From a virus, in IMG/VR virus record IMGVR_UViG_3300045988_052641, positions 1 through 64,000 of that record: a DNA stretch of 64,000 bases; one strand, written 5' to 3'. The notes below the pieces were generated by a model. It had not been told where the DNA came from. It ran no database searches and saw only the letters and a program-made list of their open reading frames with translations. This document shows, piece by piece, positions 1 through 64,000 of this stretch. Numbering within the stretch: the first letter of the stretch is position 1; every line of letters begins with the position of its first letter. A program made the position numbers and the translations under genes.

Positions 1-80
1 CAACGAAGGGGAGCCTACACCCCCCCTAGTGATATTCTGGCTGGAATGTCTATTCCATAACCTATCACCATACATAAGAA

Positions 81-449
81 CTATTCAAAGTAGTCTGGGA
101 ACTTATCTTTTAATATTTCGGATATGTCCACGCCAGTCAGTTCAGCCATAGATAATTCTTCCAACATTGCGTCTTCAGAATCGTCCACACTACCGTCAGC
201 GCTATCAATAAGATTGAGCAATAATTGAGCTTTCTCATCAGTCAGCCCGTCTTGTGCCCATTTGCTTACTACTTCTGCAAAGAACTCATCGAACTCATAA
301 GAAGTTTGCTCGTCTTCATCAGCGATTGCATTCTTCTTGGCAAACAGTTCTTTGATGTCTTCATCTGTAATAGTTCCGGCTTTATCATAAGCCGCGTTCA
401 ATGACTCTATAAGAGAGTCTTGTTCATCGAATGTCATTGTTGTTAACAA
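81..449 (-). CDS. highly acidic small protein (Asp/Glu-rich); possible DNA-mimic/anti-restriction-like
   Basis: 122 aa ORF, very high D/E content, TAG stop; function inferred only from composition. Confidence 0.4.
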   Translation of the reverse strand: MLTTMTFDEQDSLIESLNAAYDKAGTITDEDIKELFAKKNAIADEDEQTSYEFDEFFAEVVSKWAQDGLTDEKAQLLLNLIDSADGSVDDSEDAMLEELSMAELTGVDISEILKDKFPDYFE

Positions 450-602
450 TTAATGTTAAGAACATGTGAATAGTCTATTCACACCAACCCTCAAGGGCTT
501 AAGATAATGTATGGTAATCAAATCACCATTACAGCAGTGGGGACTGCTTAAACAGGCATTTCACTCTCAATTATGCCTGTGGTTATGTTAGAATAAAGAA
601 AT

Positions 603-926
603 TCACTTCTTCCAGGATATGAATAGATATTCTCCAACTAAGCCAGGATATCCTTCTTTATCAATAACCTTAACGAAGAATCGTTTATCTTCGTAGTATT
701 TAAGGATTTCATCCTTGGCTTTAGCTACATCATCATTCAAATCCATAACAAGACTAAAGTAATTGTTCTCACTCTTAGCCTTAATAAGTTGGTCAGTAGT
801 ATCTAGAAACCTCTTAATTAGAGTTTCTTGTGTCACCACTTCATTGTAAGTGGCAACTGAATATGCCTCGTCCGCATTCATAGATTCACCTTCCAACAAT
901 TTACCAAAATTAAAGATATTCTTCAT
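603..926 (-). CDS. hypothetical protein
   Basis: 107 aa ORF on the minus-strand gene block. Confidence 0.5.
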   Translation of the reverse strand: MKNIFNFGKLLEGESMNADEAYSVATYNEVVTQETLIKRFLDTTDQLIKAKSENNYFSLVMDLNDDVAKAKDEILKYYEDKRFFVKVIDKEGYPGLVGEYLFISWKK

Positions 927-946
927 AATAACTAATAATTAGTTTG

Positions 947-1022
947 TGGTCCAGACGAGATTCAAACTCGTGACCTTCCCTTTAGGAGAGGGACGCTCTA
1001 TTCTACTGAGCTACTAGACCCC
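947..1022 (-). tRNA. tRNA-Arg(CCT)
   Basis: reverse complement folds as cloverleaf: acceptor GGGGTCT/AGACCCC-like, T-arm GGTCACGAGTTTGAATCTCGT, anticodon loop CTCCTAA. Confidence 0.75.
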
Positions 1023-1230
1023 TTTACGTTATACGTTAATACTCCCAGTATGTCTGCCTTTTATTTTAACAGAATTAGCATCGATGTCTCCTTATCCTTA
1101 TTCGTTTCAGATATTAATTTACCATTTACGTAAATTTTACGCTTGATTTGTGAGATAGTGATATTGTCCTCTTCAATGTCATAGGACTCATTATCAATAA
1201 ATAACTTATTCATAATTCTTTTTATCCAGT

Positions 1231-1833
1231 TCATCTTCCTTCGTAATACTTAATCAGTTTATCAAATGCTTCAATCCTAGCATTGTGACCCTTCTCGTCA
1301 TCGGGAGTCCACCAAAATGCCTTACCATACCTATCTTTAGGTGCGCCTAAGAACTCTCTATTGAACTCTGGAAACATAGCAACTATATCACGTTCATCGT
1401 AGATGTTGATTCCTCTTTCTGTGCCAGCCATAGCATGTTCAATGCAGAAACACATTCCCCAGTATTCTGAATGGTCTTCAAACAGCTTCTTAGCTTTTAG
1501 TAAGATAGTGTGCTTATTGATTCTTTCTGTGTACCAATAGATGAGCTTATCAAAAGCTACAAGCCTATGTTTCTTCTCATCTACTGGCCACCAGAAGACA
1601 AGTCTAGCCACTTCTTCTTGTTTGACATTACCTCCTAGAAACTCTGGATTAAACTCCGGAATTAGTGTTACTAATTCATTATAAGAGGGAGGTATTCCTT
1701 CTTTAAACACTCCGTTGAATGCTTGCTTCATATAGTGGCACATACCACCATTCTTATCACTGCCTGGTTTTGTATCTTTATCATACAAGTCTTTAGCAGT
1801 CTTTAATCTTTTAATAATTTCTAAGTTAGTCAT
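1231..1833 (-). CDS. hypothetical protein with internal tandem duplication (~90 aa repeat, GMC(H/F)...FWW(P/T)xDEK...AFDKLI(Y/K)(W/Y)Y)
   Basis: 200 aa ORF; two clearly homologous halves visible in translation. Confidence 0.55.
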   Translation of the reverse strand: MTNLEIIKRLKTAKDLYDKDTKPGSDKNGGMCHYMKQAFNGVFKEGIPPSYNELVTLIPEFNPEFLGGNVKQEEVARLVFWWPVDEKKHRLVAFDKLIYWYTERINKHTILLKAKKLFEDHSEYWGMCFCIEHAMAGTERGINIYDERDIVAMFPEFNREFLGAPKDRYGKAFWWTPDDEKGHNARIEAFDKLIKYYEGR

Positions 1834-1853
1834 CTCTTTCCTTATTAAGTTAG

Positions 1854-1925
1854 TAGTCCCAGGCAGAGTCGAACTGCCATTTCAGGTTCCGTAGACCAGC
1901 GTTCTATCCATTGAACTATAGGACC
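1854..1925 (-). tRNA. tRNA-Arg(ACG) (one mismatch in anticodon stem)
   Basis: T-arm GGCAGTTCGACTCTGCC, D-arm GTTCAATGGATAGAAC, anticodon loop CTACGGA. Confidence 0.6.
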
Positions 1926-2072
1926 ATACAGGAAGCAATTCCGATTTAACGGCCGCCCTTGCCAGTATCACGTACTGGGCTTTTCACGTGGACGGTCTGT
2001 CAGCATAACTCACAGTATTACTTACATGCTTCCTTTAAAGTTTAGCCTCTTCCAGCGCAAGAGCACTTATAG

Positions 2073-2339
2073 TCACTCTTCGCCATAGTACATCAAGTAT
2101 AGTACTTGCTGACGCAAACCATATCTACGTGTAACCACGTTAGCTTCCGCTCTCCTGGAAAGCGCAGCATTGATACTCCTCTTGAGTTTATCGGCATCAA
2201 ATAGCAAACCAGTCACTCCTACTAATCCATTAGGCTCATCAGCGCAGATGTAATCTACTGCTTCAAAGAGCTGGGCTTTAGTTTCAGAGCTGTTCACCTT
2301 CTGCCATTTCTTTATTTCTTTCTCAAAGTCCATAATCAA
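2073..2339 (-). CDS. hypothetical protein
   Basis: 88 aa ORF. Confidence 0.45.
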   Translation of the reverse strand: MIMDFEKEIKKWQKVNSSETKAQLFEAVDYICADEPNGLVGVTGLLFDADKLKRSINAALSRRAEANVVTRRYGLRQQVLYLMYYGEE

Positions 2340-2710
2340 TTAAGTGCTTCGAGTTCTTTAGCCAATTCTTCCAGAGACTTACCTTCGAGTTCAGCGTCTT
2401 GTTTCTTAGCCATAAGGTCAAGAATCTTCTGACGCTTAGCTTTCTTCTCACTTTCAAGTAGACGGTCTTCCTGTTCTTGCAACTTAACATCAATAATGTG
2501 TTTTGCAATATTGAATTTCAGTTCAAGTTCGGTAGTGTCCTTAGTCCGGGTTTTGATGAAGCTTTCAGTTTTAGACTCTTGCAATTTCTTGTTAAGAGCA
2601 ATTGCAATATTGTCAAGTTGAATTAAGGGCAAATCCCACAAGTCTTCAACAGAAAGAACTCCACGTTGCGTGTTAAAACGCAATTTCATTCTAGATGCTT
2701 TCTCAAACAT
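2336..2710 (-). CDS. hypothetical coiled-coil protein
   Basis: 124 aa ORF, K/E-rich heptad-like sequence, stop/start overlap with neighbour. Confidence 0.5.
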   Translation of the reverse strand: MFEKASRMKLRFNTQRGVLSVEDLWDLPLIQLDNIAIALNKKLQESKTESFIKTRTKDTTELELKFNIAKHIIDVKLQEQEDRLLESEKKAKRQKILDLMAKKQDAELEGKSLEELAKELEALN

Positions 2711-2712
2711 AA

Positions 2713-3651
2713 TTATAGCATTAAATTGTTAATACGTTTATATTCTTCAAACACTTTGTCCTCTGATTCTTCTCCCCACATACTGTGAATGAGAACACCG
2801 TAAGCACAAGGCTGGTACACAATAGGGTCTACTGCCTTCTTAGTGATTGTAACCTCTGGATTGTTTAATTGACCAGGAGGGCAAGCTACAAATAGCTCAT
2901 TTCTACCTATCTTAACAGCATCAAAGGAAACTATGTTAGAATAGCTAAAACCCTTTACATCAGCAGGAAGACCAGGATTCTTGTTAACTATACTGGACAG
3001 CCTGAGTGTGCCTTCTATATCAGGACCAACAACTATATGATTATGTGATTCTATGTATTTCTTCAGATTGTTCAATATAGTTTTGCTGTCATTATATCCA
3101 TAGTTGATACCTGTAACATAATAATATGCTCCATTAGTACACTCCAACCCCAAATCAGAGAACATTGGTCCTTCACCATTAAGCTTGCGCTTAACTTTTA
3201 TGATTTCTCTGATGTTGCGGTCAGGAATTACTCCAGTGTATTGTTTTAGTAGACCTTTGACAAGTTTATATTTCTTACAAACTTCATCAAATTGTTTAGA
3301 GCCAACCAAAAGAGTACTCTCTCCGAACACCTCTCTTGCACGCTTTACGAAATTAAATAGGTTCTTAGCGCGCATGGCATCCAGAGCTATCTGATTATAT
3401 TCCGATATTTTAGCTTGCAATAGCCTGGCATTCTTTGAGCTACCTAGCCCAGCATCAACCAACGTGTTGTATTCTCTTACTAATGTATCTCTATTAGGAA
3501 TATCAACTGATGTCTTGGAAACAGAACGTAGATATTCCTCCATACATAAAGCAAGAGCCATAGCTATGTTGGACTGAATAGTCATCACCGGCACGTCAAC
3601 CACTTCTGGAGTTATAACTTCAGAATCATTGCGTTTTAGAAATCTAAACAT
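2713..3651 (-). CDS. paralog family protein A (shared C-terminal motif V(L/M/G)I(H/V)SxWG(E/V)ExxD)
   Basis: 312 aa; C-terminus VLIHSMWGEESEDKVFEEY matches ORFs 5668..6534 and 10559..11404; N-terminal AGLG motif also shared. Confidence 0.6.
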   Translation of the reverse strand: MFRFLKRNDSEVITPEVVDVPVMTIQSNIAMALALCMEEYLRSVSKTSVDIPNRDTLVREYNTLVDAGLGSSKNARLLQAKISEYNQIALDAMRAKNLFNFVKRAREVFGESTLLVGSKQFDEVCKKYKLVKGLLKQYTGVIPDRNIREIIKVKRKLNGEGPMFSDLGLECTNGAYYYVTGINYGYNDSKTILNNLKKYIESHNHIVVGPDIEGTLRLSSIVNKNPGLPADVKGFSYSNIVSFDAVKIGRNELFVACPPGQLNNPEVTITKKAVDPIVYQPCAYGVLIHSMWGEESEDKVFEEYKRINNLML

Positions 3652-5663
3652 CAGAAATTGACTTTTAAAGTTCTACTAAATGTTCCGTCCACTTTAACAA
3701 TAACGGAATTACGCATAGTAGATGAGAATCCTAATCCACTCAATTGATGTTCTTGGTAAGGAGTCTTCATCTTATCAGCTAGAACCTCAAATACCTTACG
3801 GTGAGGAGTTAGCTCACTGTTAAGATATTCGTTAAAGAATCCACGAACAGGCTCCGGATTCTTGCAATCATCCAACATAAAGAAGTAATGTTTATTGCCA
3901 ATACCCTGCTCATCCCAATAATTGGGAGACATCATCATCACGTTCACCTTATGGAACTTGTTAGTATCAATATTCCATATGCCTATTGACGAATTGCTAG
4001 TACTGGGTATTAGCTCTCTTATTTGGATGCCTTTAGATTTACTGTAAGTAATCTCGGCAACCATAACATTCTCTTTATGTTTAACGGGCTTGTCATAGAC
4101 AAATTGTCGAACTTCTCCGTTATATTCTATTTCCAATGTAAAGCCTGTGTCAACAGATTCTCTACAACAGAAGTTATTAACATATACGGTGTAATTGCCT
4201 TTAAGCATCTTACGTTCGTCAACCCATATGATGTTCTCAACGGGTTTACGAGTTTTGCCATATCCAGCATTTTCATCCACGTCTAGCTTACCGCCACTTT
4301 TACCAGTTCTGTTAGAATAGTAGATTTCGTTGTATGAAGGTTCAACGACATGCAAATCCAAGTCATCATAGTTAGACCATGCCAACGAACATCTTAAGAA
4401 TCCTTCAGTCTGACCACCAGCAGCTCTTACTTTCTCTTTAATAGAATCAGCTACCCCTCCATTATATGTCCAAGCAAAGTTGTTCGGCCATTTAAACAGA
4501 TTCTTAGCATCCTTGTTAACAGGAGCTGTAAGAGTTACTAAGTTATTAGACAGCCTACTCTCCATTAACACTTCTATGTTAGTGGCAGTGGGTACCACAT
4601 TAGCAATGAAATCATCAATGCTAATTTCAGTTAACTTGTCAAACTTCTTAGGATTAACTTTAGTGTCTGCGGCCAGTTCCTCGAATATGTTTCCGGCCAT
4701 TACCTTCTTGGCATCACGGTTAGCGAATATAACATTGTTGACTGTTATATCTTCTAAGGCAGCATGTCTACGAGGCAGAGAATCCATAAGACCTAATTCT
4801 TGCACTTTCTTCTGTGCTTCCTCAATCATTCTTTTAGTAACAATTGACTTAGGTCTTTGATAGTTCTCTGGAGCCATGATACGTTCGTATGCAGTCACAC
4901 AATCGTCCAGTTCAAGTCCTGATGATATATTTACCAACAATGTACCAATTGCCGTATTACGAATGCGTGCACATCCTACACGATTGAAGTTTGCCCAACA
5001 CCAGTTGTCTTTCTCTTCATCAGGTAATGAATCATAGTGTCTTTTATGACCCAGGAATACACTTAAGTCATTTTTAAACTGTTCTCCTCTATATAAAGCA
5101 TTCTGACCTATTAAGTCCAGAACTGTTTCTATAGAATCGATAGTTAATTCCTCCAGTGCACGTTTGAACACTTCCTTAGTTGTGCGTAAAGTCCCCATTA
5201 CAGCAGATACGGATTCAGTTCCTGTATACACCAATTGATTTGGCATATGATAATAGAGATGATTCCAGGTAATTACTTTAGGACCTTGCAAACTGTCAAT
5301 ATAGACATTGTTTCTATCAATTCCTAGTTCATAATCACGAGTGATAAAAACATCTACAACTGGTTTTGATTTCACTAATGCATCGAGATTTCTAGCTACA
5401 GTAGCATAAGGTTCATCCAACTGTAGGTTCTCCCACATGGTTACTACTTTATTGTCTTTAATGGCGACAACTCTACCATAATGTCTGATATAATGTTTAC
5501 AATTGTTGCAATTATGAGACTGTCTCTCTTCCTCCGGAAAGGAATTAAGGTAACAATCCCATAATGCGTCCTTGTCTACATTAGTCAGAAAGAGCATGTC
5601 TGCACCAGCAGCTAGTTGATTAAACTGCGCATGGACTGCTCTTTTAAACTTGACAAATTCCAT
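3651..5663 (-). CDS. large hypothetical protein (670 aa)
   Basis: long uninterrupted ORF between two paralog-family genes; no motif I can name with confidence. Confidence 0.6.
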   Translation of the reverse strand: MEFVKFKRAVHAQFNQLAAGADMLFLTNVDKDALWDCYLNSFPEEERQSHNCNNCKHYIRHYGRVVAIKDNKVVTMWENLQLDEPYATVARNLDALVKSKPVVDVFITRDYELGIDRNNVYIDSLQGPKVITWNHLYYHMPNQLVYTGTESVSAVMGTLRTTKEVFKRALEELTIDSIETVLDLIGQNALYRGEQFKNDLSVFLGHKRHYDSLPDEEKDNWCWANFNRVGCARIRNTAIGTLLVNISSGLELDDCVTAYERIMAPENYQRPKSIVTKRMIEEAQKKVQELGLMDSLPRRHAALEDITVNNVIFANRDAKKVMAGNIFEELAADTKVNPKKFDKLTEISIDDFIANVVPTATNIEVLMESRLSNNLVTLTAPVNKDAKNLFKWPNNFAWTYNGGVADSIKEKVRAAGGQTEGFLRCSLAWSNYDDLDLHVVEPSYNEIYYSNRTGKSGGKLDVDENAGYGKTRKPVENIIWVDERKMLKGNYTVYVNNFCCRESVDTGFTLEIEYNGEVRQFVYDKPVKHKENVMVAEITYSKSKGIQIRELIPSTSNSSIGIWNIDTNKFHKVNVMMMSPNYWDEQGIGNKHYFFMLDDCKNPEPVRGFFNEYLNSELTPHRKVFEVLADKMKTPYQEHQLSGLGFSSTMRNSVIVKVDGTFSRTLKVNF

Positions 5664-5667
5664 AATC

Positions 5668-6534
5668 TTATAAAGGTTTAATATTGTCGAATATATTGTC
5701 TTCGGCTTCTACTCCCCATTTAGAGTGAATCATTACCCCTATTGGAGTTACTTGAAATACAAATGGGTCATTATTGATAGGAATAATCTTCCTTTCCGGA
5801 ACTGTAAACTGCATCGTTTCATTCATTTCTTCAATAGGAGCGGCAATGAATAAGTCAGCACTGCTACATTCTTTTGAATCAGCAATGTTCACATCATGTG
5901 CCTTGGCTTTATTAAGGATATGAAAGAATGGATATGCATTCATTCTAGCCTTATTTCTACTCAAATACATAAGTCCAATATGGGAAGGTTCCTGCCTAAT
6001 GAAGTACCTTCCAACCGGATAGGACATGCTATCAATAGGCATAGGGTGAGTAGCAACTTGCATACCAGTAACATACCGTAAAGGTGAACCGTTTCCGCTG
6101 TAGTTAACATACTCATTTGCCTCAAGTGCTTGAGCAGTAGCCATTACCTTGGAGATTTCATCAATGTTCTCATCAGGTACAGAACCTTTATAAGCTGATA
6201 GTCTTCCAACAACTAATCCATACTTAACATTCAGATTAATGAAATCCTCCTCCTTAAGTATCAATGAGCCAGGGAAATGTCTTTGCAAAAAGCTATAACA
6301 TTTTAAGACTTTAAGGTCCTCTTCCGAAGTGATAGCATCACCTACTTCTTTAGAATTAGTAAATCCTAAAGCTTTCAGTTTGACAGCCTTATCAACTAGT
6401 TGATGATTCGGATTCAGACCCTTAATAGTCTTCATGTACTCTACAGCCATTAGAGTATAAGCTAATTGCACTTCTTGGGCTGTGAATCTCTTTGTGCCTA
6501 CAGACGTATCTGTAGAAGGACTAAAATTGTTCAT
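5668..6534 (-). CDS. paralog family protein B
   Basis: 288 aa; C-terminus VMIHSKWGVEAEDNIFDNI. Confidence 0.6.
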   Translation of the reverse strand: MNNFSPSTDTSVGTKRFTAQEVQLAYTLMAVEYMKTIKGLNPNHQLVDKAVKLKALGFTNSKEVGDAITSEEDLKVLKCYSFLQRHFPGSLILKEEDFINLNVKYGLVVGRLSAYKGSVPDENIDEISKVMATAQALEANEYVNYSGNGSPLRYVTGMQVATHPMPIDSMSYPVGRYFIRQEPSHIGLMYLSRNKARMNAYPFFHILNKAKAHDVNIADSKECSSADLFIAAPIEEMNETMQFTVPERKIIPINNDPFVFQVTPIGVMIHSKWGVEAEDNIFDNIKPL

Positions 6535-6654
6535 AATTACTTTTGTTTAACTGAACCTGGTCTGGTAGTAGCTCTCTTAAATGAATCAGATTGCTTATCC
6601 CACCAAGCCTGTCGGTCTTTAAGACGTTGTACTTTCTTCTTGTATTTCATAGGT

Positions 6655-7059
6655 TTATCCTATTTCGTTACTAGCATTATAAGCAAGCTTGTCGGCTTCC
6701 TTATTATGTTCATCACTTGCATGACCTTTACACCACTCAACAGACACTACTTTATGCCTGTTCACAGCCTTATCAAGACGTTCCCACAAATCAGTGTTGG
6801 CTTTCCTCTTCCACCCTTTAGTAAGAGTTCCTACAATATACATAGAATCTGTTACTATTGTAATTTCAGAAGGTTCCTTTATAGATTCCAGGGCAACTAT
6901 GGCAGCCATTTGCTCCATTCGCTGATTGGTGCTGTTCTTATACATCTTACTGTATTGGAATATCTTCTTGTCATCCTCTAAAATGACAAAGCCTATTCCC
7001 CCTTGATTTCTCGCAGGAGAATAGGCACCATCACAGTATATTCTGTACTTATGCGTCGG
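6655..7059 (-). CDS. rnhA: ribonuclease HI
   Basis: motifs YCDGA...E(QMAAIVALE)...TDSMY...EWCKGHASDEHNKEADKLA = RNase H D-E-D-H-D catalytic signature; ORF-track start (7122) overlaps upstream gene so internal Met at ~7059 preferred. Confidence 0.8.
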   Translation of the reverse strand, partial: PTHKYRIYCDGAYSPARNQGGIGFVILEDDKKIFQYSKMYKNSTNQRMEQMAAIVALESIKEPSEITIVTDSMYIVGTLTKGWKRKANTDLWERLDKAVNRHKVVSVEWCKGHASDEHNKEADKLAYNASNEIG

Positions 7060-7573
7060 CATTAGGATTCTCAACAAAATCCTCATCATCCTCATCTTCT
7101 TCGGATATGACATCTTCATCAATAAGGTGCTTAACCCACATACCTAAGATAAAGATGACATAGAATTTGTCTTTCTCCTGTTTGTAGTTAACCTTGTCAG
7201 AGACTTCATTAACTACATCTAACATTGTGAACTCCTCTTTAGCCATAGCATCGTCAGCTATAGCAGACATTTCTTCTACATAAGGTCTAGCCTTCTGCAT
7301 CGCTTCGTCAAAACTCTTTACTAAGGCTATGCCTTCATCACCTCTAATTTGCATAGCAACAGATAGAGGTTGTTGCAATTCATTTCTAAAGAAGCCCAAA
7401 TAGAAAGCTTTCTCTACATTTCCGTTCACGAAGTCATTGAAAGATTTAGCTTTCATTACTTCTTCTACTTTGAAATCAATTTCTGATACGTCTCTGATTT
7501 TGTCCATAATGTTATGATAGCAACCCACCAATCTTCTCGGCCATGGCTGTTGCTTTGTTAGAAACTGCTTCAA
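7049..7573 (-). CDS. hypothetical acidic protein
   Basis: 174 aa ORF. Confidence 0.5.
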   Translation of the reverse strand: MKQFLTKQQPWPRRLVGCYHNIMDKIRDVSEIDFKVEEVMKAKSFNDFVNGNVEKAFYLGFFRNELQQPLSVAMQIRGDEGIALVKSFDEAMQKARPYVEEMSAIADDAMAKEEFTMLDVVNEVSDKVNYKQEKDKFYVIFILGMWVKHLIDEDVISEEDEDDEDFVENPNADA

Positions 7574-7763
7574 GGTTTGCAGCTTCAGTTTGTAATTCGA
7601 TAATCTCTTGTTCTCTAACCTCTTTCTCTGCTTGAGCTTTAGATGCTACCTCTTTAAGATTGGTAACAGCTTTCTCAAATACATCAATAATCTTAGCTGA
7701 TTCTTCGGCTAGTGAGGTACTTGTTACTTTAGCCGGTTCGGCTGATTGTTTCTTTCCAAACAT
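7512..7763 (-). CDS. hypothetical coiled-coil protein
   Basis: 83 aa ORF. Confidence 0.4.
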   Translation of the reverse strand: MFGKKQSAEPAKVTSTSLAEESAKIIDVFEKAVTNLKEVASKAQAEKEVREQEIIELQTEAANLEAVSNKATAMAEKIGGLLS

Positions 7764-7795
7764 CTTATAGGATTAGAATTACAGGGTTCAGGGTG

Positions 7796-7878
7796 AGCGG
7801 CTGTCGGGAATCGAACCCAATCTATCACTTGTGCGCATACTAAAATTAGTGATGTGCCCTCCTTTACACTACAACCGC
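7796..7878 (-). tRNA. tRNA-like gene with non-canonical anticodon arm (6-bp stem ATCACT/AGTGAT closing an 18-nt loop)
   Basis: perfect acceptor GCGGTTG/CAGCCGC, D-arm GTGTAAAGGAGGGCACA, T-arm TTGGGTTCGATTCCCGA present; anticodon cannot be assigned. Confidence 0.4.
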
Positions 7879-7988
7879 ATGGAGCAGTGGTTAGAATACT
7901 AATAGTCAAACACTAATAGTCATTCCTAAAGAGGTGTTCTGCAACCACCCCACAGTCAGCGCTAAACTGCACGTCTTATTACATACGC

Positions 7989-8630
7989 TCAACTAACCAT
8001 ACACCAATAATGACCTAGCAACCTCGGTCTATAAAAGTCAGAGTCTGTTCCATTGGAGTCAGGATTAGAATTGGCAAATCCATAACAGTAATCATAATAG
8101 TCTGCTGCTTTATGAGGTTTAGCAATCTTACCAAACTTGGGCAAAGCATGATTCTTGTTCTCCTTCCATTGCTTAGTACTAATGTTGTATCGACGACCTT
8201 TAGGAGTCTGCTCAACAGATTGTACTAATCCATTATCATCAACTCTAAAGAAAGCTTGTCTCCATCTATAATCGGTGAAGTAGTCGTCTAGGTATTCAGT
8301 TTTATCAGTATTCTTAATCCACTCATTCCAGGCTTTGGCTAGCTCTTTATAAGGCTTACCTACATACTTGGCTATGAATTTCACAATCCTGGATTCTTTA
8401 ACGTATCCATAACCGTGGTCCCAAGCTATATGACAACTTTTGTCTAATACCTTTCTACCATATCCTCTCTGCGCTGCTACTTCTTTAGACACTCTCAAAT
8501 TGAAATCAGCATCAAAATCAGCTAGCGTTACTTTAGTAAGGTGTCTAGGATAGTAACTTGGATTACGAGTATGCTTGCTTTTACGTTTATACTCTTTCCT
8601 ATGACCAAGTTTAAGTCTTCGTTCACTCAT
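7989..8630 (-). CDS. hypothetical protein
   Basis: 213 aa ORF. Confidence 0.5.
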   Translation of the reverse strand: MSERRLKLGHRKEYKRKSKHTRNPSYYPRHLTKVTLADFDADFNLRVSKEVAAQRGYGRKVLDKSCHIAWDHGYGYVKESRIVKFIAKYVGKPYKELAKAWNEWIKNTDKTEYLDDYFTDYRWRQAFFRVDDNGLVQSVEQTPKGRRYNISTKQWKENKNHALPKFGKIAKPHKAADYYDYCYGFANSNPDSNGTDSDFYRPRLLGHYWCMVS

Positions 8631-8631
8631 G

Positions 8632-8916
8632 TTATAGTATTTTAGTTACTTTACCAAATACGGATTTGGTCCACCCATTAATCTTACCATGATTGTTGCC
8701 TATAAGAACTCCTCTGTCTCCCTTAGCTTTGACTAAGTGAGTATAGTATCTACCTTTAACTTTGCAGAATACTATATCACCTACCTCTACATCGCTAAGA
8801 TTTATAGGACTCAAGACATGCTCTTGGCCAGATTTGATTAGAGGAGTCATAGAGTTTCCCTTCTCTGAGGTTCTGAAGGATTTTCCTTCGGTCAATAGTC
8901 TCTCCTTGTAATGCAT
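8632..8916 (-). CDS. hypothetical protein (true start probably internal Met)
   Basis: 94 aa ORF overlapping next ORF by ~120 nt. Confidence 0.35.
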   Translation of the reverse strand: MHYKERLLTEGKSFRTSEKGNSMTPLIKSGQEHVLSPINLSDVEVGDIVFCKVKGRYYTHLVKAKGDRGVLIGNNHGKINGWTKSVFGKVTKIL

Positions 8917-9286
8917 CGGCTTTAGACATTAAATATACAAAGTTTAATCTCTCTTCCATGGTAGAACCATTACTTATTCTTTCAAACAAGGTTAGTTCTT
9001 GCCCATTTTTGTAGTTATAGTAAGATATCAACTCATTATATCTGGCAGTTTTACTATTCAACGAAGCTATAGTCATTGGATATCTTCTTAGCACTACTCC
9101 CCTATATAAATCAACAAGTTCACCCAATGAGTTGGCAATCTTTAATAACCTAACTACATTGGGTGAACCGTGTTTCTTGTACCTAATAGCATAACTCTCC
9201 AGAGCAGCATCCCAATCATGGAATACATGTTGAGCTTGAGTTAAATCAATCTCAACTATTTTGCGCAGGAACTCTTCTATAGTCAT
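8795..9286 (-). CDS. hypothetical protein
   Basis: 163 aa ORF. Confidence 0.5.
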   Translation of the reverse strand: MTIEEFLRKIVEIDLTQAQHVFHDWDAALESYAIRYKKHGSPNVVRLLKIANSLGELVDLYRGVVLRRYPMTIASLNSKTARYNELISYYNYKNGQELTLFERISNGSTMEERLNFVYLMSKADALQGETIDRRKILQNLREGKLYDSSNQIWPRACLESYKS

Positions 9287-9489
9287 ATTAATTAGATATT
9301 GTAGGTGATGTTAACTTGTCAATTAGATTCTTCATTGCTTCTTCACCAGCAGCAAAACCTTCAGAATACCCGATTTTATATGCCTTCTCTATAGATACAG
9401 CAACAGCTTCCATGACGCTATTGCCCTCATACTGTTTCTTTAATTCTTCTAATAGTTCTTTCATAAATCCTCCTTCCTTTAATTATTAG

Positions 9490-9575
9490 TAGCTTGAGTG
9501 GGATTCGAACCCACACGTCCATTTCTGGACACCAGAGCTTAAATCTGGGGCGTCTACCAATTTCGCCATCAAGCC
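9490..9575 (-). tRNA. tRNA-Leu(TAA), class II
   Basis: acceptor GGCTTGA/TCAAGCT, anticodon arm CCAGA-TTTAAGC-TCTGG, long variable arm, T-arm GTGGGTTCGAATCCCAC. Confidence 0.8.
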
Positions 9576-9809
9576 ATACCCTTATACTGACATCATGACC
9601 TTGATTGTAACTACAATTATCATTCCTATAGTACTTATAGCAGCTATACTTAAGAATATCTTAACCCATTTAAAGTCACAATCCCATATAGTTAGTAACA
9701 TAGCTATTAATGCAGCCACAAATGCAATGACTACAGTAATCATTAATGCTGTTTCCATATCAATCTCTTACTAAGTCTATCCAATTAATTAGGATATGAT
9801 ACAACCACC

Positions 9810-10205
9810 TCATAATACGTAATCGCAATAAGTGTCAACAAAATCCTTAGCTTCTTTTAAACCACATTTAGCAGATTCTTTTACATGCTTAACTGCTTGC
9901 AGTTTGGAACCAGTCTGTACAAACTGTTTCATCTTAAAGAAGTCTTCACATGACAAATCAATTGTATTATTCCAACGCTTCCTGTATGCAAGCATTGCAT
10001 CACTATACTCTTGAGGATGTTCTGTCCAGGTAATTTGTTGGTCTAATATAACTGTACAAGTTCCATCAAGTATATCATATTCTCTAGATTCTACGGTGAA
10101 TTTACCAGCTTCTAACACTACTATATCAGTAGGAAATGGAATCATCTCTGATGAGATTGATACTTCCTCTATTGTCTTATCATCTTTTACAAATTTTACA
10201 AACAT
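9810..10205 (-). CDS. hypothetical protein
   Basis: 131 aa ORF. Confidence 0.5.
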   Translation of the reverse strand: MFVKFVKDDKTIEEVSISSEMIPFPTDIVVLEAGKFTVESREYDILDGTCTVILDQQITWTEHPQEYSDAMLAYRKRWNNTIDLSCEDFFKMKQFVQTGSKLQAVKHVKESAKCGLKEAKDFVDTYCDYVL

Positions 10206-10230
10206 AATCTTTAAGTATTAACTAATAATG

Positions 10231-10304
10231 TGGCGAGAAGGTGACTCGAACACCCAACCTTGCGATTATGAGTCGCACGCTCTAGCCAGTTGAGCTATCT
10301 CGCC
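10231..10304 (-). tRNA. tRNA-Met(CAT)
   Basis: acceptor GGCGAGA/TCTCGCC, anticodon arm TGCGA-CTCATAA-TCGCA, T-arm GGGTGTTCGAGTCACCT. Confidence 0.8.
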
Positions 10305-10558
10305 ATTAATAAGAACATAAAGCTCATCGTGTCTACATCGTTACCAATGCAACCTTAATACCTCCCGTTTGCTTCACTGCCGGCTAGTCTGGCTTTGTCT
10401 CCTTATGTTCTTATATATGAATAATCCGCCTGGCAGGGCTGTGAGCTGCCTTACCAATTATTGACGTCAGCTAATTTATGGAATAGCACGTCTGCTAAAC
10501 TGAAATAGCCCTATAGTCATTTCTACACCTGCTCACATTTAAGTGGTGGATTACATGT

Positions 10559-11404
10559 TTATCGGTATTTATCGAACATGCTGTCTGATGCTTCTTCTCC
10601 CCACATAGACACGATACCTACTTTGGTAGCCCTAAATACTATTGGGTCTTCTAACCTTCTTTTACGGTCTTCTTCAGCTTTAGAGAAGATTTCTATGCGA
10701 ATATTATTCTCCATAGTATCATAAGGCGCTGCAATTAGCCAAGTGTTATGGTCTAAATATGAGGTGCCAAGATGTAGGTAATCTTCCTCCTTATAACTTC
10801 CACCTATAGACCTCATGTACTGATAACCACGGTCAATACCTTTGAATACAAATGGGAATCTAGAGAAATACTCAACAAGCCGTTTGGTCATGTCCTTAGA
10901 CATTCTTGAATCTATTCTCGCAGCTTCAACCCAACTGACGTAGTTAAGATTTAAAGAGTTCAAAGCGTTAGAAGCCTTTGCTATTTGTGACACATTCTCA
11001 CTTGGAATGAATCCGCTGAAGGTCGATATTGGACCACAATACAAATTGTACTTCTTCAGGATTGCAAAGAAATCCTCGTAAGTTACAACCAGTGCATCAG
11101 GATACGATTCTTTAATCCAGGATGTTATTTCGTTAACCTTCTTCAGGTCTAATTTCTCTGGACCTAAAGCTGACTTATACTTCTTAGACTCGAGAATAGT
11201 CCTAAGAGTTTCTGCATTCTTAGTTCTACCTAAACCTGCTGCTTCCAACTTATCAAGCTCCTCTTTGATTTGCTCGGAATTGTCAAAGTCTTGATTGCCT
11301 TCTACGTACTTCTTATAGTACTCCATAGATGCTGTTACTAAGGCTAAACGTAACGCATCTGCACTCAATTTCTCCATACTATGATAAATGTTCTTTAATA
11401 TCAA
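10559..11404 (-). CDS. paralog family protein C
   Basis: 281 aa; C-terminus VGIVSMWGEEASDSMFDKY; N-terminal EAAGLGRTKNAE resembles DAGLGSSKNAR of paralog A. Confidence 0.6.
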   Translation of the reverse strand: MILKNIYHSMEKLSADALRLALVTASMEYYKKYVEGNQDFDNSEQIKEELDKLEAAGLGRTKNAETLRTILESKKYKSALGPEKLDLKKVNEITSWIKESYPDALVVTYEDFFAILKKYNLYCGPISTFSGFIPSENVSQIAKASNALNSLNLNYVSWVEAARIDSRMSKDMTKRLVEYFSRFPFVFKGIDRGYQYMRSIGGSYKEEDYLHLGTSYLDHNTWLIAAPYDTMENNIRIEIFSKAEEDRKRRLEDPIVFRATKVGIVSMWGEEASDSMFDKYR

Positions 11405-11837
11405 TCATGTATTTTATACCTTCAATTATCACACATGCTAGCCCGCCAACGAGCATAATGAAGTATAATGCAACAATTAGTGGTTCCCAACCAGTCCCAT
11501 AATCACTTCTATTGAGATTAAAGCTAAGCCTGTTTGACTTGTTATTAATAAAAGCTCTATCATAGGTTGGTTTATCTACACGTAGTTTGAACTGATTATC
11601 CCTACCGTCGGCTATTAGTGTAAGCTCATATACAGTATGCGTCTGTTGATTAACTGTTTCGGTATAACAGTCCTTAGCAACTACTGTAGTCCACACAGGT
11701 TTGTCAATACAGGTTTCTTTAACTAAGTTAGATTTACATCCTCCTAGTCCTACTAAGCACACCACCAGCCATATTACTATCAAAGTTGTATGTCTGAAAG
11801 TGTTAGCTGGTGGTCTCATATCAACAATTGTCGGCAT
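11379..11837 (-). CDS. putative lipoprotein/membrane protein
   Basis: 152 aa; N-terminal hydrophobic segment with LVGLGGC lipobox-like motif and C-terminal TM helix. Confidence 0.5.
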   Translation of the reverse strand: MPTIVDMRPPANTFRHTTLIVIWLVVCLVGLGGCKSNLVKETCIDKPVWTTVVAKDCYTETVNQQTHTVYELTLIADGRDNQFKLRVDKPTYDRAFINNKSNRLSFNLNRSDYGTGWEPLIVALYFIMLVGGLACVIIEGIKYMIDIKEHLS

Positions 11838-12016
11838 CTTCTGTCAATAATTTAGTTGCCTTATCCATTCCTAACTCGTAAGCTTCAGCAATTAATACTG
11901 CCGCACTTGCTATAGAAAGCTTACCACCGTTGTCCTCTGCTACGTTAGCTGCATTTTCAAGCAGCTCACTTAAAGTTTCTACCATAATTAAATACATTTA
12001 ATAGTTAATAATCTAG

Positions 12017-12098
12017 TAGGGTAGGTGAGACTCGAACTCACACGCCCGAAGGCACTTGGGCCTAAACCAAGCCTGTCTGCCAATTCCAGCACTACCCC
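12017..12098 (-). tRNA. tRNA-Leu(TAG), class II
   Basis: acceptor GGGGTAG/CTACCCT, anticodon arm CTTGG-TTTAGGC-CCAAG, long variable arm GTGCCTTCGGGCGT, T-arm GTGAGTTCGAGTCTCAC. Confidence 0.8.
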
Positions 12099-12102
12099 AT
12101 TG

Positions 12103-12321
12103 TTACTTCATCAAATTGATAAATTCATCTTCATGTCCCTTATAGTATCGCTGGAGATATGCAATATACACAGCTTCGTCCTTAACTATTTGAGGGAATT
12201 TGGATTCAAATTGTTCTACTTTCTCTTCTCCTACTATACTTACATGAAAGTCTCTAGGTGTGTTATCCACCTTAGTTGCAGACATTAATAAGACTAATAG
12301 GAATATCAATAAATGTTTCAT
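12103..12321 (-). CDS. small secreted protein (signal peptide)
   Basis: 72 aa, N-terminal MKHLLIFLLVLLMSA hydrophobic leader. Confidence 0.45.
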   Translation of the reverse strand: MKHLLIFLLVLLMSATKVDNTPRDFHVSIVGEEKVEQFESKFPQIVKDEAVYIAYLQRYYKGHEDEFINLMK

Positions 12322-12368
12322 TTAGTTGTTAATAAAAGGAGAGCGAGATTGCTCTCGCCCTCCAAGGT

Positions 12369-13826
12369 TTATTTGTTGTCTTTCTTCTCCGTAGAGTAGT
12401 CCTTACGGTCGAGTTCCCACTGATACTCACACATCTGAGTGATTGCTTCAAGCTTCTCTGTACCCAGAACGAGTTTGAGAGCATTTACCAATCTTTCAGC
12501 CGGAGTTTCCACAACAGCTTTCTTGGATGCGAGTCCAAGTTGACGTTGATAAGATTCAACGCTAGCTTTGATATGGAACGATGTTACATGGGTTTCTTCT
12601 GTAAAGATGAGTTTGGATTTGGTTGATTCAACGATTTCAGCCATAAATGCCGGAGCAATTTCAGCTTCTTGAATGTAGTTACATACTTCACTCAAATCAT
12701 CGTCGATTGTATATCCTTCTTCAGCGGTGAAGGTAGAACGGATGAATTTCTCCGCAGTTTCAGCGTCCAGACAGTCCATGGTAATCACAGAACCAATTCT
12801 CTTACCTCTCAAGAAGGTAGGTTCAATCAATTCAATGTGATTAGTAGTGAACAAGGTGATTACGTTCATATCTTTGGTATCACCACCGTCCAGAGTATTC
12901 AGGATGTCTTGCATAGCAGCATCTCTGTTACCTCTAGTTACTTGGTCAATATCTTCAACAAATACGACAACACCATGACCCGAACGGTCAACAACTTTAC
13001 ACATGCGCAGAGTTTCTGCAAGAAGAGAAGGATTCTTCAAATACACGAATGACCAGCCGTTTGTCACAGCATCTTTAGCCAGCTTAAATGCCAGCAAGGT
13101 CTTACCTGTACCATATTTACCTTCCAGCAAACAACCATACTTCAATGGAATACCTTTAGCCAGACATTTCTCCGGATACAAGATTCTTGAACGTAGCGGT
13201 TGCAATTCAAATTCAGTCTTCTTAGAAAGAACCATGAATTGTTTCTCAATGCCGGCAAGTGTCATGATAGTAGGTTCAGACAGATTGCTGATTTCCAGTG
13301 CTTGATTCTTGTAGATAGACTCCGATGCTAACAGCTCTTTAGTTCTGTCAACAATATCATCAATCAATGACTGGTATTTGAACTGGCATTGTCCTTTAAT
13401 AAGGAGTAAATGACGGTCATTGTCATAGTTGATGTTGATTTCAGAATCCTCTCCCAATTCTTCAAGGCTGATTTTACCAAACGGAACCTTGGTACGAGAA
13501 CCGTCTGCCAGAACAACGTCTACGGTATCAATATTGCTGTTTCCAGAAGGACTGTTATCCTCCTTACTAACGGCAGAACCGAAGATTTCATTGATTGCTC
13601 TGTTCAACTGATATACACCGTCCGGTTTCCAACAAAGCAGCGAGTATTTGAAACTTGCCATTTTCTTGGACTGTTTGATTTCACCTTCGATGAATCCCAG
13701 AGCATCAGCATACTTCACGTTGCTTTGGAGCACTTCAATCATTCTCTGTTTCTGAGTTTCCTCGTACTTGTTAACTCTCTGCTTAATAGCAGCTGTAGTT
13801 CCTTGCGGAATAATGTTCTTTGCCAT
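12369..13826 (-). CDS. classic AAA+ ATPase (FtsH/Cdc48-like module) with ~250 aa N-terminal domain
   Basis: Walker A GKYGTGKT, Walker B VVFVEDIDQV, second region of homology NVITLFTTNHIELIEPTFLRGKRIG. Confidence 0.8.
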   Translation of the reverse strand: MAKNIIPQGTTAAIKQRVNKYEETQKQRMIEVLQSNVKYADALGFIEGEIKQSKKMASFKYSLLCWKPDGVYQLNRAINEIFGSAVSKEDNSPSGNSNIDTVDVVLADGSRTKVPFGKISLEELGEDSEININYDNDRHLLLIKGQCQFKYQSLIDDIVDRTKELLASESIYKNQALEISNLSEPTIMTLAGIEKQFMVLSKKTEFELQPLRSRILYPEKCLAKGIPLKYGCLLEGKYGTGKTLLAFKLAKDAVTNGWSFVYLKNPSLLAETLRMCKVVDRSGHGVVVFVEDIDQVTRGNRDAAMQDILNTLDGGDTKDMNVITLFTTNHIELIEPTFLRGKRIGSVITMDCLDAETAEKFIRSTFTAEEGYTIDDDLSEVCNYIQEAEIAPAFMAEIVESTKSKLIFTEETHVTSFHIKASVESYQRQLGLASKKAVVETPAERLVNALKLVLGTEKLEAITQMCEYQWELDRKDYSTEKKDNK

Positions 13827-13829
13827 TAC

Positions 13830-14102
13830 TTAATTAGGTTTATTAATCTTATTTACTTCTTTAATGATTGCCTCACAATTCTCTCTTGTTGTAGTTAAAC
13901 AACCAAGTTGAATAATAGAACCGTCTTGAGTGATAGTCAGGTTCTTCTCTTCGATTGTTTCCCTACATAGACCTCCTCTGATAATTCTTTTAATGAGTGG
14001 AAAGGGTAATATAGTATTCTTACAGAATATCATATTCTTGCCTTCCACATAAATGACATCGTAGCCGTCAATGCTACCTACTACCTTACTCATTCGATTC
14101 AA
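13830..14102 (-). CDS. hypothetical protein
   Basis: 90 aa ORF. Confidence 0.45.
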   Translation of the reverse strand: MNRMSKVVGSIDGYDVIYVEGKNMIFCKNTILPFPLIKRIIRGGLCRETIEEKNLTITQDGSIIQLGCLTTTRENCEAIIKEVNKINKPN

Positions 14103-14114
14103 CTATTAACTGTG

Positions 14115-14188
14115 TGGGCCCGGCCGGACTTGAACCGACAACCTCCTGATTATGAGTCAGTTTCTCTAACCGATTGAGATACGGGCCC
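14115..14188 (-). tRNA. tRNA with CAT anticodon (Met or Ile-lysidine type)
   Basis: acceptor GGGCCCG/CGGGCCC, anticodon loop CTCATAA, T-arm GTCGGTTCAAGTCCGGC. Confidence 0.7.
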
Positions 14189-14285
14189 CGAACGCCCATG
14201 TTTACTCACAATTAACAGTTCTCAAAGAGTAGTGTTGTTAGTGACTTCATGATAAATTCTATTTTAAACTGAAATAATTAGTAGT

Positions 14286-14356
14286 TGGGCTACCAGGATT
14301 CGAACCTGGGCTACAAGAGCCAAAACCTTGTGTGACTACCACTACACCATAGCCCA
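14286..14356 (-). tRNA. tRNA-Gln(TTG)
   Basis: U1-A72 acceptor TGGGCTA/TAGCCCA, anticodon arm CAAGG-TTTTGGC-TCTTG, T-arm CCAGGTTCGAATCCTGG. Confidence 0.8.
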
Positions 14357-14377
14357 GTAAAAGGAGTCCGAAGACTC

Positions 14378-15445
14378 CTAAACTAACTTATCGAATATCA
14401 TGGGTTGTATTGACATCCATAAATTCGCTAGCATTTCTTGCTCTGCGTCAGATGCTTCATCCCAATGTGATACGTACAATTTCTCCGTTCGTTCATTCCT
14501 ATAAGGAACTTTAAATGAACGGTTAATGCGTACACTGTGTGCGAATAGGTCTTTGTCGAAATCAATAGCCCTAAGCGTCTTCTGGAAATCGTTGAACTTA
14601 TTATTAGAGTCATCGACATCCCTAACAGACATTCCAGAAGGAAACGGGCCGTTACCATGCCTTGTTATATAAGGACGAGTTACATAACAAGTTTGGATTT
14701 CTTTACGTATACCTGCTTTCCGCAACAGCTCGTAAGCGTTTTGTGAAGTTGTATTAGACGGAGTACAATAAGGCATTATGCCGAATCTTTGGTCAAGCAA
14801 TATTCCCTGTGAACCTTCAAACACTAGGTTATCATAATTCAACAAGCAATCTTCATTAACCGTACCTGTATGTAAGAAATAAGCATGTGCTAACCTACAC
14901 CAGTTGTCTAGGTCTATCGAAGGATATTTACTAGACATGTTGTAATAGTTATCCACTATGGCATTTAGTTTCTCACGCAGTATGTAAGGATTCATACAAT
15001 CTACAACTGTTAAGCTGTATCCTGCCTTAACTCGGTCCAAACAAGCTTTAAACCCTGTACCTACAGTACCATGTCGTAAGTTCTCTTCGTTATTAACTTG
15101 GGAATAGACATCGAAGGGAATTACAACTTGGCAGTGAGGGTGATACTGAACAATGGGATGAACTCCCATTTTAGCTAAGTCTGCACCCTCCAACATAGAG
15201 GTAATTGGGTCTACAGTACAGTATTCGGACCAGTACGTCGGCACTCCAAGTAAGGTTCCGCTGCCAAAGTTACTAAAGGTATGCATTATGTCTCCATGCT
15301 TTACAGTATGTCCTACTTGATGTCCACCACTAAACCTGACTACTAATACAGACTCTCGCTTACCTATGTACTTGTTACATAAGTTGTGAACTGTCTGTCC
15401 CTTACCTTCGTCTCCAAAGAATGTTCCTAATACAATACTAATCAT
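14378..15445 (-). CDS. adenylosuccinate synthetase family protein, short form (PurA/PurZ-like)
   Basis: GDEGKGQ P-loop, RFSGGHQVGHTV, PYCTPSNTTSQNA, TRPYITRHGNGPFPS, HSVRINRSF conserved PurA blocks; only 355 aa, lacks TTGRxRR and the (T/N)KLD guanine-specificity motif. Confidence 0.75.
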   Translation of the reverse strand: MISIVLGTFFGDEGKGQTVHNLCNKYIGKRESVLVVRFSGGHQVGHTVKHGDIMHTFSNFGSGTLLGVPTYWSEYCTVDPITSMLEGADLAKMGVHPIVQYHPHCQVVIPFDVYSQVNNEENLRHGTVGTGFKACLDRVKAGYSLTVVDCMNPYILREKLNAIVDNYYNMSSKYPSIDLDNWCRLAHAYFLHTGTVNEDCLLNYDNLVFEGSQGILLDQRFGIMPYCTPSNTTSQNAYELLRKAGIRKEIQTCYVTRPYITRHGNGPFPSGMSVRDVDDSNNKFNDFQKTLRAIDFDKDLFAHSVRINRSFKVPYRNERTEKLYVSHWDEASDAEQEMLANLWMSIQPMIFDKLV

Positions 15446-15451
15446 TTCAGT

Positions 15452-16384
15452 TTAATAAAATTTGTCATTATTATCAGACGGCACATCCTGCCATTCCTGA
15501 CTAACAGAAGCACTAGGAGCTAAGCCTTCAACAGGCTCCTCATAGTTCTCTTTAATTGCGGTGACAATCACCTTGTCTACTTCTCCAGATGCACATGTCA
15601 ATACATTCTGTCCAAGTAAAGTCTTCCAAGATTCAGCAACCCTTGAGCCATGACTGGCATTAGTAATGTGAATGTGGAATACATGGTACTGTTCCTTTGC
15701 TTTGTCAAGAGCTTCTTGACAAGTAATGGTTTTAGCACCTTTTTGATACCCTAGAACACGTTCTAAGTAACACCCCTCTACCTTATCGAGATTTGGTTCA
15801 TCTCCAATAGTAAATAGGAATCCCTTAGTGTGTCTTTCAAACCAGGAATCAGTTTCGGTATGATAACCTGCCACAATATGAGCTAGTAGATAGCTTTCAC
15901 CTCTATTACCTCCTCCACCACCTTCAATCACGAATGATTGTAAAGTGTCAAGGATTTTAGCTGTATCAGACTCAAACTGGCCAATTTGAATTGGATATCG
16001 GTCATAAACGTGGTCCCCAACTGCCATAAACATGATTTGTGGGTCACGTACACCTAGTTGAATGAGAGAGTCCATAATCTTAGGGAATTGGTCTCTAATC
16101 ATTTCATAAGGTGTGTCCATCATTGAACCAGTAACGTCTAGCGCAATGATTATCGGAGTAGAGAAAGGATGTTCTTTAGAATCACGAGATTCACGAACAC
16201 CCACGTTAACCATTTCTTGCCTTATCTGCGTGTTATACTGCCTAACATTGTTGTTAAGCGATGCAGCAGTATTACATGCATTAATGGCATGGCTCTTAAA
16301 GAGTTCATCCCTAGTGGAGGTATATAAACCCCTACTGCCGGCCTCTACATCATAAGCAATTCTAGAATAACTACCTGCTCCCAT
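15452..16384 (-). CDS. von Willebrand factor A (vWA) domain protein
   Basis: IIIALDVTGSM MIDAS-like motif followed by alternating hydrophobic/Gly blocks typical of vWA fold. Confidence 0.6.
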   Translation of the reverse strand: MGAGSYSRIAYDVEAGSRGLYTSTRDELFKSHAINACNTAASLNNNVRQYNTQIRQEMVNVGVRESRDSKEHPFSTPIIIALDVTGSMMDTPYEMIRDQFPKIMDSLIQLGVRDPQIMFMAVGDHVYDRYPIQIGQFESDTAKILDTLQSFVIEGGGGGNRGESYLLAHIVAGYHTETDSWFERHTKGFLFTIGDEPNLDKVEGCYLERVLGYQKGAKTITCQEALDKAKEQYHVFHIHITNASHGSRVAESWKTLLGQNVLTCASGEVDKVIVTAIKENYEEPVEGLAPSASVSQEWQDVPSDNNDKFY

Positions 16385-16387
16385 AAA

Positions 16388-16756
16388 TTATTCATTTACA
16401 GTTGCAGCAACGTCATCCAAATTAATGGATTCTGATGCATCAGCGGGAAATTCTTCTGCATCGACTTGCATAGCTAGAGCAAGTTCAATCTTTGCAACAC
16501 GCAGTTTACGTGCCAATTCATGTCTTGTTCTTACCCATTCAGCCGGATTCAGTCCTTCTCCCGGATTCAAAGAGTCTCTTGATTTAACAGCCAGGTCATT
16601 GTGTTTGTTGATTTCTCCCTGAATGCGGAGTACTTTCAATTTACAATCCTGAACAAATCTGTCTTCCTCGATTTTAGCCAATTCATACAGATTCTGCGCT
16701 CTTGCATCAAGTACACTTTGTCCACTCTTACTTAATTTCTCTTTAAAACTGCTCAT
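16388..16756 (-). CDS. hypothetical protein
   Basis: 122 aa ORF immediately downstream of vWA gene. Confidence 0.5.
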   Translation of the reverse strand: MSSFKEKLSKSGQSVLDARAQNLYELAKIEEDRFVQDCKLKVLRIQGEINKHNDLAVKSRDSLNPGEGLNPAEWVRTRHELARKLRVAKIELALAMQVDAEEFPADASESINLDDVAATVNE

Positions 16757-16843
16757 TTACACTTACATTTAACATGTTAAATTCAATAAGCATCTCTGTG
16801 TGGTAATTTATAATCTAACTGTAATCATCTAGGATTACAATCG

Positions 16844-16926
16844 AGCCGACTGTCAGATTCGAACTGACGTGGAGTTTCCTCTCGTGATTACAAGTCACGT
16901 GCAATCAACCACTATGCGAAGTCGGC
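16844..16926 (-). tRNA. tRNA with anticodon TGT (Thr) but class-II-like 14-nt variable arm
   Basis: acceptor GCCGACT/AGTCGGC, anticodon arm CGTGA-CTTGTAA-TCACG, extra arm AGAGGAAACTCCAC, T-arm GTCAGTTCGAATCTGAC. Confidence 0.6.
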
Positions 16927-16984
16927 ATAAACAGGAGACGATGTTACCAAGTGTGCTGACATCTCCTTCGTAAATCAAAGAAAG

Positions 16985-17058
16985 CGGTGCATACGAGATT
17001 CGAACTCGTGATATCCACCGTGACAGGGTGGTGTCCTGGGCCACTGAACGAATGCACC
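16985..17058 (-). tRNA. tRNA-Asp(GTC)
   Basis: acceptor GGTGCAT/ATGCACC, anticodon arm CCACC-CTGTCAC-GGTGG, T-arm ACGAGTTCGAATCTCGT. Confidence 0.85.
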
Positions 17059-17363
17059 ATGAAGCTTGCTTAACCTACCCTCGAAACCTATGCTTGGACT
17101 TGCAATCAGTTATTCAGATATTGTCCCTTCCCGCTAGCTGAGTCATTCTCTTACTGTAATCGTGTGTCCAACTCACAATCACTATTCAGATGTGCCAAAT
17201 GGGACATGGCAATTCATAGAAAGTGGGTGCTAGCCGTTTCTATCCCACCATTGCGTACTACAGTGCTAGCTACCGTCTAAGCTCCTATCCCTTACGTCGC
17301 CTTAGAGTGTACATGATTATTATTGCCTAACCAGTTACCTGATTGGAAGGATTATGTACGAGG

Positions 17364-17435
17364 TACTGCCAACGGGATTCGAACCCGTATTTTCAGTGTG
17401 AGAGACTGATTACCTAACCCTTAGTAGATGGCAGT
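17364..17435 (-). tRNA. tRNA-Glu(CTC)
   Basis: acceptor ACTGCCA/TGGCAGT, anticodon arm TCAGT-CTCTCAC-ACTGA, T-arm ACGGGTTCGAATCCCGT. Confidence 0.7.
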
Positions 17436-17718
17436 GTGTTAAATAGTCGTGAGTAGTTAATTGCAACTATGACAAAATTAAGATTAAAGTCAAAGACCAG
17501 CCTATTGCTATCTAGGGCAAAGTCAAAGGAATTTTGTAACTTCGCAATAGACTGACAGGGTTTGAATTAATAATACTTAATTATGCTGGAAATCGTCCCT
17601 GTATGAAATACAGAACACGATTAATTTGTCGACAATGCATCGACTAGAGTCTTTGATGCAATTCATACTACTCACGCAAAGCTATGTTAGAATCCAATGA
17701 GATTCAAGACTATAGCAC

Positions 17719-18612
17719 CTATTTATCTGGATTGGAAATCTTAGTTAGCAATTCATAAGTTGCTTGTAACTCATTAGGAATTACTATCTTAAGTTCCAAT
17801 AGTTTCTTACGTTCTTCAACTTTCCAAGTTTCACATTGTTGAGACAGGGTTTTGGCATCCAAATTGAATCTACCAACAGCTTGTTTATAAGCCTGATTGA
17901 CTTCATATTCAGAATCCTTTACCATTTTATCAATCTTAAACTTAATCTTATTAAGTCTGGCTGATATGTCTCTGTGTTTCTGCTGTAATGCAAAGAATGT
18001 ATTCTCTACCTTATCGCTACTAACAGACGGGTCATACGAGTACACGATTGTGTCAGTACCAGAACCTTCAACTTTAGTAGGATTAGTATAGGCATCCATT
18101 AAAGCTCTACGGGCATTTGCAAACGGACGCATCGGATGAATATACTTACCAATGGCAGATGCTTCTGCTTCTAGTCTGTAATATTCCATACGTTCTGCAA
18201 TGCTCAATGAAGCAATTGCTTCCTCTTCGGTAAGGATATGACCCTTAATCGGGGTGTCCAACTTGAATCCAGCTACGTCTGTAGCATATAAATCCCATGT
18301 GTACCTGTTAATAATTTCAAGTTCTTCTTCTCTAGCCTTAATAGCTTCACGAATCCATGCACAGAAGGCATTCATATTAGCAACTTCTTGAAGTAATGTG
18401 GGCACATTATCAAGATATGCCTCATTTCTACCTGTCTTCACAGTCCTAGAGTTACCTCCACTTAGCAAGCTAATATTGACATTCACAAACCCTACAGAAT
18501 CTAAAGCTTGTCTATTAGATTCTACTGTTTCCTTAGCTATATTAGCCAGGTGATTGGCAGAAGTTTGGGTTAGTCCCTTCTCGCCAAAGAATACTTTGTT
18601 ACATTCTTTCAT
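17719..18612 (-). CDS. hypothetical protein
   Basis: 297 aa ORF. Confidence 0.55.
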   Translation of the reverse strand: MKECNKVFFGEKGLTQTSANHLANIAKETVESNRQALDSVGFVNVNISLLSGGNSRTVKTGRNEAYLDNVPTLLQEVANMNAFCAWIREAIKAREEELEIINRYTWDLYATDVAGFKLDTPIKGHILTEEEAIASLSIAERMEYYRLEAEASAIGKYIHPMRPFANARRALMDAYTNPTKVEGSGTDTIVYSYDPSVSSDKVENTFFALQQKHRDISARLNKIKFKIDKMVKDSEYEVNQAYKQAVGRFNLDAKTLSQQCETWKVEERKKLLELKIVIPNELQATYELLTKISNPDK

Positions 18613-18641
18613 AAGCTGTAATTATTAATTCATTACTAATG

Positions 18642-18714
18642 CACTGGATAGGGGATTCGAACCCCTGTTTACGCATAGAAAGTGCGTCGACCTAAACCAC
18701 TAGTCGAATCCAGT
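18642..18714 (-). tRNA. tRNA-Glu(TTC)
   Basis: acceptor ACTGGAT/ATCCAGT, anticodon arm ACGCA-CTTTCTA-TGCGT, T-arm AGGGGTTCGAATCCCCT. Confidence 0.8.
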
Positions 18715-18722
18715 ATACCTTA

Positions 18723-19010
18723 TTAAGCCTTCCAGAATACAAACTTATTGCCTTCTGGACATCTTACATACTTCACATCAAAACCATTCTCTCGATATAG
18801 AGGTTCTACATCTAACCAATGGTTCTTAATTACTTCTTCTTCAGTTAGACCTTCAGATGCTACATAGGCTATTACATCTGATTGCTTAAATTCAGAAGCT
18901 TTACCACTCCAGTTCTTAACTATTAAAGTATTAAAAGCTAAGATAACTGCATCAGGAATAGATTTTAAATCTATACTCCTCAATTCTCTTGAATTTAATA
19001 CCTTCACCAT
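18723..19010 (-). CDS. hypothetical protein
   Basis: 95 aa ORF. Confidence 0.45.
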   Translation of the reverse strand: MVKVLNSRELRSIDLKSIPDAVILAFNTLIVKNWSGKASEFKQSDVIAYVASEGLTEEEVIKNHWLDVEPLYRENGFDVKYVRCPEGNKFVFWKA

Positions 19011-19062
19011 AATTCTAATAATTAGGTTAATAATGATTTTCGCAAACTCTTATTAGCCAGCG

Positions 19063-19150
19063 CGGAGAGTGCTGGATTCGAACCAGCGGAACCCTTTTGA
19101 GGTTCGGTCCCTTAGCAGGGGACTGGTTTAAGCCACTCACCCAACTCTCC
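19063..19150 (-). tRNA. tRNA-Ser(GCT), class II
   Basis: acceptor GGAGAGT/ACTCTCC, anticodon arm GTCCC-CTGCTAA-GGGAC, long variable arm, T-arm GCTGGTTCGAATCCAGC. Confidence 0.85.
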
Positions 19151-19237
19151 AATCCACAGAAGACTTATTTATGCTATATCAATCGCTTATGATTACCTCA
19201 ATGCTGTAAGTCTTCTTAGAAATTCACTGTAAAAGGA

Positions 19238-21199
19238 TTACTTTACAGGAGGAAAATTGTCACCTTTAGCTGGTGATTCTTCTGGCTTCTTGCCAGTGAT
19301 TATTTGCTTAAGCGAATCTGCAATAGGCAAATTACGGGCAATTTCCAAACTCGGAGCAAGATTCTTAGCCATATTAGCCATGAACTGTCCAGCAGTGTTG
19401 GAATCACCATACACAGTAACATTACCAAGCTGGATATGTTCAAATACCTTAGCGTTGGCTTCAGCAACTTCCTTCCACCTGTCGGTCATTGCATATTGAA
19501 CGATTGCTTCAGGATGCATACCTGATTTAATCATATGTTCAACTGCAAGAGCCGGAGCCATTTCCATTGCCTGTTTCTGTTCAGCTTCTGCCATTAAAGA
19601 TGCTTTCTTACCTTCAGCTTCGGCAAGAAGTTTCTTCTTAGTACCTTCAGCTTCTGCTTCCAGTTGCATCTTAGTAGCATTTGCTTTAGCTTCTGCTGCT
19701 TTCAAGATTTTAGCTGCTTCCGCTTCTGCTTCAAGAATGGCTACACTCTTAACAGCTTCTGCTTCAATCTTAGCTTTCTCTTTGGCCTTCTCGGCAGGTA
19801 TAATCACTTCGGCTTTAAGCTTAGCTTCTTCAGCTTTAGCTTTAGCTTCATTAACTTCTACCTGACGTTCCTGCTCTGTTTTAGCAACTGCCATTTGAGC
19901 TTCAACTTTGGAAGTACCAGCTACTCTTTCAGCTTCAGCTTTAGCTTTCTCTGCTTCTCCCTTAGCTTTGGAAACTTCAATAGTAGCTTTCTGTTCAGCT
20001 ACTCCTGCTGCTTTCTCTGCTTCAGCTGCCTTTTGACGGGCTTCTGATTCATACTGTGCAGTTTTAGCTTCTTTCTCCTGCTGTGCTTTAACAGTTTCAG
20101 CTTCTTGGTTTTGTGCTGCTACTGCCATACGAACTTCCTTCTCTGCTTCTGCTTCTGCCTTAGCGGCTTCAGCTTTGGCAGTAAATTCTGCTTCTTTAGC
20201 AGTTGCATAAGCTTGCTGCTCTGCAATCTTGGCAGTTCTCAATGCTTCTTGCTCGGCAACTTTGGAAGCTTCTTCAGTTTGGGCTGTAGCCACACCAATT
20301 TCACGTTCCTTTCTTTGCTCTGCAACAGCAATTTGTTGTTCCTTATGCTGCTCGGCCAATTGAGTTTCTTTCTCTTTAGTGGTCTTAGCAATAGCAACTT
20401 CTTTCTCCCTGTTAGTTTCAGCCACTATAGTTTCTTGCTCCTTAGTAGCTGCTGCAATTGCAATCTCCTTCTCTCTCGTAGTTTGAGCTATCTGGATTGC
20501 TCCTTTCTTCTCTTCTTCTGCGATATCAGCTTGTGATTGCGCTCTTGCTTTAGTCTCTTCTTTCTTACCAAGATTATCAATATATTGAGCAGCATCTTGA
20601 ATGTCACTGATATTGATATTCATCAGATAAAGACCAAGTTTGTTCAATTCCGTATTGATATTGTCTCTAGCTTGAGCTAGGAACTTGTCTCTGTCAGAGT
20701 TAAGCTCTTCAATAGTCATCGAAGCAATAACAAGCCTCATCTGACCATAAACAATATCTGAAATCAAACTTTCTTTAACGTCATCATCAGCACCTAGTAA
20801 GCGATTAGCAGCATTCTGCATAATCAGCGGTTCTTGGCTAATAGCAACAGTTACAGTGGTAGGGATAGTTACACGAATATTTTGAGCTGACAAAGCATTC
20901 TTCAATACAAGATTCAATTGAATCGGTTGCATTGACATTACTTCATAACCCTGTATAATCGGCCATACAAAAGCTGCACCACCATGATAAACCTTGGCAG
21001 TTTTAATTTCAACTTCTCTGTCAACCAGATTACCTTTAGCGTCGCGTTCGCTAACTTTCTCTTTGTGAGAGCCTGTTTTACCATAAACTACCAACAATTC
21101 GTCAGATTTACATTTACGGTAGCGGGATAGAATCCCAATGATAGTGATGATTGCAACTAGTACAACTACACCAACGATAATTAATGATGTCATTTCCAT
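19238..21199 (-). CDS. SPFH/flotillin-like (band 7, YqiK-like) membrane protein
   Basis: N-terminal TM helix, SPFH-like region, then ~350 aa Ala/Glu/Lys-rich coiled coil with AEAEA repeats as in bacterial flotillins. Confidence 0.7.
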   Translation of the reverse strand: MEMTSLIIVGVVVLVAIITIIGILSRYRKCKSDELLVVYGKTGSHKEKVSERDAKGNLVDREVEIKTAKVYHGGAAFVWPIIQGYEVMSMQPIQLNLVLKNALSAQNIRVTIPTTVTVAISQEPLIMQNAANRLLGADDDVKESLISDIVYGQMRLVIASMTIEELNSDRDKFLAQARDNINTELNKLGLYLMNINISDIQDAAQYIDNLGKKEETKARAQSQADIAEEEKKGAIQIAQTTREKEIAIAAATKEQETIVAETNREKEVAIAKTTKEKETQLAEQHKEQQIAVAEQRKEREIGVATAQTEEASKVAEQEALRTAKIAEQQAYATAKEAEFTAKAEAAKAEAEAEKEVRMAVAAQNQEAETVKAQQEKEAKTAQYESEARQKAAEAEKAAGVAEQKATIEVSKAKGEAEKAKAEAERVAGTSKVEAQMAVAKTEQERQVEVNEAKAKAEEAKLKAEVIIPAEKAKEKAKIEAEAVKSVAILEAEAEAAKILKAAEAKANATKMQLEAEAEGTKKKLLAEAEGKKASLMAEAEQKQAMEMAPALAVEHMIKSGMHPEAIVQYAMTDRWKEVAEANAKVFEHIQLGNVTVYGDSNTAGQFMANMAKNLAPSLEIARNLPIADSLKQIITGKKPEESPAKGDNFPPVK

Positions 21200-21212
21200 C
21201 TTGAAATTGGTA

Positions 21213-21734
21213 TTAATCTATGTATAATTTATTGTCTTCGTATTTACGAATCGTTACTGGCTCATTGACAGGATATATCTTCTTATTAAGAGATACAACT
21301 TCTACTTCTCTCAATGCTCCACTTATGTTCACGGATGCCAAATGGCGCCCTTCACCTAAATGTACATAGATAGTAGCAGTTCTGCCAACTAAGTTAGTCT
21401 TCGGTTCGTCTTTAGGAAGGTTCTGCAATTTCATACAGAACTTATATAAATGATACAGCATAAATACAAATACAAGACCTATAAAGAATCCTATTAACCA
21501 ATCAATCCAGGTTACTTCATAACCTAATAATTGCTTAATAGATGTCCATCCTCCGAATCCCATGAAGAAATGGATAAATCCTTTAAAGGATACAACATCA
21601 CTGACATCAAAATCAGCATCACCATCAAAGTCTACGTCGACATCGAACTCCCCAGCAACCCATGATATTATGAATTGTAGGATAAATATACCATAGGCGA
21701 TGCCTCCTAAGATATAATACAAGTTATTGTCCAT
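21213..21734 (-). CDS. NfeD-like (YqiJ-like) membrane protein
   Basis: N-terminal TM segments, acidic DVDVDFDGDADFDVSD stretch, C-terminal beta domain; sits immediately upstream of the flotillin gene as in yqiJK operons. Confidence 0.6.
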   Translation of the reverse strand: MDNNLYYILGGIAYGIFILQFIISWVAGEFDVDVDFDGDADFDVSDVVSFKGFIHFFMGFGGWTSIKQLLGYEVTWIDWLIGFFIGLVFVFMLYHLYKFCMKLQNLPKDEPKTNLVGRTATIYVHLGEGRHLASVNISGALREVEVVSLNKKIYPVNEPVTIRKYEDNKLYID

Positions 21735-21763
21735 CTTACTAATAATTATTTAATCTATTAAAG

Positions 21764-21838
21764 TGGGGCGAAATGGAGTCGAACCATTATCTCTGGATTT
21801 TCAGTCCAGCGCGAACTGACCACCTGCGCTACCGCCCC
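21764..21838 (-). tRNA. tRNA-Phe(GAA)
   Basis: acceptor GGGGCGG/TCGCCCC, anticodon arm CTGGA-CTGAAAA-TCCAG, T-arm AATGGTTCGACTCCATT. Confidence 0.8.
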
Positions 21839-22137
21839 ATACTGCCTACACATACGTCTTCACTGGATTTTATGCTTTATTACGCCAGTTGCTTTGGACA
21901 GTCTAAATCCTTCGGTGCTGTACAGCTATACATATATTAACGAGGCCTCAACATTAATTAAGCTGCCATCGCACCTACTCCCATTACTTCGTCACGCAAC
22001 GTACCCTACATTCCACTTTAGGATTTTCACCTAACCACATCCTCGGCATTCCGTTTCAAGATAAAATATAACTCTGCTGAATAAGTCAAACCAAACAGGA
22101 AGATTTATGATACGTTTATACCTAAACAGCAGAATTG

Positions 22138-22211
22138 GGTGACATACGAGACTTGAACTCGTAACCCTTAGAACCACAACCTAATGCTCTGCCAATTGAG
22201 CTAATGCCACC
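22138..22211 (-). tRNA. tRNA-His(GTG) with encoded G-1
   Basis: extra 5' G pairing with C73, anticodon arm TTAGG-TTGTGGT-TCTAA, T-arm ACGAGTTCAAGTCTCGT. Confidence 0.85.
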
Positions 22212-22219
22212 ATATTGAG

Positions 22220-22798
22220 TTATTGCAACTCTAATCCTTCTTTTAGTGCCCTAGTATATGCCATTCTAGCAAAGAATAGTTCAGCCACAGCCATAACTAC
22301 TGGCTCTGCTAACTCTTCGGCTTCTTCAGCTCTTTCTTCTTTGGGCTTAGATTCTACATATTCTAGTAATTCCAACACAGCTCTATTAGCTTCGACCAGG
22401 CGACTATAAGCAATGCGAACTTGTTTATAGTTCTTATATCTTTCTCGATATGGTCTTATTGCATTCCATGAATATGAAGCAGCTACTATTATTGATATGG
22501 CACATAGTACCATAAATCCGAAGGATTCTCCTTTAGACCATGCTGAATAGATTTGACACAATACAGCACCCAAACATAGATTCTGTCCTATAAAGAGGGA
22601 CAATAAGAACCAATAAGCTGAAAAGGCTTTCTTTGCTTCATCAAGTAATGATGCTGACTCCTTTAGCTTCTCTTGTTCAGCTTTTAATGAGTCAATTGAC
22701 ACTTCCATAGCTTCTCCTTCGTCTGAATCTTTAAGGCGTTCATATTCCTCTTCACTAATCTTGGTTATTTTCAAATCTTCTAATTCTTCTCGATTCAT
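22220..22798 (-). CDS. hypothetical membrane protein (2 TM)
   Basis: 192 aa ORF with central hydrophobic helices flanked by acidic coiled-coil segments. Confidence 0.5.
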   Translation of the reverse strand: MNREELEDLKITKISEEEYERLKDSDEGEAMEVSIDSLKAEQEKLKESASLLDEAKKAFSAYWFLLSLFIGQNLCLGAVLCQIYSAWSKGESFGFMVLCAISIIVAASYSWNAIRPYRERYKNYKQVRIAYSRLVEANRAVLELLEYVESKPKEERAEEAEELAEPVVMAVAELFFARMAYTRALKEGLELQ

Positions 22799-22964
22799 TA
22801 CCTTTCAATTTAAGTTCAATATATTTTACTTTTGTCTCCTATATGCACGACTTCTATTAGCATTTCCAGTAACTCCATATAGCCTACCGATTACTTCATA
22901 GGACAAATTCTGGACTAGTATTAAATTCTCTAATTCTTCCTTGTTATATTTGCTCATAATATTC

Positions 22965-23012
22965 GCACAATTTTAACTGCACAATTTTAACTGCACAATT
23001 TTAACTGCACAA
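22965..23012. repeat. 14-bp tandem repeat GCACAATTTTAACT x ~3.4
   Basis: direct reading of sequence; intergenic between membrane protein gene and tRNA-Ala. Confidence 0.9.
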
Positions 23013-23074
23013 ATATACGAACATTCAAGTTCGAATCCAATAAAATTCAACACTTTCTAAATTATTAGACCTAG

Positions 23075-23145
23075 TGGAGGCACCGAGAATCGAACTCGGG
23101 TCTTTAGCGTGCAAGGCTAACATAATTGCCACTATACTATGCCCC
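23075..23145 (-). tRNA. tRNA-Ala(TGC)-like with imperfect acceptor stem
   Basis: anticodon arm TTAGC-CTTGCAC-GCTAA and T-arm CCGAGTTCGATTCTCGG are perfect, G3-U70 present, but acceptor GGGGCAT versus TGCCTCC pairs only with a bulge. Confidence 0.55.
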
Positions 23146-23333
23146 TATATTTAGCCACACTATCGTAGGGCTATCAGCTCCCAACGTCCGACTGATTACG
23201 GAAGGTTACCTACCGGTCTGATAACCTATAAAATGCACAATTACTTAGTCATGCCCCAACTGTTCTTGTCAGTCTCCGACTCCAACCCATAGCATGTTAT
23301 AGAACTCTACATGCATACCCTCCTCATTGTGCA

Positions 23334-23636
23334 CTATTTTAAACCTATCATTTCAGCAATTTCTTCAAATGAATAATTCAGAAATAGTCTATCCATATCT
23401 GCATCAGATTTAACCCATTTAGGTCTAGGATATATAAGAGTAGGAGAATGTCCTCTCTCATGTAATCCATACACTACTTCCTTCTTACCTTTAATAAGAC
23501 GAAGGTCAATATGCTCTGACATAGAAGAATAAAATCCTATATTAGAATCTTCTACATATGTAGAACCCTTCTTAGACATTACCTTGCGATAAGGTTTATA
23601 CCCTTTACTAATTAAATACTCTATGAACCCAATCAT
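23334..23636 (-). CDS. hypothetical protein
   Basis: 100 aa ORF. Confidence 0.45.
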   Translation of the reverse strand: MIGFIEYLISKGYKPYRKVMSKKGSTYVEDSNIGFYSSMSEHIDLRLIKGKKEVVYGLHERGHSPTLIYPRPKWVKSDADMDRLFLNYSFEEIAEMIGLK

Positions 23637-23651
23637 GTTAACTATTATTAG

Positions 23652-23724
<73 letters not shown>

Positions 23725-23794
23725 ATCATCAGAAGGCAAATTGAACTACATGACACAGTAAAAGTGCTGATGCCTTCTTATATTACCCATTCAG

Positions 23795-24145
23795 TTATTC
23801 TAGATTAGGTAATTTTCTTGTTTCTTTCTTAAACTGTCTCCTATTATAGCGTTCTCCTTTACATATAGGACAACTACAAGGAGTACTGGTTGTTTTGTAG
23901 GCAAACGTATATTTAGAATTATATAATTCTGTCCAATGTCTACCTCTTGCCGTTTTATCTGGATTATACCAGTAGGCAGCGTGGAGTTTAATCCTAGTAA
24001 TATACTTCTGGTCTTTCTTTAGGTTCCTCCACCTTTTGTTTCTTTGGATTAGTGAATCCTTCAGTCTCTCCGTTCTTAGTTCTTCCATCGTCTCTATCAT
24101 TAGTGTTAATAATGTCTTGAGACGGGTTGTAGCCGGTTCCAACAA
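23795..24145 (-). CDS. hypothetical Cys-containing small protein (CSCPIC zinc-ribbon-like)
   Basis: 116 aa ORF. Confidence 0.4.
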   Translation of the reverse strand: MLEPATTRLKTLLTLMIETMEELRTERLKDSLIQRNKRWRNLKKDQKYITRIKLHAAYWYNPDKTARGRHWTELYNSKYTFAYKTTSTPCSCPICKGERYNRRQFKKETRKLPNLE

Positions 24146-24194
24146 ACTTCTTCATATCCAATCCTGTTAAATTAATTCCTTTCATACGATAATT

Positions 24195-24542
24195 TTACAA
24201 TCTGTTAAATACTGCATGTTCCTTTAACCACTCTTGATAGAGCTTATCATCATAGTTACCTGAATACTCCCAATGAAATCTACTACATTCTATAGTCTTT
24301 AGTAAGAACTTCATCACAGACCTTGTATTAGCCTTCTTTGATATAGATGAAATGTAAAACTTCTCTTTATCAAAATCATAGTATCCTCGTAATACCACTC
24401 GGCGAGAATTTTGTCTATTTAAGTAAATTCTTGCCAACAACTTGGAGTTATTGTCTACATATCGAGTAGGTATGAATTTATAAGCCATCTGATTCAGCCA
24501 GCAATAAAGTAATACCAATACAATAGGCATTATTGACTGCAT
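24195..24542 (-). CDS. hypothetical protein
   Basis: 115 aa ORF. Confidence 0.45.
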   Translation of the reverse strand: MQSIMPIVLVLLYCWLNQMAYKFIPTRYVDNNSKLLARIYLNRQNSRRVVLRGYYDFDKEKFYISSISKKANTRSVMKFLLKTIECSRFHWEYSGNYDDKLYQEWLKEHAVFNRL

Positions 24543-24801
24543 TCAACCTTTTCTTGAGTTCCTTCTTAGCCTTTCTGGACAACTTTGGGTACTCTGCATA
24601 TAAATCCTGTTCAGCGGCTCTACTTGCTTCGCTTAATTGCTCAAGTAAAGCATTAACATCTTCTTTAGTTTTGTAATCCTTAAGAAGGACTCTAACTAAT
24701 GTGGGACGTTTTACCATTTCTCGCATTCCAGATTCGTACACTCTACAAATTTGGTTTCTACTTAACGTAGACACTCTCCTTAATTTCACTTTAAACTTCA
24801 T
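24478..24801 (-). CDS. hypothetical protein
   Basis: 107 aa ORF. Confidence 0.45.
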   Translation of the reverse strand: MKFKVKLRRVSTLSRNQICRVYESGMREMVKRPTLVRVLLKDYKTKEDVNALLEQLSEASRAAEQDLYAEYPKLSRKAKKELKKRLNAVNNAYCIGITLLLAESDGL

Positions 24802-24820
24802 AGTACACTCAAATTAGTTG

Positions 24821-24906
24821 AGGAAGCAGAGGGATTCGAACCCCCGGACCCCGAAGGACCTCCGCATTTCAAGTGCGGTGCAATCGACCAACTCTGCCAT
24901 ACTTCC
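24821..24906 (-). tRNA. tRNA-Ser(TGA), class II
   Basis: acceptor GGAAGTA/TGCTTCC, anticodon arm CCGCA-CTTGAAA-TGCGG, long variable arm, T-arm GGGGGTTCGAATCCCTC. Confidence 0.75.
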
Positions 24907-24916
24907 AATTAATAAG

Positions 24917-24991
24917 CACGCCCTGCACGACTCGAACATGCAACACACCCAGTTTTGGAGACAGGGGCTCTACCGATTGAGCTAAGGACGC
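24917..24991 (-). tRNA. tRNA-Trp(CCA)
   Basis: acceptor GCGTCCT/AGGGCGT, anticodon loop CTCCAAA, T-arm GCATGTTCGAGTCGTGC. Confidence 0.7.
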
Positions 24992-25105
24992 ATCAATTTT
25001 AGATTGTGGAATCTTTAAAGATGTAATACAGTACTACTAGCACTATAGCTCCCACAATGTAAGCACCAAAACTATGCATAATCTTATAATTTAATGTTAA
25101 TAATG

Positions 25106-25180
25106 CGGGAAGGGCGAGACTCAAACTCGCTATCTTCGGCTTAACAGGCCGCAGCTGTATACCACTTAAGCTTCCTTCCC
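25106..25180 (-). tRNA. tRNA-Asn(GTT)
   Basis: acceptor GGGAAGG/CCTTCCC, anticodon loop CTGTTAA, T-arm GCGAGTTTGAGTCTCGC. Confidence 0.8.
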
Positions 25181-25535
25181 AAATGTTTAATTGACCTATC
25201 CCGATTGCATCGGAGTTAATCCCTATGGTAAGGAACTACTCCTGTTGGATACCACGTGTAGCTATCAGCTGACACTTTGAAATACCAACGAACTGCTTTC
25301 TTAATTAACTTAAATAGTCTCATAATACATCAGTTTTAGTCAATAAATAAATAATCTAGCTCATCGCTAAACAGCAACCAAAGCAAAATACTAGCAACAA
25401 TAATACTCCAGTGAATGGATTAAATTGATGTTGAGCTATACAAGCAACTGTTCCTATAACAGAACCAATTACTAACAATACTCCAATAATCTTACTCATA
25501 AATGTATCTGATTTTAAATTAATAATCTAAATAAA

Positions 25536-25561
25536 CCACTCTATCTTCACAGACTGAGTGG
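25536..25561. repeat. conserved stem-loop element, copy a (ACCACTC-TATCTTCACAGACT-GAGTGGT)
   Basis: member of 4-copy hairpin family with conserved 14-nt loop and covarying stems. Confidence 0.6.
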
Positions 25562-25604
25562 TCAAACTCGTTCTTTGACATCATGTACAATCTTAGTACA
25601 TATG

Positions 25605-25676
25605 TGATTCCGCAGGGACTTGAACCCTGTTCTATAGATTAAAAGTCTATAGCATATCCATACATGCTCCGGAATC
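25605..25676 (-). tRNA. tRNA-Lys(TTT)
   Basis: acceptor GATTCCG/CGGAATC, anticodon arm ATAGA-CTTTTAA-TCTAT, T-arm CAGGGTTCAAGTCCCTG. Confidence 0.85.
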
Positions 25677-25759
25677 ATCCGCAGAAGGCGCGTTATCAAA
25701 AACATGTAAACTGTACAATGATTAGTGCTGTACGCCTTCTTATGTTTCACTAAATCGAG

Positions 25760-25831
25760 AGTGGGCTGACGGAATCGAACCGTCCTAACCGCTTTTGCAG
25801 AGCGGCCCCTAAACCTCTCGGGTAAGCCCAC
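25760..25831 (-). tRNA. tRNA-Cys(GCA)
   Basis: acceptor GTGGGCT/AGCCCAC, anticodon arm CCGCT-CTGCAAA-AGCGG, T-arm GACGGTTCGATTCCGTC. Confidence 0.8.
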
Positions 25832-25962
25832 ATATCAATACGACTTATGGGCTTAACTATGAAACAGGTTAATCAAATCATAAATTAAAAGTTGTTGGGT
25901 TGATTTGATGATTGTTTAGTGAAACTATATATTATTGTGTTAATTATGGTTCTTATTAAAAC

Positions 25963-25988
25963 TACTCTATTCTCACGAACTGAGTAGT
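25963..25988. repeat. conserved stem-loop element, copy b (CTACTC-TATTCTCACGAACT-GAGTAG)
   Basis: compensatory C>T / G>A stem changes relative to copy a. Confidence 0.6.
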
Positions 25989-26044
25989 TGTCCATATTTG
26001 CTATTATGGGATTATCAGCATCCTCTCTTGGATGCCACGGGGAG

Positions 26045-26117
26045 TATGGGTAGCCAGACTCGAACTGGCGACAACTAGGTCCCAAACCTAGCATTCTACC
26101 TACTGAATTACACCCAT
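26045..26117 (-). tRNA. tRNA-Pro(TGG)
   Basis: anticodon arm CTAGG-TTTGGGA-CCTAG, D-arm ATTCAGTAGGTAGAAT, T-arm GCCAGTTCGAGTCTGGC. Confidence 0.75.
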
Positions 26118-26219
26118 AACTACAGAAGTCTCTTAGTTTAATTAAAATCATAAAATATGAAACACTTTCTTTCGTGCTGTAAGACTTCTTATTCAAAGCT
26201 ATTGAAAATTGTTGTATTG

Positions 26220-26286
26220 TGGGTGTACTTGAACCAAGGACTTACACGTTATCAGCGTGTTACTCTACCACCTGAGTTATACACCC
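26220..26286 (-). tRNA. tRNA-Ile(GAT)-like with truncated T-arm (possible pseudogene, ~67 nt)
   Basis: canonical acceptor GGGTGTA/TACACCC, D-arm ACTCAGGTGGTAGAGT and anticodon arm ACACG-CTGATAA-CGTGT, but 3' strand of T-stem is absent. Confidence 0.45.
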
Positions 26287-26386
26287 ATCATCAGAAGACA
26301 ATAGATTCATTTACTTATGCCAACATACAGGAAATTGCTGTTTGTCTTCTTAGCATTCTGAAAATGCAAATGTACAATGATTGTAG

Positions 26387-26453
26387 TTGCGGTCGGACGA
26401 TTCGAACGTCGTCTCTTATGAGCCCAGTAAGCTACCATTGCTCCACCACCGCA
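26387..26453 (-). tRNA. initiator-like tRNA(CAT) with unpaired anticodon stem (possible pseudogene, ~67 nt)
   Basis: GGTAGCTTACTGGGCTCATAA resembles bacterial tRNA-fMet anticodon region, T-arm GACGTTCGAATCGTC present, but 3' anticodon-stem strand does not pair and variable loop is missing. Confidence 0.4.
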
Positions 26454-26455
26454 AG

Positions 26456-26527
26456 TGCCCCATGTTGGACTCGAACCAACGCCATACAAGTTTAGAATTT
26501 GCTCTTCTACCACTGAAGTAATGGGGC
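26456..26527 (-). tRNA. suppressor-type tRNA, anticodon CTA (reads UAG amber)
   Basis: perfect acceptor GCCCCAT/ATGGGGC, D-arm CTTCAGTGGTAGAAG, anticodon arm GCAAA-TTCTAAA-CTTGT (U33, A37), T-arm GTTGGTTCGAGTCCAAC. Confidence 0.6.
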
Positions 26528-26653
26528 GACAGAGGGTTTTACGAGATTACCCACAACTCATCAACTATTCGATAATTTGATTCCACTGTTCAAGTGTAAG
26601 TTCCTTGACTACTATGCCATTTAGTTCAAATGGAGTATATTGGTTTCGCATAA

Positions 26654-26950
26654 TCATTTCCCTTTAATTTGTTTACACATGTTAATAAACTCATCATCCG
26701 ATTCACATATAATCGGATTCGTTTCCTTGAGATACATCTCCAGATAGGCTTCTTTAGACAAATCGTCCACGTCATCCGGATACACACCATGTACATCATA
26801 TGACATATGAGAACCCCAGCAACTAAGCCAATCAGCATCCTCAAATGTAGTACATATACACACACTTAACCCAGCATCCTCTAGTTTCTTACGAAGTTCT
26901 GGAGTATTCTTCTTAATAAGACAGTGTTCACTCATGGATTTAATACACAT
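26654..26950 (-). CDS. hypothetical protein
   Basis: 98 aa ORF. Confidence 0.45.
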   Translation of the reverse strand: MCIKSMSEHCLIKKNTPELRKKLEDAGLSVCICTTFEDADWLSCWGSHMSYDVHGVYPDDVDDLSKEAYLEMYLKETNPIICESDDEFINMCKQIKGK

Positions 26951-27156
26951 AAACCACCTTTCTCGGAATCTCTAAGCACGTACTTAGTACCTGGAATACC
27001 AGGTCCTGATACCTTATAAATGGTTAGTTCGTTAATAAATTCATACTGCACTCTGTTGATTTTATAATCTCCATTAGTAGCAGCAGACTCATTGATTGAT
27101 GCTTTACTTGTGGTTGCAAATAATGCCAAGAAGGTAAATACTCCACATAATCTCAT
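26932..27156 (-). CDS. small secreted protein
   Basis: 74 aa, N-terminal signal-peptide-like MRLCGVFTFLALFATTSKA. Confidence 0.45.
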   Translation of the reverse strand: MRLCGVFTFLALFATTSKASINESAATNGDYKINRVQYEFINELTIYKVSGPGIPGTKYVLRDSEKGGLCVLNP

Positions 27157-27171
27157 CTATTATTAATAATG

Positions 27172-27243
27172 AGCGGGATAACAGAATTGAACTGTCATCT
27201 TCAGCTTGGAAGGCTGTTATAATAACCATTATACGAATCCCGC
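27172..27243 (-). tRNA. tRNA-Gly(TCC)
   Basis: acceptor GCGGGAT/ATCCCGC, anticodon loop CTTCCAA, T-arm GACAGTTCAATTCTGTT. Confidence 0.75.
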
Positions 27244-27249
27244 AGTTTA

Positions 27250-27277
27250 CTTCTACTATTCTCTCGAACCATAGAAG
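27250..27277. repeat. conserved stem-loop element, copy c (CTTCTA-cTATTCTCTCGAACCa-TAGAAG)
   Basis: same loop consensus as copies a,b,d. Confidence 0.6.
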
Positions 27278-27330
27278 GGTTTGTCGAGTTTGACCTCAAC
27301 AGATATTGTATTTAATTATCGCAGTGTGAG

Positions 27331-27414
27331 TGGGCCCGGGAGGACTCGAACCTCCAGTCCAATTAAGGAGTAGATTTACAGTCTACGCGGCTACCAATTA
27401 CCGGTTACGTGCCC
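27331..27414 (-). tRNA. tRNA-Tyr(GTA), class II
   Basis: anticodon arm GTAGA-CTGTAAA-TCTAC, long variable arm, T-arm GGAGGTTCGAGTCCTCC; one A-G mismatch in acceptor. Confidence 0.8.
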
Positions 27415-27525
27415 GAATCACACAATCCATATTAACTGTGAATTGTGAGTGCAAAGGTAATGAATCTTCCCCACATGTAAAAGTTAATATGTATTAAATA
27501 CGATAGAAGTTTGCTCGGTATTAAA

Positions 27526-27561
27526 CTAAGCTCACATATTCTCTCGAACCGATGAGCTTAG
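27526..27561. repeat. conserved stem-loop element, copy d (CTAAGCTCA-caTATTCTCTCGAACCga-TGAGCTTAG)
   Basis: 9-bp perfect stem, same loop core TATTCTCTCGAACC as copy c. Confidence 0.6.
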
Positions 27562-27664
27562 TAGTTATTCAACAATTGCAGATACTTTAACTCGTAATAA
27601 TGACTATGAGTCGAGATAGAAATGACACTGCATATGTTGAAAGAATCATATTAATAAAATGGTG

Positions 27665-27738
27665 TAGAGATAACCAGATTCGAACTGATGTTCTTCTAAA
27701 GATTGACTTTAGCTGTTCTACCACTGAACTATATCTCT
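27665..27738 (-). tRNA. atypical class-I tRNA with anticodon CAA (Leu codon UUG) and G32/C38 loop
   Basis: perfect acceptor AGAGATA/TATCTCT, D-arm GTTCAGTGGTAGAAC, anticodon arm CTAAA-GTCAATC-TTTAG, T-arm ATCAGTTCGAATCTGGT; lacks the long variable arm expected for bacterial tRNA-Leu. Confidence 0.5.
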
Positions 27739-27901
27739 ATCCAGTCCCTATGGAATCATCCAATAAATTCCCACCTAGTATCACTAGATATGCACAAAGA
27801 TTACTATACCAAATATGCGCTCTTCTCCATGCATAATGAAATCTATCTTCTATCCAATCAGAACATTAATTCAACTATTAAATAAACGGTGCGCGAAATA
27901 C

Positions 27902-29596
27902 TTAGGCCTTCACAGGCTTCTTCTGCACGCTTGCATTCTTCTTGACAACATCCTTCTCTAGAATCATCATATTAAGCAACTCTTGATTCATAGCATGCTT
28001 AAAAATGTCTCTGGTGGTTTTAGGCACCTGGAACCTCTTCTCTCCAGTAATAAATGAGGATGTTGAATTATTAAGTCCATTTACTAAGAAGCAATTTGAC
28101 ACTCCTGGAACCAAAGCTACATTAGGTCTTCCTTTATATGCTAAAGGAACTCTCCAAATAATAACTTTGAACGCCCTTACAAATTCCTTACTGAAATTTG
28201 CTTTAAGCAATCTCTGCTTAAATTCCACGAATGCTTGGTTGTTCAACTTGGTAAAATATGTATGGTTAGTAATTACCACACAACCTCTAGGGAACTCTCC
28301 TTCATCTACACCATAATCTTCTTTCATCTTACACAGCATTTCTGCTATATTAACAATAGAAGGATTCTGGCATAATGCTTCTTCTTTGTCAGATTTCCAT
28401 TTCTCAATGACATTCTGACCTTTGAACTTACGTAGAACCATGTTATCTTCTAACACGGCATAGGAGTTTTTGAATATTGTAGGAAGTAGTTCAGAGTGAT
28501 ATAAAGCATATACTTTACCCAAACTGTAAGCAGATGTTTCGCTATTCTCTATCTCACCATTAGCAGAATGGCTTATATCTCTTACTACCAACAACGGAGC
28601 TACTCTATTGCGTTTAGCATTATCAACGAATACGTTGAAACTTGCATTAATAGAAGTTTCCATAAATTCTGGAATCTCTTCGGCAATTTTATCCAGTCCA
28701 TATGGTTTGAATAAAGTATGTAGAAATCCGCTATTAGAGGGCTTCTTACGGTTCTTCAACCAGTTCTGATACTTCTCTTTAAGACCTTGATGTTTGAGGA
28801 ATTTAGAGCCTACTAGCTGTGCCAGCGCCTTTCCAGTAACAGTGTCAAAATCAATTTCCAAGAATTTCTTTTGACTGATTAACTGCTGCCATTGGGCTGC
28901 TTTCCCGCTATTCTTCATCTTCCTATATTTACGATAGGTGGAATAGTCTCCTTCGTCCTTAGGTTTACCATAAAGGCCTTCCGCCAAGAATTTGGCTACT
29001 GTGTTACGTGCTTTTGCCTCATCTGTCTTACATGCAACACTGGAACGAACACGGGGAAGATACTTCTTTACTAAATCACATGTCTGACCATTAGCAAGAC
29101 CTGCAAATATGACTTTCTTGAAGAAGTCCCAATCCAATCTGTGCTTAAAGCCATGGAGTTGAACATCTAAAGCCATCATAGTAATGAAATCTTTCCAGCA
29201 TCCAGCTGCTGCAAAATAAGCAATGTTGGCATGGAATGTGGGTTTGTGATAGATTGCCAACCACAGCATCCTCATTATACCTTCATTTTTCAAACCTTCT
29301 CCTTGCTGTGTATCAAGCTGTATAACTCCTTCCGGGGTAGTTATTCTACATTTACGAGTTATCATCCTCGTATATGCAGTAAACTTGGTACATAGTAATG
29401 GATTAGCTTTCCATAAAGGATACATATCTTTAGTCACTTGCACGTAGGTACGTGGCTGAAGACATTTCTTAAGATTAACAAACTGGTCTATGAATAACTG
29501 ATTATTATCCACAAACTTAGGTTTATTCTCATCCCGCCTTTGACGTGCGGCATTAGGGTAAGGCCTCCTTGGCCTTTGTGCTCCTTTCATTTCCAT
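27902..29596 (-). CDS. large hypothetical protein (564 aa, basic N-terminus)
   Basis: long ORF, RPRRPYPNAARQRRDENKPK N-terminal basic tract. Confidence 0.55.
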   Translation of the reverse strand: MEMKGAQRPRRPYPNAARQRRDENKPKFVDNNQLFIDQFVNLKKCLQPRTYVQVTKDMYPLWKANPLLCTKFTAYTRMITRKCRITTPEGVIQLDTQQGEGLKNEGIMRMLWLAIYHKPTFHANIAYFAAAGCWKDFITMMALDVQLHGFKHRLDWDFFKKVIFAGLANGQTCDLVKKYLPRVRSSVACKTDEAKARNTVAKFLAEGLYGKPKDEGDYSTYRKYRKMKNSGKAAQWQQLISQKKFLEIDFDTVTGKALAQLVGSKFLKHQGLKEKYQNWLKNRKKPSNSGFLHTLFKPYGLDKIAEEIPEFMETSINASFNVFVDNAKRNRVAPLLVVRDISHSANGEIENSETSAYSLGKVYALYHSELLPTIFKNSYAVLEDNMVLRKFKGQNVIEKWKSDKEEALCQNPSIVNIAEMLCKMKEDYGVDEGEFPRGCVVITNHTYFTKLNNQAFVEFKQRLLKANFSKEFVRAFKVIIWRVPLAYKGRPNVALVPGVSNCFLVNGLNNSTSSFITGEKRFQVPKTTRDIFKHAMNQELLNMMILEKDVVKKNASVQKKPVKA

Positions 29597-29898
29597 CTCT
29601 TGTTAAATTTATTGTTATGAGAGTCTTTCTTTATTCTAAACAATAAACAAGCGGCATTACGGCAATCGGACATACGTTAACCCGCTCGCCACTTACAGAC
29701 CGTAATGCACACTTGACCAGGCAGGAAAGAGGTTTGCTTGGTGACCTATCTGCATGCTGATTATATAATACAGACCGTGTAGATTCTCTCTTATACACAA
29801 TATCTATAGTAGATTTGCACTACTGTTTCCTGATGCTTAATCAGGTGAACTCCTACTGTTCGAATAGATACAGGTTTCAACTCTTTGATATAGCCTTT

Positions 29899-29920
29899 AA
29901 GTCATAGACATACTCCGGAG
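29899..29920. promoter_or_regulatory. 22-bp perfect palindrome AGACATACTCCGGAGTATGTCT
   Basis: read directly; lies in a 380-nt non-coding gap downstream of ORF 29977..30672. Confidence 0.5.
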
Positions 29921-29976
29921 TATGTCTACTGGTTCTTCAGACCAAGTTTTGCTACCACCATTCGTCAATAGTGGAT

Positions 29977-30672
29977 TTACGGTATTAGATAGTCCACACG
30001 AAGGTCTACCGTCTCTTCGTTTGCTTCTAACACCACAGTCGTCGAAAGAATGTCAGGATTGTCAGCTGTAGTTATCATACTCACAATATCATGTGGGGAT
30101 TCTAAGTACAAATAACCTCTACCGTCCCAAGCTGGAATATATCCACCTCGTAGAATGTTTCGAGACGGAATAGACTTGTAATAATAGTGTGCTGGCCGGT
30201 AGTGAGCGAATGATACGTTAATAGCTGATTGGTGTGTGCCTATGGTAAAACCACCCAGGACTGTTGCCAGTCTCGTCACCTTACTAACGTATTTTGAATC
30301 GCCTACTACATCTAGTCTTATGTTCAAGCCTGGATAGTAGAATTTAGCAACTCTCCTGCTTATATCCTTCAACGTTTGAAGAGATTGAAATTCAGCAACA
30401 TCAACATAGTCTTTCTCCGATTCAGAACTACCGAAGATACAATTGATTGGTATTGGCTGATTAGCTTCAATACATTCTTCCAAAATAGTGATTGCTTCGG
30501 ACGGAATAGCTTCATTACCAAGTCTGATTCTCTTAGTCCCATATAAGATATGAGCTATAATCTGACTAAGTGGCAATGATAATTTCTCCTTAGCAAAGTT
30601 GCTTTCCAAATCATATAGATATTGGCAAATGTGTGCACTGAATGGCGTGTTCCCTTGTACTGTAAACTTCAT
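29977..30672 (-). CDS. hypothetical protein
   Basis: 231 aa ORF. Confidence 0.5.
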   Translation of the reverse strand: MKFTVQGNTPFSAHICQYLYDLESNFAKEKLSLPLSQIIAHILYGTKRIRLGNEAIPSEAITILEECIEANQPIPINCIFGSSESEKDYVDVAEFQSLQTLKDISRRVAKFYYPGLNIRLDVVGDSKYVSKVTRLATVLGGFTIGTHQSAINVSFAHYRPAHYYYKSIPSRNILRGGYIPAWDGRGYLYLESPHDIVSMITTADNPDILSTTVVLEANEETVDLRVDYLIP

Positions 30673-31166
30673 ACTATCTGTTCAACTGTTATTAATTTAG
30701 TGATTCTGTAACCTCTTGATTTCAGGAATTTGATTGCTTCCATTTCAGCTTGTGTAATAGGAATCAGATGTTTGTCTTCTTCCGCTTCTGTAACAGCTTC
30801 CATTTCAGCTTGTGGCTTAGGTTTGGGAGGTGCTACGTAAGTGCCAGCTTTAATAGCCATTCTCTTAGCATATGCATCTCTCTGTATCTTAGCCATTTCT
30901 TTCCTACTGATAGTTATCAATTCAATGACTCTAGTCTTATACAAAGGGCCATGTTCTTTCCACATAAATCCTTTAGTATAGATAGCACCGTCAGGTTCAA
31001 TAACTCCTTGCTTACGCAAAACAGCCATGAAGTTCTCTGGCCTTGGGAAGCCATTCTTCTTTAAATCCTTGACTACATCTGTAATCTTAAAAGGCCCAGG
31101 ATTCATTGCCTTTACCGTGTTAAAAATCCGAACGATGTCATCGTCGGATATTGACCTCTTTCCCAT
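30669..31166 (-). CDS. hypothetical protein
   Basis: 165 aa ORF, start/stop overlap with neighbour. Confidence 0.5.
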   Translation of the reverse strand: MGKRSISDDDIVRIFNTVKAMNPGPFKITDVVKDLKKNGFPRPENFMAVLRKQGVIEPDGAIYTKGFMWKEHGPLYKTRVIELITISRKEMAKIQRDAYAKRMAIKAGTYVAPPKPKPQAEMEAVTEAEEDKHLIPITQAEMEAIKFLKSRGYRITKLITVEQIV

Positions 31167-31192
31167 AATTTCAATAACTTTTAGTGAAACAA

Positions 31193-31474
31193 TTACTCTT
31201 TATATATTCTAATTCGAGATTTGCGTGTCCGTATACGTATTTGACTAATCTCGGATAGAATCCAATCACGTCTACATTGATGAAACCATTTAATAATAGC
31301 GTCGTCAAATACAGATGTATTATCACGGTAGAATATACCACTGTAATAAGTATCAAGCTTTGGTTCGGATATGTTATGAGGATTGTCAGTAACTATGTAT
31401 TGATAATCCTCACCTCTTATTAATTTCAGCTTCTTTGACTTCTTACGAAGTTTCTTTAATAACCTTGCTTTCAT
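31193..31474 (-). CDS. hypothetical basic protein
   Basis: 93 aa ORF. Confidence 0.4.
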   Translation of the reverse strand: MKARLLKKLRKKSKKLKLIRGEDYQYIVTDNPHNISEPKLDTYYSGIFYRDNTSVFDDAIIKWFHQCRRDWILSEISQIRIRTRKSRIRIYKE

Positions 31475-31824
31475 TTTAATAGTTCCAATTCAGTTACGTC
31501 CTTATTGTACCATATTCCAATCCAGAAGTTGTCTGCATAACTCCTATGTGCCATAATAGCATAGTTAACTTCCAAAGCATCATTATACAGTATATAATCA
31601 CACTTCTTATTAGGAGATTGTAGCATCTCTTTAAGTACATGATGCCTATTGACAACCTTAATATTGTTCATGATAGAAAGTGGTAACGAAATCGCTGCTC
31701 CAACTGTTAATATTGAGAATACAATCTCAACTGCCACTGCAACTTCTCTTAGGTCTTTAGACCCTATTCGTGAAACACATACACAAATAAGTAAAACAAT
31801 CACTGCAATAATAAATAATCCCAT
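31471..31824 (-). CDS. hypothetical membrane protein
   Basis: 117 aa ORF, N-terminal TM helix. Confidence 0.45.
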   Translation of the reverse strand: MGLFIIAVIVLLICVCVSRIGSKDLREVAVAVEIVFSILTVGAAISLPLSIMNNIKVVNRHHVLKEMLQSPNKKCDYILYNDALEVNYAIMAHRSYADNFWIGIWYNKDVTELELLK

Positions 31825-31852
31825 AAAATTGATATTTAAACGTTAATAATAG

Positions 31853-32453
31853 TGGACCTAGAGGGATTCGAACCCTCGTCCAGACAACTCTCATTAATAA
31901 GATTACGTGTGTCTCTATTTTATTACATCAGCTGTTGAGTTCAGCATGTAGGTAGTTTTACTAAGAAGCTGAGTGTTAATTCACCAATTACGTCTCCTCG
32001 TAAGGCTACGACTTAGTTGTTCACAAACTACCAAACTGGGCTTGACCGAACGGTCGCTCCACCACTCCATTTACGTTGGAGAACGGATGATATTTCAGAG
32101 ATTCGTCACACCTCATGGACCACATCTTCCATCTGCTTTATGACATTAGGAGATTTCAGCTTTACTAACCTTTGGCTTTCAAGTTAATGCATCTAAGCTT
32201 CACTGTAACCTTGCAGGTACTATGACTCTTCCCCGCAGGCCTCGTTATAGCACTTAGATACAAACCTCTTCTGTTTCTAGGTCTCTCCGTTAACCCGACT
32301 TAGAGCTAAATTAATAGATAAGCCAGCAGCTTAGGCTGCCATTCTGTTGTAGTCGATTTCAGCAACTATTGTTTGTATCATTATTAAAGAGTTGGTACGA
32401 ACTCTACACGTCTTACTAACTTGTAATCGCCTGTCAAAGCCAAATCTAGGCCC
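31853..32453 (-). ncRNA. ssrA: tmRNA (ssrA-like), ~600 nt, tag peptide AEIDYNRMAA
   Basis: 5' GGGCCTAGATTTGGCTTTGACAGG matches tmRNA 5' consensus (GGGGCUGAUUCUGGAUUCGACGGG); acceptor GGGCCTA/TAGGTCC with G3-U70; resume context AATAGTT-GCT at nt 91 followed by GCT GAA ATC GAC TAC AAC AGA ATG GCA GCC TAA; 3' end GGACGAGGGTTCGAATCCCTC-TAGGTCC-A mirrors E. coli GGACGGGGGUUCAAAUCCCCC-CGGCUCC-A. Confidence 0.7.
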
Positions 32454-32590
32454 ATAGAACGGCACGATTATACTCTCGTGCCAGGAGTCTCATTAAAAAT
32501 GATGAATATAGCAGCCAGTATCCTCCTGTGCCACATTGAGTGGCGTACCCATTATGGACTTGGCAGCTTACGAGTTATTTTTTGTTCCAT

Positions 32591-32944
32591 TTAAAATGGT
32601 AAGTTTCCTTCATGTTTCATCCAACTATAAACTACAATTTCATAATCTGGGAAATCGTTAGCAAGTTTAATACAACTGTCAAACGATAACTCTGTTATGC
32701 ATATAAGAGGGTAATCATTGTCAAGCCATTCTCTAATTACATCCTTATCAGGAATATGCTCATCCAATGACCATTTAAGCTCACGTTCAAGTCTTTCACG
32801 TATCGTATTCAATTTAATATGGTCATGCGTTCCATATATAACATTTAATATGTGATACAATAAATGGCTATTGAACTTATCAACATCGCTAATAAGAATA
32901 TGCCTCTTGGCATTCCTTAAAGAATTAACTGCATTCTGATTCAT
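32591..32944 (-). CDS. hypothetical protein
   Basis: 117 aa ORF. Confidence 0.45.
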   Translation of the reverse strand: MNQNAVNSLRNAKRHILISDVDKFNSHLLYHILNVIYGTHDHIKLNTIRERLERELKWSLDEHIPDKDVIREWLDNDYPLICITELSFDSCIKLANDFPDYEIVVYSWMKHEGNLPF

Positions 32945-33025
32945 ACACTTATTAATTAAAAGCCCAAGTGTGTTTCACAACATGACTGGGGCAAGCCTAA
33001 ACTATACAAAACTTTAAAATGATTG

Positions 33026-33096
33026 GGAGAGGATGGGAGATTCGAACTCCCTCCGCCAGTTCGCAACTAACCTTCTACCATTAAACTAATCCTCTC
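33026..33096 (-). tRNA. tRNA, anticodon uncertain (best fold gives GCG, Arg)
   Basis: perfect acceptor GAGAGGA/TCCTCTC, D-loop AATGGTAGA, T-arm GGGAGTTCGAATCTCCC; anticodon stem needs two G-U pairs. Confidence 0.55.
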
Positions 33097-33105
33097 TTGG
33101 CATTA

Positions 33106-33729
33106 TTAACGCTTCGCAGCTTCTTCAAAGTTCTTTACAATCTTCTCTGCCTTCTCACGGGAACAATCAAGCATGTGCATAGTAAGATGAATGCGTTGTT
33201 CACGCATCAAATCTTCTATGGCTCCTTCATTGCCTTCTTCTCTAGCCTTGAGAGCTTTTAATAGCTCTTCTGGCGTTTCAACACCTTCAACATCAGCACC
33301 GATAGCCTTAGATATATCCTTCAGAAACTCAAACAAAGCTTTTTTGCTTTCTTCGACTTTAAGTGTAGAGCCTTGTCTTTGGTCTCTCATTTTCATAAGA
33401 ATGTCAAAGATTTCACGGGCAGAAGCTTCGTCATCCTCATTCAGAGTGACAGCATGACGTTCATGAGGTTGAACACGAATAGATTCGTCTTTAACTTCCA
33501 TAACGAGCAAGTCTTCACCGTCACCACAAACAATGACGATTTCACGGTCTTTCCTTTCATCATAACCGCCACCAACAGTGAAATTCTTGTAAGGAACTTC
33601 TTTGCCTTCAGCGGCATCGAGCACATGCCCAAGAATAGTTTCAGCTTCTTCTACGATAGAATCATAGCATGGGTCTTTCTTTGGATTGAAATCAATACCA
33701 GCTTTCAGGCGTTCTTGTAATTTCTTCAT
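33106..33729 (-). CDS. hypothetical acidic protein
   Basis: 207 aa ORF. Confidence 0.5.
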   Translation of the reverse strand: MKKLQERLKAGIDFNPKKDPCYDSIVEEAETILGHVLDAAEGKEVPYKNFTVGGGYDERKDREIVIVCGDGEDLLVMEVKDESIRVQPHERHAVTLNEDDEASAREIFDILMKMRDQRQGSTLKVEESKKALFEFLKDISKAIGADVEGVETPEELLKALKAREEGNEGAIEDLMREQRIHLTMHMLDCSREKAEKIVKNFEEAAKR

Positions 33730-34041
33730 TTCCTTCTAAATTTAAAGAGTTTGATTTATTAATTATTTGATTAGTCTGGTAAGAACCAGACTCCTATGGC
33801 CGCAACAATACCTATAGCTCCGGCTACATATGTAAAATCGCCAGCTGTAGGCAACATGATATTAATAATTACTAATGCTCCAATAGCAGAACTAATTATT
33901 ATATTGTCTTTCTTATTCTTAGTGAGTTTCATAATTACTAATATTGGTTAAGAGTGACTCCACCGTGACGTGCCAAATCATAGTGAAGTTTCGTCGTAAT
34001 TTTCAACGACTCATCAGACTCTCTTTTAGACGGAAAGGAGA

Positions 34042-34284
34042 TTATGACATATAATTATCAATAGAATCTCCAGTTGCTGCCCTAATCTGTTCCCATGGAA
34101 TGTTCTCTTCTTCGCAAAGCTGTTTGGAGGACTGTATCCACTCCTTGGCGAAGTCTATAAAATCACCGCATTCTCTCTTAGCCATTACCATAGCTTCTTT
34201 GCAGCTGTAAGCGATGATTCCGGGAAGAAGAGATTTGTCATTGTTAATTGCATGTTTAACTATAGGGCTGTTCTTTATATCCAT
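34042..34284 (-). CDS. hypothetical protein
   Basis: 80 aa ORF. Confidence 0.4.
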   Translation of the reverse strand: MDIKNSPIVKHAINNDKSLLPGIIAYSCKEAMVMAKRECGDFIDFAKEWIQSSKQLCEEENIPWEQIRAATGDSIDNYMS

Positions 34285-34523
34285 TGTTTAAAGGTTAGAT
34301 TGTTGTTACACTGCTAATAATAGAATAATCAATAATAACTGAAAGCATGCCATTTAAATCAGATGTCTCATAGGGAACTTGATATTTGGCGATTTGTCTT
34401 TCGGCATCATGGGCTGGTTAGTTCCAAACCCAAGAAGCAATTTACCTTCACGAGAGGTAATAGATTGATGATTGAGAGTACATGGTATTCTCTGTTTCCT
34501 AAACTGTATCTGCGATAACATTG

Positions 34524-34868
34524 TTACTTAGTTAATAAGTTAGCAAATCCTTTCCAGAAGTAGTGAGGGAAGTGTCCATTCAGTTGTACATAATTAACTC
34601 CTGCTGACACCTTATGTCTAGCTGTAACCTTATGTCCGTCAATGGACATCGTGATTAAGCTGCCAGAAACTGTCACATCACTATCTGACATATCATACAA
34701 ATCTCCTAAGTCCTTAATAGGAATCCACTTAGATGTAGTTTCATCTTTGTAGCTATTAAGACGAGATTGTAGTTTGGCATCAGAAGGCTGGCCAGTTCTC
34801 ATATCAATAACCTCACCCTCACAATCTGCAAGGATGAAGTTCTGTGTATAGTTAAAGTATAGTTTCAT
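34524..34868 (-). CDS. hypothetical protein
   Basis: 114 aa ORF. Confidence 0.45.
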   Translation of the reverse strand: MKLYFNYTQNFILADCEGEVIDMRTGQPSDAKLQSRLNSYKDETTSKWIPIKDLGDLYDMSDSDVTVSGSLITMSIDGHKVTARHKVSAGVNYVQLNGHFPHYFWKGFANLLTK

Positions 34869-35051
34869 GTGTACTGAACTTTATATCTTTTAGTTCTTCT
34901 AGTTTGTAGATTAATAACATCTACCGAATCAGTACCTGCCTTTACGTAAACCTTACCAGATATCTCTTTGATAAAGTCATTCTCTGATTTACCTTCAAAA
35001 GTTCCGATAAGGCATAGTGTTACTCCATTGACAAGTACTTTGGTAAATTTA

Positions 35052-35390
35052 TCAACCTGTATAGGATTCTTCTCTTACATGGTTAAATGCCTTAGTGTAG
35101 GCTCTATACCTCGCAAGACGATGTTCATAATTAGCACCTTTAGAGGGATAGCTAGCAAGTACTGAAGTATCCTTAATTACCACATACTCTTTACCAGGCA
35201 ATCCACCTTCATACCATGATTTAGATATTACTTTGATACCGGATTTTACTAATAACCATTTGTCTACAGCATCACATAAACGCTCTTTACCACATGTCTG
35301 TAACAATATGGGTATTAAGTTACGTTTAAGCTCTCTGTATTCCTCTGCTAATTCATTAGTCATAGATAAGTTGGCAGTTAACCTACTCAC
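35052..35390 (-). CDS. hypothetical protein
   Basis: 112 aa ORF. Confidence 0.45.
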   Translation of the reverse strand: MSRLTANLSMTNELAEEYRELKRNLIPILLQTCGKERLCDAVDKWLLVKSGIKVISKSWYEGGLPGKEYVVIKDTSVLASYPSKGANYEHRLARYRAYTKAFNHVREESYTG

Positions 35391-35610
35391 TGCCAGGTTT
35401 TAATGATTGATACCTGAAACTTACGTACAGTGTTAGTAACCTATCTAACATACTTCTATACGTAAGAAACAGGTGTCTAAAATTATGAAATATGTAGACT
35501 CCTGCTTTAACGCGTGAAACAGGAACGTTTTAATTTGGGCAATACATGCATTATGTCCATTTTGCACGTAAAGGATTTGCAACTACTTAGAAGAGCTAAA
35601 CCCTGTGATG

Positions 35611-35928
35611 TTATCGGTGTGAGGAATAGATGTCTATAATCTCTTTGTAAAAGTCTCTACGACCTACGAGATAGTCATCTCCCCAATACTCTACTACCTT
35701 CTTAAGACCTTCAATCACTTGATACATAGTAGCACCATTACTAAAGCATGTCAATAGCTCTAGATGTCCATGTATGTCCTCTTTACACAAATGCATCCAT
35801 TCGTTGCTAATTGGATTGTAAATGCATAATATGCTGTTAGTCAAAGGTCTAGCTGGACGTAGTTTAATTCCGCTTGGATGAATGTATTCGAATACCATAA
35901 ATGTGCGCATGGCTAACCTATACACCAT
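35611..35928 (-). CDS. hypothetical protein
   Basis: 105 aa ORF. Confidence 0.45.
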   Translation of the reverse strand: MVYRLAMRTFMVFEYIHPSGIKLRPARPLTNSILCIYNPISNEWMHLCKEDIHGHLELLTCFSNGATMYQVIEGLKKVVEYWGDDYLVGRRDFYKEIIDIYSSHR

Positions 35929-35956
35929 GAGGTTTTAATCGTTATTACTCAAATTT

Positions 35957-36060
35957 CCCCACAAATTGCGTCAATCAGAGCATCTGTGAAATCGTCTTCG
36001 ATGTAGTTCCCCACAAATTGCGTCAATCAGAGCATCTGTGAAATCGTCTTCGATGTAGTC
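35957..36060. repeat. 52-bp perfect tandem direct repeat x2
   Basis: CCCCACAAATTGCGTCAATCAGAGCATCTGTGAAATCGTCTTCGATGTAGTT occurs twice back to back; overlaps a small minus-strand ORF start (MDYIEDDFTDALIDAICGE...) and shifts its frame. Confidence 0.9.
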
Positions 36061-36460
36061 CATAAATATATAGTATTATTGTCAACTCAAACAAAAGGTG
36101 AGTATGCATATCTATCACAGACCTACATACTCTTAATAATATTCATTTTACACATTCAAACGGTCTGAACTACGTACTTTAGTACTTTATATCTCGTCCC
36201 ACTCCAAGTGGAGATTTGTTCAAGCAAATAATAGCCTACTGCTTCCTCAAACAGAGGATTTGTCAGTTTATACATTATACCATTATTTGCATGAATTGCA
36301 TCGTTCCGATTACGTCCAAATACAGTTCTTAGTTTTGATTTCTTCGCTTTCATTTCACTACTCGGCTAACTACATACTAATAAATATATTTGAATAAGCA
36401 TAATAAAAAGAAAGACACAAATAGACTTTCTAAATGTGCCTTTCAATAAGAAGTACTTTG

Positions 36461-36943
36461 TTATTCTTTGCAGTAAGCAATAACATTGACGTTCATTTGG
36501 CTGCCGTCTCTTAGAACGCTCTCAAATGATTCTATTGCCTTTGCGGTTACCTCTGTGCCCTGTAAATCTGCAAGACATTCCGCTATTGTCTTATTTTCAA
36601 ACATATTGAAAATACATTTGTCTTTGTCCGCCTCTGGAAGAATATCAACCGGTGTAATACGTTTGCCGTTCTCCCTATCATTGAAAGACCGGAACAAAGA
36701 GTTTATAGATACGTTTCTTGCCACTCCATTGACCTCAACGGCAACTTGAAAGAACGTATTACCATTTACAACGCCCTTTGTGATTGTTCCGTTAAATTCG
36801 TTAATTTCAGCGGGAAACTTCAATTTGTCGCCTACCTTGATAGAATCAGGATTCACACCTAAACGGTTTAAAGCTGCTGCAATTTCGTTTTTGCTTGCTT
36901 TCGGTAACTTCTTGTTAACTTCTTGTAATTCTGCTAAATTCAT
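36461..36943 (-). CDS. hypothetical protein
   Basis: 160 aa ORF, last gene of minus-strand block before divergent region. Confidence 0.5.
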   Translation of the reverse strand: MNLAELQEVNKKLPKASKNEIAAALNRLGVNPDSIKVGDKLKFPAEINEFNGTITKGVVNGNTFFQVAVEVNGVARNVSINSLFRSFNDRENGKRITPVDILPEADKDKCIFNMFENKTIAECLADLQGTEVTAKAIESFESVLRDGSQMNVNVIAYCKE

Positions 36944-37254
36944 AGTTTAATAATTTATTAGTGAAACAATATAGAACGGACTTATTTGTCCGTTCTGATT
37001 AGCTTTTAAATTAGGTTTGCTTTAATCTCTTCACATTCTTCACGTGTGATTATACAACGCGTAGCATTAACTAAAACATAACCGTTTGAAAGATAAGTAA
37101 ACATAACTCTAATAATTTTAAAATGAATATTATAAAGCAAAACCAAATGATATAAATCTTTTGACTTTCTCCAAACATGGGTGAGGGGTGTGAGGGGTAA
37201 CACACCTGTCGTATCCGCAATATACACAAATCTTGCAATATTCACCTAGCATCC

Positions 37255-37469
37255 GAGTTGGCAATATATAATATGACAACCCACCCCGGGAGTGGGAGGG
37301 GTGTGATTTTGAGCACCCGTACTTGTGAGTTGGCAATATATATTAATTTCTATTCATCTTACTAATTGCAAGCAAGCCCCGCAGGGGCGCAGATTGCCAC
37401 AGCGCGTCATGAAGTTCCGAGTTGGCAATATACTTAATATTAACTGTGAATTTGAGTTGGCAATATATA
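37255..37469 (+). promoter_or_regulatory. array of four GAGTTGGCAATATA(T/C) motifs (37255, 37327, 37419, 37454) interleaved with GC-rich hairpins; candidate promoter cluster or origin iterons
   Basis: exact repeats read from sequence; located in the divergent non-coding region between the leftward and rightward gene blocks; copy 4 has TTGGCA - 17 nt - TAATAAT spacing. Confidence 0.55.
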
Positions 37470-37599
37470 ATATATATTAATAATTATATTACCATTTGGT
37501 AATATTGAAATATATAACTAATTTTGTATTGTCAAATTAAATAGTAATATATTTGCGAACTTAAATCGCAGAATTTAATAACAATTAAAATTTATAACA

Positions 37600-37854
37600 A
37601 TGGCCAAAGAAGTTAAAGACTTAACAAGTAAAGAAGTAGATGAAGTAAAAATATTAAAGACTAGTTTGTCAGAATGTCCAGTAAATACTGATTTAGGATG
37701 TAATGAATCAAAGGCAACTAACTGGGTGAAGTTAGACAATAAAACAACAGATGTAAAATTAGAATTATTAAATAAATTGCAAGACGGACTAGCTAATGGA
37801 GCTGGTATTGAATATTTAATGCAACTATCTTGCATTTATAATAACATTCGCTAA
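37600..37854 (+). CDS. hypothetical protein
   Basis: 84 aa, first gene of plus-strand block. Confidence 0.5.
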   Translation: MAKEVKDLTSKEVDEVKILKTSLSECPVNTDLGCNESKATNWVKLDNKTTDVKLELLNKLQDGLANGAGIEYLMQLSCIYNNIR

Positions 37855-37856
37855 TA

Positions 37857-38231
37857 ATGAGACATATTGATAGAATTAATAAGCAGTATGAAGAGAAGGA
37901 AGTTAAATTGCTATACGATAAAGCTGTAGCATTAATGAATCTTCTTAGTGATGAGGAATATGAACAAGTAATTACAGACAATGCAGATATATTTAAATTA
38001 GCATCTCATCCCGAGAAGGGTGAGTTCTATTTGCAAGATAAGCACAACTTAGTCCAGATTGTAGATATATTTAGTAAATTTATCAAAACTAAAGGTCTGT
38101 CTAAGGACGAATTTAAAATAATGACTCTAGATGAAGTTAAAGAGTATATGGTTGATGTTATTAATGATATTACGTCATTTGAACCAGATGAGCTATTCAC
38201 GATAGTAAAGAACTTAGAGAAACTTCAATGA
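37857..38231 (+). CDS. hypothetical protein
   Basis: 124 aa ORF. Confidence 0.5.
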   Translation: MRHIDRINKQYEEKEVKLLYDKAVALMNLLSDEEYEQVITDNADIFKLASHPEKGEFYLQDKHNLVQIVDIFSKFIKTKGLSKDEFKIMTLDEVKEYMVDVINDITSFEPDELFTIVKNLEKLQ

Positions 38232-38567
38232 AACTAGAACAAATACCAGGTGATTATGATAATGTAGACCAGAGAGCTCTAGAATTATTAAAGACTACAA
38301 ATTAGCAGAGTATATAAAGGAATTATATGCTAACATACATATGAGAGACTTCTATATTAGAAACCTTAAGGATGAAATACTTCATACACTCAAACATAGA
38401 GACTCCATAAGTGGTGAGGAGCTATTACAAATACTAAATAAGGTAGCTCCATGGAATATGATGGCAAACTAGAGACTATTTAGAAAGAGCAAAGGCTAAT
38501 CAATGATAACACAAGAGGTAGAATTAGTGGAAGAAGCATTATATAGAAATGCATACATATATCCAGG

Positions 38568-38846
38568 TTGGAAGTATTACCTACCTGGATTACTAAAGAC
38601 AATATATTTATGAGAGGTAAAGACATAATAGTAACATTCAATGAGCCTTGGTATAATGACTATAACAAACGATTATACACTCAATTATCCGAACAAATGA
38701 TTAGAGAAGAGATTGAGAGAGTGCATAAAGAACCAATCATTACTAATACTGCATTTGATATAGCAGTAGACAAGGCTTTCCTAGAGTTACTGCATGACAA
38801 CAAGGATTTAATTAATATTACAGAACGATACAAGAACCATGAGTAA
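38568..38846 (+). CDS. hypothetical protein
   Basis: 92 aa ORF. Confidence 0.45.
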   Translation: MEVLPTWITKDNIFMRGKDIIVTFNEPWYNDYNKRLYTQLSEQMIREEIERVHKEPIITNTAFDIAVDKAFLELLHDNKDLINITERYKNHE

Positions 38847-39486
38847 AATAGCAACAGAATTAGAAGCTAAGACTATGGGGGGGGGAACTCTCTCGGTAAT
38901 TGATAATAAGTGCTGTACTAAAGCTAGAGCACTTGAATTAGGATGTCAGATTAAAAGTGGATTTAGTTATACCGATAATCAGTTAGTGGAGTTAGAAGGT
39001 ATAGAGGCAGCTATAACTACTCCAAATGTAATCCTTCATTATGGTTGGGAGGATATGCCAATTAATAATATACAGCAATTTAGAGTACGTTTCTCATTTG
39101 TTAATCAGAGTTCAGTAGCTGGAGAACCATTTAAGTATTCTGATAATACTACTTACTTTACAATTACTCCAAGATTAGAGCAGGGAGAACAAACATATAC
39201 TAAAACTCTGGCAAATCCTCTTAAATATTACTTAGAGAAACTAGCACTTCCTAACCAAGCCCCATATAATACACCTGTTTGGATACGCTTTGAGGGATGT
39301 ATGATACTTAGGCAAGTGTCTCAAATTACATTAGCAGTAGATTCTCAATCTGAGAATTGGGCAGAAGGAGTAACATTCCCTTCATCTGGAAAGTGGGTCA
39401 AAATGAATAATTCTGGTAGAGTATTTAGATTTACTGGTGGGGAAATAGACCTAAACATAGAACTGTATACAGCGTCAGCGCAATGA
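38839..39486 (+). CDS. hypothetical protein (contains G9 homopolymer encoding Gly-Gly-Gly)
   Basis: 215 aa ORF. Confidence 0.5.
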   Translation: MSKIATELEAKTMGGGTLSVIDNKCCTKARALELGCQIKSGFSYTDNQLVELEGIEAAITTPNVILHYGWEDMPINNIQQFRVRFSFVNQSSVAGEPFKYSDNTTYFTITPRLEQGEQTYTKTLANPLKYYLEKLALPNQAPYNTPVWIRFEGCMILRQVSQITLAVDSQSENWAEGVTFPSSGKWVKMNNSGRVFRFTGGEIDLNIELYTASAQ

Positions 39487-39680
39487 TTAAAGTAACCGAT
39501 AATAAAGAAGTAAAGGAAACAGTCCTAGCAGGACTTAAAAGGAATAAAGAGAAATATGGTAAGAAATATTGCCCATGCTCCTTAGTAAGAGATGAAGATA
39601 CAATATGTATGTGCAAAGAGTTTAGGGAAATGGAAGAAGGGGCTTGCCATTGCCAACTTTATGTTAAAACTAAAGACTAA
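39483..39680 (+). CDS. ferredoxin-thioredoxin reductase catalytic-subunit-like Cys-cluster protein
   Basis: GLKRNKEKYGKKYCPC...ICMCKEF...GACHCQLYV resembles FTR beta CPC...CPC...CHC pattern and preceding GLAEHKDSLGAPLCPC block. Confidence 0.45.
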   Translation: MIKVTDNKEVKETVLAGLKRNKEKYGKKYCPCSLVRDEDTICMCKEFREMEEGACHCQLYVKTKD

Positions 39681-40034
39681 TAATTATGGATGAATTAAAG
39701 AACCAATTAGCACAGTATTTATGTAGCCAAATTCATAATGGTACTAAAGATTTGATTGAATTAATTGAATCAGAAGACCTTATTAATGAACAGTGGTATA
39801 AGAACTGGAAGGAAGAGATGAGAATTTTACTACAGGAGAAGTAATATGATAATACTTAGTGGGAATTGTCCTAGGCATCATAATGCCATTATGTTGGAAC
39901 TTACAGACTTTGATGATAGTAAAATTTCCTATCTAGAGGACATCATGTCGATACTCTGTTAGTTCCTAGAGAATATAAAGATACATTTGAATCTACAGAA
40001 CTGCACAAAGTACTACTGCCTAATATTAGTATAG

Positions 40035-40295
40035 GTGGTGTGCAATTTGCTAAAATATACTATTATGATTGATGTTAGAAGGACATTAGAGAATTTACAT
40101 CAGATACTTCCAAACTTATCAATAGAGGACTTATTTAGAGTTCTTGATAACATAGTAGAGATTCCACAATTTAACGTAGGACAGACAACTACTATACGTA
40201 GAGATGATAGTGGCTGGAGACCATATGACACAGGTACATTTATATCTTATGCTAGTAATGGAATAACACTTAGTGATGAAGGAACTTGTAAATAA
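40035..40295 (+). CDS. hypothetical protein
   Basis: 86 aa ORF. Confidence 0.4.
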   Translation: MVCNLLKYTIMIDVRRTLENLHQILPNLSIEDLFRVLDNIVEIPQFNVGQTTTIRRDDSGWRPYDTGTFISYASNGITLSDEGTCK

Positions 40296-40494
40296 TTGGA
40301 ATGAGAAGCATCCCGAATACGTATTGGTACACGGGATGTATTCTTATATAGACAATGGACAATCTAAGGATATGCACATGCTTACTATCTTTAATAAGGA
40401 TAATGAATGTATATGTGAATATAAAGGAGAAGATTTTATTAAGTTGTATAATACATTAGAAGAAGAATGGGAAGATGCCCAGATGAGAATTTGA
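40273..40494 (+). CDS. hypothetical protein
   Basis: 73 aa ORF. Confidence 0.4.
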   Translation: MMKELVNNWNEKHPEYVLVHGMYSYIDNGQSKDMHMLTIFNKDNECICEYKGEDFIKLYNTLEEEWEDAQMRI

Positions 40495-40858
40495 TAACCA
40501 CAGTGGGCTACTTGGCATATATGGACGACAAATCAATAATATTGGGAAGAGGTATTGAGAATCATTGTGATGAGGACGGTACTCGCAGAGTAAAAGATAC
40601 AATACACATACCAATGAGCTTAGTAGCTAGTTTTGGAAGTTTTGATTGATGAACTATGACAAATGAGGAGTATAATAAATGGCTAATCCTTTACTTTGAT
40701 ATGCAATCTATAAATTTACAGTTCAATTGTAATGATATAGCATCATCACTAAAGGCACAAAGCCTAAGATAGTTTTTGCATCTTCGTCTTGGTGGTCTAC
40801 GCCAGTGCGCTCTGACGTATTCCCACTTACCGAGACGGAATCTTATTATAAACAACAA

Positions 40859-40900
40859 AGCCCGAACTTAGTTTAATTACTAGGCTCGGGCTTATTTTAT
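40859..40900 (+). terminator. rho-independent terminator (AAGCCCGAAC...GCTCGGGCTT + TATTTTAT)
   Basis: GC-rich hairpin followed by T-tract in 400-nt non-coding gap. Confidence 0.55.
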
Positions 40901-41055
40901 ATAGTAACATTAACAGTTATAGTAGCTGTATCTCCTGTGTTACTATTTTACTCATATTTATTGTTATATTAATTCATCTATTAGATTTATAGTTATTCAT
41001 CTGTCATATTAATTGTTATATTTGCAGTATTGTTTAACCATTAAATTATAAGATT

Positions 41056-41397
41056 ATGCCATTAGTAACAATTCCACTCCGATTATTTGGTAAATCACTT
41101 AAAGAGTATAATTTCTCTGTATTTACATTACCTGCTACTTTTAAACCAGTAGAGGAGTTTGGTATGCTTTATGTTTACTTCTATAAGGATGAAACTACTA
41201 CTAGATTAATTTATTGTGGTAAAGATACCAATATTCCTCAAAGGCTAGAAGACCACGAACGTGATGACAGAGATATTATAGAAGCATCAAATTACATAGG
41301 CGTTATATACTATGCTGATTATGAGCAACTCAAAGCTGATGAAGTTGATATATTAGAAGGCAACAACTTCGAGAAGAACATTCAGCATAATTGTTGA
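41056..41397 (+). CDS. hypothetical protein
   Basis: 113 aa ORF. Confidence 0.45.
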   Translation: MPLVTIPLRLFGKSLKEYNFSVFTLPATFKPVEEFGMLYVYFYKDETTTRLIYCGKDTNIPQRLEDHERDDRDIIEASNYIGVIYYADYEQLKADEVDILEGNNFEKNIQHNC

Positions 41398-41606
41398 ATT
41401 ATTTCCATTGGGACAGAATGGATAGGATGCCAGTTCACCCCTCCTTCTGTTCTCATAAAGACATAATTATCTTCTTTATTGTACACCATTATAGTACTGT
41501 TGTTACTTTTAAATAGTGCTGTAACTTTTACTTGCCCGTCTTCTTTAGTCATTACTCCACATTCTAAAACGGGATGTTCCTGCACTTTAGTCCATTTATT
41601 ATCCAT
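41382..41606 (-). CDS. hypothetical protein
   Basis: 74 aa ORF. Confidence 0.4.
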   Translation of the reverse strand: MDNKWTKVQEHPVLECGVMTKEDGQVKVTALFKSNNSTIMVYNKEDNYVFMRTEGGVNWHPIHSVPMEIIQQLC

Positions 41607-42046
41607 ATTAATCCATTTAATTATTATCAGTTGTATATCTATATGTAAAGTTATTGATTATTAGCCAATTAAACTAATGTAAGAATGTTAAGTATTGTTA
41701 CTAGGTTGTTCATCTAGCATATCATCATCTTCCTCTCCCTCTATAAATGCCAAAAGCTCACCTGTCTTGGCATCTCTTATATATCTAATTCCAGGAGCTA
41801 CATATTCAGTAACTACCTCTTTATCACCCCACCATGGTACAAATGTGTTACTCATTATCATAATTCATTCTTATTAATATAGGTTAGAAACTCATATCTG
41901 TAACTTCATCTGTACTTCCAAACTCTCCTTTACAATTATACAATTCCTTTATTTCTTCATCAGTACGTATAATACCAGTTTCATCAAGGACTTGAAATTT
42001 ACCATAATCCTCATAAATTAGTTCTGATAATTCAGAAGTCATTTCA

Positions 42047-45000
42047 TCATTTGTTATCATATAATGTTCCTCCTACTAATGGAGCGGCTATTACAGGCGC
42101 ATTATTACTAAGCCACTTAACGAAGGCAGAAATATCTCTTTCGTCTACGCTGTTAAGCCACTCTGACATATTATTAGTTATTCCAGTATCTTTAACATAG
42201 TTTCTTCTAGCATATTCCCACATTGCAGGTGTGATGTCTTGATTACCTTCATTTAGACCATAATAGTTCTTGATTTGAGTTCCTCTAGCTGTCTGTTCGG
42301 TAGCTCTACTCTGACGGAAGTAATCACGCCCTTCTGGTCTTTTAAAGTATTGTCTAACATTATATGCCAATTCAGCTTCTTGCTCCTTACTTGGTCTATA
42401 CATATAATGCACTAGTTCATGAGCACCTACATCTTGAGCTTGTGCGTCAGTAAGTTTACCTATTACATCTCTATTTACAGAGTATGATTGTCTGTATAAA
42501 CCAGTACCAGGCTGTTCTCCCAGTGTGGCAGATGTTTCTATCTTAGGAGTACTATTTAATATGGCTGTTCTCTGGCTTGGAGAATATCTAGATATATCAC
42601 CATACTTCTCCAACCTATCAAAGCCACCATTCCATAGTCTTTCCTTCACCAACTTAAATCCATTTCCCTGCCAATTAGGATGTGCATAATCTGGTAATAG
42701 TTTAGCTAATTCAGCATCACTTAATGAACTAAATTCACTTAAAGGTCTAGGAGTAACTCCAGACATATCAACTAAAAGAGAATTATTAGCTGGAGTAGCT
42801 AAATGCTTAGATTGCCTTTTAAACTCCTTACCAACTGCACGTTTAGCCATTTGTTTACCTGCCATAGATGCACCTTTACTAAGTAAACTACCTAATCCTG
42901 TTGCTAGTGTAGCATAGTCTGTAAAGGTAAGGATTCCATTTAAATTATGCAAACCTTCTTCATACTTCTTTGCTTGCATATAATCATCATATCCTTTCCT
43001 AGCTGCTTCTTGTGCTTGTTGATGCTGCCAAGGACTTTTAGCATCAGAAGTTACTGTAGGCTGTTCTGATTGCCCATATATGTTTATCATGGACTGAATA
43101 TGTTCGGCAGGAGTAGCCCTTCTAATTCTATTAGGAATATCAGGTCTGTAATCCTTAATAGCATCTCTTCTAGCTATACCATGTGCAGGATTCTGATACT
43201 TAATAATCATACCATTCTCACCTTTAGGAATACCATTATATACTCCAGTAAGTACTTTAGCATAATTAGTAGCTTCTGCATATCTTCTCTTACCTTTATT
43301 AGAACCAGTAAGCTTAGCTACAAACTTATTAATATCATCATTCTCATCAAAGTCATATAGTCTCTTTAAGAATTGTATCTTATCTGCTGCATACTCATCC
43401 ATAGAATTATAAGACCTAAACTTCTGTTTAATAGCTTCACCTTTAGCATTTTTATCATTACCAGTTACATAAGCACCTTTCCATGAACTACCAGTAGTTA
43501 AATTGCCAAAGTTGTACTTACCTTGTGCAGACCTACCCCAACTAGATTCTAATGCGTCTTGTGCTAATAACATTCTAATTGCATTATCATTAGTAATACC
43601 TGCCTTCTTATAGGCATTAATAAGTTCTGTAGACCATTGCTTTCTGTTAGTATATGGACTCTTCCAAGTTGAGTTGGCAGTAACAGGTTTATCGGTAACA
43701 GATTTACTAGCTACTGGTTTATTAATTACTGGCTCTGCTGTAGGATTATTAGCTACTACATCAGGTTCATTAGTATCTCTTACTGGTACTACTAAAGCCT
43801 CTGGTTTATCGTAAGTTGTGTTGTAATTATATTCACTGAATGGATTAATAGGATTAGTAATGTCAGTATAATCTATTGTAGGATTACTTACTGGATTATA
43901 ACTAACAAATCTCATTCCTGTTTGTCCTTTACGAATACGTTTCTTATATGTTGGGCGACTTGATTTGATGAACTTCTTGCGCATATCCCTCTTACCGCTC
44001 AACTCCTCTTGCTTCTTTAATATAGGAGACTTCTTAAAGTCAAATCTTCCACCATGTGCCATAGTTACTAATTTTGGATCTCTGATAGACTTACCTTCTA
44101 TCCATATAGGGTTAGATTGTTGTAATATGAATGGACGACCCACTTTATCCATTAATGCAGCTTGTTTAACTACTCTAACAGTTTCTGAGTTGACAGGTTT
44201 GCCTCCCCAGCGTTTAGCGTAATCAGCTGGATTAAATTTCCACATATCTTGAGAAGTCTGCTTCAACTTACCTTTATCCATTTGGAATTTGACTAAACGT
44301 CCGACATAATTAATACCAGGTGTTCTGAAGGTCATGAACTCATTATCACCCACACGCATTACCATATCTCCCTCCTTACCTAGTATTTTATTAACCGGAC
44401 TCTTCCCTGCGTATTCAGTAAACTCTGAAGTCCCTTTAAATTTTAGTGGTCTACCCTGAGGAACTACTGAACGCATTTCATATCTTCTATTATGGATTCC
44501 AGGATATAGCTGTTCATATCTGTCTCCATGACTAAAACTACGTTTAGATTCATTCTTACTGATAGGTTTGATATTCTTTATATCTTTATTAAAGAATGCT
44601 CTTCTAACTATAGGATTCTCATCAAAGATATATTTGGCTAGTAAGTTCCTGCCTTCTAGATTACCTCCACCTAATATAGCTGAATCAGTGTACTCTGCCG
44701 GCATAGTCTTTATATCCTGCATACTCACAGAAGCATTACCATTGGTACGTTTTGCAGCGTTATATGCAGCTACCTTTAATGGTAACTTCTCAACTTTAGA
44801 TAGGAATGGGGCAATTCTATTAGCAGTAGCCATTACTATGTTAGAGGGAGTTCTAGCTTCCTTATTAAATATCCAATGATTCTTATTGATAGGATTCCAA
44901 GCTAAGTCAGCATCACCTTTAATAGATTTAGTAAGTAATTTGTTCTTGCCAATCTTATACCCTTTAGCACCACCGTACCAAGCTCCTGGATTAGTATAAA

Positions 45001-45409
45001 CTCCGATTTCAGATGGAAGTCCAGTCTTGTCTTCTAACCATTCTCCCCAACCGCCAGTAAGTTTATCTACTGCCGTATTACCTAGAGCTCCACCAACTAC
45101 AGCCGCTGGAGTTGTTACTAATGCAGCACCAGCTGCTGAAGGAAGTATAGTTCTCTCTATGCCAACTAATGGATTAGTTTCATTTGACATAGAAGATTTA
45201 AATCTGGCTTTAGCTCCCTTAATGGGATGCCAGTAATCTTTATTCCTATCAGCAGCTGATCTGTTATCATCAGAAGGTTCTCCACCTAAATCTACAATAG
45301 AATACTGTCTAGGTTTAGCTTTAACTGGTTCATGAACTTCTGGCCTAACTACTTTAGTATTATCAGATGCTATGACGTCTCCTCTTTGTAGTTTAGGTAT
45401 TATTCTCAT
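42047..45409 (-). CDS. large multidomain protein with FlgJ-type glucosaminidase domain and C-terminal HExxH motif (virion-associated lysin / tail-associated candidate)
   Basis: LLAQDALESSWGRS...NFGNL...FRSYNSMDEYAADKIQFL matches mannosyl-glycoprotein endo-beta-N-acetylglucosaminidase signature; GAHELVHYMY HExxH near C-terminus; 1120 aa. Confidence 0.6.
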   Translation of the reverse strand: MRIIPKLQRGDVIASDNTKVVRPEVHEPVKAKPRQYSIVDLGGEPSDDNRSAADRNKDYWHPIKGAKARFKSSMSNETNPLVGIERTILPSAAGAALVTTPAAVVGGALGNTAVDKLTGGWGEWLEDKTGLPSEIGVYTNPGAWYGGAKGYKIGKNKLLTKSIKGDADLAWNPINKNHWIFNKEARTPSNIVMATANRIAPFLSKVEKLPLKVAAYNAAKRTNGNASVSMQDIKTMPAEYTDSAILGGGNLEGRNLLAKYIFDENPIVRRAFFNKDIKNIKPISKNESKRSFSHGDRYEQLYPGIHNRRYEMRSVVPQGRPLKFKGTSEFTEYAGKSPVNKILGKEGDMVMRVGDNEFMTFRTPGINYVGRLVKFQMDKGKLKQTSQDMWKFNPADYAKRWGGKPVNSETVRVVKQAALMDKVGRPFILQQSNPIWIEGKSIRDPKLVTMAHGGRFDFKKSPILKKQEELSGKRDMRKKFIKSSRPTYKKRIRKGQTGMRFVSYNPVSNPTIDYTDITNPINPFSEYNYNTTYDKPEALVVPVRDTNEPDVVANNPTAEPVINKPVASKSVTDKPVTANSTWKSPYTNRKQWSTELINAYKKAGITNDNAIRMLLAQDALESSWGRSAQGKYNFGNLTTGSSWKGAYVTGNDKNAKGEAIKQKFRSYNSMDEYAADKIQFLKRLYDFDENDDINKFVAKLTGSNKGKRRYAEATNYAKVLTGVYNGIPKGENGMIIKYQNPAHGIARRDAIKDYRPDIPNRIRRATPAEHIQSMINIYGQSEQPTVTSDAKSPWQHQQAQEAARKGYDDYMQAKKYEEGLHNLNGILTFTDYATLATGLGSLLSKGASMAGKQMAKRAVGKEFKRQSKHLATPANNSLLVDMSGVTPRPLSEFSSLSDAELAKLLPDYAHPNWQGNGFKLVKERLWNGGFDRLEKYGDISRYSPSQRTAILNSTPKIETSATLGEQPGTGLYRQSYSVNRDVIGKLTDAQAQDVGAHELVHYMYRPSKEQEAELAYNVRQYFKRPEGRDYFRQSRATEQTARGTQIKNYYGLNEGNQDITPAMWEYARRNYVKDTGITNNMSEWLNSVDERDISAFVKWLSNNAPVIAAPLVGGTLYDNK

Positions 45410-45652
45410 TTACTTATTCAATTTGTCATTATTATTAAATCTCTTCCATATACCTGTTACTGAATCTATGCCAAGCAATCCCATACAGCATAATAAGACT
45501 GTATCTATCATTAATGGAGCTTGGATTACGTTTACTGCACAGTATATTAACACTCCCAAGCAGACAAACCACCCTACTACTCCGCAGAGTCTCTTAGATG
45601 ATATGCCAGAGTGGGATGTGAATACTTGCTTTAAGAATGTTACAAACTTCAT
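45410..45652 (-). CDS. holin-like small membrane protein (2 TM)
   Basis: 80 aa, two hydrophobic helices, start overlaps stop of upstream gene and directly precedes the glucosaminidase-domain gene. Confidence 0.45.
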   Translation of the reverse strand: MKFVTFLKQVFTSHSGISSKRLCGVVGWFVCLGVLIYCAVNVIQAPLMIDTVLLCCMGLLGIDSVTGIWKRFNNNDKLNK

Positions 45653-46194
45653 TATATAATTACATTTATAGAAATATTAGCTGTGTCACCTCCTATATAT
45701 GCCTGATTTATTGGTATTTCAGTAGTTACCCCAGATTGGCATACTGCATTATTTGTTACACTATCTGCATCTACGGTCACCCTGTATGTACTGAAATATC
45801 CAGTGAACAATAATTTAGAGACATTAGTTAAATCAATTGGTAAATTAAAGTGGAAGTTTCTGTCAAAGAAAGTTGCCCCTTGATAGTCTAGAGTTCCAGA
45901 CCTAGGAATTGTTATAAACCCATCTGGAACTCCATCTATGTAAACATCTGCTACAAAGTCATAGGATTTAGACGTAAGCCCAGAGTTAGTTATTGAAACA
46001 TGTATATTGAAGTCATACTGGAATGTTGACAACTGTATATCCTCTTCCTTAACTAACTGATTATTAGCGTAATTATCGTTAGTTTCAAGTCCGAAGAACT
46101 CTACTCTATCTCTAGTGGCACACTTGGTTGGAGTATTTGTACCTCCACCAGCTAAATTAATTAAATATTGTTCTGTTGCAATTTTATTTGTCAT
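45652..46194 (-). CDS. hypothetical structural-like protein (Ser/Thr/Asn-rich)
   Basis: 180 aa ORF. Confidence 0.5.
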   Translation of the reverse strand: MTNKIATEQYLINLAGGGTNTPTKCATRDRVEFFGLETNDNYANNQLVKEEDIQLSTFQYDFNIHVSITNSGLTSKSYDFVADVYIDGVPDGFITIPRSGTLDYQGATFFDRNFHFNLPIDLTNVSKLLFTGYFSTYRVTVDADSVTNNAVCQSGVTTEIPINQAYIGGDTANISINVII

Positions 46195-46206
46195 TTTAAA
46201 TATTTG

Positions 46207-46701
46207 CTATGTATTGTTTATACACATAACGGCAAGTATACCCTGTACTGGCAAATTCTGATTAGTTCCTACGATAAGTTTATCTGTTTCATGATTAGAA
46301 TAGTAATTTATATTCTTTACATTATTTAATAGTAATGCTACGTAAGTATTACTTCCAATCACACTATTGCCAAACAAAGCTACATTTCTTATAACACCTG
46401 CTATAGGGTATACCACCATGGATGAAGCAGGAATATCTGGTGTAGCCGATGTGCCTTGACCATACATATTCATGATTGATATACCCATTGTAGTGTCTGT
46501 AGTAGTGTTATTAAAGAATATTAGGGTGCTGCCGCTTAGTGAACCGTTTAATAAATCTATAGCGTCAACAATACCCCCCCCCGACGGTAGGTTATCATTG
46601 AACTGTTGCTTAGTAATGCATCTATTGTTCGCAACTCCGTCTAAGCTCAAACCTTCTGCTCTAGCTTCAGCTGCTGTTACTAATTCATTAGTACTTTCCA
46701 T
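46207..46701 (-). CDS. hypothetical structural-like protein (contains C10/G10 homopolymer encoding GGG)
   Basis: 164 aa ORF. Confidence 0.5.
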   Translation of the reverse strand: MESTNELVTAAEARAEGLSLDGVANNRCITKQQFNDNLPSGGGIVDAIDLLNGSLSGSTLIFFNNTTTDTTMGISIMNMYGQGTSATPDIPASSMVVYPIAGVIRNVALFGNSVIGSNTYVALLLNNVKNINYYSNHETDKLIVGTNQNLPVQGILAVMCINNT

Positions 46702-46911
46702 TATTCTTGATATTCTCTTAAATTACCAATTGTTACTTCAAATTCATCTGCATCTTTAGCAGCTTCGTTCAAACAGAACATGTCTGAAGGAAACGATAGT
46801 GCCTTTACCCTTATTTGCTTAAGTAGTCTGGAGTGTTTGGCTTTAGACCAAACCCAGACGTCAAATATAAAATTTCTCATACTGCGATTAATGTACTTTA
46901 ATTCTTAAATG

Positions 46912-47193
46912 TTAAGAATTCCTAAGTGTAGAAGCAATCCACCTTTGATTGGAGTTTTTGTTAAGGCTAAAGTACTGTAAACCACCTTGATTTACATTTA
47001 CGTATAATGTGAACATATTAGCTAGTGGAATTCCGACTATTGTCACACTAATACATGTTGGTATACTATTAGATACTCCATAATACAGTAACTGAAATGG
47101 GACCATGTCTGTCATATTAGACTTCACAATCTCCATTACAGCACTATCAGCACTGTTAACCTCTATATTACTACTTCTACCTGGATAAATCAA
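46912..47193 (-). CDS. hypothetical protein; upstream 25-codon ORF would fuse in frame by +1 G at the 7-nt homopolymer 47226-47232
   Basis: 93 aa ORF with non-ATG start; MALIQNEDNKCPTTKQVNDALKSMGG precedes in another frame. Confidence 0.45.
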   Translation of the reverse strand: MIYPGRSSNIEVNSADSAVMEIVKSNMTDMVPFQLLYYGVSNSIPTCISVTIVGIPLANMFTLYVNVNQGGLQYFSLNKNSNQRWIASTLRNS

Positions 47194-47493
47194 ATCTTGT
47201 GTTGTTAAAACTAGGGTCTGAACCCCCCCATAGACTTGAGTGCGTCATTCACTTGTTTAGTGGTAGGGCATTTGTTGTCTTCATTTTGAATTAAAGCCAT
47301 GATTGTTATTATTTAATAATTCTACGTTTAATTTGCACACCTCTCTTAGCTATTAGCATAGTATTACTTCTTTTGTTGTTAGCATTACTAGCGAAGGTAT
47401 TATGCAGTTTAGCTATCTCGTCATCACTAAGGGTATTAAACCCTGAAGGTATTTTAGCTCCCTTAGTTCTCATCTCCTGAATATCTGTACCTT

Positions 47494-48129
47494 TTAATTG
47501 CCTATTAGGGTCAATATAATAATTACCATTCGCATATTTACATTGGCTCCTCTAAATCCCCACGTGTCCGCATGTCTTTCATTAGGTTGGGAGCTGTACA
47601 CTTGAGACTCTAATGGTGTAGAGGATTCATAATCCACTCTGTTATTAATACCAGGATTGGCCTTTAATATCTGCGGATTATTATCTCCAACCATGTGTCC
47701 AATACCTTCATGCCAAGACACATCGCTAAATCTTCCAGAGAATGGGAATGAAGGAGCATTGTATGTGTATTGCAATGCTGCTCCCTTATTTTGTCTCATA
47801 GCTACTTGGGCAGCTTGAGTCACATTACCAACCTTCCCTTTATATACATTTGGATTAGAATAGAACTTAGAAGGTTCTACATATTCTGCCCTGTTAATTT
47901 GGTCAGTAATGTTAGCAAGGTTAGATTCATTAACTTGAGATTGATACTTAGGCTGTTTAGCACGTTCTTTATACCATTCTATAGCAAAGTCTTTCATCCC
48001 TCTAGTTTGGGCTTGATATCTCTGGTCCTCTGGCAATTTATAATTCTCTTTAGGATTAGGTCTTGCTACAGCTCCCTGTTGTGCCCTAATAATCCCTCTT
48101 CCTTTAGTTGAGATTCTCATAATATCCAT
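47494..48129 (-). CDS. hypothetical protein
   Basis: 211 aa ORF. Confidence 0.5.
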   Translation of the reverse strand: MDIMRISTKGRGIIRAQQGAVARPNPKENYKLPEDQRYQAQTRGMKDFAIEWYKERAKQPKYQSQVNESNLANITDQINRAEYVEPSKFYSNPNVYKGKVGNVTQAAQVAMRQNKGAALQYTYNAPSFPFSGRFSDVSWHEGIGHMVGDNNPQILKANPGINNRVDYESSTPLESQVYSSQPNERHADTWGFRGANVNMRMVIIILTLIGN

Positions 48130-48497
48130 TTAAGCCAACCGTAGCTGAAAGTCTTCCTCTTATATTCTGGATGTTCAGCCGCGTATCTAGCTTCTCTTTC
48201 AAATGATATATTTCTATATGCTGTATGACCATTCTTATCAATGAATAGTCGTACAAACCACTCCAAAGCATACCATAAATAGAAGAATACTATTCCCATT
48301 TCTAATATCTGTTTCGTGTGAGTCTTCTCATGTGTAACTGTAGCTTGACTCATTCTCTTTATATAATCCTCACTTCTAGTAAACATAATAGCACAAATAT
48401 TCATAAATGAATATCCTTTTACCGGAAGTAACGGATTGATAAAGAATAGCAATCCTTTAGATTTGTCGTACTTAAATTTCATAGTTAATGCTTCCAT
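48117..48497 (-). CDS. small membrane protein with HExxH motif (putative Zn-metallopeptidase-like)
   Basis: VTHEKTHTKQ followed by hydrophobic helix; 126 aa. Confidence 0.35.
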   Translation of the reverse strand: MEALTMKFKYDKSKGLLFFINPLLPVKGYSFMNICAIMFTRSEDYIKRMSQATVTHEKTHTKQILEMGIVFFYLWYALEWFVRLFIDKNGHTAYRNISFEREARYAAEHPEYKRKTFSYGWLKWIL

Positions 48498-48784
48498 TTA
48501 GCGGCATTTCTAGCGAAATTAGCTCTCTTCTTCTGTAACGGAGTCGCATTAGGATTGTTAAGTACAGACCTAGCATGTTCTTGAACACTCTGTCCAGCTT
48601 TCTTAGCTGATGCCGTAAATTTGCCGCGATTCTTCTTCTTAATATGAATCTTGCTTCCATTTTTATCTTTCCTTACTAACTTACTACCACATCTAAACAT
48701 GGGAACCTCTTCTAGGTCCGCATCATCGAGTAACTCTTTCAGAGCCTCATTAATTCTTGATAATTCCTCTGCGTTAAATTCCAT
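48485..48784 (-). CDS. hypothetical basic protein
   Basis: 99 aa ORF. Confidence 0.45.
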   Translation of the reverse strand: MEFNAEELSRINEALKELLDDADLEEVPMFRCGSKLVRKDKNGSKIHIKKKNRGKFTASAKKAGQSVQEHARSVLNNPNATPLQKKRANFARNAAKWKH

Positions 48785-48945
48785 AATTAAATTACATGTT
48801 AAATCACTTTTTTATTCACAAAGGTATTGCTAAATTTGCACATTATCAAACAAATCAGATGAATTAATGATTTAAGGTGTCAATGTAAATAAGTAATAAA
48901 GAAACTAAACTATTATTAATCTCTAACCTTTAAATCAGTAGATTA

Positions 48946-49704
48946 ATGTTATTGGGCAAACTAAAAGAGGTGTACAGGTGGATTGACAGTTGGAGTTCTG
49001 GTGTTAAGACGATAGTCATTATAATGCTTGCATTCTTGATGGTAGAGCTTCATTTCTCTTCACACACTAAAGCTATTTTAGAAGATTATAGACAGGCAGC
49101 TGTTACGGAGAAGGTATTAGCTGAGAAATATACAGAGATGATTACTCCACAAGTTAACGGGCATATAGAGCATATTCTTATGGAAGATAAGGATGCGTCG
49201 AATGTCTTGTTATTGAATTACCATAATACCTTACAAAGTACACATGGTTTATCATATCGCTATTTAACAGCTCTTACAGAGAAGAGAAGAGGGTATGAAA
49301 CTAAGGCAACTATTAAGATATGGAAAGAGTTGGAGTATATTAACTACGGTGATGAGCTTGAAAGGATTAATGACAATCAATTCATCAGAATGGATACTAT
49401 TGAGAACTATCGTAGAACGTTCCCTAATTTAGTAGCTTTATTAGAGGACTCTGGGGCAAAATCTGCTGCGATGTACCCGATAGTAGGTATTGATGGACCA
49501 ATAGGGTTAGTAGTAATTATCTATCCTAACGACAAGGAATATTATTTAGGATACTACAACTCTGTTATTGCTCCATGCATTCAGCCTTTATCCACATTAC
49601 TAGATTATAACTCAATTAGGAAGAAATTTAAAATGGATTATGAAAATAGACAAAAGGAACAAGGAAATATGTTACAACGATTCTTCCCATATGTATTGGA
49701 GTGA
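48946..49704 (+). CDS. hypothetical membrane-anchored protein
   Basis: 252 aa, N-terminal TM helix. Confidence 0.5.
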   Translation: MLLGKLKEVYRWIDSWSSGVKTIVIIMLAFLMVELHFSSHTKAILEDYRQAAVTEKVLAEKYTEMITPQVNGHIEHILMEDKDASNVLLLNYHNTLQSTHGLSYRYLTALTEKRRGYETKATIKIWKELEYINYGDELERINDNQFIRMDTIENYRRTFPNLVALLEDSGAKSAAMYPIVGIDGPIGLVVIIYPNDKEYYLGYYNSVIAPCIQPLSTLLDYNSIRKKFKMDYENRQKEQGNMLQRFFPYVLE

Positions 49705-50563
49705 AATTGACAATACTATATACACTTCAGTAACAACAATGATACATGAGTTCTGTCAAAAGTTCGACAGTGATTTCTGGTCGCAGTACAAAGCATTACA
49801 GAAGCTATTAAGTGCTGAACAGTTTGCCATGGAGAAGAAGAGACTATTAGAAACTAAACGTTTTGATAAGAAGTACTTCTTAGACATGTATGATTTAAAT
49901 GAGACGGAGTTTAATTCTGCACAACAGGATATACTGGATGAGTGGTCTAAAACTAATGCCGATTCCAAGGAAAGAGGTACAAAGATTCATAGTGATTTGG
50001 AACATCAATACTTAGGTAAGAGTTCATGCCAAATGAGAAGTTACGGTTTAGGCGGAACTTTTGAAGTTAATACTAATGAATCTTTAGAGAAGAATAACTT
50101 AGACCTACTAAGCATAGAAAGAGGAGTCTTCCCTGAATATATGATATATAGAAGGTCGGACGACAATAAGTTTAGGTTGGCAGGTCAAATTGACTTACTT
50201 ATTAAGGACGGAAATGACATTTACATTGTTGACTACAAGACTAATAAAAGTATTGACGAGAAATCTTACTTTGATACCAGGACTAAGAAGAGTCAAATGA
50301 TGAAGTATCCTATGAATAACTTAATGGACTGTAATAAAGTACATTATACTTTACAACTATCTACCTATGCATGGATGCTTCAGAAATTAAATCCTGATTT
50401 TGTTATTAAGAAGCTATTGCTTATACATTATGACCATAATGGTAACGTTACAGAACATGAGTTAGATTATCTTAAAGATGATGTGGAACGTATGTGTAAG
50501 CATTGGAAGAAGCAGTGTATACTTGAGGAAATCAAGGAGAAGAGAAAGCCTATAGAGTTCTAA
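49640..50563 (+). CDS. PD-(D/E)XK family nuclease (RecB/Cas4-like exonuclease fold)
   Basis: GQIDLLIKDGNDIYIVDYKTN matches D...(I/V)DYK catalytic motif; 307 aa. Confidence 0.55.
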   Translation: MKIDKRNKEICYNDSSHMYWSEIDNTIYTSVTTMIHEFCQKFDSDFWSQYKALQKLLSAEQFAMEKKRLLETKRFDKKYFLDMYDLNETEFNSAQQDILDEWSKTNADSKERGTKIHSDLEHQYLGKSSCQMRSYGLGGTFEVNTNESLEKNNLDLLSIERGVFPEYMIYRRSDDNKFRLAGQIDLLIKDGNDIYIVDYKTNKSIDEKSYFDTRTKKSQMMKYPMNNLMDCNKVHYTLQLSTYAWMLQKLNPDFVIKKLLLIHYDHNGNVTEHELDYLKDDVERMCKHWKKQCILEEIKEKRKPIEF

Positions 50564-50649
50564 TGAGCTAGTTCATAATCATAGAGTATCTTTCAAACTG
50601 GGATTTGAGATATTAAAAGTAAAGTATAATTAAAGCTCATTAGAAATCT

Positions 50650-50919
50650 ATGGGAATTACTAATATTGTAAATGGACACTTAAATGAGTTACTAGGTAAT
50701 AACGAAGAAATGGCTAGGGCTCGTATTAGAATATGTAAGAAGTGTCCTATTATGAAGGATTCATTTATAGGGTATGTATGCAGTAGTAAACTGTGGCTAA
50801 ACCCTAAAACAGGAGATATATCAACAGAACGTAAAGATGGTTATAAACGTGGATGCGGGTGTAGACTTAATGCTAAAGTTAGAGATATTAAGTCTTCATG
50901 TCCAGCATGTAAATGGTAA
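50650..50919 (+). CDS. Cys-rich zinc-binding small protein (CKKC, CGC, CPAC)
   Basis: 89 aa ORF. Confidence 0.45.
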   Translation: MGITNIVNGHLNELLGNNEEMARARIRICKKCPIMKDSFIGYVCSSKLWLNPKTGDISTERKDGYKRGCGCRLNAKVRDIKSSCPACKW

Positions 50920-50931
50920 ATGATTTAAATT

Positions 50932-51483
50932 ATGAGTAATAACGGAACAATGGATGTAATGTTTGGGGGTAAAGGATTAAGCTTTGCCGGTGCAGATGGA
51001 TTTAAAGATTTAAAGAAAGAAGCTGCTGTGGAAGCACATAATAAAGCAGTAGATACTTACACTAAAGCACTTAATAAGAACATTAAAGATGAATTGGAGA
51101 AAGCGGAGGAAGTAACAGAGAAGATGAATAGTATGGAAATTATGCCTATTAATTCATACGTATTAGTTAGACCTTATGCTAAGAATCCGTATCAAAAGAT
51201 AGAAGTGACTAAAGGCGGACTTATTATACCAGAATATGACGGAGCATTTAAGAATCCAGACACCGGAGAGAAAGATACAGAGTATCAACTTTCAGTTGTA
51301 GCTAATGTTATAGAAGTAAGTCCTTTGTGTAAGTTTATTAAACCGGGAGACGATATATATTATAGACGTTCTTCTGGAGTACCTGTTCCGTTCTTCAGAC
51401 AAGGATTTGAAGTTGTAGCTGAACAGCAAGTACAAGTGGTTATTAATGAAGGTTTAAAAGAACGATTTAAGAATATAGAATAA
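50932..51483 (+). CDS. GroES-like co-chaperonin (Cpn10/T4 gp31-like) with N-terminal extension
   Basis: IMPINSYVLVRP...GGLIIPE...VIEVSP...IKPGDDIYY...VVINE parallels GroES IRPLHDRVIVKR...GGIVLTG...VLAVG...VKVGDIVIF. Confidence 0.45.
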   Translation: MSNNGTMDVMFGGKGLSFAGADGFKDLKKEAAVEAHNKAVDTYTKALNKNIKDELEKAEEVTEKMNSMEIMPINSYVLVRPYAKNPYQKIEVTKGGLIIPEYDGAFKNPDTGEKDTEYQLSVVANVIEVSPLCKFIKPGDDIYYRRSSGVPVPFFRQGFEVVAEQQVQVVINEGLKERFKNIE

Positions 51484-51707
51484 TGGAAGAGAAAGTGTTT
51501 TATCAACCAGGAGATGTAGTAACATTAAGACAAGACATCCCATATAAACCTCAGATGATTGTAGTTAAGAAAGAGACGATGACGTTTAGACCATCTAAGG
51601 ATGAGAAGAAAGATGAATATTTCAAGGGTATTAGATGTAGATGGTTCTCTACAAGAGGAGAGCTACAAGAAGCTATCTTTAATACTAAAGACTTAATTAA
51701 ACTATAA
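51483..51707 (+). CDS. hypothetical protein
   Basis: 74 aa ORF. Confidence 0.45.
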   Translation: MEEKVFYQPGDVVTLRQDIPYKPQMIVVKKETMTFRPSKDEKKDEYFKGIRCRWFSTRGELQEAIFNTKDLIKL

Positions 51708-52534
51708 TGGCAACTAAGTTTCAACAAGGTGGGCAGGACGACCAAGAGTTGTTCTCTGCCTACCTTATTAAGTTATTTAAGCCTAAGTCTCAGCAGGAGT
51801 TTGAGGATACTATATCCAAACTCTCAGAGAGGGAAATTAATGAAATCTATAAACAATACAAGAGTATGGAGAATAATCAAACTATCATGGCTAAGATGGG
51901 AGCCAAAATTAACTACATTAGCAGATTGCAAGGTAAGTGTCCAGAAGGTTATGAGGTAGAGAGATTCATGGCTGGAGGATGTGTTAAATGTAGAAGGAAA
52001 GCAATGGCTGAAGGCAGTAAAGCTATGGACGTATTCAAAGATAAATGTGGAGGTAAAGCCAAGAGACGTATTAAGAAGAACGAGAATGGTGATAAAATAG
52101 CAGTTAACAAGACTGATACCGTACACACTAGCAAGGGAATATATAATGTTAGTAACAAGAAGCTCCCTTATAAGAAGATGTCCAAAGCAGATTACAAAGG
52201 ACTACCTTTAAAAGACAAAATGAAAGTTGATATGAAAGACCAGGCCAACGGCAGAGGTGCTAGCGGAGCAGGTGCAACTAGAGGTAGTAATATAGGTAAA
52301 AAGTTAAGCGGTGGCACTATTACTTCGTTCAAGTGCGGAGGAATGGCTAAGAAGAGAATTAAGAAGAATATGGGCGGAACTGTTAGCAATAAATGGAGTA
52401 TTCCTAGTAAAGCTAGCGGTGATGCTATTAAACACATTAAAGGCGGACCAGGCTCGGCAGATAGTACTAGAGAAATGAAATTTAATGGATTTCAGAAGAA
52501 AGCACTAGCTGGTAAGCCTTATAAAAGCAAATAA
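51707..52534 (+). CDS. highly basic Lys-rich protein with repeated KCGG(K/M)AK(R/K)RIKKN motif
   Basis: 275 aa, composition and internal repeat read from translation; candidate DNA-binding/internal virion protein. Confidence 0.5.
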   Translation: MATKFQQGGQDDQELFSAYLIKLFKPKSQQEFEDTISKLSEREINEIYKQYKSMENNQTIMAKMGAKINYISRLQGKCPEGYEVERFMAGGCVKCRRKAMAEGSKAMDVFKDKCGGKAKRRIKKNENGDKIAVNKTDTVHTSKGIYNVSNKKLPYKKMSKADYKGLPLKDKMKVDMKDQANGRGASGAGATRGSNIGKKLSGGTITSFKCGGMAKKRIKKNMGGTVSNKWSIPSKASGDAIKHIKGGPGSADSTREMKFNGFQKKALAGKPYKSK

Positions 52535-52536
52535 AT

Positions 52537-53112
52537 ATGAAAGTATTCCTATTTGATAATGGTACTAATTCGGTGATTGTGAATGAGCCAGAGGTTCTTC
52601 TTATTAAGGAGTTCGCAGCTCTATGGACTAATGAAAGGAATAAGACCAAAGAAGACCCTACGGGAGTTTGCAAATCAAGAGCTTATAGAGAGCTTGTTTA
52701 CATATGGCTAATGTTAGATTGGGCATCTCCATACTCTGATTATACAGAGCAAGAAAGACATCAATCATGTCTTCAGGATGCTAATTTAAGTGAAGAGGAA
52801 TGGGCAGACCCAATCTTCAGAGCCGCATGTAGGAAGTACAGAGATATTCAAAACGAATCTAGAGCACTTAAACTCATTAAGTCTGCTCAAAGTGTAGTCG
52901 ATAGAATTACTGATTACTTTGACACCATAGATTTATCCGAAAGAGACCCAGTTACTAATAGACCTGTTTGGAAAGTGGCTGATGTAATGAAAGAAATGCA
53001 ATCAGTTTCTAAGGTTATAGAAGAACTTAAAACTCTTGAGTATATGTACAAGAAAGAGCAAGAAGAAGAGACTGGTATCAGAGGTGAAGGTAAGAAAGGA
53101 CATTTAGATTAA
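52537..53112 (+). CDS. hypothetical protein (positional candidate for small terminase subunit)
   Basis: 191 aa ORF immediately upstream of terL. Confidence 0.35.
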   Translation: MKVFLFDNGTNSVIVNEPEVLLIKEFAALWTNERNKTKEDPTGVCKSRAYRELVYIWLMLDWASPYSDYTEQERHQSCLQDANLSEEEWADPIFRAACRKYRDIQNESRALKLIKSAQSVVDRITDYFDTIDLSERDPVTNRPVWKVADVMKEMQSVSKVIEELKTLEYMYKKEQEEETGIRGEGKKGHLD

Positions 53113-53114
53113 TT

Positions 53115-53702
53115 ATGGCTGGACGTGGCAGACCTAAGAAGAAAGTCGAAATTCCAGAAACAGTTCAAGAGTTAATACAGAGAGTAGAACCAGAGTTAAT
53201 AGAAGCTGTTCAGCATATAAATCCTGTCATAGAGGATAATTCAATTAAAACATCTAATGTTGAATGGGATGTATCATTAGATACTGAGATTAAGCATTTC
53301 GACCCTACTCTATCTTATGAGCTGACTGGATATCGACCAGTGGATGAAGAAAGAGGACTGGATTTTAATCCAGAGTGGTTCACTGAAGCTAGACAGATTA
53401 AACTAAGAAACGGTAAATACTGTGCTTATCCGGAGGGAACAAAGAAGTATAATGACTTTTGGGACGAAGAGGTTAGAAGATGTAATCAAGGATACGAATC
53501 ACATGGATATAGAATTACAGGTGATAATTACTTCTTCCTTAATTATTATAGGTTGAAGAATACTGATGTATCTCAAGCTGGTGCTGGTCGTGAAACTACA
53601 TTTCCTTCATTCTTTAGTAAGCAGTATGAGTACTTTCATTACATAGAAATGTGTGAGAAGTTGAAGAAGGATGTGTGCGCCCTTAAAGCTCGTGGAGTCG
53701 GT
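53115..53702 (+). CDS. terL: large terminase subunit, exon 1 (ends inside Walker A: ...CALKARGVG)
   Basis: N-terminal region aligns to T4 gp17 ...ACNLSRQLGKT block; ORF stops at TGA directly after GGT. Confidence 0.65.
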
Positions 53703-54672
53703 TGACACAATAAACTAAAGCCGACTATAAATTCCGCAAAATCGGTGAAGACTAACGTGATTAATCACTTATTAAATTTAATATTATGACTAAGAAGGAA
53801 CAATTAAAATTTATTGAGGATAACTATCCCTTATACAACAATCATATATCTAACAGAAGAATAAGACATACATTCTTCGATACAATCGAAACTGAACTAC
53901 AAGCTTATCTGCTTGGATTTTATGCCGCTGATGGCAGTATTGATGAGAAACGCAAAACCTTAAGAGTTCATTTGCAGTCTGGAGATTCTGAAATAGTGTA
54001 CTTATTTAAAGATAGTATAAGTCCAGACGCTAGAACGTTTACCGTAGCACCACATATTGTAACTGGAAGAAACGGTATGAAAGTAAATGCCCATGCATCA
54101 TTTGGAGTTGACATTACTAGTTCCAAATTATGTAATGCCTTAGTAGACTTAGGGATAGGATATAATAAAAGCGTAGCAGAACTCAAAATTCCAAGCATTC
54201 CTGAGGACCTTGTGAAACATTTCATCAGAGGTTATTTTGATGGAGATGGGTGTATTACTGGATGGTTAGCTACAGAGAAAGGTAAAGCTGACAGAGTTAG
54301 ATATAAGTTTGATATATGTAGTAAAACAATTACTATGTTGTCTGATATACAGAAGGTTCTTTCTAAGAATGATATTAATGTAAATATTAATTATCTTAAA
54401 CGTGATGATATGTATAGGATATCTACTTCATCTAAAAGCGAAGTGAGTAAACTATATCATTATCTATATAATGATGCTAATTTCTATTTATCAAGAAAGT
54501 TTAATAAGTTTAGTTACTATGTTAATACCGAGGTAAGTCAGCTCATCGCTGACCACCGTAACGCGCAGGAGGTGAACGTTAATGAGAGTAATAATCCTCC
54601 CACGAGTGCGGAACATTCTATAAAAGAATGAATATGTGCGCTGACCTTATAGGAAACTATAAGAAGTATAGG
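53703..54672 (+). mobile_element. group I intron with embedded LAGLIDADG homing endonuclease gene
   Basis: intron internal guide sequence GCCGACT (53720-53726) pairs with last 7 exon nt AGTCGGT giving the conserved U-G at the 5' splice site; three different reading frames for exon1/HE/exon2 exclude an intein; 3' boundary approximate. Confidence 0.65.
53786..54631 (+). CDS. LAGLIDADG homing endonuclease (two-motif, monomeric type)
   Basis: LLGFYAADGSI and IRGYFDGDGCI motifs. Confidence 0.8.
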   Translation: MTKKEQLKFIEDNYPLYNNHISNRRIRHTFFDTIETELQAYLLGFYAADGSIDEKRKTLRVHLQSGDSEIVYLFKDSISPDARTFTVAPHIVTGRNGMKVNAHASFGVDITSSKLCNALVDLGIGYNKSVAELKIPSIPEDLVKHFIRGYFDGDGCITGWLATEKGKADRVRYKFDICSKTITMLSDIQKVLSKNDINVNINYLKRDDMYRISTSSKSEVSKLYHYLYNDANFYLSRKFNKFSYYVNTEVSQLIADHRNAQEVNVNESNNPPTSAEHSIKE

Positions 54673-56388
54673 ATAAAAAGCCTATACGATAACAAAGTGT
54701 TTAGTGAAATTGCAGCATCTTTAGGAGTTAGGTTATATACAACTGTTAGAGGTTCACATGCAGTATATGTAGCATTTACCGAGAAATTCGTTAGTGACGT
54801 GCTTCGTAAATGCTGGGAACAGCTTGAATATTTAAATGCTGATACAGAAGGTGGTATGAGACATCTAAGACAGAAGTATAATTCTGATATGCATAAGAGA
54901 GCTTCTCTTCTTACTAAAGACAGAGAAGAATTTGGATTCATGTCAGACATTATTGGCTTCGTAGTAGATGTTCCTCGTAAGCTACGTGGAGACCGTGTGG
55001 ATAGATTGTTCTTTGAAGAATCTGGTTCTAATCCAATTCTAGTAAAGACTTACTTACAGAGTACAGCTCTTGTAGAAATTCTAGGTAATAAATTCGGAAC
55101 CAGATTTGTATGGGGAACAGGTGGAGACCAGGGACCTGCACTTGACGGACTTAGTAAGATGTTTTATAATCCAGCTGGTTATAATTTCTTACCTTATAAA
55201 CACAATCATACTAAAGACGGTTCTTACGCTTTTACTTCATTCTTCATACCTGCCTATACATTTGTAGCAGCAAATGGATATGTAGACGATAGAGGAGTTA
55301 CTAATACTGCGAAGGCTAAGAAGTTCTATTTAGACCAAAGAGAGGCTCTACTAGCTAACCCGAAGGAGCATTTAATTGCATGTGCAGAGTTCTGTTTTAC
55401 TCCTGACGATGCCTTGGCTCTAGAAGGAGATAACCAGTTTAATACTGTATTGTTAAGTGAGCAACTTGCTAATATCAAACTACATAAACTGGGACCACAT
55501 ATTGATGTAGGTCAGTTAGAGTATAATTTTACTAACAACCAGCACACAGAGGAAGCAATTGATAGTGTAAGATTTGTTAGTAACCCCAAAGGTAAAGTTA
55601 AGATACTTGAACATCCGATTAAAGGAGAGCATGGAGCTGTGCCTAGAAATTTATACGTTGCTGGTATTGACGGTATTGATATGGGTAGTGAAGACACTTC
55701 TGATAAGACTCAAGACCCTTCTGATTTCTGTGTAGTAGTTAAAAAGAGAGCTTATGGGTTAGATGAACCTAAAATAGTGTGCTATTATAGGGACAGACCT
55801 AAGACTTTACGTGAAGCACATATGACATGTCTTAAGATATTGCAGTATTACGATTGCCAAGCAGTTCTTGAATCTACTAGAATGTCTACTCTGCAATTCT
55901 TTAGAGAGAAACATAAAGAGAATAGACATTTGATGAGAAGACCTAGAGCTACTCAATCTGACATACAAGGAGGTCGTAGTAAACAATTCGGAGCTCCTGC
56001 TACTGAAGTAGTAATTAGGCATCAATTAGATTTAATAGCTCAACATATAGAAGATTATTGTCATAATATATGGTTTGAAGAAATTCTAGAAGAAGCAATT
56101 AAATACAGTTATGAGAATAAACGTAAGTTTGATATTATAGCTGCATGGGGTATGTGCGAATTAGGAGACGAGGAATTAATGGGGGTAGTTCCTAAAGAAA
56201 TGGACAGTCCTAATAACAAACTAAGACCTTTCGGTTATTGGGTTGACGAAAGAGGAATTAGACATAAAGGAGTTATTCCAGAGAAGCAACAGATAGTACC
56301 TAAGTTTAATTTATGGCCTACACAATACGATGACCCTACAAGAATTAGAAGTAGCAATCAGAGATTTATTCAAACAGATTTATCATAA
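54673..56388 (+). CDS. terL: large terminase subunit, exon 2 (resumes ~IKS of Walker A; Walker B RLFFEESG; C-terminal nuclease domain)
   Basis: VSDVLRKCWEQLEYL and PRKLRGDRVDRLFFEESG align with T4 gp17 SAEVLDRTKQAIELL and [20 protein letters not shown]; D-rich VAGIDGIDMGSEDTSD nuclease-like motif. Confidence 0.6.
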   Translation: MKSLYDNKVFSEIAASLGVRLYTTVRGSHAVYVAFTEKFVSDVLRKCWEQLEYLNADTEGGMRHLRQKYNSDMHKRASLLTKDREEFGFMSDIIGFVVDVPRKLRGDRVDRLFFEESGSNPILVKTYLQSTALVEILGNKFGTRFVWGTGGDQGPALDGLSKMFYNPAGYNFLPYKHNHTKDGSYAFTSFFIPAYTFVAANGYVDDRGVTNTAKAKKFYLDQREALLANPKEHLIACAEFCFTPDDALALEGDNQFNTVLLSEQLANIKLHKLGPHIDVGQLEYNFTNNQHTEEAIDSVRFVSNPKGKVKILEHPIKGEHGAVPRNLYVAGIDGIDMGSEDTSDKTQDPSDFCVVVKKRAYGLDEPKIVCYYRDRPKTLREAHMTCLKILQYYDCQAVLESTRMSTLQFFREKHKENRHLMRRPRATQSDIQGGRSKQFGAPATEVVIRHQLDLIAQHIEDYCHNIWFEEILEEAIKYSYENKRKFDIIAAWGMCELGDEELMGVVPKEMDSPNNKLRPFGYWVDERGIRHKGVIPEKQQIVPKFNLWPTQYDDPTRIRSSNQRFIQTDLS

Positions 56389-56618
56389 AGAATATGTGGC
56401 TAAATTAAAGCTAGAAGAGCTACAAACTGCCGAGGGGACACATAGAGGTTATAAGTTAACACTTGGCATGAATAATATAGACAAGCCACTTATTATATCG
56501 TTTGAAGGTGGTGAAGTAGCATATCTTAAATTTCTTAGACAGGAATTAAGAGATAGAAGATTAGGCGACACACATTATTTCCTAGGATATAAACAATATA
56601 ACGGATTAGAGAGTTGTA

Positions 56619-58820
56619 ATGAGTGCACAGAACAGGAGTGATGAGTACTTAATGGAGCATATTGATAAGGCAGTATCAGAATTAGTATTTCCTAAGTACA
56701 AATTACAGAAAGCATATAATTATTATAATGGATATAGAGATGCCGAACAATATAGGTATCTAGAAGAGAATTTCGGAATAGGCAATCCTACTTCTATAGA
56801 ATTCACTCCTCTTATCAGGAAGCATGTTGATGCTTTACTTGGAGAATACCTAGGTACTCCATTACTGCCTAAAGTGTCATGCAAGGATAAAGAAACTATA
56901 TCTAAGATATCTAGAGATAAGGAATTACAAATTAATAAAGAAGTATATCAATACTTACAACAACATCTTAACAATCAGATACTAGCGTTCTTAGGAGGAC
57001 AAGAAGTAACTGATAAGGCTGTAGAGGCTCAACTTAATAAGTTAGTAGAAGATATCAATAATAGCTTTGTTAGCGAGTATGAAATAGCTGCACAGAATGT
57101 TGTTGAGTATATAATCCAATCTAGAGATATTAACTTACTTACTAAGTTAAAGAACCTGTTACTTGACTTACTAGTAACTGGCATGAGCTTTTACCAGGTT
57201 CATCCTAGTAGGAAGAGAACTAATATAGAAATAGAGGTATTAGACCCACGTAATGTATTCGTTGATAGAAATCCAGAATCTGTATATGTTAGAGATAGCT
57301 ACAGAGTAGTTATTAGACGTTGGTTAACTAAGCAACAAATACTTAATAAATATGGTCCTCAACTAGATACAAGTAGCATCAATGAATTAGAGGAGATGTT
57401 TGAGGGATATTACGATAGTAGTTATATATATGTACGCGCCATGAGCAATCAAGCTACTGGAGCTCCTATTACAGACGGACTCGAGGCGGGTAAAGAAGTA
57501 ATACCCGGATTCCCTACCGACTACTATGAGACTTACAATTATAAGTTAATACCTGTGTTTGAAGTTGAGTGGATTGATGTTGATAAAGAAGGAGAAGATT
57601 ATGTAGAGAATAGATATGAAGGAGTTAAAATCGGAGAATCTATTTACATTCTTACTGGTAAATCTCTTGATGTAGTTAGAACTAAAGATAATCCTACACA
57701 CTGTGGATTGTCAGTTAATGGTTTGTTCTTTGTAAACAGAAGTAACGAACCATATTCACTTGTGCTTGCATGTTCACATCTTCAAGACAAGTACGATTTG
57801 ATTACTTTCTTTAGGGACAATGTAATTGCTAATAGTGGTACTAGTGGAGACTGGATTGACTTTAGTATGCTACCTATGGCTCTTGGTGATGATTTGACTG
57901 AAAGATTGCAGAAATTCATTGCCTATAAGAAGACTGGTGTGGCTCCTATTGATACTTCACAAGAAGGTAGGGCATTTAATAACAATACTTCTTTTGCTGG
58001 ATTCGATGACTTGTTAAAAGCTGATACTATTCAGGCATTTAATATGGCGTTGCAGATGTTAGAAGAGCAGACATCATCTATTACTGGAGTGTTTAGAGAG
58101 AGATTAAATGGAATAGAAACTAGGGATGCTGTTAGTAATGTTAAGGCAGGTATGAGAAACTCTTATATCATTACTAAATCTTACTATCAACAAATGGATA
58201 CTTTGGCAGAGGATATTCTGATTGATTCTCTTAATTGTGCTAAGAAGGTATGGAAACATAAACCACTTACTGGAACTTTAGTGCTAGGTGACAAACTACA
58301 GAAAGTATTTACTGCTCTCCCTGAACATTTTACTTTTACTGACTATGATATTCATGTAATAGCTAGTAGTAGAATTATGGAGGAAATGCAGAACATGCAA
58401 CAGTTAATGATTGAATTCATTAAGAGTGGTCAACTAGACCCAGACATAGCTATGGAGTGCATGACTGCCAGAAGTATGACTGAACTCAAATCTAAATTGT
58501 CTAAAGCATTTCAAAAGAGAAGAGAAGAAACTCAGAACACTGCGCAGATGCAACAACAGAACGAAGAGCTACAGAAGCAACTTCAAAAGGCGGAACAAGA
58601 GAAAGAGCAGCTTAATAATAAGATTGCATCTCTTAATGAAGCTAAGATTGCTATTGAAAGACAAAAGGTTGAATATGACTATGAGATTGGAATTATTAAG
58701 GCTAATGCTGATAGAGATTATAAGCAGAGTACTTCTGACAATGACACCAAAAGAACAGATATTGAGATAGCCCAATTGTACGATGGGAATCAGCAGAATA
58801 ACGAAGTGAAGAACGTATAA
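56619..58820 (+). CDS. putative portal protein
   Basis: 733 aa gene immediately after terL; assignment positional only. Confidence 0.35.
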   Translation: MSAQNRSDEYLMEHIDKAVSELVFPKYKLQKAYNYYNGYRDAEQYRYLEENFGIGNPTSIEFTPLIRKHVDALLGEYLGTPLLPKVSCKDKETISKISRDKELQINKEVYQYLQQHLNNQILAFLGGQEVTDKAVEAQLNKLVEDINNSFVSEYEIAAQNVVEYIIQSRDINLLTKLKNLLLDLLVTGMSFYQVHPSRKRTNIEIEVLDPRNVFVDRNPESVYVRDSYRVVIRRWLTKQQILNKYGPQLDTSSINELEEMFEGYYDSSYIYVRAMSNQATGAPITDGLEAGKEVIPGFPTDYYETYNYKLIPVFEVEWIDVDKEGEDYVENRYEGVKIGESIYILTGKSLDVVRTKDNPTHCGLSVNGLFFVNRSNEPYSLVLACSHLQDKYDLITFFRDNVIANSGTSGDWIDFSMLPMALGDDLTERLQKFIAYKKTGVAPIDTSQEGRAFNNNTSFAGFDDLLKADTIQAFNMALQMLEEQTSSITGVFRERLNGIETRDAVSNVKAGMRNSYIITKSYYQQMDTLAEDILIDSLNCAKKVWKHKPLTGTLVLGDKLQKVFTALPEHFTFTDYDIHVIASSRIMEEMQNMQQLMIEFIKSGQLDPDIAMECMTARSMTELKSKLSKAFQKRREETQNTAQMQQQNEELQKQLQKAEQEKEQLNNKIASLNEAKIAIERQKVEYDYEIGIIKANADRDYKQSTSDNDTKRTDIEIAQLYDGNQQNNEVKNV

Positions 58821-59578
58821 TGGAATTAAAAATTAAAGTTTGCACTAACGATAGCTGTAAGGTAATCATACTTGACGATACTGGTACAGGAGAGAATGGC
58901 TATTTGCCTGAATCTTCTTCAGTTATCGTCAAGAACAGATTCAAGTACTCTGACACTGTATCTATTGATGTCTTACAACATAATAAGGCAGATGGGCCTG
59001 AAATACAACTTCCTATTTACACTTTACATAATGACGGTAATAAGTCAGTAACTATGCCAGTAGGGTTTGATGGGTGGTTTAATGTATATCATATAGTTCT
59101 GCCGACTAAAGATTGGTTTGATAGAGAGATGGATAAAACGGCTGGTTCAGCTGTAACTATGTATGCCACTGTGTACTATTCGGACGGCATCTACATCTAT
59201 AAGTATTTTAATGGCACATCTACGACCGTAACTGTAGATGAGATAGTAGAGAGGAACGTAGAAGATACTACAATTTCTAGGACATATAATAATTACGTGT
59301 CTATTTGTTTTCTTAAGAAATGTTATATATCTTTGTGCCAGCAAATATTTAATAGCAGAGGTTTCAGTAAATGTTGGAGTAAGAATGCTGTAGCAGCCGA
59401 ATTATCCTACAAGAGAGATTTAGTCTGGATGGCTATTAATGTAATCAAATATATGGTTCAATCTAATCAGTTAGCTGAAGCTGAACGAATCATAGAACAA
59501 ATAGGAGGTTGTAATGGCTTGTGTAAATCAGAATACAGCAAATGGCCAGAGCAAGGCTGTGGATGCTCTCAAAGATAA
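58820..59578 (+). CDS. hypothetical structural protein
   Basis: 252 aa ORF in morphogenesis block. Confidence 0.45.
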   Translation: MELKIKVCTNDSCKVIILDDTGTGENGYLPESSSVIVKNRFKYSDTVSIDVLQHNKADGPEIQLPIYTLHNDGNKSVTMPVGFDGWFNVYHIVLPTKDWFDREMDKTAGSAVTMYATVYYSDGIYIYKYFNGTSTTVTVDEIVERNVEDTTISRTYNNYVSICFLKKCYISLCQQIFNSRGFSKCWSKNAVAAELSYKRDLVWMAINVIKYMVQSNQLAEAERIIEQIGGCNGLCKSEYSKWPEQGCGCSQR

Positions 59579-59734
59579 GGTGATTTGTGAATACAAAGAA
59601 CTGCTTAAGTATTTAGAACGGGGGCATAGATATGACTACCAACTAATTCTCGAAGAGATAAGTCTCATCGAATTGCTAGAAGAGAATGAAGTTAATAGGT
59701 CTGAATTTGTAGAACAATTTTATCTTAATAATAA

Positions 59735-61504
59735 ATGGCAGATAACTCTATTTTAACACCAGGTGGTTCTGGAAATGAATGTATCAATCCTGTTAACGAA
59801 CAAATTGATACTTCACAATTTCTGAAAGTAGATTACCGCTTAGGGGAGTTTGAGAGTGAGTCAGATAAACAAATTGCTAGAATTAATCTTGGAGCTGCTG
59901 GCATTAATGATGTCTATGATAAGACTTCAGCAGATTTAAAGACATTAGAGGCAGTTAAGACCTCAATGGATACTCACCTAGCTACTGAAGACCCACATAA
60001 TATAATTCCTACTATAGAAAGTAAACTGGAGGGTTTTGTTAAAGAGGATGGAACCACACCATTCTTAGCACCTCAAACAGGTGTTGACCCGTTGACAGAC
60101 TTTCATTTAACAACCAAGAGATTCGTGACTGCTTTAATGGACAGTCATTTAGCTAAAACAGACCCACATAATATAATTCCTCTTGTAGAGGAAATACTTA
60201 AAGTATATGTAACTACTGACCAGATTTATAGGAAGGTAGAGTTATATACTAGAGAACAAGTTGACGACTTAATCAAGAATTTCGTTAGACGTGACGGAAC
60301 TACTGCATTTTTAAAACCACAGTTAGGAGTTACTCCAGTAGCTGATGGGCATCTATCTACTAAGAAATATGTAGATGATGTAATGTTTAAACATTTAGTT
60401 GATGCAGACCCTCACGGATTTGTAACGTTACTTAATCAGAGACTAAACAACTATTTCAGGAAGACTGAAACTTACTCTAGAGCAGAGACTTATTCAAGAG
60501 CTCAAATTGATGCCATTATTAATCAATTGGTAATTGATGCGGCTAGAGGGGCTATTGAGGAACATATCAATCAATATGACCCTCATGGAACTCTTAAAGA
60601 AATCTATAGTAAGCATTATGTACCTCGTGATGGTTCAGTTCCATTTACTGCCCCACAGAAGGGAGTAGATGCTGTAGAAGATGACGAATTAGTAACTAAG
60701 AGACAACTGGATGCTTCTATTGTAGAAGAGCCTGTTTGGATTACTAGTGGACCAGTTCAGACTACAGTAGGCTTCGTTGAAGATGAAACTGACCCAGGAG
60801 AGAAATTGAATCTTCAAGAGGTTATGGATGCAATCTTCTACGGTAAATCTGTAGATGTTAAAGCTCCTGCGTATGCTTTACTGGGTTCTATAGTAGACGT
60901 TGAACTATTCGTTAGAGGTTCTACTGGAGTGATATCTTATGCTGAATTATGGCAGAACGATGAGCTTATTGGAACATATACTAAGGACGATTTCGAATTA
61001 GGACAGTTGACTGTAAAGAGTTTACCTATTAACGAAGAAACTACTTTTACGTTTAAAGTATTCTATCCTAATGGTACATATCTGGAAGCTAGTTGTACTA
61101 CTAAAGTAGCATATGATATATTTGTAGGAATCTTACCTAAATGGTATGCAGCCTCTAATGTTAATTATGATTACTTACTTCAGCTAGTTCAATCAGACCC
61201 AGAGAACAATAGCATTGACAGTTCTGGTGACTTAGTATCAGAAATCAAACACAAATATAATTTCTCAAGTCCTAAAGAGCTTAAGCAAATATTTGTAGCA
61301 ATGCCTAAGGAATATCCAGACTTAGTTCAAATGACAACGCCTTCTCAACAATTCGGTCTCGAATCATTTGATATCATTAGTGATATTCCATTTGAAATTC
61401 CTGGATTGTCAAATAGTAAAATATATAAGATATATGTATTCAAGGAGTCTCTAGTAACTCTCAACTTGGAGGTAACATTTAAGTTTGACCCAGCTAACAT
61501 TTAA
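59735..61504 (+). CDS. structural protein with 4-5 internal ~40 aa tandem repeats (DGTTxFLxPQxGVxP...HL(S/T)TK...DPHxxxP)
   Basis: repeats visible in translation (TPFLAPQTGVDP, TAFLKPQLGVTP, VPFTAPQKGVDA; DPHNIIP x2, DPHGFV, DPHGTL). Confidence 0.55.
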   Translation: MADNSILTPGGSGNECINPVNEQIDTSQFLKVDYRLGEFESESDKQIARINLGAAGINDVYDKTSADLKTLEAVKTSMDTHLATEDPHNIIPTIESKLEGFVKEDGTTPFLAPQTGVDPLTDFHLTTKRFVTALMDSHLAKTDPHNIIPLVEEILKVYVTTDQIYRKVELYTREQVDDLIKNFVRRDGTTAFLKPQLGVTPVADGHLSTKKYVDDVMFKHLVDADPHGFVTLLNQRLNNYFRKTETYSRAETYSRAQIDAIINQLVIDAARGAIEEHINQYDPHGTLKEIYSKHYVPRDGSVPFTAPQKGVDAVEDDELVTKRQLDASIVEEPVWITSGPVQTTVGFVEDETDPGEKLNLQEVMDAIFYGKSVDVKAPAYALLGSIVDVELFVRGSTGVISYAELWQNDELIGTYTKDDFELGQLTVKSLPINEETTFTFKVFYPNGTYLEASCTTKVAYDIFVGILPKWYAASNVNYDYLLQLVQSDPENNSIDSSGDLVSEIKHKYNFSSPKELKQIFVAMPKEYPDLVQMTTPSQQFGLESFDIISDIPFEIPGLSNSKIYKIYVFKESLVTLNLEVTFKFDPANI

Positions 61505-61509
61505 TAAGT

Positions 61510-62901
61510 ATGAGAGCATATAGTGAAATTATAGCAAGTTTTAGAAGAGGTGGTCCGTTCCCTATAGAAGCTGACTATATCTTCGAAACTGAAGCGAAAC
61601 TGAAAGAATTTTATTCATCTCCTGAAGAGAATGCTATTTTACACAAGGGATTGTTAAAGGTAGTTGAAAATGACGGAGATGGTAATCAAGCACTATATTG
61701 GGTCACTAGAAAGGAGACTAACGATGAGTTAGAGTTTACTAAACTTATTACTTCTAAGAGTGATGAAACTATAGCTGACTTGATAACTAGATTAGAGCAG
61801 GAAATTAAAGATAGAAAGACAGCAGACGATGCTATCTGGGGAAGTGTTGACCATACTAGTGTACCAGAGGACTTAAACAGTCTGAAGGACATTGCAGAGG
61901 AAATTACTAAAATTAGAGAGCATCTAGGTAATCTAGACAGCACTGATGAGGAATTACAGAGTAATATTGACAAGGTGCAAGCCGAACTCGATAAGACACA
62001 AGAAGGAGTAGGTTTGGGAGAAGACGGAGCTTATGTTCCCGATACTGAAACTACTTACCTCAAAGACTCTACATCTGTAATGGATTCTCTGCGCAAGCTA
62101 GACGAATTAGTGAATCATGCTATTCACTTTAACTGGGTTACACTAGAAGATACTCCAAGCATTGAATTAGATATTGATAGACAGATTACTGGAACTACAA
62201 TATCTGGTAATGTTAAGGTATCTACTGATAGTGGTAACGGAATTACCATAAAGAATGACGGTCTATTCTATAAACTAACTACTGAATATTTAGACGGACT
62301 CTTAACTATTAAGGTTAACGATAATGTTATAGGACAACATCAAATTGGTTTGTCAGCTATCGTAGAGGACGCTAAGTATGACCCAGATACGGAAGAGCTA
62401 GTTATAGTATTTAAACTTCTAACTGGTGATAAGCAAGTAGTTAGGATTCCAGTTGGAACTCTTATTAGAGAATGGGAAGTTGATAACTCTATTCCTGATA
62501 AGGTAGTAGAATTGGAGAAAGTGTTATCATTAGGAACTGGCGCTGATAAGCTTTCTGCTGACGTTAGGTTGCATATAGCTAAAGATAACATCTTAGTAAA
62601 GGAAGGAAATGCTCTGTATGTTAAAGGTACTTCCGATAACATTACACATGATTCTAAAGCCTTGGATGTTGTTATTAGTGAATTACAAAGTGATATTGAT
62701 AGCCACCTTAAAGATTTCAACAATCCACATAGAGTCACTCCAGCACAGATTGGAGCCATTTCTTTGCCCGAAGTTGAAATTCTACTAAAGTCTAAAGCAG
62801 ATTTAGTAAGCGGAAAGGTTCCTAAAGAACAACTTCCAGATGATATAGGTGGTGAAGTAACTTGGATTGACGTAGAAGGTGATGAAGAAACAGTATCCTA
62901 A
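61510..62901 (+). CDS. hypothetical structural protein
   Basis: 463 aa ORF. Confidence 0.5.
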   Translation: MRAYSEIIASFRRGGPFPIEADYIFETEAKLKEFYSSPEENAILHKGLLKVVENDGDGNQALYWVTRKETNDELEFTKLITSKSDETIADLITRLEQEIKDRKTADDAIWGSVDHTSVPEDLNSLKDIAEEITKIREHLGNLDSTDEELQSNIDKVQAELDKTQEGVGLGEDGAYVPDTETTYLKDSTSVMDSLRKLDELVNHAIHFNWVTLEDTPSIELDIDRQITGTTISGNVKVSTDSGNGITIKNDGLFYKLTTEYLDGLLTIKVNDNVIGQHQIGLSAIVEDAKYDPDTEELVIVFKLLTGDKQVVRIPVGTLIREWEVDNSIPDKVVELEKVLSLGTGADKLSADVRLHIAKDNILVKEGNALYVKGTSDNITHDSKALDVVISELQSDIDSHLKDFNNPHRVTPAQIGAISLPEVEILLKSKADLVSGKVPKEQLPDDIGGEVTWIDVEGDEETVS

Positions 62902-62914
62902 TAGACCCGCTAAT

Positions 62915-64000
62915 ATGAGCCAGTTGGACTACTTGTGGACAACATATGGCCCATATACGGTGTCGGACTCAATAGACGTTGAAGACTCTATTCCTTCTTC
63001 TAAAGCTATCAAAGATGCTATTGCTACTCAGGTAACTGGTATAGTAGAACTCGATACTCAAGAAGAAGGTAATAAGGTTAGAGTTATAGGTAAAGGAGGA
63101 AGTGGTGAGGAAATATCATCAATCCTTCTTGATAAAGATACTAAGATAGTTTCGTTTGAAAGACATCTTATAACACAAGAGGATATAGATAACGGATTCG
63201 GTAATGCACTGAATGAGGAATGGCTGATACTTACTGCTTCTAATGGAGATAGATTTGAAGTGTCTCTGGAAGACTTTGTAGTTAAAGGACAAATAACTAA
63301 TACTATTATTACCCAGACTAAGAATGGTAATATTGCATCAGAGTTAAAGATTAATAATCCAATTACTAATAGGTCTGTAGATTTATTAGCTTCAAACTTT
63401 GGAGTTAGGGCAGACTTAGTAGTTGATACTGATGCTGATTCTAACATAGTTATTACTAAGGGTGATAAAGGAGTTGTTTGTAAATTTAGTTGGGAAGGTA
63501 CAGAATATCCAGTAAGAATTAAAGCCGTAGATACTTACGATGAGTATTTACTACAGACTTTAGAACCTAATACTATTTACTTCATAAAGGACATTAAGTC
63601 TATTTATCTTAATGGAGTTAAATATGCCTCTGAAGGTGGTGGAGGTTTAGACCCTGACTTGTATTATACTAAATCAGAAACTGATGCTCTTATATCTAAT
63701 ATCGAAAGCGACTTAGACAATAAAGTCAGTCTGGTTGACGGTAATATAGTATTAGAGGAAGGTCAAGGAATTGTGGTTAATCGTAGGGACGGTGTTCAGA
63801 ATTTAATATCGTCTGACAACTCCGGAGGATTTAAGCTCGGTAATGTTAATTCTTATCTGGAGATATATACTAACACAAGACCAGCCGTTGTAGTAGGGGA
63901 AGACACCGATTCACTTGCATTAATGTCAGACTTGACTTCTTATACTTGGAATGAAGTGACTACTGCTAAAGCTACTAGACTCGCTGATTTACCAGAGAGT
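62915..64000 (+). CDS. structural (fiber-like) protein, 5' partial within window
   Basis: ATG at 62915 opens a frame with no stop to the window end (MSQLDYLWTTYGPYTV...); not listed in the ORF track because it is unterminated. Confidence 0.5.
   Translation, partial: MSQLDYLWTTYGPYTVSDSIDVEDSIPSSKAIKDAIATQVTGIVELDTQEEGNKVRVIGKGGSGEEISSILLDKDTKIVSFERHLITQEDIDNGFGNALNEEWLILTASNGDRFEVSLEDFVVKGQITNTIITQTKNGNIASELKINNPITNRSVDLLASNFGVRADLVVDTDADSNIVITKGDKGVVCKFSWEGTEYPVRIKAVDTYDEYLLQTLEPNTIYFIKDIKSIYLNGVKYASEGGGGLDPDLYYTKSETDALISNIESDLDNKVSLVDGNIVLEEGQGIVVNRRDGVQNLISSDNSGGFKLGNVNSYLEIYTNTRPAVVVGEDTDSLALMSDLTSYTWNEVTTAKATRLADLPES

What the first reader, a model, noticed from the sequence alone, without database searches (positions are those of the whole stretch)
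25536..27561. Family of four stem-loops with a conserved 14-nt loop and compensatory stem changes in the tRNA island
Hairpins at 25536-25561, 25963-25988, 27250-27277 and 27526-27561 share the loop consensus TAT(T/C)(C/T)TC(T/A)C(G/A)(A/G)AC(C/T). On the transcribed minus strand this reads GGUUCGAGAGAAUA.

The stems differ completely between copies but stay paired. ACCACTC/GAGTGGT versus AACTACTC/GAGTAGTT shows C>T matched by G>A, which is classic covariation for a functional RNA structure.

They sit between tRNA genes. Candidate roles are tRNA-precursor processing sites, phage-specific terminators or antiterminators, or protein-binding operators. There is no U-tract, so they are not standard intrinsic terminators.
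Basis: seen in the sequence. Interest (0 to 1): 0.55.

Follow-up and report, generated by a model that had tools for sequence, protein, structure and literature searches.

The report
Conserved GNGA-tipped hairpin of Bacteroidota phages
The four stem-loops are real copies of a widespread, uncatalogued RNA hairpin of crAss-like and other Bacteroidota phages that sits at gene boundaries, often a few bases before a tRNA, and probably marks and protects RNA ends.

Summary
Four hairpins, plus a fifth at 36101-36131 and a weak sixth at 19028-19055, lie on the transcribed minus strand. A structural descriptor finds 5 hits, against 0.05 expected in shuffled sequence.

The "14-nt loop" is not a loop. 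It folds into an R•A mismatch, a 4-bp helix closed by an invariant G·U, and a GNGA tetraloop. The H1 variant GUCU/AGAU is a compensatory swap of GUUC/GAAU.

The motif is far from unique to this window. I collected 151 non-redundant copies from about 45 unrelated groups of viral loci, including cultured ΦcrAss001. Each has a different lower stem under the same apex. No Rfam 15 family matches it.

Wobble pairs on the sense strand outnumber A·C mismatches 103 to 9, so it works as RNA. It is intergenic.
- 30% of copies end 0-13 nt (mode 4) before a tRNA or a truncated tRNA-like element, against 1.3% of random positions.
- Half of the remaining copies carry a U-tract instead.

Best reading, at moderate confidence: a boundary hairpin that ends up 3'-terminal, either by termination or by RNase P cutting the adjoining tRNA. 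The conserved apex would be a recognition site for an unknown factor. No expression data were available to me.

The parts
25534..25563 (-). H1: GACCACUC-A-GUCU-GUGA-AGAU-A-GAGUGGUU. It lies 40 nt after tRNA-Lys and 35 nt before the ATG of a 47-aa ORF (25499). The tail is UAUUUAGA.
   Evidence: -15.8 kcal/mol, z -3.6; 36.0 bits
25960..25989 (-). H2: AACUACUC-A-GUUC-GUGA-GAAU-A-GAGUAGUU. It lies 54 nt after tRNA-Pro and about 128 nt before tRNA-Cys. The 5' mismatch base is A or C among near-identical relatives.
   Evidence: z -3.8; 39.0 bits
27249..27278 (-). H3: CUUCUAU-G-GUUC-GAGA-GAAU-A-GUAGAAG (paired part 27250-27277). It ends 6 nt (UAAACU) before the 5' end of tRNA-Gly and starts 52 nt after tRNA-Tyr.
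   Evidence: 37.4 bits; the hairpin and the cloverleaf fold independently
27525..27562 (-). H4: an 11-bp lower stem ACUAAGCUCAU/GUGAGCUUAGU, a 2x2 internal loop CG/AU, then GUUC-GAGA-GAAU. It lies 101 nt after tRNA-Leu(caa) and 110 nt before tRNA-Tyr.
   Evidence: -17.7 kcal/mol, z -4.1; 26.5 bits
36101..36131 (-). H6, a fifth member outside the tRNA island: AGUAUGUA-G-GUCU-GUGAU-AGAU-A-UGCAUACU. It starts 25 nt after the stop of a 65-aa ORF. It is followed by CACCUUUUGUUUG and lies 38 nt before the next ATG.
   Evidence: 20.2 bits, E 0.002; 22.4 bits; z -3.3
19028..19055 (-). H5, a weak or divergent candidate: UAAUAA-GA-GUUU-GCGA-AAAU-CA-UUAUUA, 6 nt after tRNA-Ser(gct). Relatives carry GCGA or GUGA in the loop.
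   Evidence: 14.2 bits, E 0.4; one search shows it is thermodynamically weak (z -0.7)
27171..27243 (-). tRNA-Gly(ucc). Its 5' end, the expected RNase P cleavage site, lies 6 nt downstream of H3.

Best explanation
These are copies of a widespread RNA hairpin motif of Bacteroidota phages. The window itself is a distant crAss-like phage.

Structure. Each copy is transcribed with the minus-strand gene and tRNA array. It folds into a freely variable 6-11-bp lower stem capped by a conserved apex: Y-G top pair, R•A mismatch, invariant G·U, three covarying pairs and a GNGA tetraloop.

Proposed function. It acts as a boundary ('punctuation') hairpin that ends up at the 3' end of the upstream RNA and shields that end from 3' exonucleases. 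The 3' end can form in two interchangeable ways:
(a) intrinsic termination, when a U-run follows;
(b) RNase P cleavage of a tRNA or truncated tRNA-like element placed 0-13 nt downstream. This leaves a tail too short for exonucleases to engage.

In the window, H3 is the RNase-P-coupled type (6 nt before tRNA-Gly). H6 follows an ORF and has a U-run. H1, H2 and H4 sit in inter-tRNA spacers with only short, A-interrupted U-runs.

The apex is sequence-conserved across unrelated phages, which points to a recognition site for an unidentified trans-acting factor, more likely one not encoded next to it.

Shown: the structure, strand, distribution and context statistics. Inferred: the 3'-end formation, the protection and the factor.
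For: Structure and covariation:
- In 114 distinct copies, every lower-stem position uses all four Watson-Crick pair types.
- The upper helix covaries (UA/CG/AU, UA/CG, CG/UA), while the G·U pair is 114/114.
- Orthologous copies with identical flanks show compensatory A-U to G-C changes (CUUAAC/GUUAAG against CUUAGU/GCUAAG; GGUCAAA/UUUGACC against GGUCAGA/UCUGACC).
- Polymorphisms among 99%-identical relatives fall only on the free positions.

RNA on the sense strand:
- An unbiased census of lower-stem positions 1-7 gives WC 702, G·U 103, A·C 9.
- All significant window copies are on the gene strand.

Distribution:
- 151 non-redundant copies from 89 loci. The hairpin-bearing viral loci fall into about 45 groups.
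- 94 of 119 loci hit by GGTTCGTGAGAATA are true hairpins.
- ΦcrAss001 has one at 1879-1908, 6 nt before tRNA-Glu.
- Copies in bacterial genome records are rare and mostly from Bacteroidales.

Boundary position:
- 6% lie inside same-strand ORFs, against 53% of random positions.
- In the U-tract class, 20 of 51 lie within 60 nt after a stop codon.

Coupling to tRNA 5' ends:
- Of 46 copies with a downstream same-strand tRNA in the locus, 26 lie within 15 nt and only 1 at 16-60 nt.
- 45 of 151 are followed within 0-13 nt by a tRNA or tRNA-like element, against 1.3% of random positions (p 5e-47).
- 13 of these elements are only 44-67 nt long, too short for a full cloverleaf, and by eye lack a normal anticodon arm.

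Complementarity of the two routes to a 3' end: a U-tract occurs in 6 of 45 tRNA-adjacent copies and in 53 of 106 others (Fisher p 2e-5).

General architecture of the window:
- Many tRNAs have some stable hairpin ending 0-13 nt upstream. One is a UUCG hairpin that overlaps the purA-like ORF's stop codon, 5 nt before tRNA-Gln.
- 24 of 26 tRNA genes lack an encoded CCA. Their trailers are therefore probably removed by an endonuclease, so a trailer hairpin need not block maturation (plus established RNase Z biology).
- A few unpaired leader nucleotides are always left. This fits the finding that sequestering the leader blocks RNase P (PMC7897497, seen).
Against: - I had no RNA-end or expression data. 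Termination, RNase P cleavage and stabilisation are all inferred.
- End protection alone does not explain why the apex sequence is conserved, and no binding partner was found. No protein family recurs next to the hairpin.
- About a third of copies have neither a detectable tRNA-like neighbour nor a U-tract (53 of 151). By my criteria this includes H1, H2 and H4 of the window.
- Inside tRNA arrays the 'upstream RNA' is only another tRNA's trailer, so the benefit of protecting it is unclear.
- Some copies sit just downstream of promoter-like GT-rich or TAnnTTTG sequence. There the hairpin would be a 5'-terminal leader, not a 3' end.
- Sampling is biased. Copies were harvested around two exact 14-mer seeds and with a descriptor that requires pairing.
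Confidence: 0.4

Rival explanations
1. Plain intrinsic terminators or attenuators. The hairpins stop or throttle host RNA polymerase between units. The conserved apex only reflects selection for a fast-folding, extra-stable tip, like the C(UUCG)G hairpins of T4. The position next to tRNAs is incidental, because terminators sit at the ends of units.
For: - 39% of copies have at least 5 of 8 U directly after the stem, and positions +1 to +4 are about 60% U.
- Many copies look textbook, with a GC-rich stem, U6-9 and then an RBS and ATG.
- 20 of 51 in the U class lie within 60 nt after a stop codon.
- H6 is followed by UUUUGUUU.
Against: - tRNA-adjacent copies mostly lack a U-tract (39 of 45). A terminator 2-4 nt before a tRNA leaves no room for a promoter.
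- Stability does not explain the invariant G·U, the R•A mismatch (which destabilises the stem), GNGA to the exclusion of GNAA, or the 3' AUAG.
- Window copies H1-H4 have only weak U-runs.
- The simple terminator scan does not call any of them.
Confidence: 0.2
2. The hairpin itself is the product. It would be a small RNA of roughly 35-90 nt, released by RNase P at the adjoining tRNA or tRNA-like 'handle' (or ended by its own U-tract). Upstream it would be released by RNase Z or begin at a promoter. Its conserved apex would bind or titrate a host or phage protein, as a decoy or aptamer.
For: - It explains the apex conservation over freely varying stems, the tight spacing to tRNA 5' ends, the truncated tRNA-likes that appear useless for translation, and the multiple copies per genome. 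L267 has 7 copies in 2.2 kb.
- In one contig group a conserved GT-rich, promoter-like block directly precedes hairpin + tRNA-like units. That would make the hairpin a short primary-transcript leader.
Against: - No partner was identified and no small RNA has been observed.
- Many copies sit directly after ORFs, where they would be mRNA 3' ends rather than free sRNAs.
- ΦcrAss001 has a single copy.
Confidence: 0.15
3. A 5'-leader element acting on the downstream gene. It might tune or delay RNase P processing, insulate tRNA folding from upstream sequence, or serve as a site for a double-strand-specific RNase, like the T7 RNase III sites that separate cistrons.
For: - The spacing to the downstream tRNA is much tighter (mode 4 nt) than the spacing to the upstream tRNA (19-57 nt in most cases).
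- Copies lie 21-37 nt before many ATGs.
- Leader structure is known to control RNase P (PMC7897497).
- Other hairpin types occupy the same position before other tRNAs in the window.
Against: - Most phage tRNAs lack the element. Only 1 of 25 in ΦcrAss001 and 1 of about 29 in the window have this motif directly upstream.
- About 70% of copies have no tRNA neighbour.
- The helix is only 12-16 bp with a mismatch, which is short for RNase III.
Confidence: 0.1
4. A hairpin promoter for a phage RNA polymerase, analogous to the DNA-hairpin promoters of N4 virion RNAP. Transcription would start just 3' of the hairpin.
For: - Variable stem with a conserved 'loop', and genes that start immediately downstream (tRNA at 2-13 nt, ATG at 21-37 nt).
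- crAss-like phages carry their own RNA polymerases (annotation).
Against: - G·U outnumbers A·C by 103 to 9, so the template strand could not form the stem.
- The upper helix covaries as RNA.
- Half of the non-tRNA copies are followed by terminator-type U-runs.
- There is only one copy in ΦcrAss001.
- The distance from the apex to the tRNA start is not fixed, at 9-21 nt.
Confidence: 0.04
5. A DNA-level element: a recombination or cassette boundary (like PeSL or attC), or the target of a homing endonuclease.
For: - The tRNA island is indel-rich among 97-99%-identical relatives.
- One replacement starts about 11 nt after H1.
Against: - The other indel boundaries (27415-27418, 26647-26651, 26076-26081, 25104-25179) do not coincide with hairpins.
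- The strand asymmetry of wobble pairs points to RNA.
- No recombinase or nuclease gene recurs nearby.
Confidence: 0.03

Closest known systems
Intrinsic (Rho-independent) terminators and the extra-stable tetraloop hairpins of phage intercistronic regions, e.g. C(UUCG)G hairpins of T4 (own knowledge: Tuerk et al. 1988)
   Same: Intergenic hairpin on the sense strand, capped by a stable tetraloop. It is often followed by a U-run, sits after stop codons, and is expected to define and protect RNA 3' ends.
   Different: - The conserved region extends well beyond the tetraloop: a 4-bp helix, an invariant G·U, an R•A mismatch and a 3' AUAG.
- Most tRNA-adjacent copies and the window copies lack a proper U-tract.
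- The family is shared across unrelated phages but is rare in host genomes.
RNase-P-dependent 3'-end formation at a tRNA-like element: MALAT1/MENβ-mascRNA, the mitochondrial tRNA punctuation model, and MHV68 tRNA-miRNA (TMER) units (own knowledge)
   Same: A tRNA or truncated tRNA-like structure directly abuts a protective or functional upstream structure. The tRNA-processing enzyme would create the end of the neighbouring RNA.
   Different: - Those systems are eukaryotic, organellar or herpesviral.
- In MALAT1 the protective element is a triple helix, not a GNGA hairpin.
- Cleavage has not been shown here.
- In TMERs the hairpins lie 3' of the tRNA-like part and are released by RNase Z.
Protein-binding hairpins with variable stems and a conserved apex: λ/P22 boxB-N (GNRA-like loop) and iron-responsive elements (own knowledge)
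   Same: The conservation pattern matches: only the apex and an internal irregularity are conserved, and the stems covary freely. The loop is a GNRA-type fold.
   Different: - boxB has a 5-bp stem and a pentaloop, occurs once or twice per genome next to boxA, and serves antitermination.
- Here there is no known partner and no boxA was examined.
- There are several copies per genome, and they are associated with tRNAs.
T7 RNase III processing sites (own knowledge: Dunn & Studier 1983)
   Same: Intercistronic hairpins with an internal irregularity that punctuate a polycistronic phage transcript and leave a stabilising 3' hairpin.
   Different: T7 sites are roughly 20 bp or longer. These are 12-16 bp. 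A conserved GNGA tip is not a known RNase III determinant.
N4 virion-RNAP hairpin promoters (own knowledge)
   Same: Variable stem, conserved loop bases, and genes that start directly downstream.
   Different: N4 hairpins form on the template DNA strand and have 3-nt loops. Here the pairing is selected on the sense strand with G·U pairs, and the apex is a helix plus tetraloop.

Membership tests
Intrinsic terminator | Stable, uninterrupted GC-containing hairpin | tested here: met
   MFE is -11.6 to -17.7 kcal/mol, with z-scores from -1.85 to -4.1. The stem is, however, interrupted by a conserved 1x1 mismatch.
Intrinsic terminator | U-tract (roughly at least 5 U in 8) immediately 3' of the stem | tested here: inconclusive
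   Window copies have 2-5 U in the first 8 nt, and the simple terminator scan does not call them. In the family, 59 of 151 meet the criterion: 53 of 106 non-tRNA copies but only 6 of 45 tRNA-adjacent ones.
Intrinsic terminator | Causes transcript release by RNA polymerase | not testable with these tools
   This needs in vitro transcription or Term-seq.
tRNA T-arm / tRNA fragment (suggested by GGUUCGA) | 7-nt UUCRANY loop closed by a 5-bp stem, with UUCRA conserved | tested here: not met
   The segment folds as a 4-bp helix plus tetraloop. 21 of 151 copies have GUCU/AGAU and others GCCU, GCCC or GUGU, all lacking UUCGA while keeping the pairing. The Rfam tRNA model does not hit the hairpins.
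Any Rfam 15 family | Match to a curated covariance model | tested here: not met
   There is no hit on the hairpins at gathering score, and none up to E=10 in a 2.1-kb search.
N4-type hairpin promoter | Hairpin forms on the template DNA strand, with a short (3-nt) loop | tested here: not met
   Sense-strand G·U 103 against A·C 9. The apex is a helix plus GNGA tetraloop.
λ-type nut site (boxA + boxB) | 5-bp stem with a GNRA-like pentaloop, an adjacent boxA, and an N-type antiterminator | not tested
   Only the GNRA-type loop is shared. The stem architecture differs. I did not search for boxA or for an N homologue.
RNase III processing site | About two turns (roughly 20 bp or more) of dsRNA | tested here: not met
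   The total helix is 12-16 bp including a mismatch. Lower stems are 5-13 bp, mode 8.
Repetitive mobile DNA (REP/MITE) or CRISPR repeat | Copies share their whole sequence; CRISPR repeats also have regular spacing | tested here: not met
   Lower stems are unrelated between copies. Spacing is irregular. Only 14-16 nt are shared.
Sarcin-ricin loop mimic | Invariant GAGA loop and an asymmetric bulged-G motif (AGUA/GAA) | tested here: not met
   The loop is GUGA in 102 and GAGA in 33 of 151 copies. The flanks are symmetric and covary as Watson-Crick pairs.

The most novel reading that the evidence does not exclude
Hairpin + tRNA (or truncated tRNA-like) units are a phage RNA-end-forming or small-RNA-excision system. 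Host RNase P cuts at the tRNA-like 'handle' and releases a GNGA-tipped hairpin RNA, either free or as the 3' cap of the upstream RNA. The conserved apex then recruits or titrates a specific host or phage protein. This would be a bacterial-virus counterpart of MALAT1-mascRNA or TMER processing, shared by crAss-like and other Bacteroidota phages.
Probability: 0.22. Interest if true: 0.8.

Novelty: new variant of a known kind. Interest (0 to 1): 0.55.

Why it matters
crAss-like phages are among the most abundant viruses of the human gut, yet almost nothing is known about how their transcripts and large tRNA arrays are punctuated and processed.

This is a compact, sequence-defined RNA element shared by dozens of unrelated Bacteroidota phage lineages. 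Neither Rfam 15 nor the searched literature contains it. It gives a concrete handle on that problem.

It also flags truncated tRNA-like elements that appear to exist only as neighbours of the hairpin. That hints at RNase-P-driven end formation in phages.

One copy sits in cultured ΦcrAss001, 6 nt before tRNA-Glu, so the idea can be tested directly. If the apex binds a host factor, it would be a new phage-host RNA interface. If the element proves to be only a specialised terminator, it still improves annotation of operon boundaries in these genomes.

Tried and rejected
- Megablast of the region against GenBank phages found no match. Relatives had to be found through proteins and DNA patterns.
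- Rfam at gathering and at E up to 10 gave nothing on the hairpins.
- T-loop mimicry, suggested by GGUUCGA, was rejected. Covariation supports a helix, and the GUCU variants lack the motif.
- Sarcin-ricin loop mimicry was rejected (GUGA predominates; the flanks are symmetric and paired).
- σ70-type promoter hits that overlap H1 and H3 (TTGACC...TAGAGT, TCGACA...GAGAAT) score 9 of 12, in a scan that finds 20 sites against 13.9 expected. By my own knowledge Bacteroidota do not use this consensus. I treated them as chance.
- The Bacteroidota -7 box TAnnTTTG is about 3-fold enriched within 72 nt upstream but shows no fixed spacing. It is not a defining feature.
- Hairpins as indel or recombination boundaries: only the replacement after H1 fits.
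- A conserved neighbouring protein: all-against-all BLAST of ORFs from 136 hairpin-bearing and 102 hairpin-free viral loci found no family present in more than 5 of about 45 positive groups.
- The adjacent 564-aa ORF (phrog_850 'RNA-binding protein', weak DUF2828, possibly Ro60/TROVE-like) was considered as a partner. I found no evidence linking it to the hairpins.
- The hit at 25825-25853(-), 18.8 bits with model R1 and 12.0 with R2, overlaps the 5' acceptor strand of tRNA-Cys and lacks a GNRA loop. The hit at 63364-63391(+) lacks a GNRA loop. Neither is counted as a member.
- Literature searches for the motif sequences and for crAss-like hairpin, terminator or promoter elements returned nothing relevant.


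Full report
WHAT IS THERE

The window is phage DNA of about 37% GC.
- Between 1 and about 48 kb, the long ORFs are almost all on the minus strand and the credible tRNA genes all are. ARAGORN finds 27 tRNAs and Rfam adds three more.
- It also carries a tmRNA and a RAGATH-34 RNA.
- The large terminase is 28-30% identical to Crassvirales terminases and 99.5% identical to an unannotated human-faecal phage, MT835470.1. This is therefore a distant crAss-like phage of Bacteroidota.

Folded as minus-strand RNA, the supposed 14-nt loop is not a loop. It consists of:
- a 1x1 purine•A mismatch;
- a 4-bp helix, G·U/U-A/U-A/C-G;
- a GNGA tetraloop (GUGA or GAGA).

H1 carries GUCU/AGAU where the others have GUUC/GAAU, which is a compensatory swap inside the 'loop'.

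IS IT MORE THAN CHANCE?

The degenerate 14-mer alone is not significant. It gives 4 hits against 1.7 expected.

The full architecture is significant.
- A descriptor scan gives 5 minus-strand hits and no plus-strand hits. In 200 dinucleotide shuffles the mean is 0.05 and the maximum 2.
- Covariance models recover the four copies at E from 1e-7 to 1e-4.
- They add a fifth copy at 36101-36131(-), which lies between two ORFs and is followed by a U-run.
- They also add a weak sixth at 19028-19055(-), 6 nt after tRNA-Ser.

THE FAMILY

- With the GUGA form, 94 of 119 loci are true hairpins.
- Altogether I collected 151 non-redundant hairpins from 89 loci.
- By shared proteins, the 136 hairpin-bearing viral loci collapse into about 45 unrelated groups.
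- Cultured ΦcrAss001 has one clear copy at 1879-1908 (36.8 bits).
- In 185,579 species genomes the 16-mer is at or below my rough chance estimate. Only 8 of the 86 matching loci hold true hairpins. Half of these are in Prevotella, Bacteroides, Bacteroidales and Porphyromonas records, and several others look like mis-binned phage contigs.
- Rfam 15 has no matching family, and the literature library does not contain the sequences.

Conservation pattern:
- Lower stem: 5-13 bp (mode 8). Every position uses all four Watson-Crick pair types.
- Top pair of the lower stem: C-G (57) or U·G (42), so the 3' G is conserved.
- 5' mismatch base: G 120, A 12, C 11, U 8. The 3' mismatch base is A in 133.
- The G·U pair is invariant.
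- The three inner pairs covary (GUUC/GAAU 100, GUCU/AGAU 21, and also GUUC/GGAU, GUUU/AAAU, GCCU/AGGU, GCCC/GGGU).
- Loop: GUGA 102, GAGA 33, GCGA 11, GGGA 3, and essentially never GNAA.

The harvest was seeded on two exact apexes and filtered for pairing, so the paired fractions are partly built in. The non-seed apex variants come from co-resident copies and are informative.

Two further lines of evidence are independent of that bias.
- Orthologous hairpins with identical flanks show A-U to G-C double changes.
- Polymorphisms among 97-99%-identical relatives of this phage fall only on free positions: the 5' mismatch base, loop N and the terminal pair.

RNA OR DNA, AND WHICH STRAND?

I selected instances by apex plus at least 4 of 6 Watson-Crick pairs, so that G·U and A·C were treated alike. 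Lower-stem positions 1-7 then contain 702 WC, 103 G·U and 9 A·C pairs.

Pairing is therefore selected on the sense strand only. This fits RNA. It argues against a template-strand DNA hairpin or a double-stranded palindrome.

CONTEXT

The hairpins are intergenic. Only 6% lie inside same-strand ORFs, against 53% of random positions.

The strongest regularity is downstream.
- Of 46 copies with a same-strand tRNA further on in the locus, 26 end within 15 nt of its 5' end (mode 4 nt) and only one lies at 16-60 nt. The upstream tRNA is typically 19-57 nt away.
- With a simple detector for a T-arm plus acceptor closure, 45 of 151 copies are followed within 0-13 nt by a tRNA or tRNA-like element. The rate at random positions in the same loci is 1.3% (p 5e-47).
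- Thirteen of these elements are only 44-67 nt long. By eye they keep an acceptor stem and T-arm but have no normal anticodon arm. One scores 26.4 bits, just under the Rfam tRNA threshold.
- The remaining copies split evenly. 53 have a U-tract (at least 5 of 8 U), often 12-60 nt after a stop codon and 20-40 nt before the next ATG. 53 have neither feature.
- U-tracts and tRNA adjacency are nearly exclusive: 6 of 45 against 53 of 106 (p 2e-5).

In the window:
- H3 ends 6 nt before tRNA-Gly, and the hairpin and cloverleaf fold independently.
- H6 follows an ORF and has a U-run.
- H1, H2 and H4 sit in inter-tRNA spacers, followed by UUA(A/U)UA-type short U-runs.
- Other hairpin types occupy the same position, 0-13 nt upstream, before many other tRNAs of the island. 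Examples are a UUCG hairpin that overlaps the stop codon of the purA-like ORF, 5 nt before tRNA-Gln, and a second family (AAGAAG...ACAGCA...CUUCUG) before five tRNAs.
- 24 of 26 tRNA genes lack an encoded CCA. By established biology this implies endonucleolytic (RNase Z-type) 3' processing.

HOW IT MOST LIKELY WORKS

One outcome is common to the two main contexts. An RNA is predicted whose 3' end lies a few nucleotides after this hairpin. That end is made either by termination at a U-run or by RNase P cutting the adjoining tRNA or tRNA-like element. A tail of 2-13 nt is short for 3' exonucleases to engage (established enzymology; inference here).

I therefore read the element as a boundary hairpin that defines and protects 3' ends. 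The truncated tRNA-likes would serve as processing handles.

The unpaired spacer that is always present fits the need of RNase P for an accessible leader (PMC7897497).

This reading does not explain the sequence-conserved apex. The pattern (free stems, fixed apex with G·U, mismatch and GNGA) is that of a protein-recognised hairpin such as boxB or an IRE, so a trans-acting factor is likely. No candidate gene recurs within the fetched loci, so the factor may be host-encoded or encoded elsewhere in the phage genome.

Rivals:
- plain terminators or attenuators;
- the hairpin as an excised small RNA or decoy;
- a leader element that tunes RNase P or insulates folding;
- a hairpin promoter (disfavoured by the wobble asymmetry and the U-runs);
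- a DNA recombination site (only one of several indel boundaries fits).

All functional steps are inferred. I had no RNA-end data.

COMPARISON AND NOVELTY

It behaves like terminator or stability hairpins and like the processing punctuation of T7 and T4.
- It fails the defining U-tract test in the window copies and in most tRNA-adjacent copies.
- It fails the length expectation for RNase III sites.
- It fails the strand test for N4-type promoters.
- It matches no Rfam family.
- The pairing with tRNA-like handles resembles MALAT1-mascRNA or TMER logic, but only by analogy.

I class it as a new variant of a known kind: a new, widespread hairpin family with an unusual link to tRNA 5' ends.

It is worth following up because it is abundant in gut phages and can be tested in ΦcrAss001. 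The mechanism remains open.

Noticed in passing
window 19151-19230, 23725-23800, 25677-25745, 26118-26195, 26287-26350 (minus strand): A second family of tRNA-leader hairpins. It has a conserved stem AAGAAG(N)C.../...G(N)CUUCUG enclosing a loop of about 45 nt that starts with ACAGCA. It ends 4-6 nt before tRNA-Ser(gct), Arg(tct), Lys, Pro and the tRNA at 26220-26286.
   Followed up: partly
window 14362-14379 (minus strand): A UUCG-tetraloop hairpin (AGGAGUCUUCGGACUCCU) followed by UUUAC. It overlaps the stop codon of the 355-aa purA-like ORF and ends 5 nt before tRNA-Gln. The layout is the same 'hairpin, then tRNA' arrangement, built with a different hairpin.
   Followed up: partly
window 27902-29596 (-) and 29867-29974 (-): A 564-aa ORF matches phrog_850 'RNA-binding protein' and, weakly, DUF2828, so it may be Ro60/TROVE-like. 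A strong RAGATH-34 RNA (120.8 bits) lies about 270 nt upstream of it. ΦcrAss001 also has a TROVE protein (gp96), next to a 900-bp stretch with no annotated gene. This could be a Ro/Y-RNA-like pair.
   Followed up: partly
window 31850-32453 (-): A phage-encoded tmRNA. The Rfam match is 84.1 bits over the full-length model. ARAGORN did not report it.
   Followed up: no
window 26455-26527 (-): A tRNA with anticodon CUA, which ARAGORN calls 'Pyl'. It is an amber-suppressor-type tRNA and suggests TAG read-through or recoding, as in some crAss-like phages.
   Followed up: no
window 25106-25180, 26220-26286, 26388-26452 (-); 19047-19123 (+): Rfam finds three tRNAs that ARAGORN missed. The plus-strand 'tRNA-Arg' called by ARAGORN overlaps tRNA-Ser on the other strand and is probably spurious.
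   Followed up: no
window 35955-36059: A perfect 52-bp tandem duplication (2.0 copies, 100% match) just downstream of hairpin H6. It overlaps a short 30-aa ORF.
   Followed up: no
L060 6721-6778; L088 about 2575-2625 and 2700-2755 (-); L226 about 9604-9647; L314 about 6892-6935: Truncated tRNA-like elements of 44-67 nt, with an acceptor stem and T-arm but no normal anticodon arm. They lie directly after members of the hairpin family in unrelated phages, and ARAGORN does not call them.
   Followed up: partly
L060 2877-2960 and 6245-6326: A near-threshold RAGATH-12 match (72 bits against a gathering score of 75) and a sub-threshold twister-P1 match (36 bits) lie upstream of an array of five hairpins in another gut phage. 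This is a ribozyme-associated RNA neighbourhood.
   Followed up: no
window 25104-25179, 25358-25515, 26076-26081, 26388-26449, 26647-26651, 27146-27152, 27415-27418: The tRNA island is a hotspot of insertions and replacements among relatives that are 97-99% identical elsewhere. Examples are about 900 bp extra at 26647-26651 and about 415 bp extra at 27415-27418 in L120. The 47-aa ORF at 25356-25499 is replaced in some strains.
   Followed up: partly
L222, L224, L271, L303, L094, L086, L110 (upstream flanks of hairpins): A conserved GT-rich block (for example GUUUUAUUUUGUGUUUGUGUU) directly precedes hairpin + tRNA(-like) units in one group of contigs. It may be a promoter, or the U-rich end of the preceding unit.
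   Followed up: no

What the first reader, a model, noticed from the sequence alone, without database searches (positions are those of the whole stretch)
26456..26527. Amber-suppressor-type tRNA (anticodon CTA) in a phage that itself uses TAG as a stop
This is a well-formed tRNA with perfect acceptor, D-arm and T-arm. Its anticodon loop is UUCUAAA, giving anticodon CUA, complementary to UAG.

Within this window TAG, TGA and TAA are all used as stops; the gene 81-449 ends in TAG, for example. The large late ORFs are not fragmented by in-frame TAG.

So any recoding would have to be partial, temporally restricted, or affect genes outside this window. The suppressor could also act on host messages.
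Basis: partly seen in the sequence, partly recalled or inferred. Interest (0 to 1): 0.66.

Follow-up and report, generated by a model that had tools for sequence, protein, structure and literature searches.

The report
Conserved amber-suppressor tRNA in standard-code phage
A large human-gut phage that reads its genes with the normal genetic code carries a well-preserved tRNA that reads the UAG stop codon; it belongs to a phage group in which some branches have fully turned UAG into glutamine, so it looks like an early or partial stage of a genetic-code change.

Summary
A canonical 72-nt tRNA with anticodon CUA lies at 26456-26527 on the minus strand (ARAGORN; Rfam 62.7 bits).

It is under selection. 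Four diverged alleles sit at the same place in the tRNA array of related gut phages. Ten of 22 pairs show compensatory changes, including the tertiary 19-56 pair. CUA, A37 and A38 never change, and pair 31-39 is unpaired in all four alleles.

The phage uses the standard code. About 169 kb of window plus close relatives is densely coding under code 11, and about 8% of genes end in TAG. There is no release-factor or GlnRS gene.

Terminase relatives at 56-61% identity are fully TAG-to-Gln recoded and carry a different suppressor tRNA. One relative is TGA-recoded.

In-frame TAGs in this lineage are rare and cluster in one hypervariable module next to a large cell-wall hydrolase gene. In the window, a 164-aa ORF ends in TAG and continues in frame into a 180-aa ORF. 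One relative has CAG there and no second start codon. Other relatives have TAG inside the glucosaminidase protein.

Best reading: a working, possibly attenuated suppressor that supports sparse, incipient recoding. This is a new member of a known kind. The amino acid and the actual read-through are untested.

The parts
26455..26527 (-). tRNA with anticodon CUA (reads UAG). Discriminator A73 is at 26456. No CCA is encoded. Pair 31-39 is an A.C mismatch and 27-43 is G.U.
   Evidence: ARAGORN. Rfam RF00005 at 62.7 bits. Sequence. Identical in 18 IMG/VR contigs. Four alleles with covariation.
26380..26454 (-). Decayed tRNA-Met-like gene (CAU) immediately 3' of the CUA tRNA. It has a 5-nt deletion of the 3' strand of the anticodon stem compared with the intact copy in relatives.
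   Evidence: Sequence, compared with the intact tRNA-Met of L002, L003 and L005. Called by neither ARAGORN nor Rfam in the window.
26220..26286 (-). tRNA-Ile(GAU)-like gene, the next one 3' in the array. In this genome it lacks part of the T arm that relatives have.
   Evidence: Rfam 48.4 bits. Not called by ARAGORN. Sequence comparison.
946..33095 (-). tRNA array: 27 or more tRNA genes interspersed with small ORFs, which holds the CUA tRNA between tRNA-Gly(UCC) and tRNA-Ile/Pro. The array also holds a tmRNA and a RAGATH-34 RNA.
   Evidence: Synteny in relatives.
46207..46701 (-). 164-aa ORF that ends in TAG (46209-46207). It is the candidate read-through site. It also holds a 9-G homopolymer at 46574-46582.
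45652..46194 (-). 180-aa ORF whose ATG lies 4 codons after that TAG in the same frame. Read-through would give a 349-aa fusion.
   Evidence: Relative L095 has CAG at the TAG position and ACG instead of this ATG, in one 208-aa ORF.
42047..45652 (-). Context immediately downstream: an 80-aa ORF (45410-45652) and a 1120-aa protein with a glucosaminidase domain. This is the module in which relatives carry in-frame TAG.
   Evidence: Pfam PF01832. PHROG endolysin hits. In-frame TAG in homologues of L229 and L173, TGG in L174. The window copy lacks that C-terminal module.

Best explanation
The gene encodes a translation-competent elongator tRNA that decodes UAG.

Shown:
- It has kept its cloverleaf, its L-shape contact and its CUA anticodon through extensive sequence divergence.
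- It lies in a standard-code phage lineage whose deeper relatives include fully TAG-to-Gln recoded phages.

Inferred:
- It is transcribed with the phage tRNA array.
- A host enzyme adds the CCA end, which the gene does not encode.
- A host aminoacyl-tRNA synthetase charges it. Gln is my best guess and Lys is the main alternative.
- During infection it competes with release factor 1 at UAG, so that a fraction of ribosomes read through.

In this lineage the benefit would be sparse, incipient recoding. The tRNA lets the phage express the few ORFs that carry an in-frame TAG. These sit in the fast-evolving module next to the cell-wall hydrolase gene. In the window this is the 164-aa ORF, TAG, then the 180-aa ORF, giving a 349-aa long form beside the short forms. 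In relatives the TAG lies inside the glucosaminidase protein.

Ordinary TAG terminators are tolerated because they are few (about 8% of genes, none in the 78-kb late block).

The always-unpaired 31-39 pair may tune suppression strength. This is speculation.
For: The tRNA is real and canonical.

Selection on the tRNA:
- Allele 1 is identical in 19 genomes, while neighbouring tRNAs have been swapped or have diverged.
- Alleles 2, 3 and 4 are syntenic. Ten of 22 pairs have changes on both sides, including the tertiary G19-C56 to A19-U56. CUA, A37 and A38 are invariant.
- In the window both flanking tRNA genes are damaged but this one is intact.

Standard code:
- ORF coverage is close to 1 under code 11 over window plus MT835470 (160 kb) and over 9 kb more in L198.
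- Stops are TAA 108, TGA 44 and TAG 14.

Clade context:
- Terminase relatives L254, L270, L273-L276 and L282 are TAG-recoded.
- Their in-frame TAGs align to Gln in this phage's orthologues in 105 of 203 cases.

Sparse in-frame TAG:
- There is only one TAG-joined ORF pair in 160 kb, and it is in the window.
- A natural variant has CAG plus loss of the second start codon.
- TAG at 'NQH[IT]WN*SAPF' is followed by 168 and 357 open homologous codons in L229 and L173. L174 has TGG at that position.
- L229 comes from the same sample as a contig that carries allele 2.

There is no phage RF1/RF2 or GlnRS homologue, so host enzymes must be used.

The model matches the route proposed in 10.1101/2021.08.26.457843.
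Against: No expression, charging or read-through data exist.

The 164/180 junction is sequence-invariant in about 96 contigs, so its TAG cannot be shown to be selected. One in-frame neighbour among 14 TAG-ending genes is close to what chance would give.

That gene pair is absent from the allele-2 lineages that still keep the tRNA. It therefore cannot be the general reason the tRNA is conserved.

The other in-frame TAGs align to Trp codons (TGG) in homologues. They could be plain nonsense variants followed by re-initiation.

Some family members lack the tRNA: L079, L087, L285 and L286.

TAG stops are not followed by nearby back-up stops.

About 5-15 kb of the genome was not seen.
Confidence: 0.5

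Rival explanations
1. The suppressor acts on other genomes rather than on the phage's own genes. It might cause read-through of host TAG-terminated genes as part of host takeover. Or it might switch on, at the wrong time, the TAG-containing late and lysis genes of co-infecting TAG-recoded phages that use the same host.
For: Heavily TAG-recoded phages (L051-L061) share several tail-fibre-like modules with this phage, which suggests overlapping hosts. Conservation of the tRNA does not track any single phage gene with in-frame TAG. The idea that phages may sense each other's suppressor tRNAs is raised in 10.1101/2021.08.26.457843.
Against: There is no direct evidence. The phage's own 14 TAG-terminated genes would be hit equally. 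The host is unknown: the lack of Shine-Dalgarno motifs only points to Bacteroidota.
Confidence: 0.2
2. The tRNA is an evolutionary leftover or passenger of the tRNA array, for example a relic of a recoded ancestor. It is not now used and is kept only by linkage.
For: Distribution is patchy: the tRNA is absent from L079, L087, L285 and L286. The genome needs no recoding.
Against: Four alleles differ at up to about a third of positions, yet every stem pair and the 19-56 tertiary pair are kept through compensatory changes, and the anticodon loop is fixed. The neighbouring tRNA genes decay or are replaced while this one stays intact. The suppressor of the recoded relative L274 is not orthologous.
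Confidence: 0.1
3. The RNA has a role outside translation. It could be a decoy or substitute for a host tRNA attacked by an anticodon nuclease or another defence system, or a primer or regulatory RNA. The CUA anticodon would then be incidental.
For: Phage tRNA arrays are thought in part to replace host tRNAs cleaved by defence nucleases; this is general knowledge and was not tested here. The unpaired 31-39 pair gives an unusual anticodon arm.
Against: The features kept are those needed on the ribosome: U33 in three of four alleles, A36-A37-A38, and a full L-shape. The anticodon is invariant while the stem bases beside it vary. No sense-codon tRNA has a CUA anticodon that it could stand in for.
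Confidence: 0.07
4. The phage is really recoded (TAG is a sense codon genome-wide or in all late genes), and the standard-code appearance is an artefact of the window.
For: Relatives in the same terminase clade are recoded in exactly the structural region.
Against: Under code 11 the structural block 49.6-128 kb of the composite genome is fully open, with 47 genes and no in-frame TAG. Treating TAG as sense adds no more ORF coverage than treating TGA as sense.
Confidence: 0.03

Closest known systems
Phage-encoded amber suppressor tRNAs (Sup-CTA) of TAG-to-Gln (code 15) recoded gut phages, such as crAss-like and Lak phages and the clades in Borges et al. (10.1101/2021.08.26.457843; PMC9523058)
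   Same: A phage-borne tRNA with anticodon CUA, in a low-GC human-gut phage. The same terminase clade contains fully TAG-to-Gln recoded members. The rare in-frame TAGs sit in the module next to the cell-wall hydrolase gene, the class of genes reported to be recoded first.
   Different: This genome is standard code and ends 8% of its genes in TAG. Its tRNA is not orthologous to the suppressor of the recoded relative L274, which has a paired 31-39. There is no RF2 or aaRS 'code-change module'.
Suppressor tRNAs reported in standard-code phages with no known target: Stenotrophomonas phage Summit (PMC9022506), Klebsiella phage phiKp24 Sup-TTA (PMC8386662), and the standard-code Agate phage with a TGA suppressor (10.1101/2021.08.26.457843)
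   Same: A suppressor tRNA in a phage that does not need it for general decoding. Its function is open.
   Different: Here the tRNA can be followed through four diverged alleles with covariation, so selection is demonstrable. Candidate target ORFs with in-frame TAG exist.
tRNAs with 4-bp anticodon stems that promote stop-codon read-through: Blastocrithidia-type tRNA-Trp(CCA), E. coli tRNA-Thr2 with G27-A43 (PMC13092985)
   Same: The anticodon stem is effectively shortened in a tRNA linked to stop-codon decoding.
   Different: In those cases the top pair, 27-43, is open and the anticodon is near-cognate. Here the loop-proximal pair 31-39 is open, 27-43 is G.U or G-C, and the anticodon is fully cognate to UAG. 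The functional effect is unknown.
tRNA-Pyl (ARAGORN's label)
   Same: Anticodon CUA.
   Different: This tRNA has canonical G18G19, a T-loop, a 5-nt variable loop and an ordinary D arm. No pyl genes were seen among the proteins scanned. It is not a pyrrolysine tRNA.

Membership tests
Canonical elongator tRNA (Rfam RF00005) | Cloverleaf with 7/4/5/5-bp stems and the conserved U8, A14, G18G19, U33, purine 37, T54-Psi55-C56 and A58 | tested here: met
   Full-length model match at 62.7 bits. ARAGORN. Read from the sequence. Exceptions: 31-39 is unpaired, and allele 2 has C33.
Canonical elongator tRNA (Rfam RF00005) | Structure maintained by compensatory substitutions among homologues | tested here: met
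   Ten of 22 pairs have changes on both sides; 0 of 500 shuffles reach the observed score.
Amber suppressor tRNA (Sup-CTA) | Anticodon CUA in a 7-nt loop with U33 and a purine at 37 | tested here: met
   The loop is UUCUAAA. CUA is invariant in four alleles.
Amber suppressor tRNA (Sup-CTA) | Aminoacylated, and inserts an amino acid at UAG in vivo | not testable with these tools
   No expression or proteome data. Indirect hints only: CAG at the homologous site in L095 and TGG in L174.
Code-15 (TAG-to-Gln) recoded phage | Many conserved genes interrupted by in-frame TAG, and ORF coverage restored only when TAG is read as sense | tested here: not met
   Window and composite genome: coverage is already about 0.85-1.0 under code 11, with a single TAG-joined pair. 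Relatives L254, L273-L276 and L282 do meet the criterion.
Code-15 (TAG-to-Gln) recoded phage | Code-change helpers in some members (RF2, aaRS) | tested here: not met
   tblastn and phmmer with E. coli RF1 and GlnRS found nothing in the 160-kb composite.
tRNA-Pyl | Short D loop without G18G19, 3-nt variable loop, 6-bp anticodon stem, pylS/pylBCD nearby | tested here: not met
   G18G19 are present, the variable loop is 5 nt, and the anticodon stem is 4-5 bp. Twenty neighbouring proteins have no Pfam hit.
Read-through tRNAs with a 4-bp anticodon stem (27-43 unpinned) | Top pair 27-43 unpaired | tested here: not met
   27-43 is G.U in three alleles and G-C in one. The unpaired position is 31-39.

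The most novel reading that the evidence does not exclude
The tRNA is a deliberately weakened amber suppressor, with an obligatorily unpaired 31-39 pair. Standard-code phage lineages have kept it for a long time to set a fixed ratio of short to read-through-extended proteins from a handful of TAG-interrupted genes beside the cell-wall hydrolase gene. That would be a stable 'one-codon, few-genes' dual-meaning state, not just a brief step on the way to full recoding.
Probability: 0.2. Interest if true: 0.75.

Novelty: new member of a known kind. Interest (0 to 1): 0.5.

Why it matters
How a genetic code starts to change is still argued mostly from end states. This phage family offers fully TAG-to-Gln recoded lineages, a TGA-recoded lineage, standard-code lineages without a suppressor, and standard-code lineages that have kept one suppressor tRNA through much divergence and carry only a few in-frame TAGs. 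That makes the proposed route (rare stop codon, then suppressor tRNA, then first recoded late or lysis genes) testable on real intermediates. The always-unpaired 31-39 pair is also a concrete variable for measuring how suppressor strength is tuned.

Tried and rejected
- **Genome-wide or late-gene recoding: rejected**.
- **tRNA-Pyl: rejected** on structure.
- **Recent paralogue of one of the phage's own tRNAs:** none is closer than 52 of 73 positions.
- **Isotype from relatives: inconclusive.**
  - BLAST of the tRNA against GenBank phages gave only weak generic tRNA matches.
  - The same acceptor stem occurs in viral Thr, Met and Arg tRNAs and in bacterial Lys(CUU/UUU), Thr(CGU) and Arg tRNAs.
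  - No copy of the tRNA itself was found in 185,579 bacterial genomes.
- **Back-up stops after TAG: not found.** Extensions after TAG are, if anything, longer: median 18.5 against 7-8 codons, p about 0.045.
- **TAG avoidance in the late block:** 0 of 47 genes end in TAG. This cannot be separated from a general TAA preference, because TGA is also depleted.
- **Phage release factor or GlnRS:** none.
- **Pfam on 20 proteins around the tRNA:** no hits.
- **Selection on the 164/180 TAG junction:** I looked for variants in IMG/VR and metagenomes. All roughly 96 copies are identical, so there is no test.
- **The 164/180 fusion as the general reason for the tRNA: rejected,** because allele-2 lineages lack those genes.
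- **Orthology with the suppressor of a recoded relative: rejected**.
- **PurZ idea for the short adenylosuccinate synthetase:** the best PDB matches are all named adenylosuccinate synthetase, with none labelled PurZ. Unresolved.

Full report
**1. The observation**

ARAGORN finds 27 tRNA genes in the window. All but one are on the minus strand, between 946 and 33095. One lies at 26455-26527(-) and has anticodon CTA. Rfam's tRNA model matches 26456-26527(-) end to end at 62.7 bits against a gathering score of 29.

Read as RNA, the acceptor, D and T stems are perfect. The loop is UUCUAAA, with U33, CUA, A37 and A38. All the usual invariant bases are present. No CCA is encoded.

ARAGORN's 'Pyl' label is only its name for CTA. 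The D loop, the 5-nt variable loop and the T loop are ordinary.

The gene is on the minus strand. The anticodon stem has G27.U43 and an A31.C39 mismatch, the only unpaired 31-39 among the 27 tRNAs here.

**2. Is it maintained?**

A 23-nt probe on the anticodon arm found 18 IMG/VR contigs of 72-270 kb. Each carries a 73-nt copy identical to the window's, at the same place in the array. In the same genomes other tRNAs have been replaced or have diverged. For example, there are three Pro, five Ile and five Asn variants down to about 50-75% identity.

To avoid the bias of that probe I searched with the neighbouring tRNA-Gly instead. Six further contigs carry a second allele with 23 of 73 differences. 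Two contigs have nothing at that spot.

A looser probe found a third allele. Contigs that encode homologues of the adjacent 564-aa protein gave a fourth allele in a distant lineage, L287, where that protein is only 44% identical. They also gave two sister lineages without the tRNA.

On the four-allele alignment:
- 10 of 22 pairs have changes on both sides, including the tertiary G19-C56 to A19-U56.
- Every pair is formed in every allele except 31-39, which is unpaired in all four (A.C, A.C, C.C, C.C).
- CUA, A37 and A38 never change.
- 95.5% of cells are paired, against 26-49% when the partner is slid by 1-3 columns.
- 0 of 500 shuffles reach the observed covariation score.

In the window the two adjacent tRNA genes, a Met-like one and an Ile(GAU) one, carry small deletions, while the CUA tRNA is intact.

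This is a tRNA under purifying selection for ribosome-type structure and for this anticodon. It is not a one-off anticodon mutation.

**3. Which code does the phage use?**

The window's ORF structure is explained by code 11. Reading TAG as sense adds no more ORF coverage than reading TGA as sense.

GenBank record MT835470.1 comes from human faeces and is 97-98% identical to window 48.5-64 kb. It runs 96 kb beyond the right end of the window and is almost completely open under code 11.

In the resulting 160-kb composite, 166 ORFs end in TAA 108, TGA 44 and TAG 14. The 78-kb plus-strand block with terminase and portal has TAA 41, TGA 6 and TAG 0 (terminase and portal). A further 9 kb to the left of the window, seen in relative L198, is also standard code.

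Metagenome contigs of this phage are 171-186 kb, so a few kb remain unseen.

There is no homologue of RF1/RF2 or GlnRS. Twenty proteins around the tRNA have no Pfam match. Genes lack Shine-Dalgarno motifs (9% against a 15% background), which points to a Bacteroidota-type host. This is an inference.

**4. The clade**

The large terminase (54628-56388; PHROG 6681) has hundreds of relatives on contigs of about 150-230 kb. I examined about 20 kb around the terminase in 80 IMG/VR relatives.
- Close relatives, and one group at 61-62% identity, are standard code.
- L254, L270, L273-L276 and L282 (56-61% identity, GC 30-33%) rise from 0.43-0.48 to 0.82-0.94 ORF coverage only when TAG is read as sense.
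- L284 behaves the same way for TGA.

These loci share 6-12 syntenic orthologues with the window. Their in-frame TAGs align to Gln in this phage in 105 of 203 cases, against a 4% Gln background.

So the window phage is a standard-code member of a clade in which TAG-to-Gln recoding has evolved.

The recoded relative L274 has its own CUA tRNA near the terminase. That tRNA is unrelated in sequence and has a normal A31-U39 pair.

This fits the route proposed by Borges et al.: a rare stop codon in low-GC phages, then a suppressor tRNA, then the first recoded structural and lysis genes. Those authors also saw a suppressor in a standard-code relative (10.1101/2021.08.26.457843). Suppressor tRNAs without known targets have been reported in other standard-code phages (PMC9022506, abstract; PMC8386662).

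**5. Is any TAG read through?**

Screening the 160-kb composite for ORFs joined only by a TAG gives one credible case. The 164-aa ORF 46207-46701(-) ends in TAG. Four codons later, in the same frame, comes the ATG of the 180-aa ORF 45652-46194(-).

Just downstream lie an 80-aa ORF and a 1120-aa protein with a glucosaminidase domain.

In Logan contig L095 the homologous site is CAG (Gln) and the second ATG is ACG. Together these give one continuous ORF. L096 is similar.

However, all 25 IMG/VR and 71 metagenome copies of the junction are identical, so selection on the TAG cannot be tested. The gene pair is also missing from the allele-2 lineages.

Other in-frame TAGs occur in the same module of relatives.
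- In the glucosaminidase protein the site 'NQH[IT]WN*SAPF' is followed by 168 open codons in L229 and by 357 in L173. L229 is from the same sample as a contig that carries allele 2. The two sequences are 81% identical at the nucleotide level.
- L174 has TGG at that position.
- L182 has TAG where homologues have Trp.
- The window's own 1120-aa protein lacks that C-terminal module.

TAG stops are not backed up by nearby stops. They are never followed by A (0 of 14). Both signals are weak.

**6. Interpretation**

What is shown:
- a selected, canonical, UAG-cognate tRNA;
- a standard-code genome;
- recoded cousins in the same clade;
- rare in-frame TAGs concentrated beside the cell-wall hydrolase gene.

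What is inferred:
- The tRNA is charged by a host synthetase.
- It gives partial read-through.
- This permits, or buffers, the few TAG-interrupted ORFs.

The amino acid is open.
- Gln is suggested by the clade's code and by the CAG in L095.
- Lys is suggested by U35, A73 and an acceptor stem shared with bacterial tRNA-Lys(CUU).
- Two of the sites align to Trp.

The conserved open 31-39 pair recalls the 4-bp anticodon stems that alter stop-codon reading. Those are open at 27-43, not at 31-39 (PMC13092985). Its effect here is unknown.

Rival readings are action on the host or on co-infecting code-15 phages, which share tail-fibre-like modules with this phage; a relic; or a non-translational role. 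They are less well supported but not excluded.

**7. Verdict**

In kind it is already known: a phage Sup-CTA tRNA in a standard-code relative of recoded phages. I therefore file it as a new member of a known kind.

Its value is as a well-resolved intermediate, with four covarying alleles, presence/absence polymorphism, candidate target sites and an unusual conserved anticodon stem. Interest 0.5.

Noticed in passing
window 46574-46582 (in ORF 46207-46701, minus strand) and 38877-38885 (in ORF 38839-39486, plus strand): There are two 9-base G homopolymers where 0.2 runs of 8 or more are expected. The first varies from 6 to 12 G among relatives, which puts the 164-aa ORF in or out of frame in about half of them. 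This looks like phase variation, unless it is assembly noise.
   Followed up: partly
window 42047-48784 (minus strand) and proteins P0001-P0027: This module is hypervariable. Public assemblies hold many deletion and fusion variants that join the 211-aa, 164-aa and 180-aa ORFs at different short homologies. The C-terminal modules of the glucosaminidase protein are swapped between lineages.
   Followed up: partly
window 53702-54705: An insertion of about 1 kb relative to MT835470.1 carries a 281-aa endonuclease ORF (PHROG 4645). It splits the large terminase gene, which is one 758-aa protein in relatives, into 53115-53705 and 54628-56388. It is likely a mobile intron or a homing-endonuclease insertion. 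No Rfam intron hit was found.
   Followed up: partly
window 31850-32453 (minus strand): A phage-encoded tmRNA (Rfam 84 bits) of about 600 nt carries an insertion of about 240 nt. ARAGORN does not call it, and I did not work out the tag peptide.
   Followed up: no
window 29867-29974 (minus strand) and 27902-29596 (minus strand): A RAGATH-34 RNA (120.8 bits) lies just upstream of a conserved 564-aa protein (DUF7788; PHROG 'RNA-binding protein'). In relatives that protein is followed by a DUF7873 gene. This may be an RNA-protein pair.
   Followed up: no
window 27664-27738 (minus strand); same slot in L092, L286, L287: The 'tRNA-Leu(CAA)' is a 75-nt type-I tRNA without a long variable arm and with U at position 37. 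A compensatory change in one relative supports its anticodon stem. In other lineages the tRNA in this slot has a 6-nt loop, or ARAGORN reads a 4-base anticodon (ttag, taaa).
   Followed up: partly
window 14378-15445 (minus strand): This is a short (355-aa) adenylosuccinate synthetase homologue that ends in TAG. The best PDB matches are all named adenylosuccinate synthetase, and none is labelled PurZ. Its role is unclear.
   Followed up: partly
L051-L061 (IMG/VR contigs of 69-101 kb, GC 31-34%): These are unrelated, heavily TAG-recoded phages with 3-6 in-frame TAGs per gene. They share the N-terminal domain of the 164-aa protein and several tail-fibre-like modules with this phage, which suggests shared hosts and module exchange across genetic codes.
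   Followed up: partly
L095 1190-1210, compared with window 46192-46212: The junction variant in L095 differs from the common sequence by six substitutions in about 21 nt, all A-to-G or T-to-C, while the flanks are nearly identical. This looks like a localised burst of transitions.
   Followed up: no
window 19047-19123 (plus strand) against 19062-19150 (minus strand): ARAGORN calls a tRNA-Arg(TCG) on the plus strand that overlaps tRNA-Ser(GCT) on the minus strand. The same pair appears in relatives. It is probably an antisense artefact.
   Followed up: no

What the first reader, a model, noticed from the sequence alone, without database searches (positions are those of the whole stretch)
53115..56388. 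terL interrupted in the Walker A codon by a group I intron carrying a LAGLIDADG homing endonuclease
ORF 53115-53705 ends at a TGA directly after ...CALKARGVG. The downstream ORF in a different frame continues (I)KS...RLFFEESG, so the Walker A and Walker B motifs are split. Between them lies an independent LAGLIDADG ORF in a third frame.

The last seven exon-1 nucleotides AGUCGGU pair perfectly with GCCGACU, 17 nt into the intervening sequence. That forms a P1 helix with the canonical terminal U-G pair, which argues for a self-splicing group I intron and not an intein.

The exact 3' splice site, near 54670-54676, is not resolved.
Basis: partly seen in the sequence, partly recalled or inferred. 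Interest (0 to 1): 0.62.

Follow-up and report, generated by a model that had tools for sequence, protein, structure and literature searches.

The report
Mobile group I intron splitting terminase
The DNA-packaging (large terminase) gene of this gut phage is split inside its ATP-binding loop by a 997-base self-splicing-type group I intron that carries its own LAGLIDADG homing endonuclease gene; this is a clean, well-supported example of an already familiar kind of selfish element.

Summary
The finding is real and its main interpretation holds, but the 3' boundary was wrong. The insertion is window 53703-54699 (997 nt). Near-identical phages lack exactly this stretch and encode an uninterrupted 758-aa TerL reading ...KARGVG|FSEIAAS. 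The 3' splice site is therefore 54699|54700, not 54670-76, and there is no 'GVGKS' motif.

The group I features present are:
- P1 with a U.G pair at the 5' splice site.
- A 6-bp P10.
- A terminal G.
- A P3-P9 core with the P3/P7 pseudoknot.

The core is supported by strong covariation in 45 relatives: 95% of cells pair, against 36-48% in slid controls. A model built without the window hits the window at E 3e-16. Rfam's group I model misses the ORF-containing copy. It does find a 90%-identical ORF-less sibling at the same terL site, below the curated threshold (35 bits, E 1.5e-7).

The 281-aa ORF (53786-54631) is an intact double-motif LAGLIDADG enzyme sitting in the P5 region. Its last ~37 codons read through the ribozyme core. 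Presence/absence alleles and a mosaic relative indicate recent homing.

The phage is a distant crAss-like relative, a group known to be intron-rich. I rate it a new member of a known kind, of modest interest. Splicing itself was not tested.

The parts
53115..53702 (+). terL exon 1 (196 codons). It ends ...K191-A-R-G-V-G196, and its last base is the U of GGU.
   Evidence: ORF list. phrog_6681 at 3.5e-19. The boundary is fixed by intron-less alleles L001, L233-L236.
53703..54699 (+). Group I intron, 997 nt. It begins UGA, which is the in-frame stop of exon 1, and ends ...AAAGUG (terminal G at 54699).
   Evidence: Exactly this stretch is absent from >97% identical phages. The core structure is supported.
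53696..53726 (+). P1 and the internal guide sequence. The 5' exon AGUCGGU (53696-53702) pairs with GCCGACU (53720-53726), with U53702.G53720 at the splice site. The adjacent ACUAAA (53714-53719) is the P10 half of the guide.
   Evidence: Read directly from the sequence. All intron-containing alleles keep GGAGTCGGT| at the junction.
53732..53768 (+). 5' strands of the core: P3 UUCCGCA (53732-53738), J3/4 AAA, P4 UCGGUG (53742-53747), P5 GAC (53750-53752), P5a hairpin GUGAUUAAUCAC (53757-53768). There is no P2.
   Evidence: Coordinates. Covariation of P3, P4 and P5. This stretch is 90% identical to the ORF-less L045 intron.
53786..54631 (+). LAGLIDADG homing endonuclease gene, 281 aa. Motifs are LLGFYAADGSI (aa 42) and IRGYFDGDGCI (aa 147). 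It is inserted between P5a and the 3' strand of P5. Codons ~244-281 (YYVN...IKE) are encoded by ribozyme core P5'-P8, and the stop UGA (54629-54631) lies in P8/J8/7.
   Evidence: Pfam. phrog_4645 at 4e-43. 1548 homologues, including a 100% identical cluster of 411 sequences. Motif positions.
54521..54641 (+). 3' part of the catalytic core: P5' GUU (54521-23), P4' UACCGA (54526-31), P6/P6a (54532-57), J6/7 GUAAC (54558-62), P7 GCGCA (54563-67), P7.1 GGAGG/CCUCC (54568-72/54596-600), P3' UGCGGAA (54607-13), P8 hairpin (54614-30), J8/7 AAUAUG (54631-36), P7' UGCGC (54637-41).
   Evidence: Model R1, built without the window, scores 78.3 bits, E 3.3e-16 at 54500-54641. Covariation. The minimum-energy fold recovers P6, P7.1 and P8 with z = -4.07.
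54642..54699 (+). 3' domain: P9 CUUAUAG-GAAA-CUAUAAG (54646-63), P9.1 GUAUAGG...CCUAUAC (54666-87), tail GAUAACAAAGUG with the terminal G at 54699.
   Evidence: 94% identical to the corresponding part of the DNA polymerase (I-BasI) intron of Bacillus Wphvirus phages. That part of the Bacillus intron is matched by RF00028.
54700..56388 (+). terL exon 2 (562 codons plus stop). It starts UUUAGU (F197-S198), which pairs with the guide ACUAAA to form P10. It contains RLFFEESG, the Walker B-like motif.
   Evidence: phrog_6681 at 4.3e-43. The joined exons give a 758-aa in-frame product, and the uninterrupted homologue P0001 is 758 aa, 99% identical with 100% coverage.

Best explanation
Window 53703-54699 is a mobile group I intron of the phage IA type. 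It sits in phase 0 between codons G196 and F197 of the large terminase gene.

Proposed mechanism:
1. The primary transcript folds into a P1-P10 ribozyme. The guide 5'-ACUAAA|GCCGACU-3' holds both exon ends.
2. An external guanosine attacks after U53702.
3. The freed exon 1 then attacks after G54699. The exons are ligated to ...GGU|UUUAGU..., which restores an mRNA for a 758-aa TerL with an intact KARGVGFSE P-loop.
4. The exon 1 reading frame stops on the first three intron bases (UGA), so ribosomes should not run into the ribozyme.
5. The intron's P5 region carries a gene for a monomeric, double-motif LAGLIDADG endonuclease. This enzyme presumably cuts intron-less terL alleles at the GGAGTCGGT|TTTAGTGAA junction during co-infection. 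Repair from the intron-containing copy then spreads the intron together with short exon flanks.

Shown here: the exact boundaries, the RNA architecture and its covariation, an intact endonuclease gene, the presence/absence alleles, and a mosaic relative.

Inferred, not shown: that splicing occurs, that the enzyme cuts, and what its target site is.
For: 1. Precise boundaries. Phages >97% identical in terL lack exactly 997 nt and read ...KARGVG|FSEIAAS in frame. L233 and L236 carry the predicted ligated junction GGAGTCGGT|TTTAGTGAA as genomic DNA on contigs up to 89 kb.

2. Splice-site rules. The 7-bp P1 has a U.G pair. The 6-bp P10 lies directly next to it in the same guide. The intron ends in G.

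3. Core structure. P3, P4, P5, P6/6a, P7, P7.1 and P8 were written on an alignment of 45 relatives.
- 95.4% of cells pair, against 36-48% for slid controls.
- 28 of 41 pairs show changes on both sides.
- P3 covaries at 6 of 7 pairs, P7 at 2 of 5 with 100% of cells paired, P7.1 at 5 of 5, P8 at 6 of 6.

4. Independent model. A covariance model built from 44 ORF-less relatives, without the window, hits the window once at 78.3 bits, E 3.3e-16.

5. Link to Rfam. The ORF-less 244-nt intron at the same terL site in L045 is 90% identical to the window ribozyme. RF00028 matches it end to end at 35.1 bits, E 1.5e-7, and assigns the same P1, P3, P4, P8, J8/7 and P9.

6. Link to a studied intron. The P9-P9.1 3' domain is 94% identical to that of the Bacillus Wphvirus DNA polymerase intron that carries I-BasI. 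PMC11878797 lists Bastille and W.Ph. Pol among the phage genes taken for experimental splicing tests.

7. Endonuclease. Both LAGLIDADG motifs keep their acidic residues. The Pfam scores are above cut-off. There are 1548 homologues.

8. Mobility.
- The same intron plus endonuclease sits at the same site in terL genes only ~50% identical at protein level (L007, L015).
- Endonuclease remnants occur in L057 and L096, and ORF-less forms in L045 and L037.
- L074 has an exon 1 that is 99.5-100% identical to the intron-less L001 type. Its intron and about 100-200 nt of flanks are of the window type.

9. Host gene. The gene is a terminase by fold (T4 gp17, E 2.8e-13). The insertion lies in the strand(186-191)-loop-helix(198-211) P-loop. 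Its residues K191, R193, G196, F197, S198 and E199 are invariant in 30 homologues.
Against: - No RNA data were available, so splicing and endonuclease activity are inferred.
- Rfam RF00028 gives no hit on the window, either at the gathering threshold or at E<=10. This holds for the whole region and for each half.
- The hit on the ORF-less sibling is below Rfam's gathering score (35.1 against 50).
- Fifteen ORF-less relatives and L003 gave no hit in larger searches.
- The P3 column of the covariation test is biased. I kept only sequences whose anchored P3 paired at >=6 of 7 positions. The other helices were not selected on.
- The relatives were found with a pattern taken from the window, so conservation of P4'-P6-J6/7 is partly built in.
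Confidence: 0.93

Rival explanations
1. Split terminase with a free-standing endonuclease gene. The two terL ORFs would be translated separately, the second from the ATG at 54628. They would assemble into a two-piece ATPase, and the intervening DNA would be only a homing endonuclease cassette with no RNA splicing.
For: ORF 54628-56388 does begin with an ATG, in the same frame as exon 2. Rfam finds no group I model in the window. Free-standing endonuclease genes that split phage genes are known (established knowledge).
Against: - The break falls inside the invariant P-loop KARGVG|FSE. A two-piece protein would have to rebuild a nucleotide-binding loop from two chains.
- A 244-nt version with no ORF at all occupies the same site in L045 and has stops in the exon frame. 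A gene cassette does not explain that.
- The flanking RNA shows P1, P10, a terminal G and a covarying pseudoknotted core.
- The 24 codons before F197 in the second ORF are ribozyme helices P8-P9.1, which are conserved as RNA.
Confidence: 0.03
2. Dead intron. The element is a group I intron by descent but no longer splices efficiently, so this terL allele is a pseudogene or needs a helper phage or a maturase.
For: There is no experimental splicing evidence. The endonuclease ORF reads through about 110 nt of the core, so translation could interfere with folding. P2 is absent.
Against: - All core pairings in the window copy are intact.
- The identical endonuclease sequence occurs in a cluster of 411 sequences. 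The same intron-containing terL arrangement occurs in independent assemblies L014, L049, L074 and L123, with 98-100% protein identity.
- terL is essential for packaging, so a non-splicing allele should not persist or spread.
- The ORF-less sibling differs at only 10% of positions. Those in helices are largely pair-preserving, for example G-C to G-U in P3 and a G-C to A-U change in P7.
Confidence: 0.03
3. Something other than a group I intron: an intein, a group II intron, stop-codon recoding or frameshifting across the gap, or an assembly chimera.
For: crAss-like phages do use inteins in TerL and do recode UGA/UAG (PMC7886860). This TerL is distantly crAss-like. The stop after GVG is a UGA.
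Against: - The insert has stops in the exon frame and the endonuclease is in another frame, so it cannot be an intein.
- The only Pfam matches to the insert's ORF are LAGLIDADG families.
- Reading through UGA would add about 330 unrelated residues. Homologues are collinear at 758 aa without them.
- The same structure was assembled independently many times.
Confidence: 0.01

Closest known systems
Group I introns that split terL in gut phages: Jug jumbo phages (PMC12880540) and crAss-like Delta/Zeta phages (PMC7886860)
   Same: The host niche is the same (human gut) and the phages are distant relatives (TerL ~30% identical to crAss-like phages). terL is split by group I introns, and homing endonucleases including LAGLIDADG types are present. 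In Jug phages, splicing of terL introns was supported by metatranscriptome reads.
   Different: Those papers detect introns by covariance-model or endonuclease-domain searches. In the passages I read, they do not give this intron's boundaries, its structure, its P-loop position or its allele series. In crAss Delta phages TerL typically carries inteins instead. I did not check whether the window belongs to one of their named groups.
DNA polymerase intron of Bacillus phages of the Bastille/Wphvirus type, carrying I-BasI (HNH)
   Same: A 52-57-nt P9-P9.1-3' tail is 94% identical. The order J8/7-P7'-UGACC-P9(GAAA)-P9.1-GAUAACA..G is the same. There is an insertion between P7 and P3', which is an IA-type feature.
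   Different: - The P3-P8 core sequences differ. The Bacillus intron scores 42.8 bits on RF00028 and the window scores nothing.
- The ORF lies in P8 and encodes an HNH nicking enzyme, whereas here it lies in P5 and encodes a LAGLIDADG enzyme.
- The host gene and the host phylum differ.
Phage T4 td intron with I-TevI (recalled from memory, not tested here)
   Same: It is a phage IA2 group I intron in an essential gene. The endonuclease ORF is looped out of a peripheral helix. An in-frame stop lies close to the 5' splice site and keeps ribosomes out of the ribozyme. It spreads by homing with co-conversion of flanking exon sequence.
   Different: It encodes a GIY-YIG enzyme and the ORF is in P6. 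Its P4-P6 domain is much larger. Rfam recognises it readily.
Lactobacillus phage LL-H terminase intron (Mikkonen and Alatossava 1995; recalled from memory) and the Bastillevirinae Siophivirus TerL intron (PMC11878797)
   Same: These are precedents for group I introns inside phage large terminase genes (for Siophivirus).
   Different: I did not compare insertion sites or sequences. The hosts are Firmicutes.

Membership tests
Group I intron | P1 helix formed by the 5' exon end and an internal guide, with a U.G wobble pair at the 5' splice site | tested here: met
   AGUCGGU (53696-53702) pairs with GCCGACU (53720-53726), with U53702.G53720. The U is present in every intron-containing allele and is A in the divergent intron-less allele.
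Group I intron | The intron ends in G, and the 3' exon pairs with the guide to form P10 | tested here: met
   G54699 is the last intron base, as fixed by the intron-less alleles. UUUAGU (54700-05) pairs with ACUAAA (53714-19), which lies directly 5' of the P1 guide.
Group I intron | Conserved core P3-P4-P5-P6-P7-P3'-P8-P7' with the P3/P7 pseudoknot, supported by covariation | tested here: met
   95.4% of cells pair against 36-48% in slid controls, 28 of 41 pairs have changes on both sides, and the covariation score is 0.604 against 0.06-0.15. Caveat: P3 was pre-filtered.
Group I intron | Match to Rfam RF00028 at its gathering score (50 bits) | tested here: not met
   The window gives no hit at the gathering threshold or at E<=10. 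The 90%-identical ORF-less sibling L045 scores 35.1 bits, E 1.5e-7, over the full model length. This is a database threshold, not a biological criterion. The experimentally studied Bastille-type intron also falls below it (42.8 bits).
Group I intron | Removal restores an in-frame host gene collinear with uninterrupted homologues | tested here: met
   The joined exons give 758 aa in frame. P0001 is 758 aa, 99% identical, with 100% coverage. Intron-less DNA alleles exist.
Group I intron | Guanosine-dependent self-splicing | not testable with these tools
   This needs in vitro transcription and splicing, or RNA reads across 53702|54700.
Group I intron, subgroup IA2 | Extra helix or helices (P7.1/P7.2) between P7 and P3', and a phage-type P9-P9.1 3' domain | tested here: inconclusive
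   One covarying stem, P7.1, lies between P7 and P3' and has an optional inner hairpin. The 3' domain is shared with the Bastille-type intron. No subgroup-specific models (GISSD) were available, so the assignment rests partly on memory of the subgroup definitions.
LAGLIDADG homing endonuclease (double-motif, monomeric) | Two LAGLIDADG motifs with conserved acidic residues, and a profile match above the curated cut-off | tested here: met
   The motifs are LLGFYAADGSI (aa 42) and IRGYFDGDGCI (aa 147). PF14528 scores 38.5 bits (cut-off 22.5) and PF00961 scores 26.5 bits (cut-off 23.1). phrog_4645 scores 4.3e-43. There is no significant PDB sequence match.
LAGLIDADG homing endonuclease (double-motif, monomeric) | Cleaves the intron-less allele at or near the insertion site, and the element is mobile | tested here: inconclusive
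   Cleavage cannot be tested here. Mobility is supported indirectly by presence/absence alleles, by the mosaic L074 with short window-type flanks, and by the same site being occupied in terL genes ~50% identical.
Large terminase (TerL), ASCE ATPase | Terminase ATPase plus nuclease fold, with a P-loop (strand-loop-helix) at the interrupted motif | tested here: met
   The AlphaFold model of P0001 has mean pLDDT 79.9, with strand 186-191, loop ARGVG and helix 198-211. Foldseek matches T4 gp17 at 2.8e-13 and also the T7, P74-26, HK97 and Sf6 terminases. The motif KxRGVGFSE is invariant. Its likeness to the deviant Walker A of lambda gpA (KSARVGYS) is from memory, and a literature search for that string found nothing.
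Intein | In-frame insertion with Hint splicing blocks and no stop codons | tested here: not met
   A UGA follows G196 directly. The insert has stops in the exon frame and the endonuclease lies in another frame. There is no Hint domain.

The most novel reading that the evidence does not exclude
The window intron may belong to a very abundant, compact (about 200-250 nt without ORF), phage-restricted group I lineage that standard Rfam-based pipelines largely miss. Two IMG/VR pattern scans each stopped at the 120-locus limit. RF00028 finds members only when the search space is a few hundred bases, and then below threshold. If so, the intron load of gut phages and the number of 'fragmented' phage genes are systematically underestimated. 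In addition, the cluster of five synonymous changes at the homing site of some intron-less alleles, including an AGU-to-UCC serine codon switch, could be a natural endonuclease-resistance allele.
Probability: 0.3. Interest if true: 0.45.

Novelty: new member of a known kind. Interest (0 to 1): 0.3.

Why it matters
For annotation, this terL is one gene of 758 codons with an intron, not three genes. Gene callers and Rfam's curated threshold both get it wrong. The same intron family is unannotated in at least one published phage genome (PQ006093.1).

For biology, it is a tidy natural series of one homing element in one invariant ATPase motif:
- intron with an intact endonuclease;
- intron with a decaying endonuclease;
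- ORF-less intron;
- empty cognate site;
- empty site recoded by synonymous changes.

This series could be used to study the homing cycle and target-site immunity in uncultured gut phages. The kind of element and its presence in phage terminase genes are already well documented.

Tried and rejected
- Rfam on the whole window at the gathering threshold and on 53500-54900 at E<=10 gave no group I hit. Each half of the intron searched alone also gave none.
- Rfam on L003 and on 15 loci holding ORF-less relatives (55 kb) gave nothing at E<=1. This proved to be a filter and search-space effect, because the 331-nt search of L045 gave 35 bits.
- My first anchored regular expression for the family was too strict and gave only 2 hits. 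It was relaxed.
- Sequence searches of the spliced TerL against Pfam and PDB found nothing meaningful. Fold comparison was needed.
- The endonuclease has no significant PDB sequence match.
- Literature searches for the lambda-type Walker A string, and for terL, Walker A and group I intron together, found nothing.
- An alternative junction one base upstream (GG|U...GU|G) gives the same protein. I rejected it because it loses the U.G pair and the terminal G.
- I checked whether the 242-nt insertion in the window's tmRNA gene was another intron. There was no hit with Rfam or with my family model.
Full report
**1. What is in the sequence**

The ORF list and the raw sequence confirm three co-directional ORFs in three different frames.
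- 53115-53705 ends ...CALKARGVG followed by TGA.
- 53786-54631 encodes 281 aa.
- 54628-56388 encodes 586 aa.

The first and third ORFs both match the same terminase large-subunit family, phrog_6681. The first covers profile positions 77-189 and the third covers 254-738, at 3.5e-19 and 4.3e-43. The middle ORF matches Pfam LAGLIDADG_3 and LAGLIDADG_1 above their cut-offs, and phrog_4645 'endonuclease' at 4.3e-43. A portal gene follows at 56619.

**2. Exact boundaries**

Megablast against phage records found MT835470.1, from human faeces. It matches the region in two pieces with about 1 kb missing. The alignment shows uninterrupted DNA reading ...GCT CGT GGA GTC GGA TTC TCC GAA ATT GCA..., which translates as KARGVGFSEIA.

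- The window insertion is therefore 53703-54699, 997 nt.
- Exon 1 ends in GGU at 53702.
- The insert ends ...AAAGUG at 54699.
- Exon 2 starts UUU AGU GAA at 54700, in the frame of the 54628 ORF.
- The joined exons encode 758 aa. The protein database holds an uninterrupted 758-aa homologue that is 99% identical over 100% of the length (P0001).
- Contigs encoding P0001 fall into two classes. L233 (89 kb) and L236 carry exactly the predicted ligated junction GGAGTCGGT|TTTAGTGAA. L234, L235 and L001 carry GGA|TTC TCC, which differs by five synonymous changes within seven bases.

The stretch 54628-54699 is intron.

**3. Is it a group I intron?**

Rfam's RF00028 gave nothing on the window. This held at the gathering threshold, at E<=10 on the region, and on each half alone. 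The case therefore had to be built directly, as follows.

(a) *Splice-site rules.* P1 is AGUCGGU/GCCGACU with U53702.G53720. Directly 5' of the P1 guide lies ACUAAA, which is the perfect complement of the first six exon 2 bases (P10). The last intron base is G. The 13-nt guide is unique in the window.

(b) *Relatives.*
- Window 54640-54696 is 94% identical to a stretch of Bacillus Wphvirus phages. That stretch lies between the I-BasI gene and DNA polymerase exon 2, which is the 3' end of the known Bastille-type group I intron. RF00028 matches that intron at 42.8 and 25.4 bits.
- The same 57 nt occur in bajarodcaudo virus 2. There they end a 248-nt ORF-less element that shares conserved blocks with the window's 5' and 3' parts.
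- Two pattern scans of IMG/VR, each stopped at the 120-locus limit, showed that this is a large family.

(c) *Covariation.* I anchored 57 distinct ORF-less members (58 counting the ORF-deleted window copy) on the invariant blocks. I then aligned 44 of them, plus L003 and the window with 53763-54512 removed. The proposed structure is P3, P4, P5, P6/6a, P7 (crossing P3), P7.1 and P8.
- 95.4% of 1818 cells form pairs, against 36-48% when partners are slid by 1-3 columns.
- 28 of 41 pairs carry changes on both sides.
- The covariation score is 0.604 against 0.06-0.15.
- P3 covaries at 6 of 7 pairs, P7 at 2 of 5 with 100% pairing, P7.1 at 5 of 5, P8 at 6 of 6 and P6a at 6 of 6.
- Caveat: I excluded anchoring failures by requiring at least 6 of 7 P3 pairs, which biases P3 only.

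(d) *Independent model.* A covariance model built from the 44 relatives without the window hits the window once, at 54500-54641, with 78.3 bits and E 3.3e-16.

(e) *Rfam link through an ORF-less sibling.* L045 has an ORF-less 244-nt intron at the same terL site (KARGVG|FSEI). It is 90% identical to the window ribozyme. When only 331 nt are searched, RF00028 aligns it end to end at 35.1 bits, E 1.5e-7. It makes the same P1, P3, P4, P8, J8/7 and P9 assignments as mine. The earlier negatives on relatives were therefore filter effects.

(f) *Thermodynamic fold.* The 3' 174 nt fold into P6/6a, P7.1, P8, P9 and P9.1 with z = -4.07 against shuffles.

Together these meet every sequence-level criterion for a group I intron. 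The single stem between P7 and P3' and the Bastille-like 3' domain point to the phage IA type. I could not run subgroup models.

**4. The endonuclease gene**

The ORF has both LAGLIDADG motifs, LLGFYAADGSI at aa 42 and IRGYFDGDGCI at aa 147, each with its acidic residues. That is the architecture of monomeric double-motif enzymes.

Comparison with L045 shows the gene is inserted just after the P5a hairpin and before the 3' strand of P5. From codon ~244 (YYVN = UAC UAU GUU AAU) the frame simply continues through P5', P4', P6, P7, P7.1, P3' and P8. It ends at a UGA in P8/J8/7 (54629-54631). The last ~37 residues are therefore ribozyme-encoded and lie outside the profile-matched domain (aa 16-243).

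The protein has 1548 database homologues. One cluster of 411 sequences is 100% identical. Many proteins 70-76% identical come from 170-196-kb contigs.

**5. Evidence that it moves**

tblastn over the fetched loci gave the following picture.
- Near-identical phages with the same intron: L014, L049, L074, L123.
- terL genes only ~50% identical in protein, with the intron and a 75%-identical endonuclease at the same site: L007, L015.
- Copies with eroded endonuclease genes: L057 keeps aa 1-38 and 170-278, and L096 keeps aa 209-278.
- ORF-less copies: L045 and L037. L037 sits 4 nt upstream in the same motif. L019's 3' exon start suggests the same shifted site.
- terL genes with a second intron at the invariant WGTGGD motif: L076, L099, L041.

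Every intron-containing allele listed (ten loci, including the window) has ...GGAGTCGGT| at the junction, except ORF-less L045, which has GGTGTCGGT|.

L074 is a mosaic. Over 53015-53611 it is 99.5-100% identical to the intron-less L001 type and only 88-89% identical to the window. From 53612, through the intron and about 100-200 nt beyond it, L074 matches the window at 99-100%. After that it drifts back toward L001. This is the pattern expected from homing with co-conversion of short exon flanks.

**6. The host gene and the 'Walker A' claim**

The spliced TerL has no Pfam or PDB sequence match. An AlphaFold model of P0001, made with a 30-sequence alignment, has mean pLDDT 79.9. It matches T4 gp17 (E 2.8e-13) and the T7, P74-26, HK97, Sf6 and D6E terminases.

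In the model, residues 186-191 form a strand, ARGVG forms a loop, and 198-211 form a helix, which is the P-loop arrangement. K191, R193, G196, F197, S198 and E199 are invariant across 30 homologues that are 49-89% identical to P0001. So the intron does sit in the nucleotide-binding loop. The motif is KARGVG|FSE, with the lysine at the front. It resembles the deviant Walker A I recall from lambda gpA, which I could not verify in the paper library. RLFFEESG downstream fits a Walker B.

**7. Which phage**

The TerL is ~30% identical to TerL of crAss-like phages and ~24% identical to that of Flavobacterium phages. Close homologues sit on contigs of 130-196 kb from gut samples. The window also holds 26 tRNA genes and a tmRNA-like gene.

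Large crAss-like genomes (145-192 kb) are reported to have a high density of group I introns and inteins (PMC7886860). Jug phages have terL genes split by group I introns, with metatranscriptomic support for splicing (PMC12880540). Bastillevirinae also have terL introns, and the authors note that Rfam and GISSD models miss parts of phage introns (PMC11878797).

**8. Verdict**

The element is a new, well-resolved member of a known kind. The points of mild extra interest are three:
- a very common phage intron family is nearly invisible to Rfam's model;
- the three-allele series includes a synonymously recoded empty site;
- the endonuclease reading frame borrows its tail from the ribozyme core.

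Splicing and cleavage remain untested.

Noticed in passing
window 31850-32453 (-): The Rfam tmRNA hit (84 bits, E 3.6e-31) spans 604 nt because of an insertion of about 242 nt relative to the model. ARAGORN calls no tmRNA there. The insert matches no Rfam family and does not match my intron model. The nature of the insertion is unexplained.
   Followed up: partly
window 947-33095 (-): There are 26 tRNA genes, all on the minus strand. A RAGATH-34 RNA lies at 29867-29974 (120.8 bits against a gathering score of 60.7).
   Followed up: no
L003 2313-2560 (PQ006093.1, bajarodcaudo virus 2): A 248-nt ORF-less intron of the same family is unannotated in a published circular phage genome. Removing it fuses a 298-aa ORF that runs into the annotated CDS 2740-3336. 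The record instead annotates two short minus-strand CDSs at locus 2139-2392, overlapping the upstream exon and the first part of the intron.
   Followed up: partly
L076, L099, L041 (terL homologues); corresponds to window ~55114-55131: A second recurrent intron site in terL lies at the invariant WGTGGD motif (aa 334-339). L076 carries two introns, each with a LAGLIDADG ORF. The window is uninterrupted at this site.
   Followed up: partly
L001 3703-3712; L234, L235 (intron-less terL alleles): Five synonymous differences are packed into seven bases at the insertion site: GGA TTC TCC against GGT TTT AGT. They include a serine AGT/TCC codon-family switch. The genes are otherwise 95.7-98.4% identical to the window's joined exons. 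This could be a homing-site immunity allele, or it could reflect P1/P10 constraints on the intron-bearing allele.
   Followed up: partly
L057 and L096 (terL about 50% identical to the window's): These loci have the same intron at the same site, but the endonuclease gene is reduced to fragments (aa 1-38 plus 170-278 in L057, and aa 209-278 in L096). These look like stages of endonuclease decay in the homing cycle.
   Followed up: no
L037 ~1466-1725 and L019: In L037 an intron of the same family sits 4 nt upstream in the same P-loop motif (GGG GU|A GGU UUU), with a P1 adapted to that position. L019's 3' exon start (AGG ATT TTC AGA) suggests the same shifted site, but I did not check its 5' junction.
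   Followed up: partly
NC_055889.1 (uncultured phage cr53_1) 7149-10064: The TerL match to this crAss-like phage comes in two pieces spread over 2.9 kb for about 570 residues. That suggests its terL is also interrupted.
   Followed up: no
window 56330-56641 (+): A 103-aa ORF overlaps the last 59 nt of terL in another frame. The equivalent gene is called in the intron-less relatives (L233 5219-5530).
   Followed up: no
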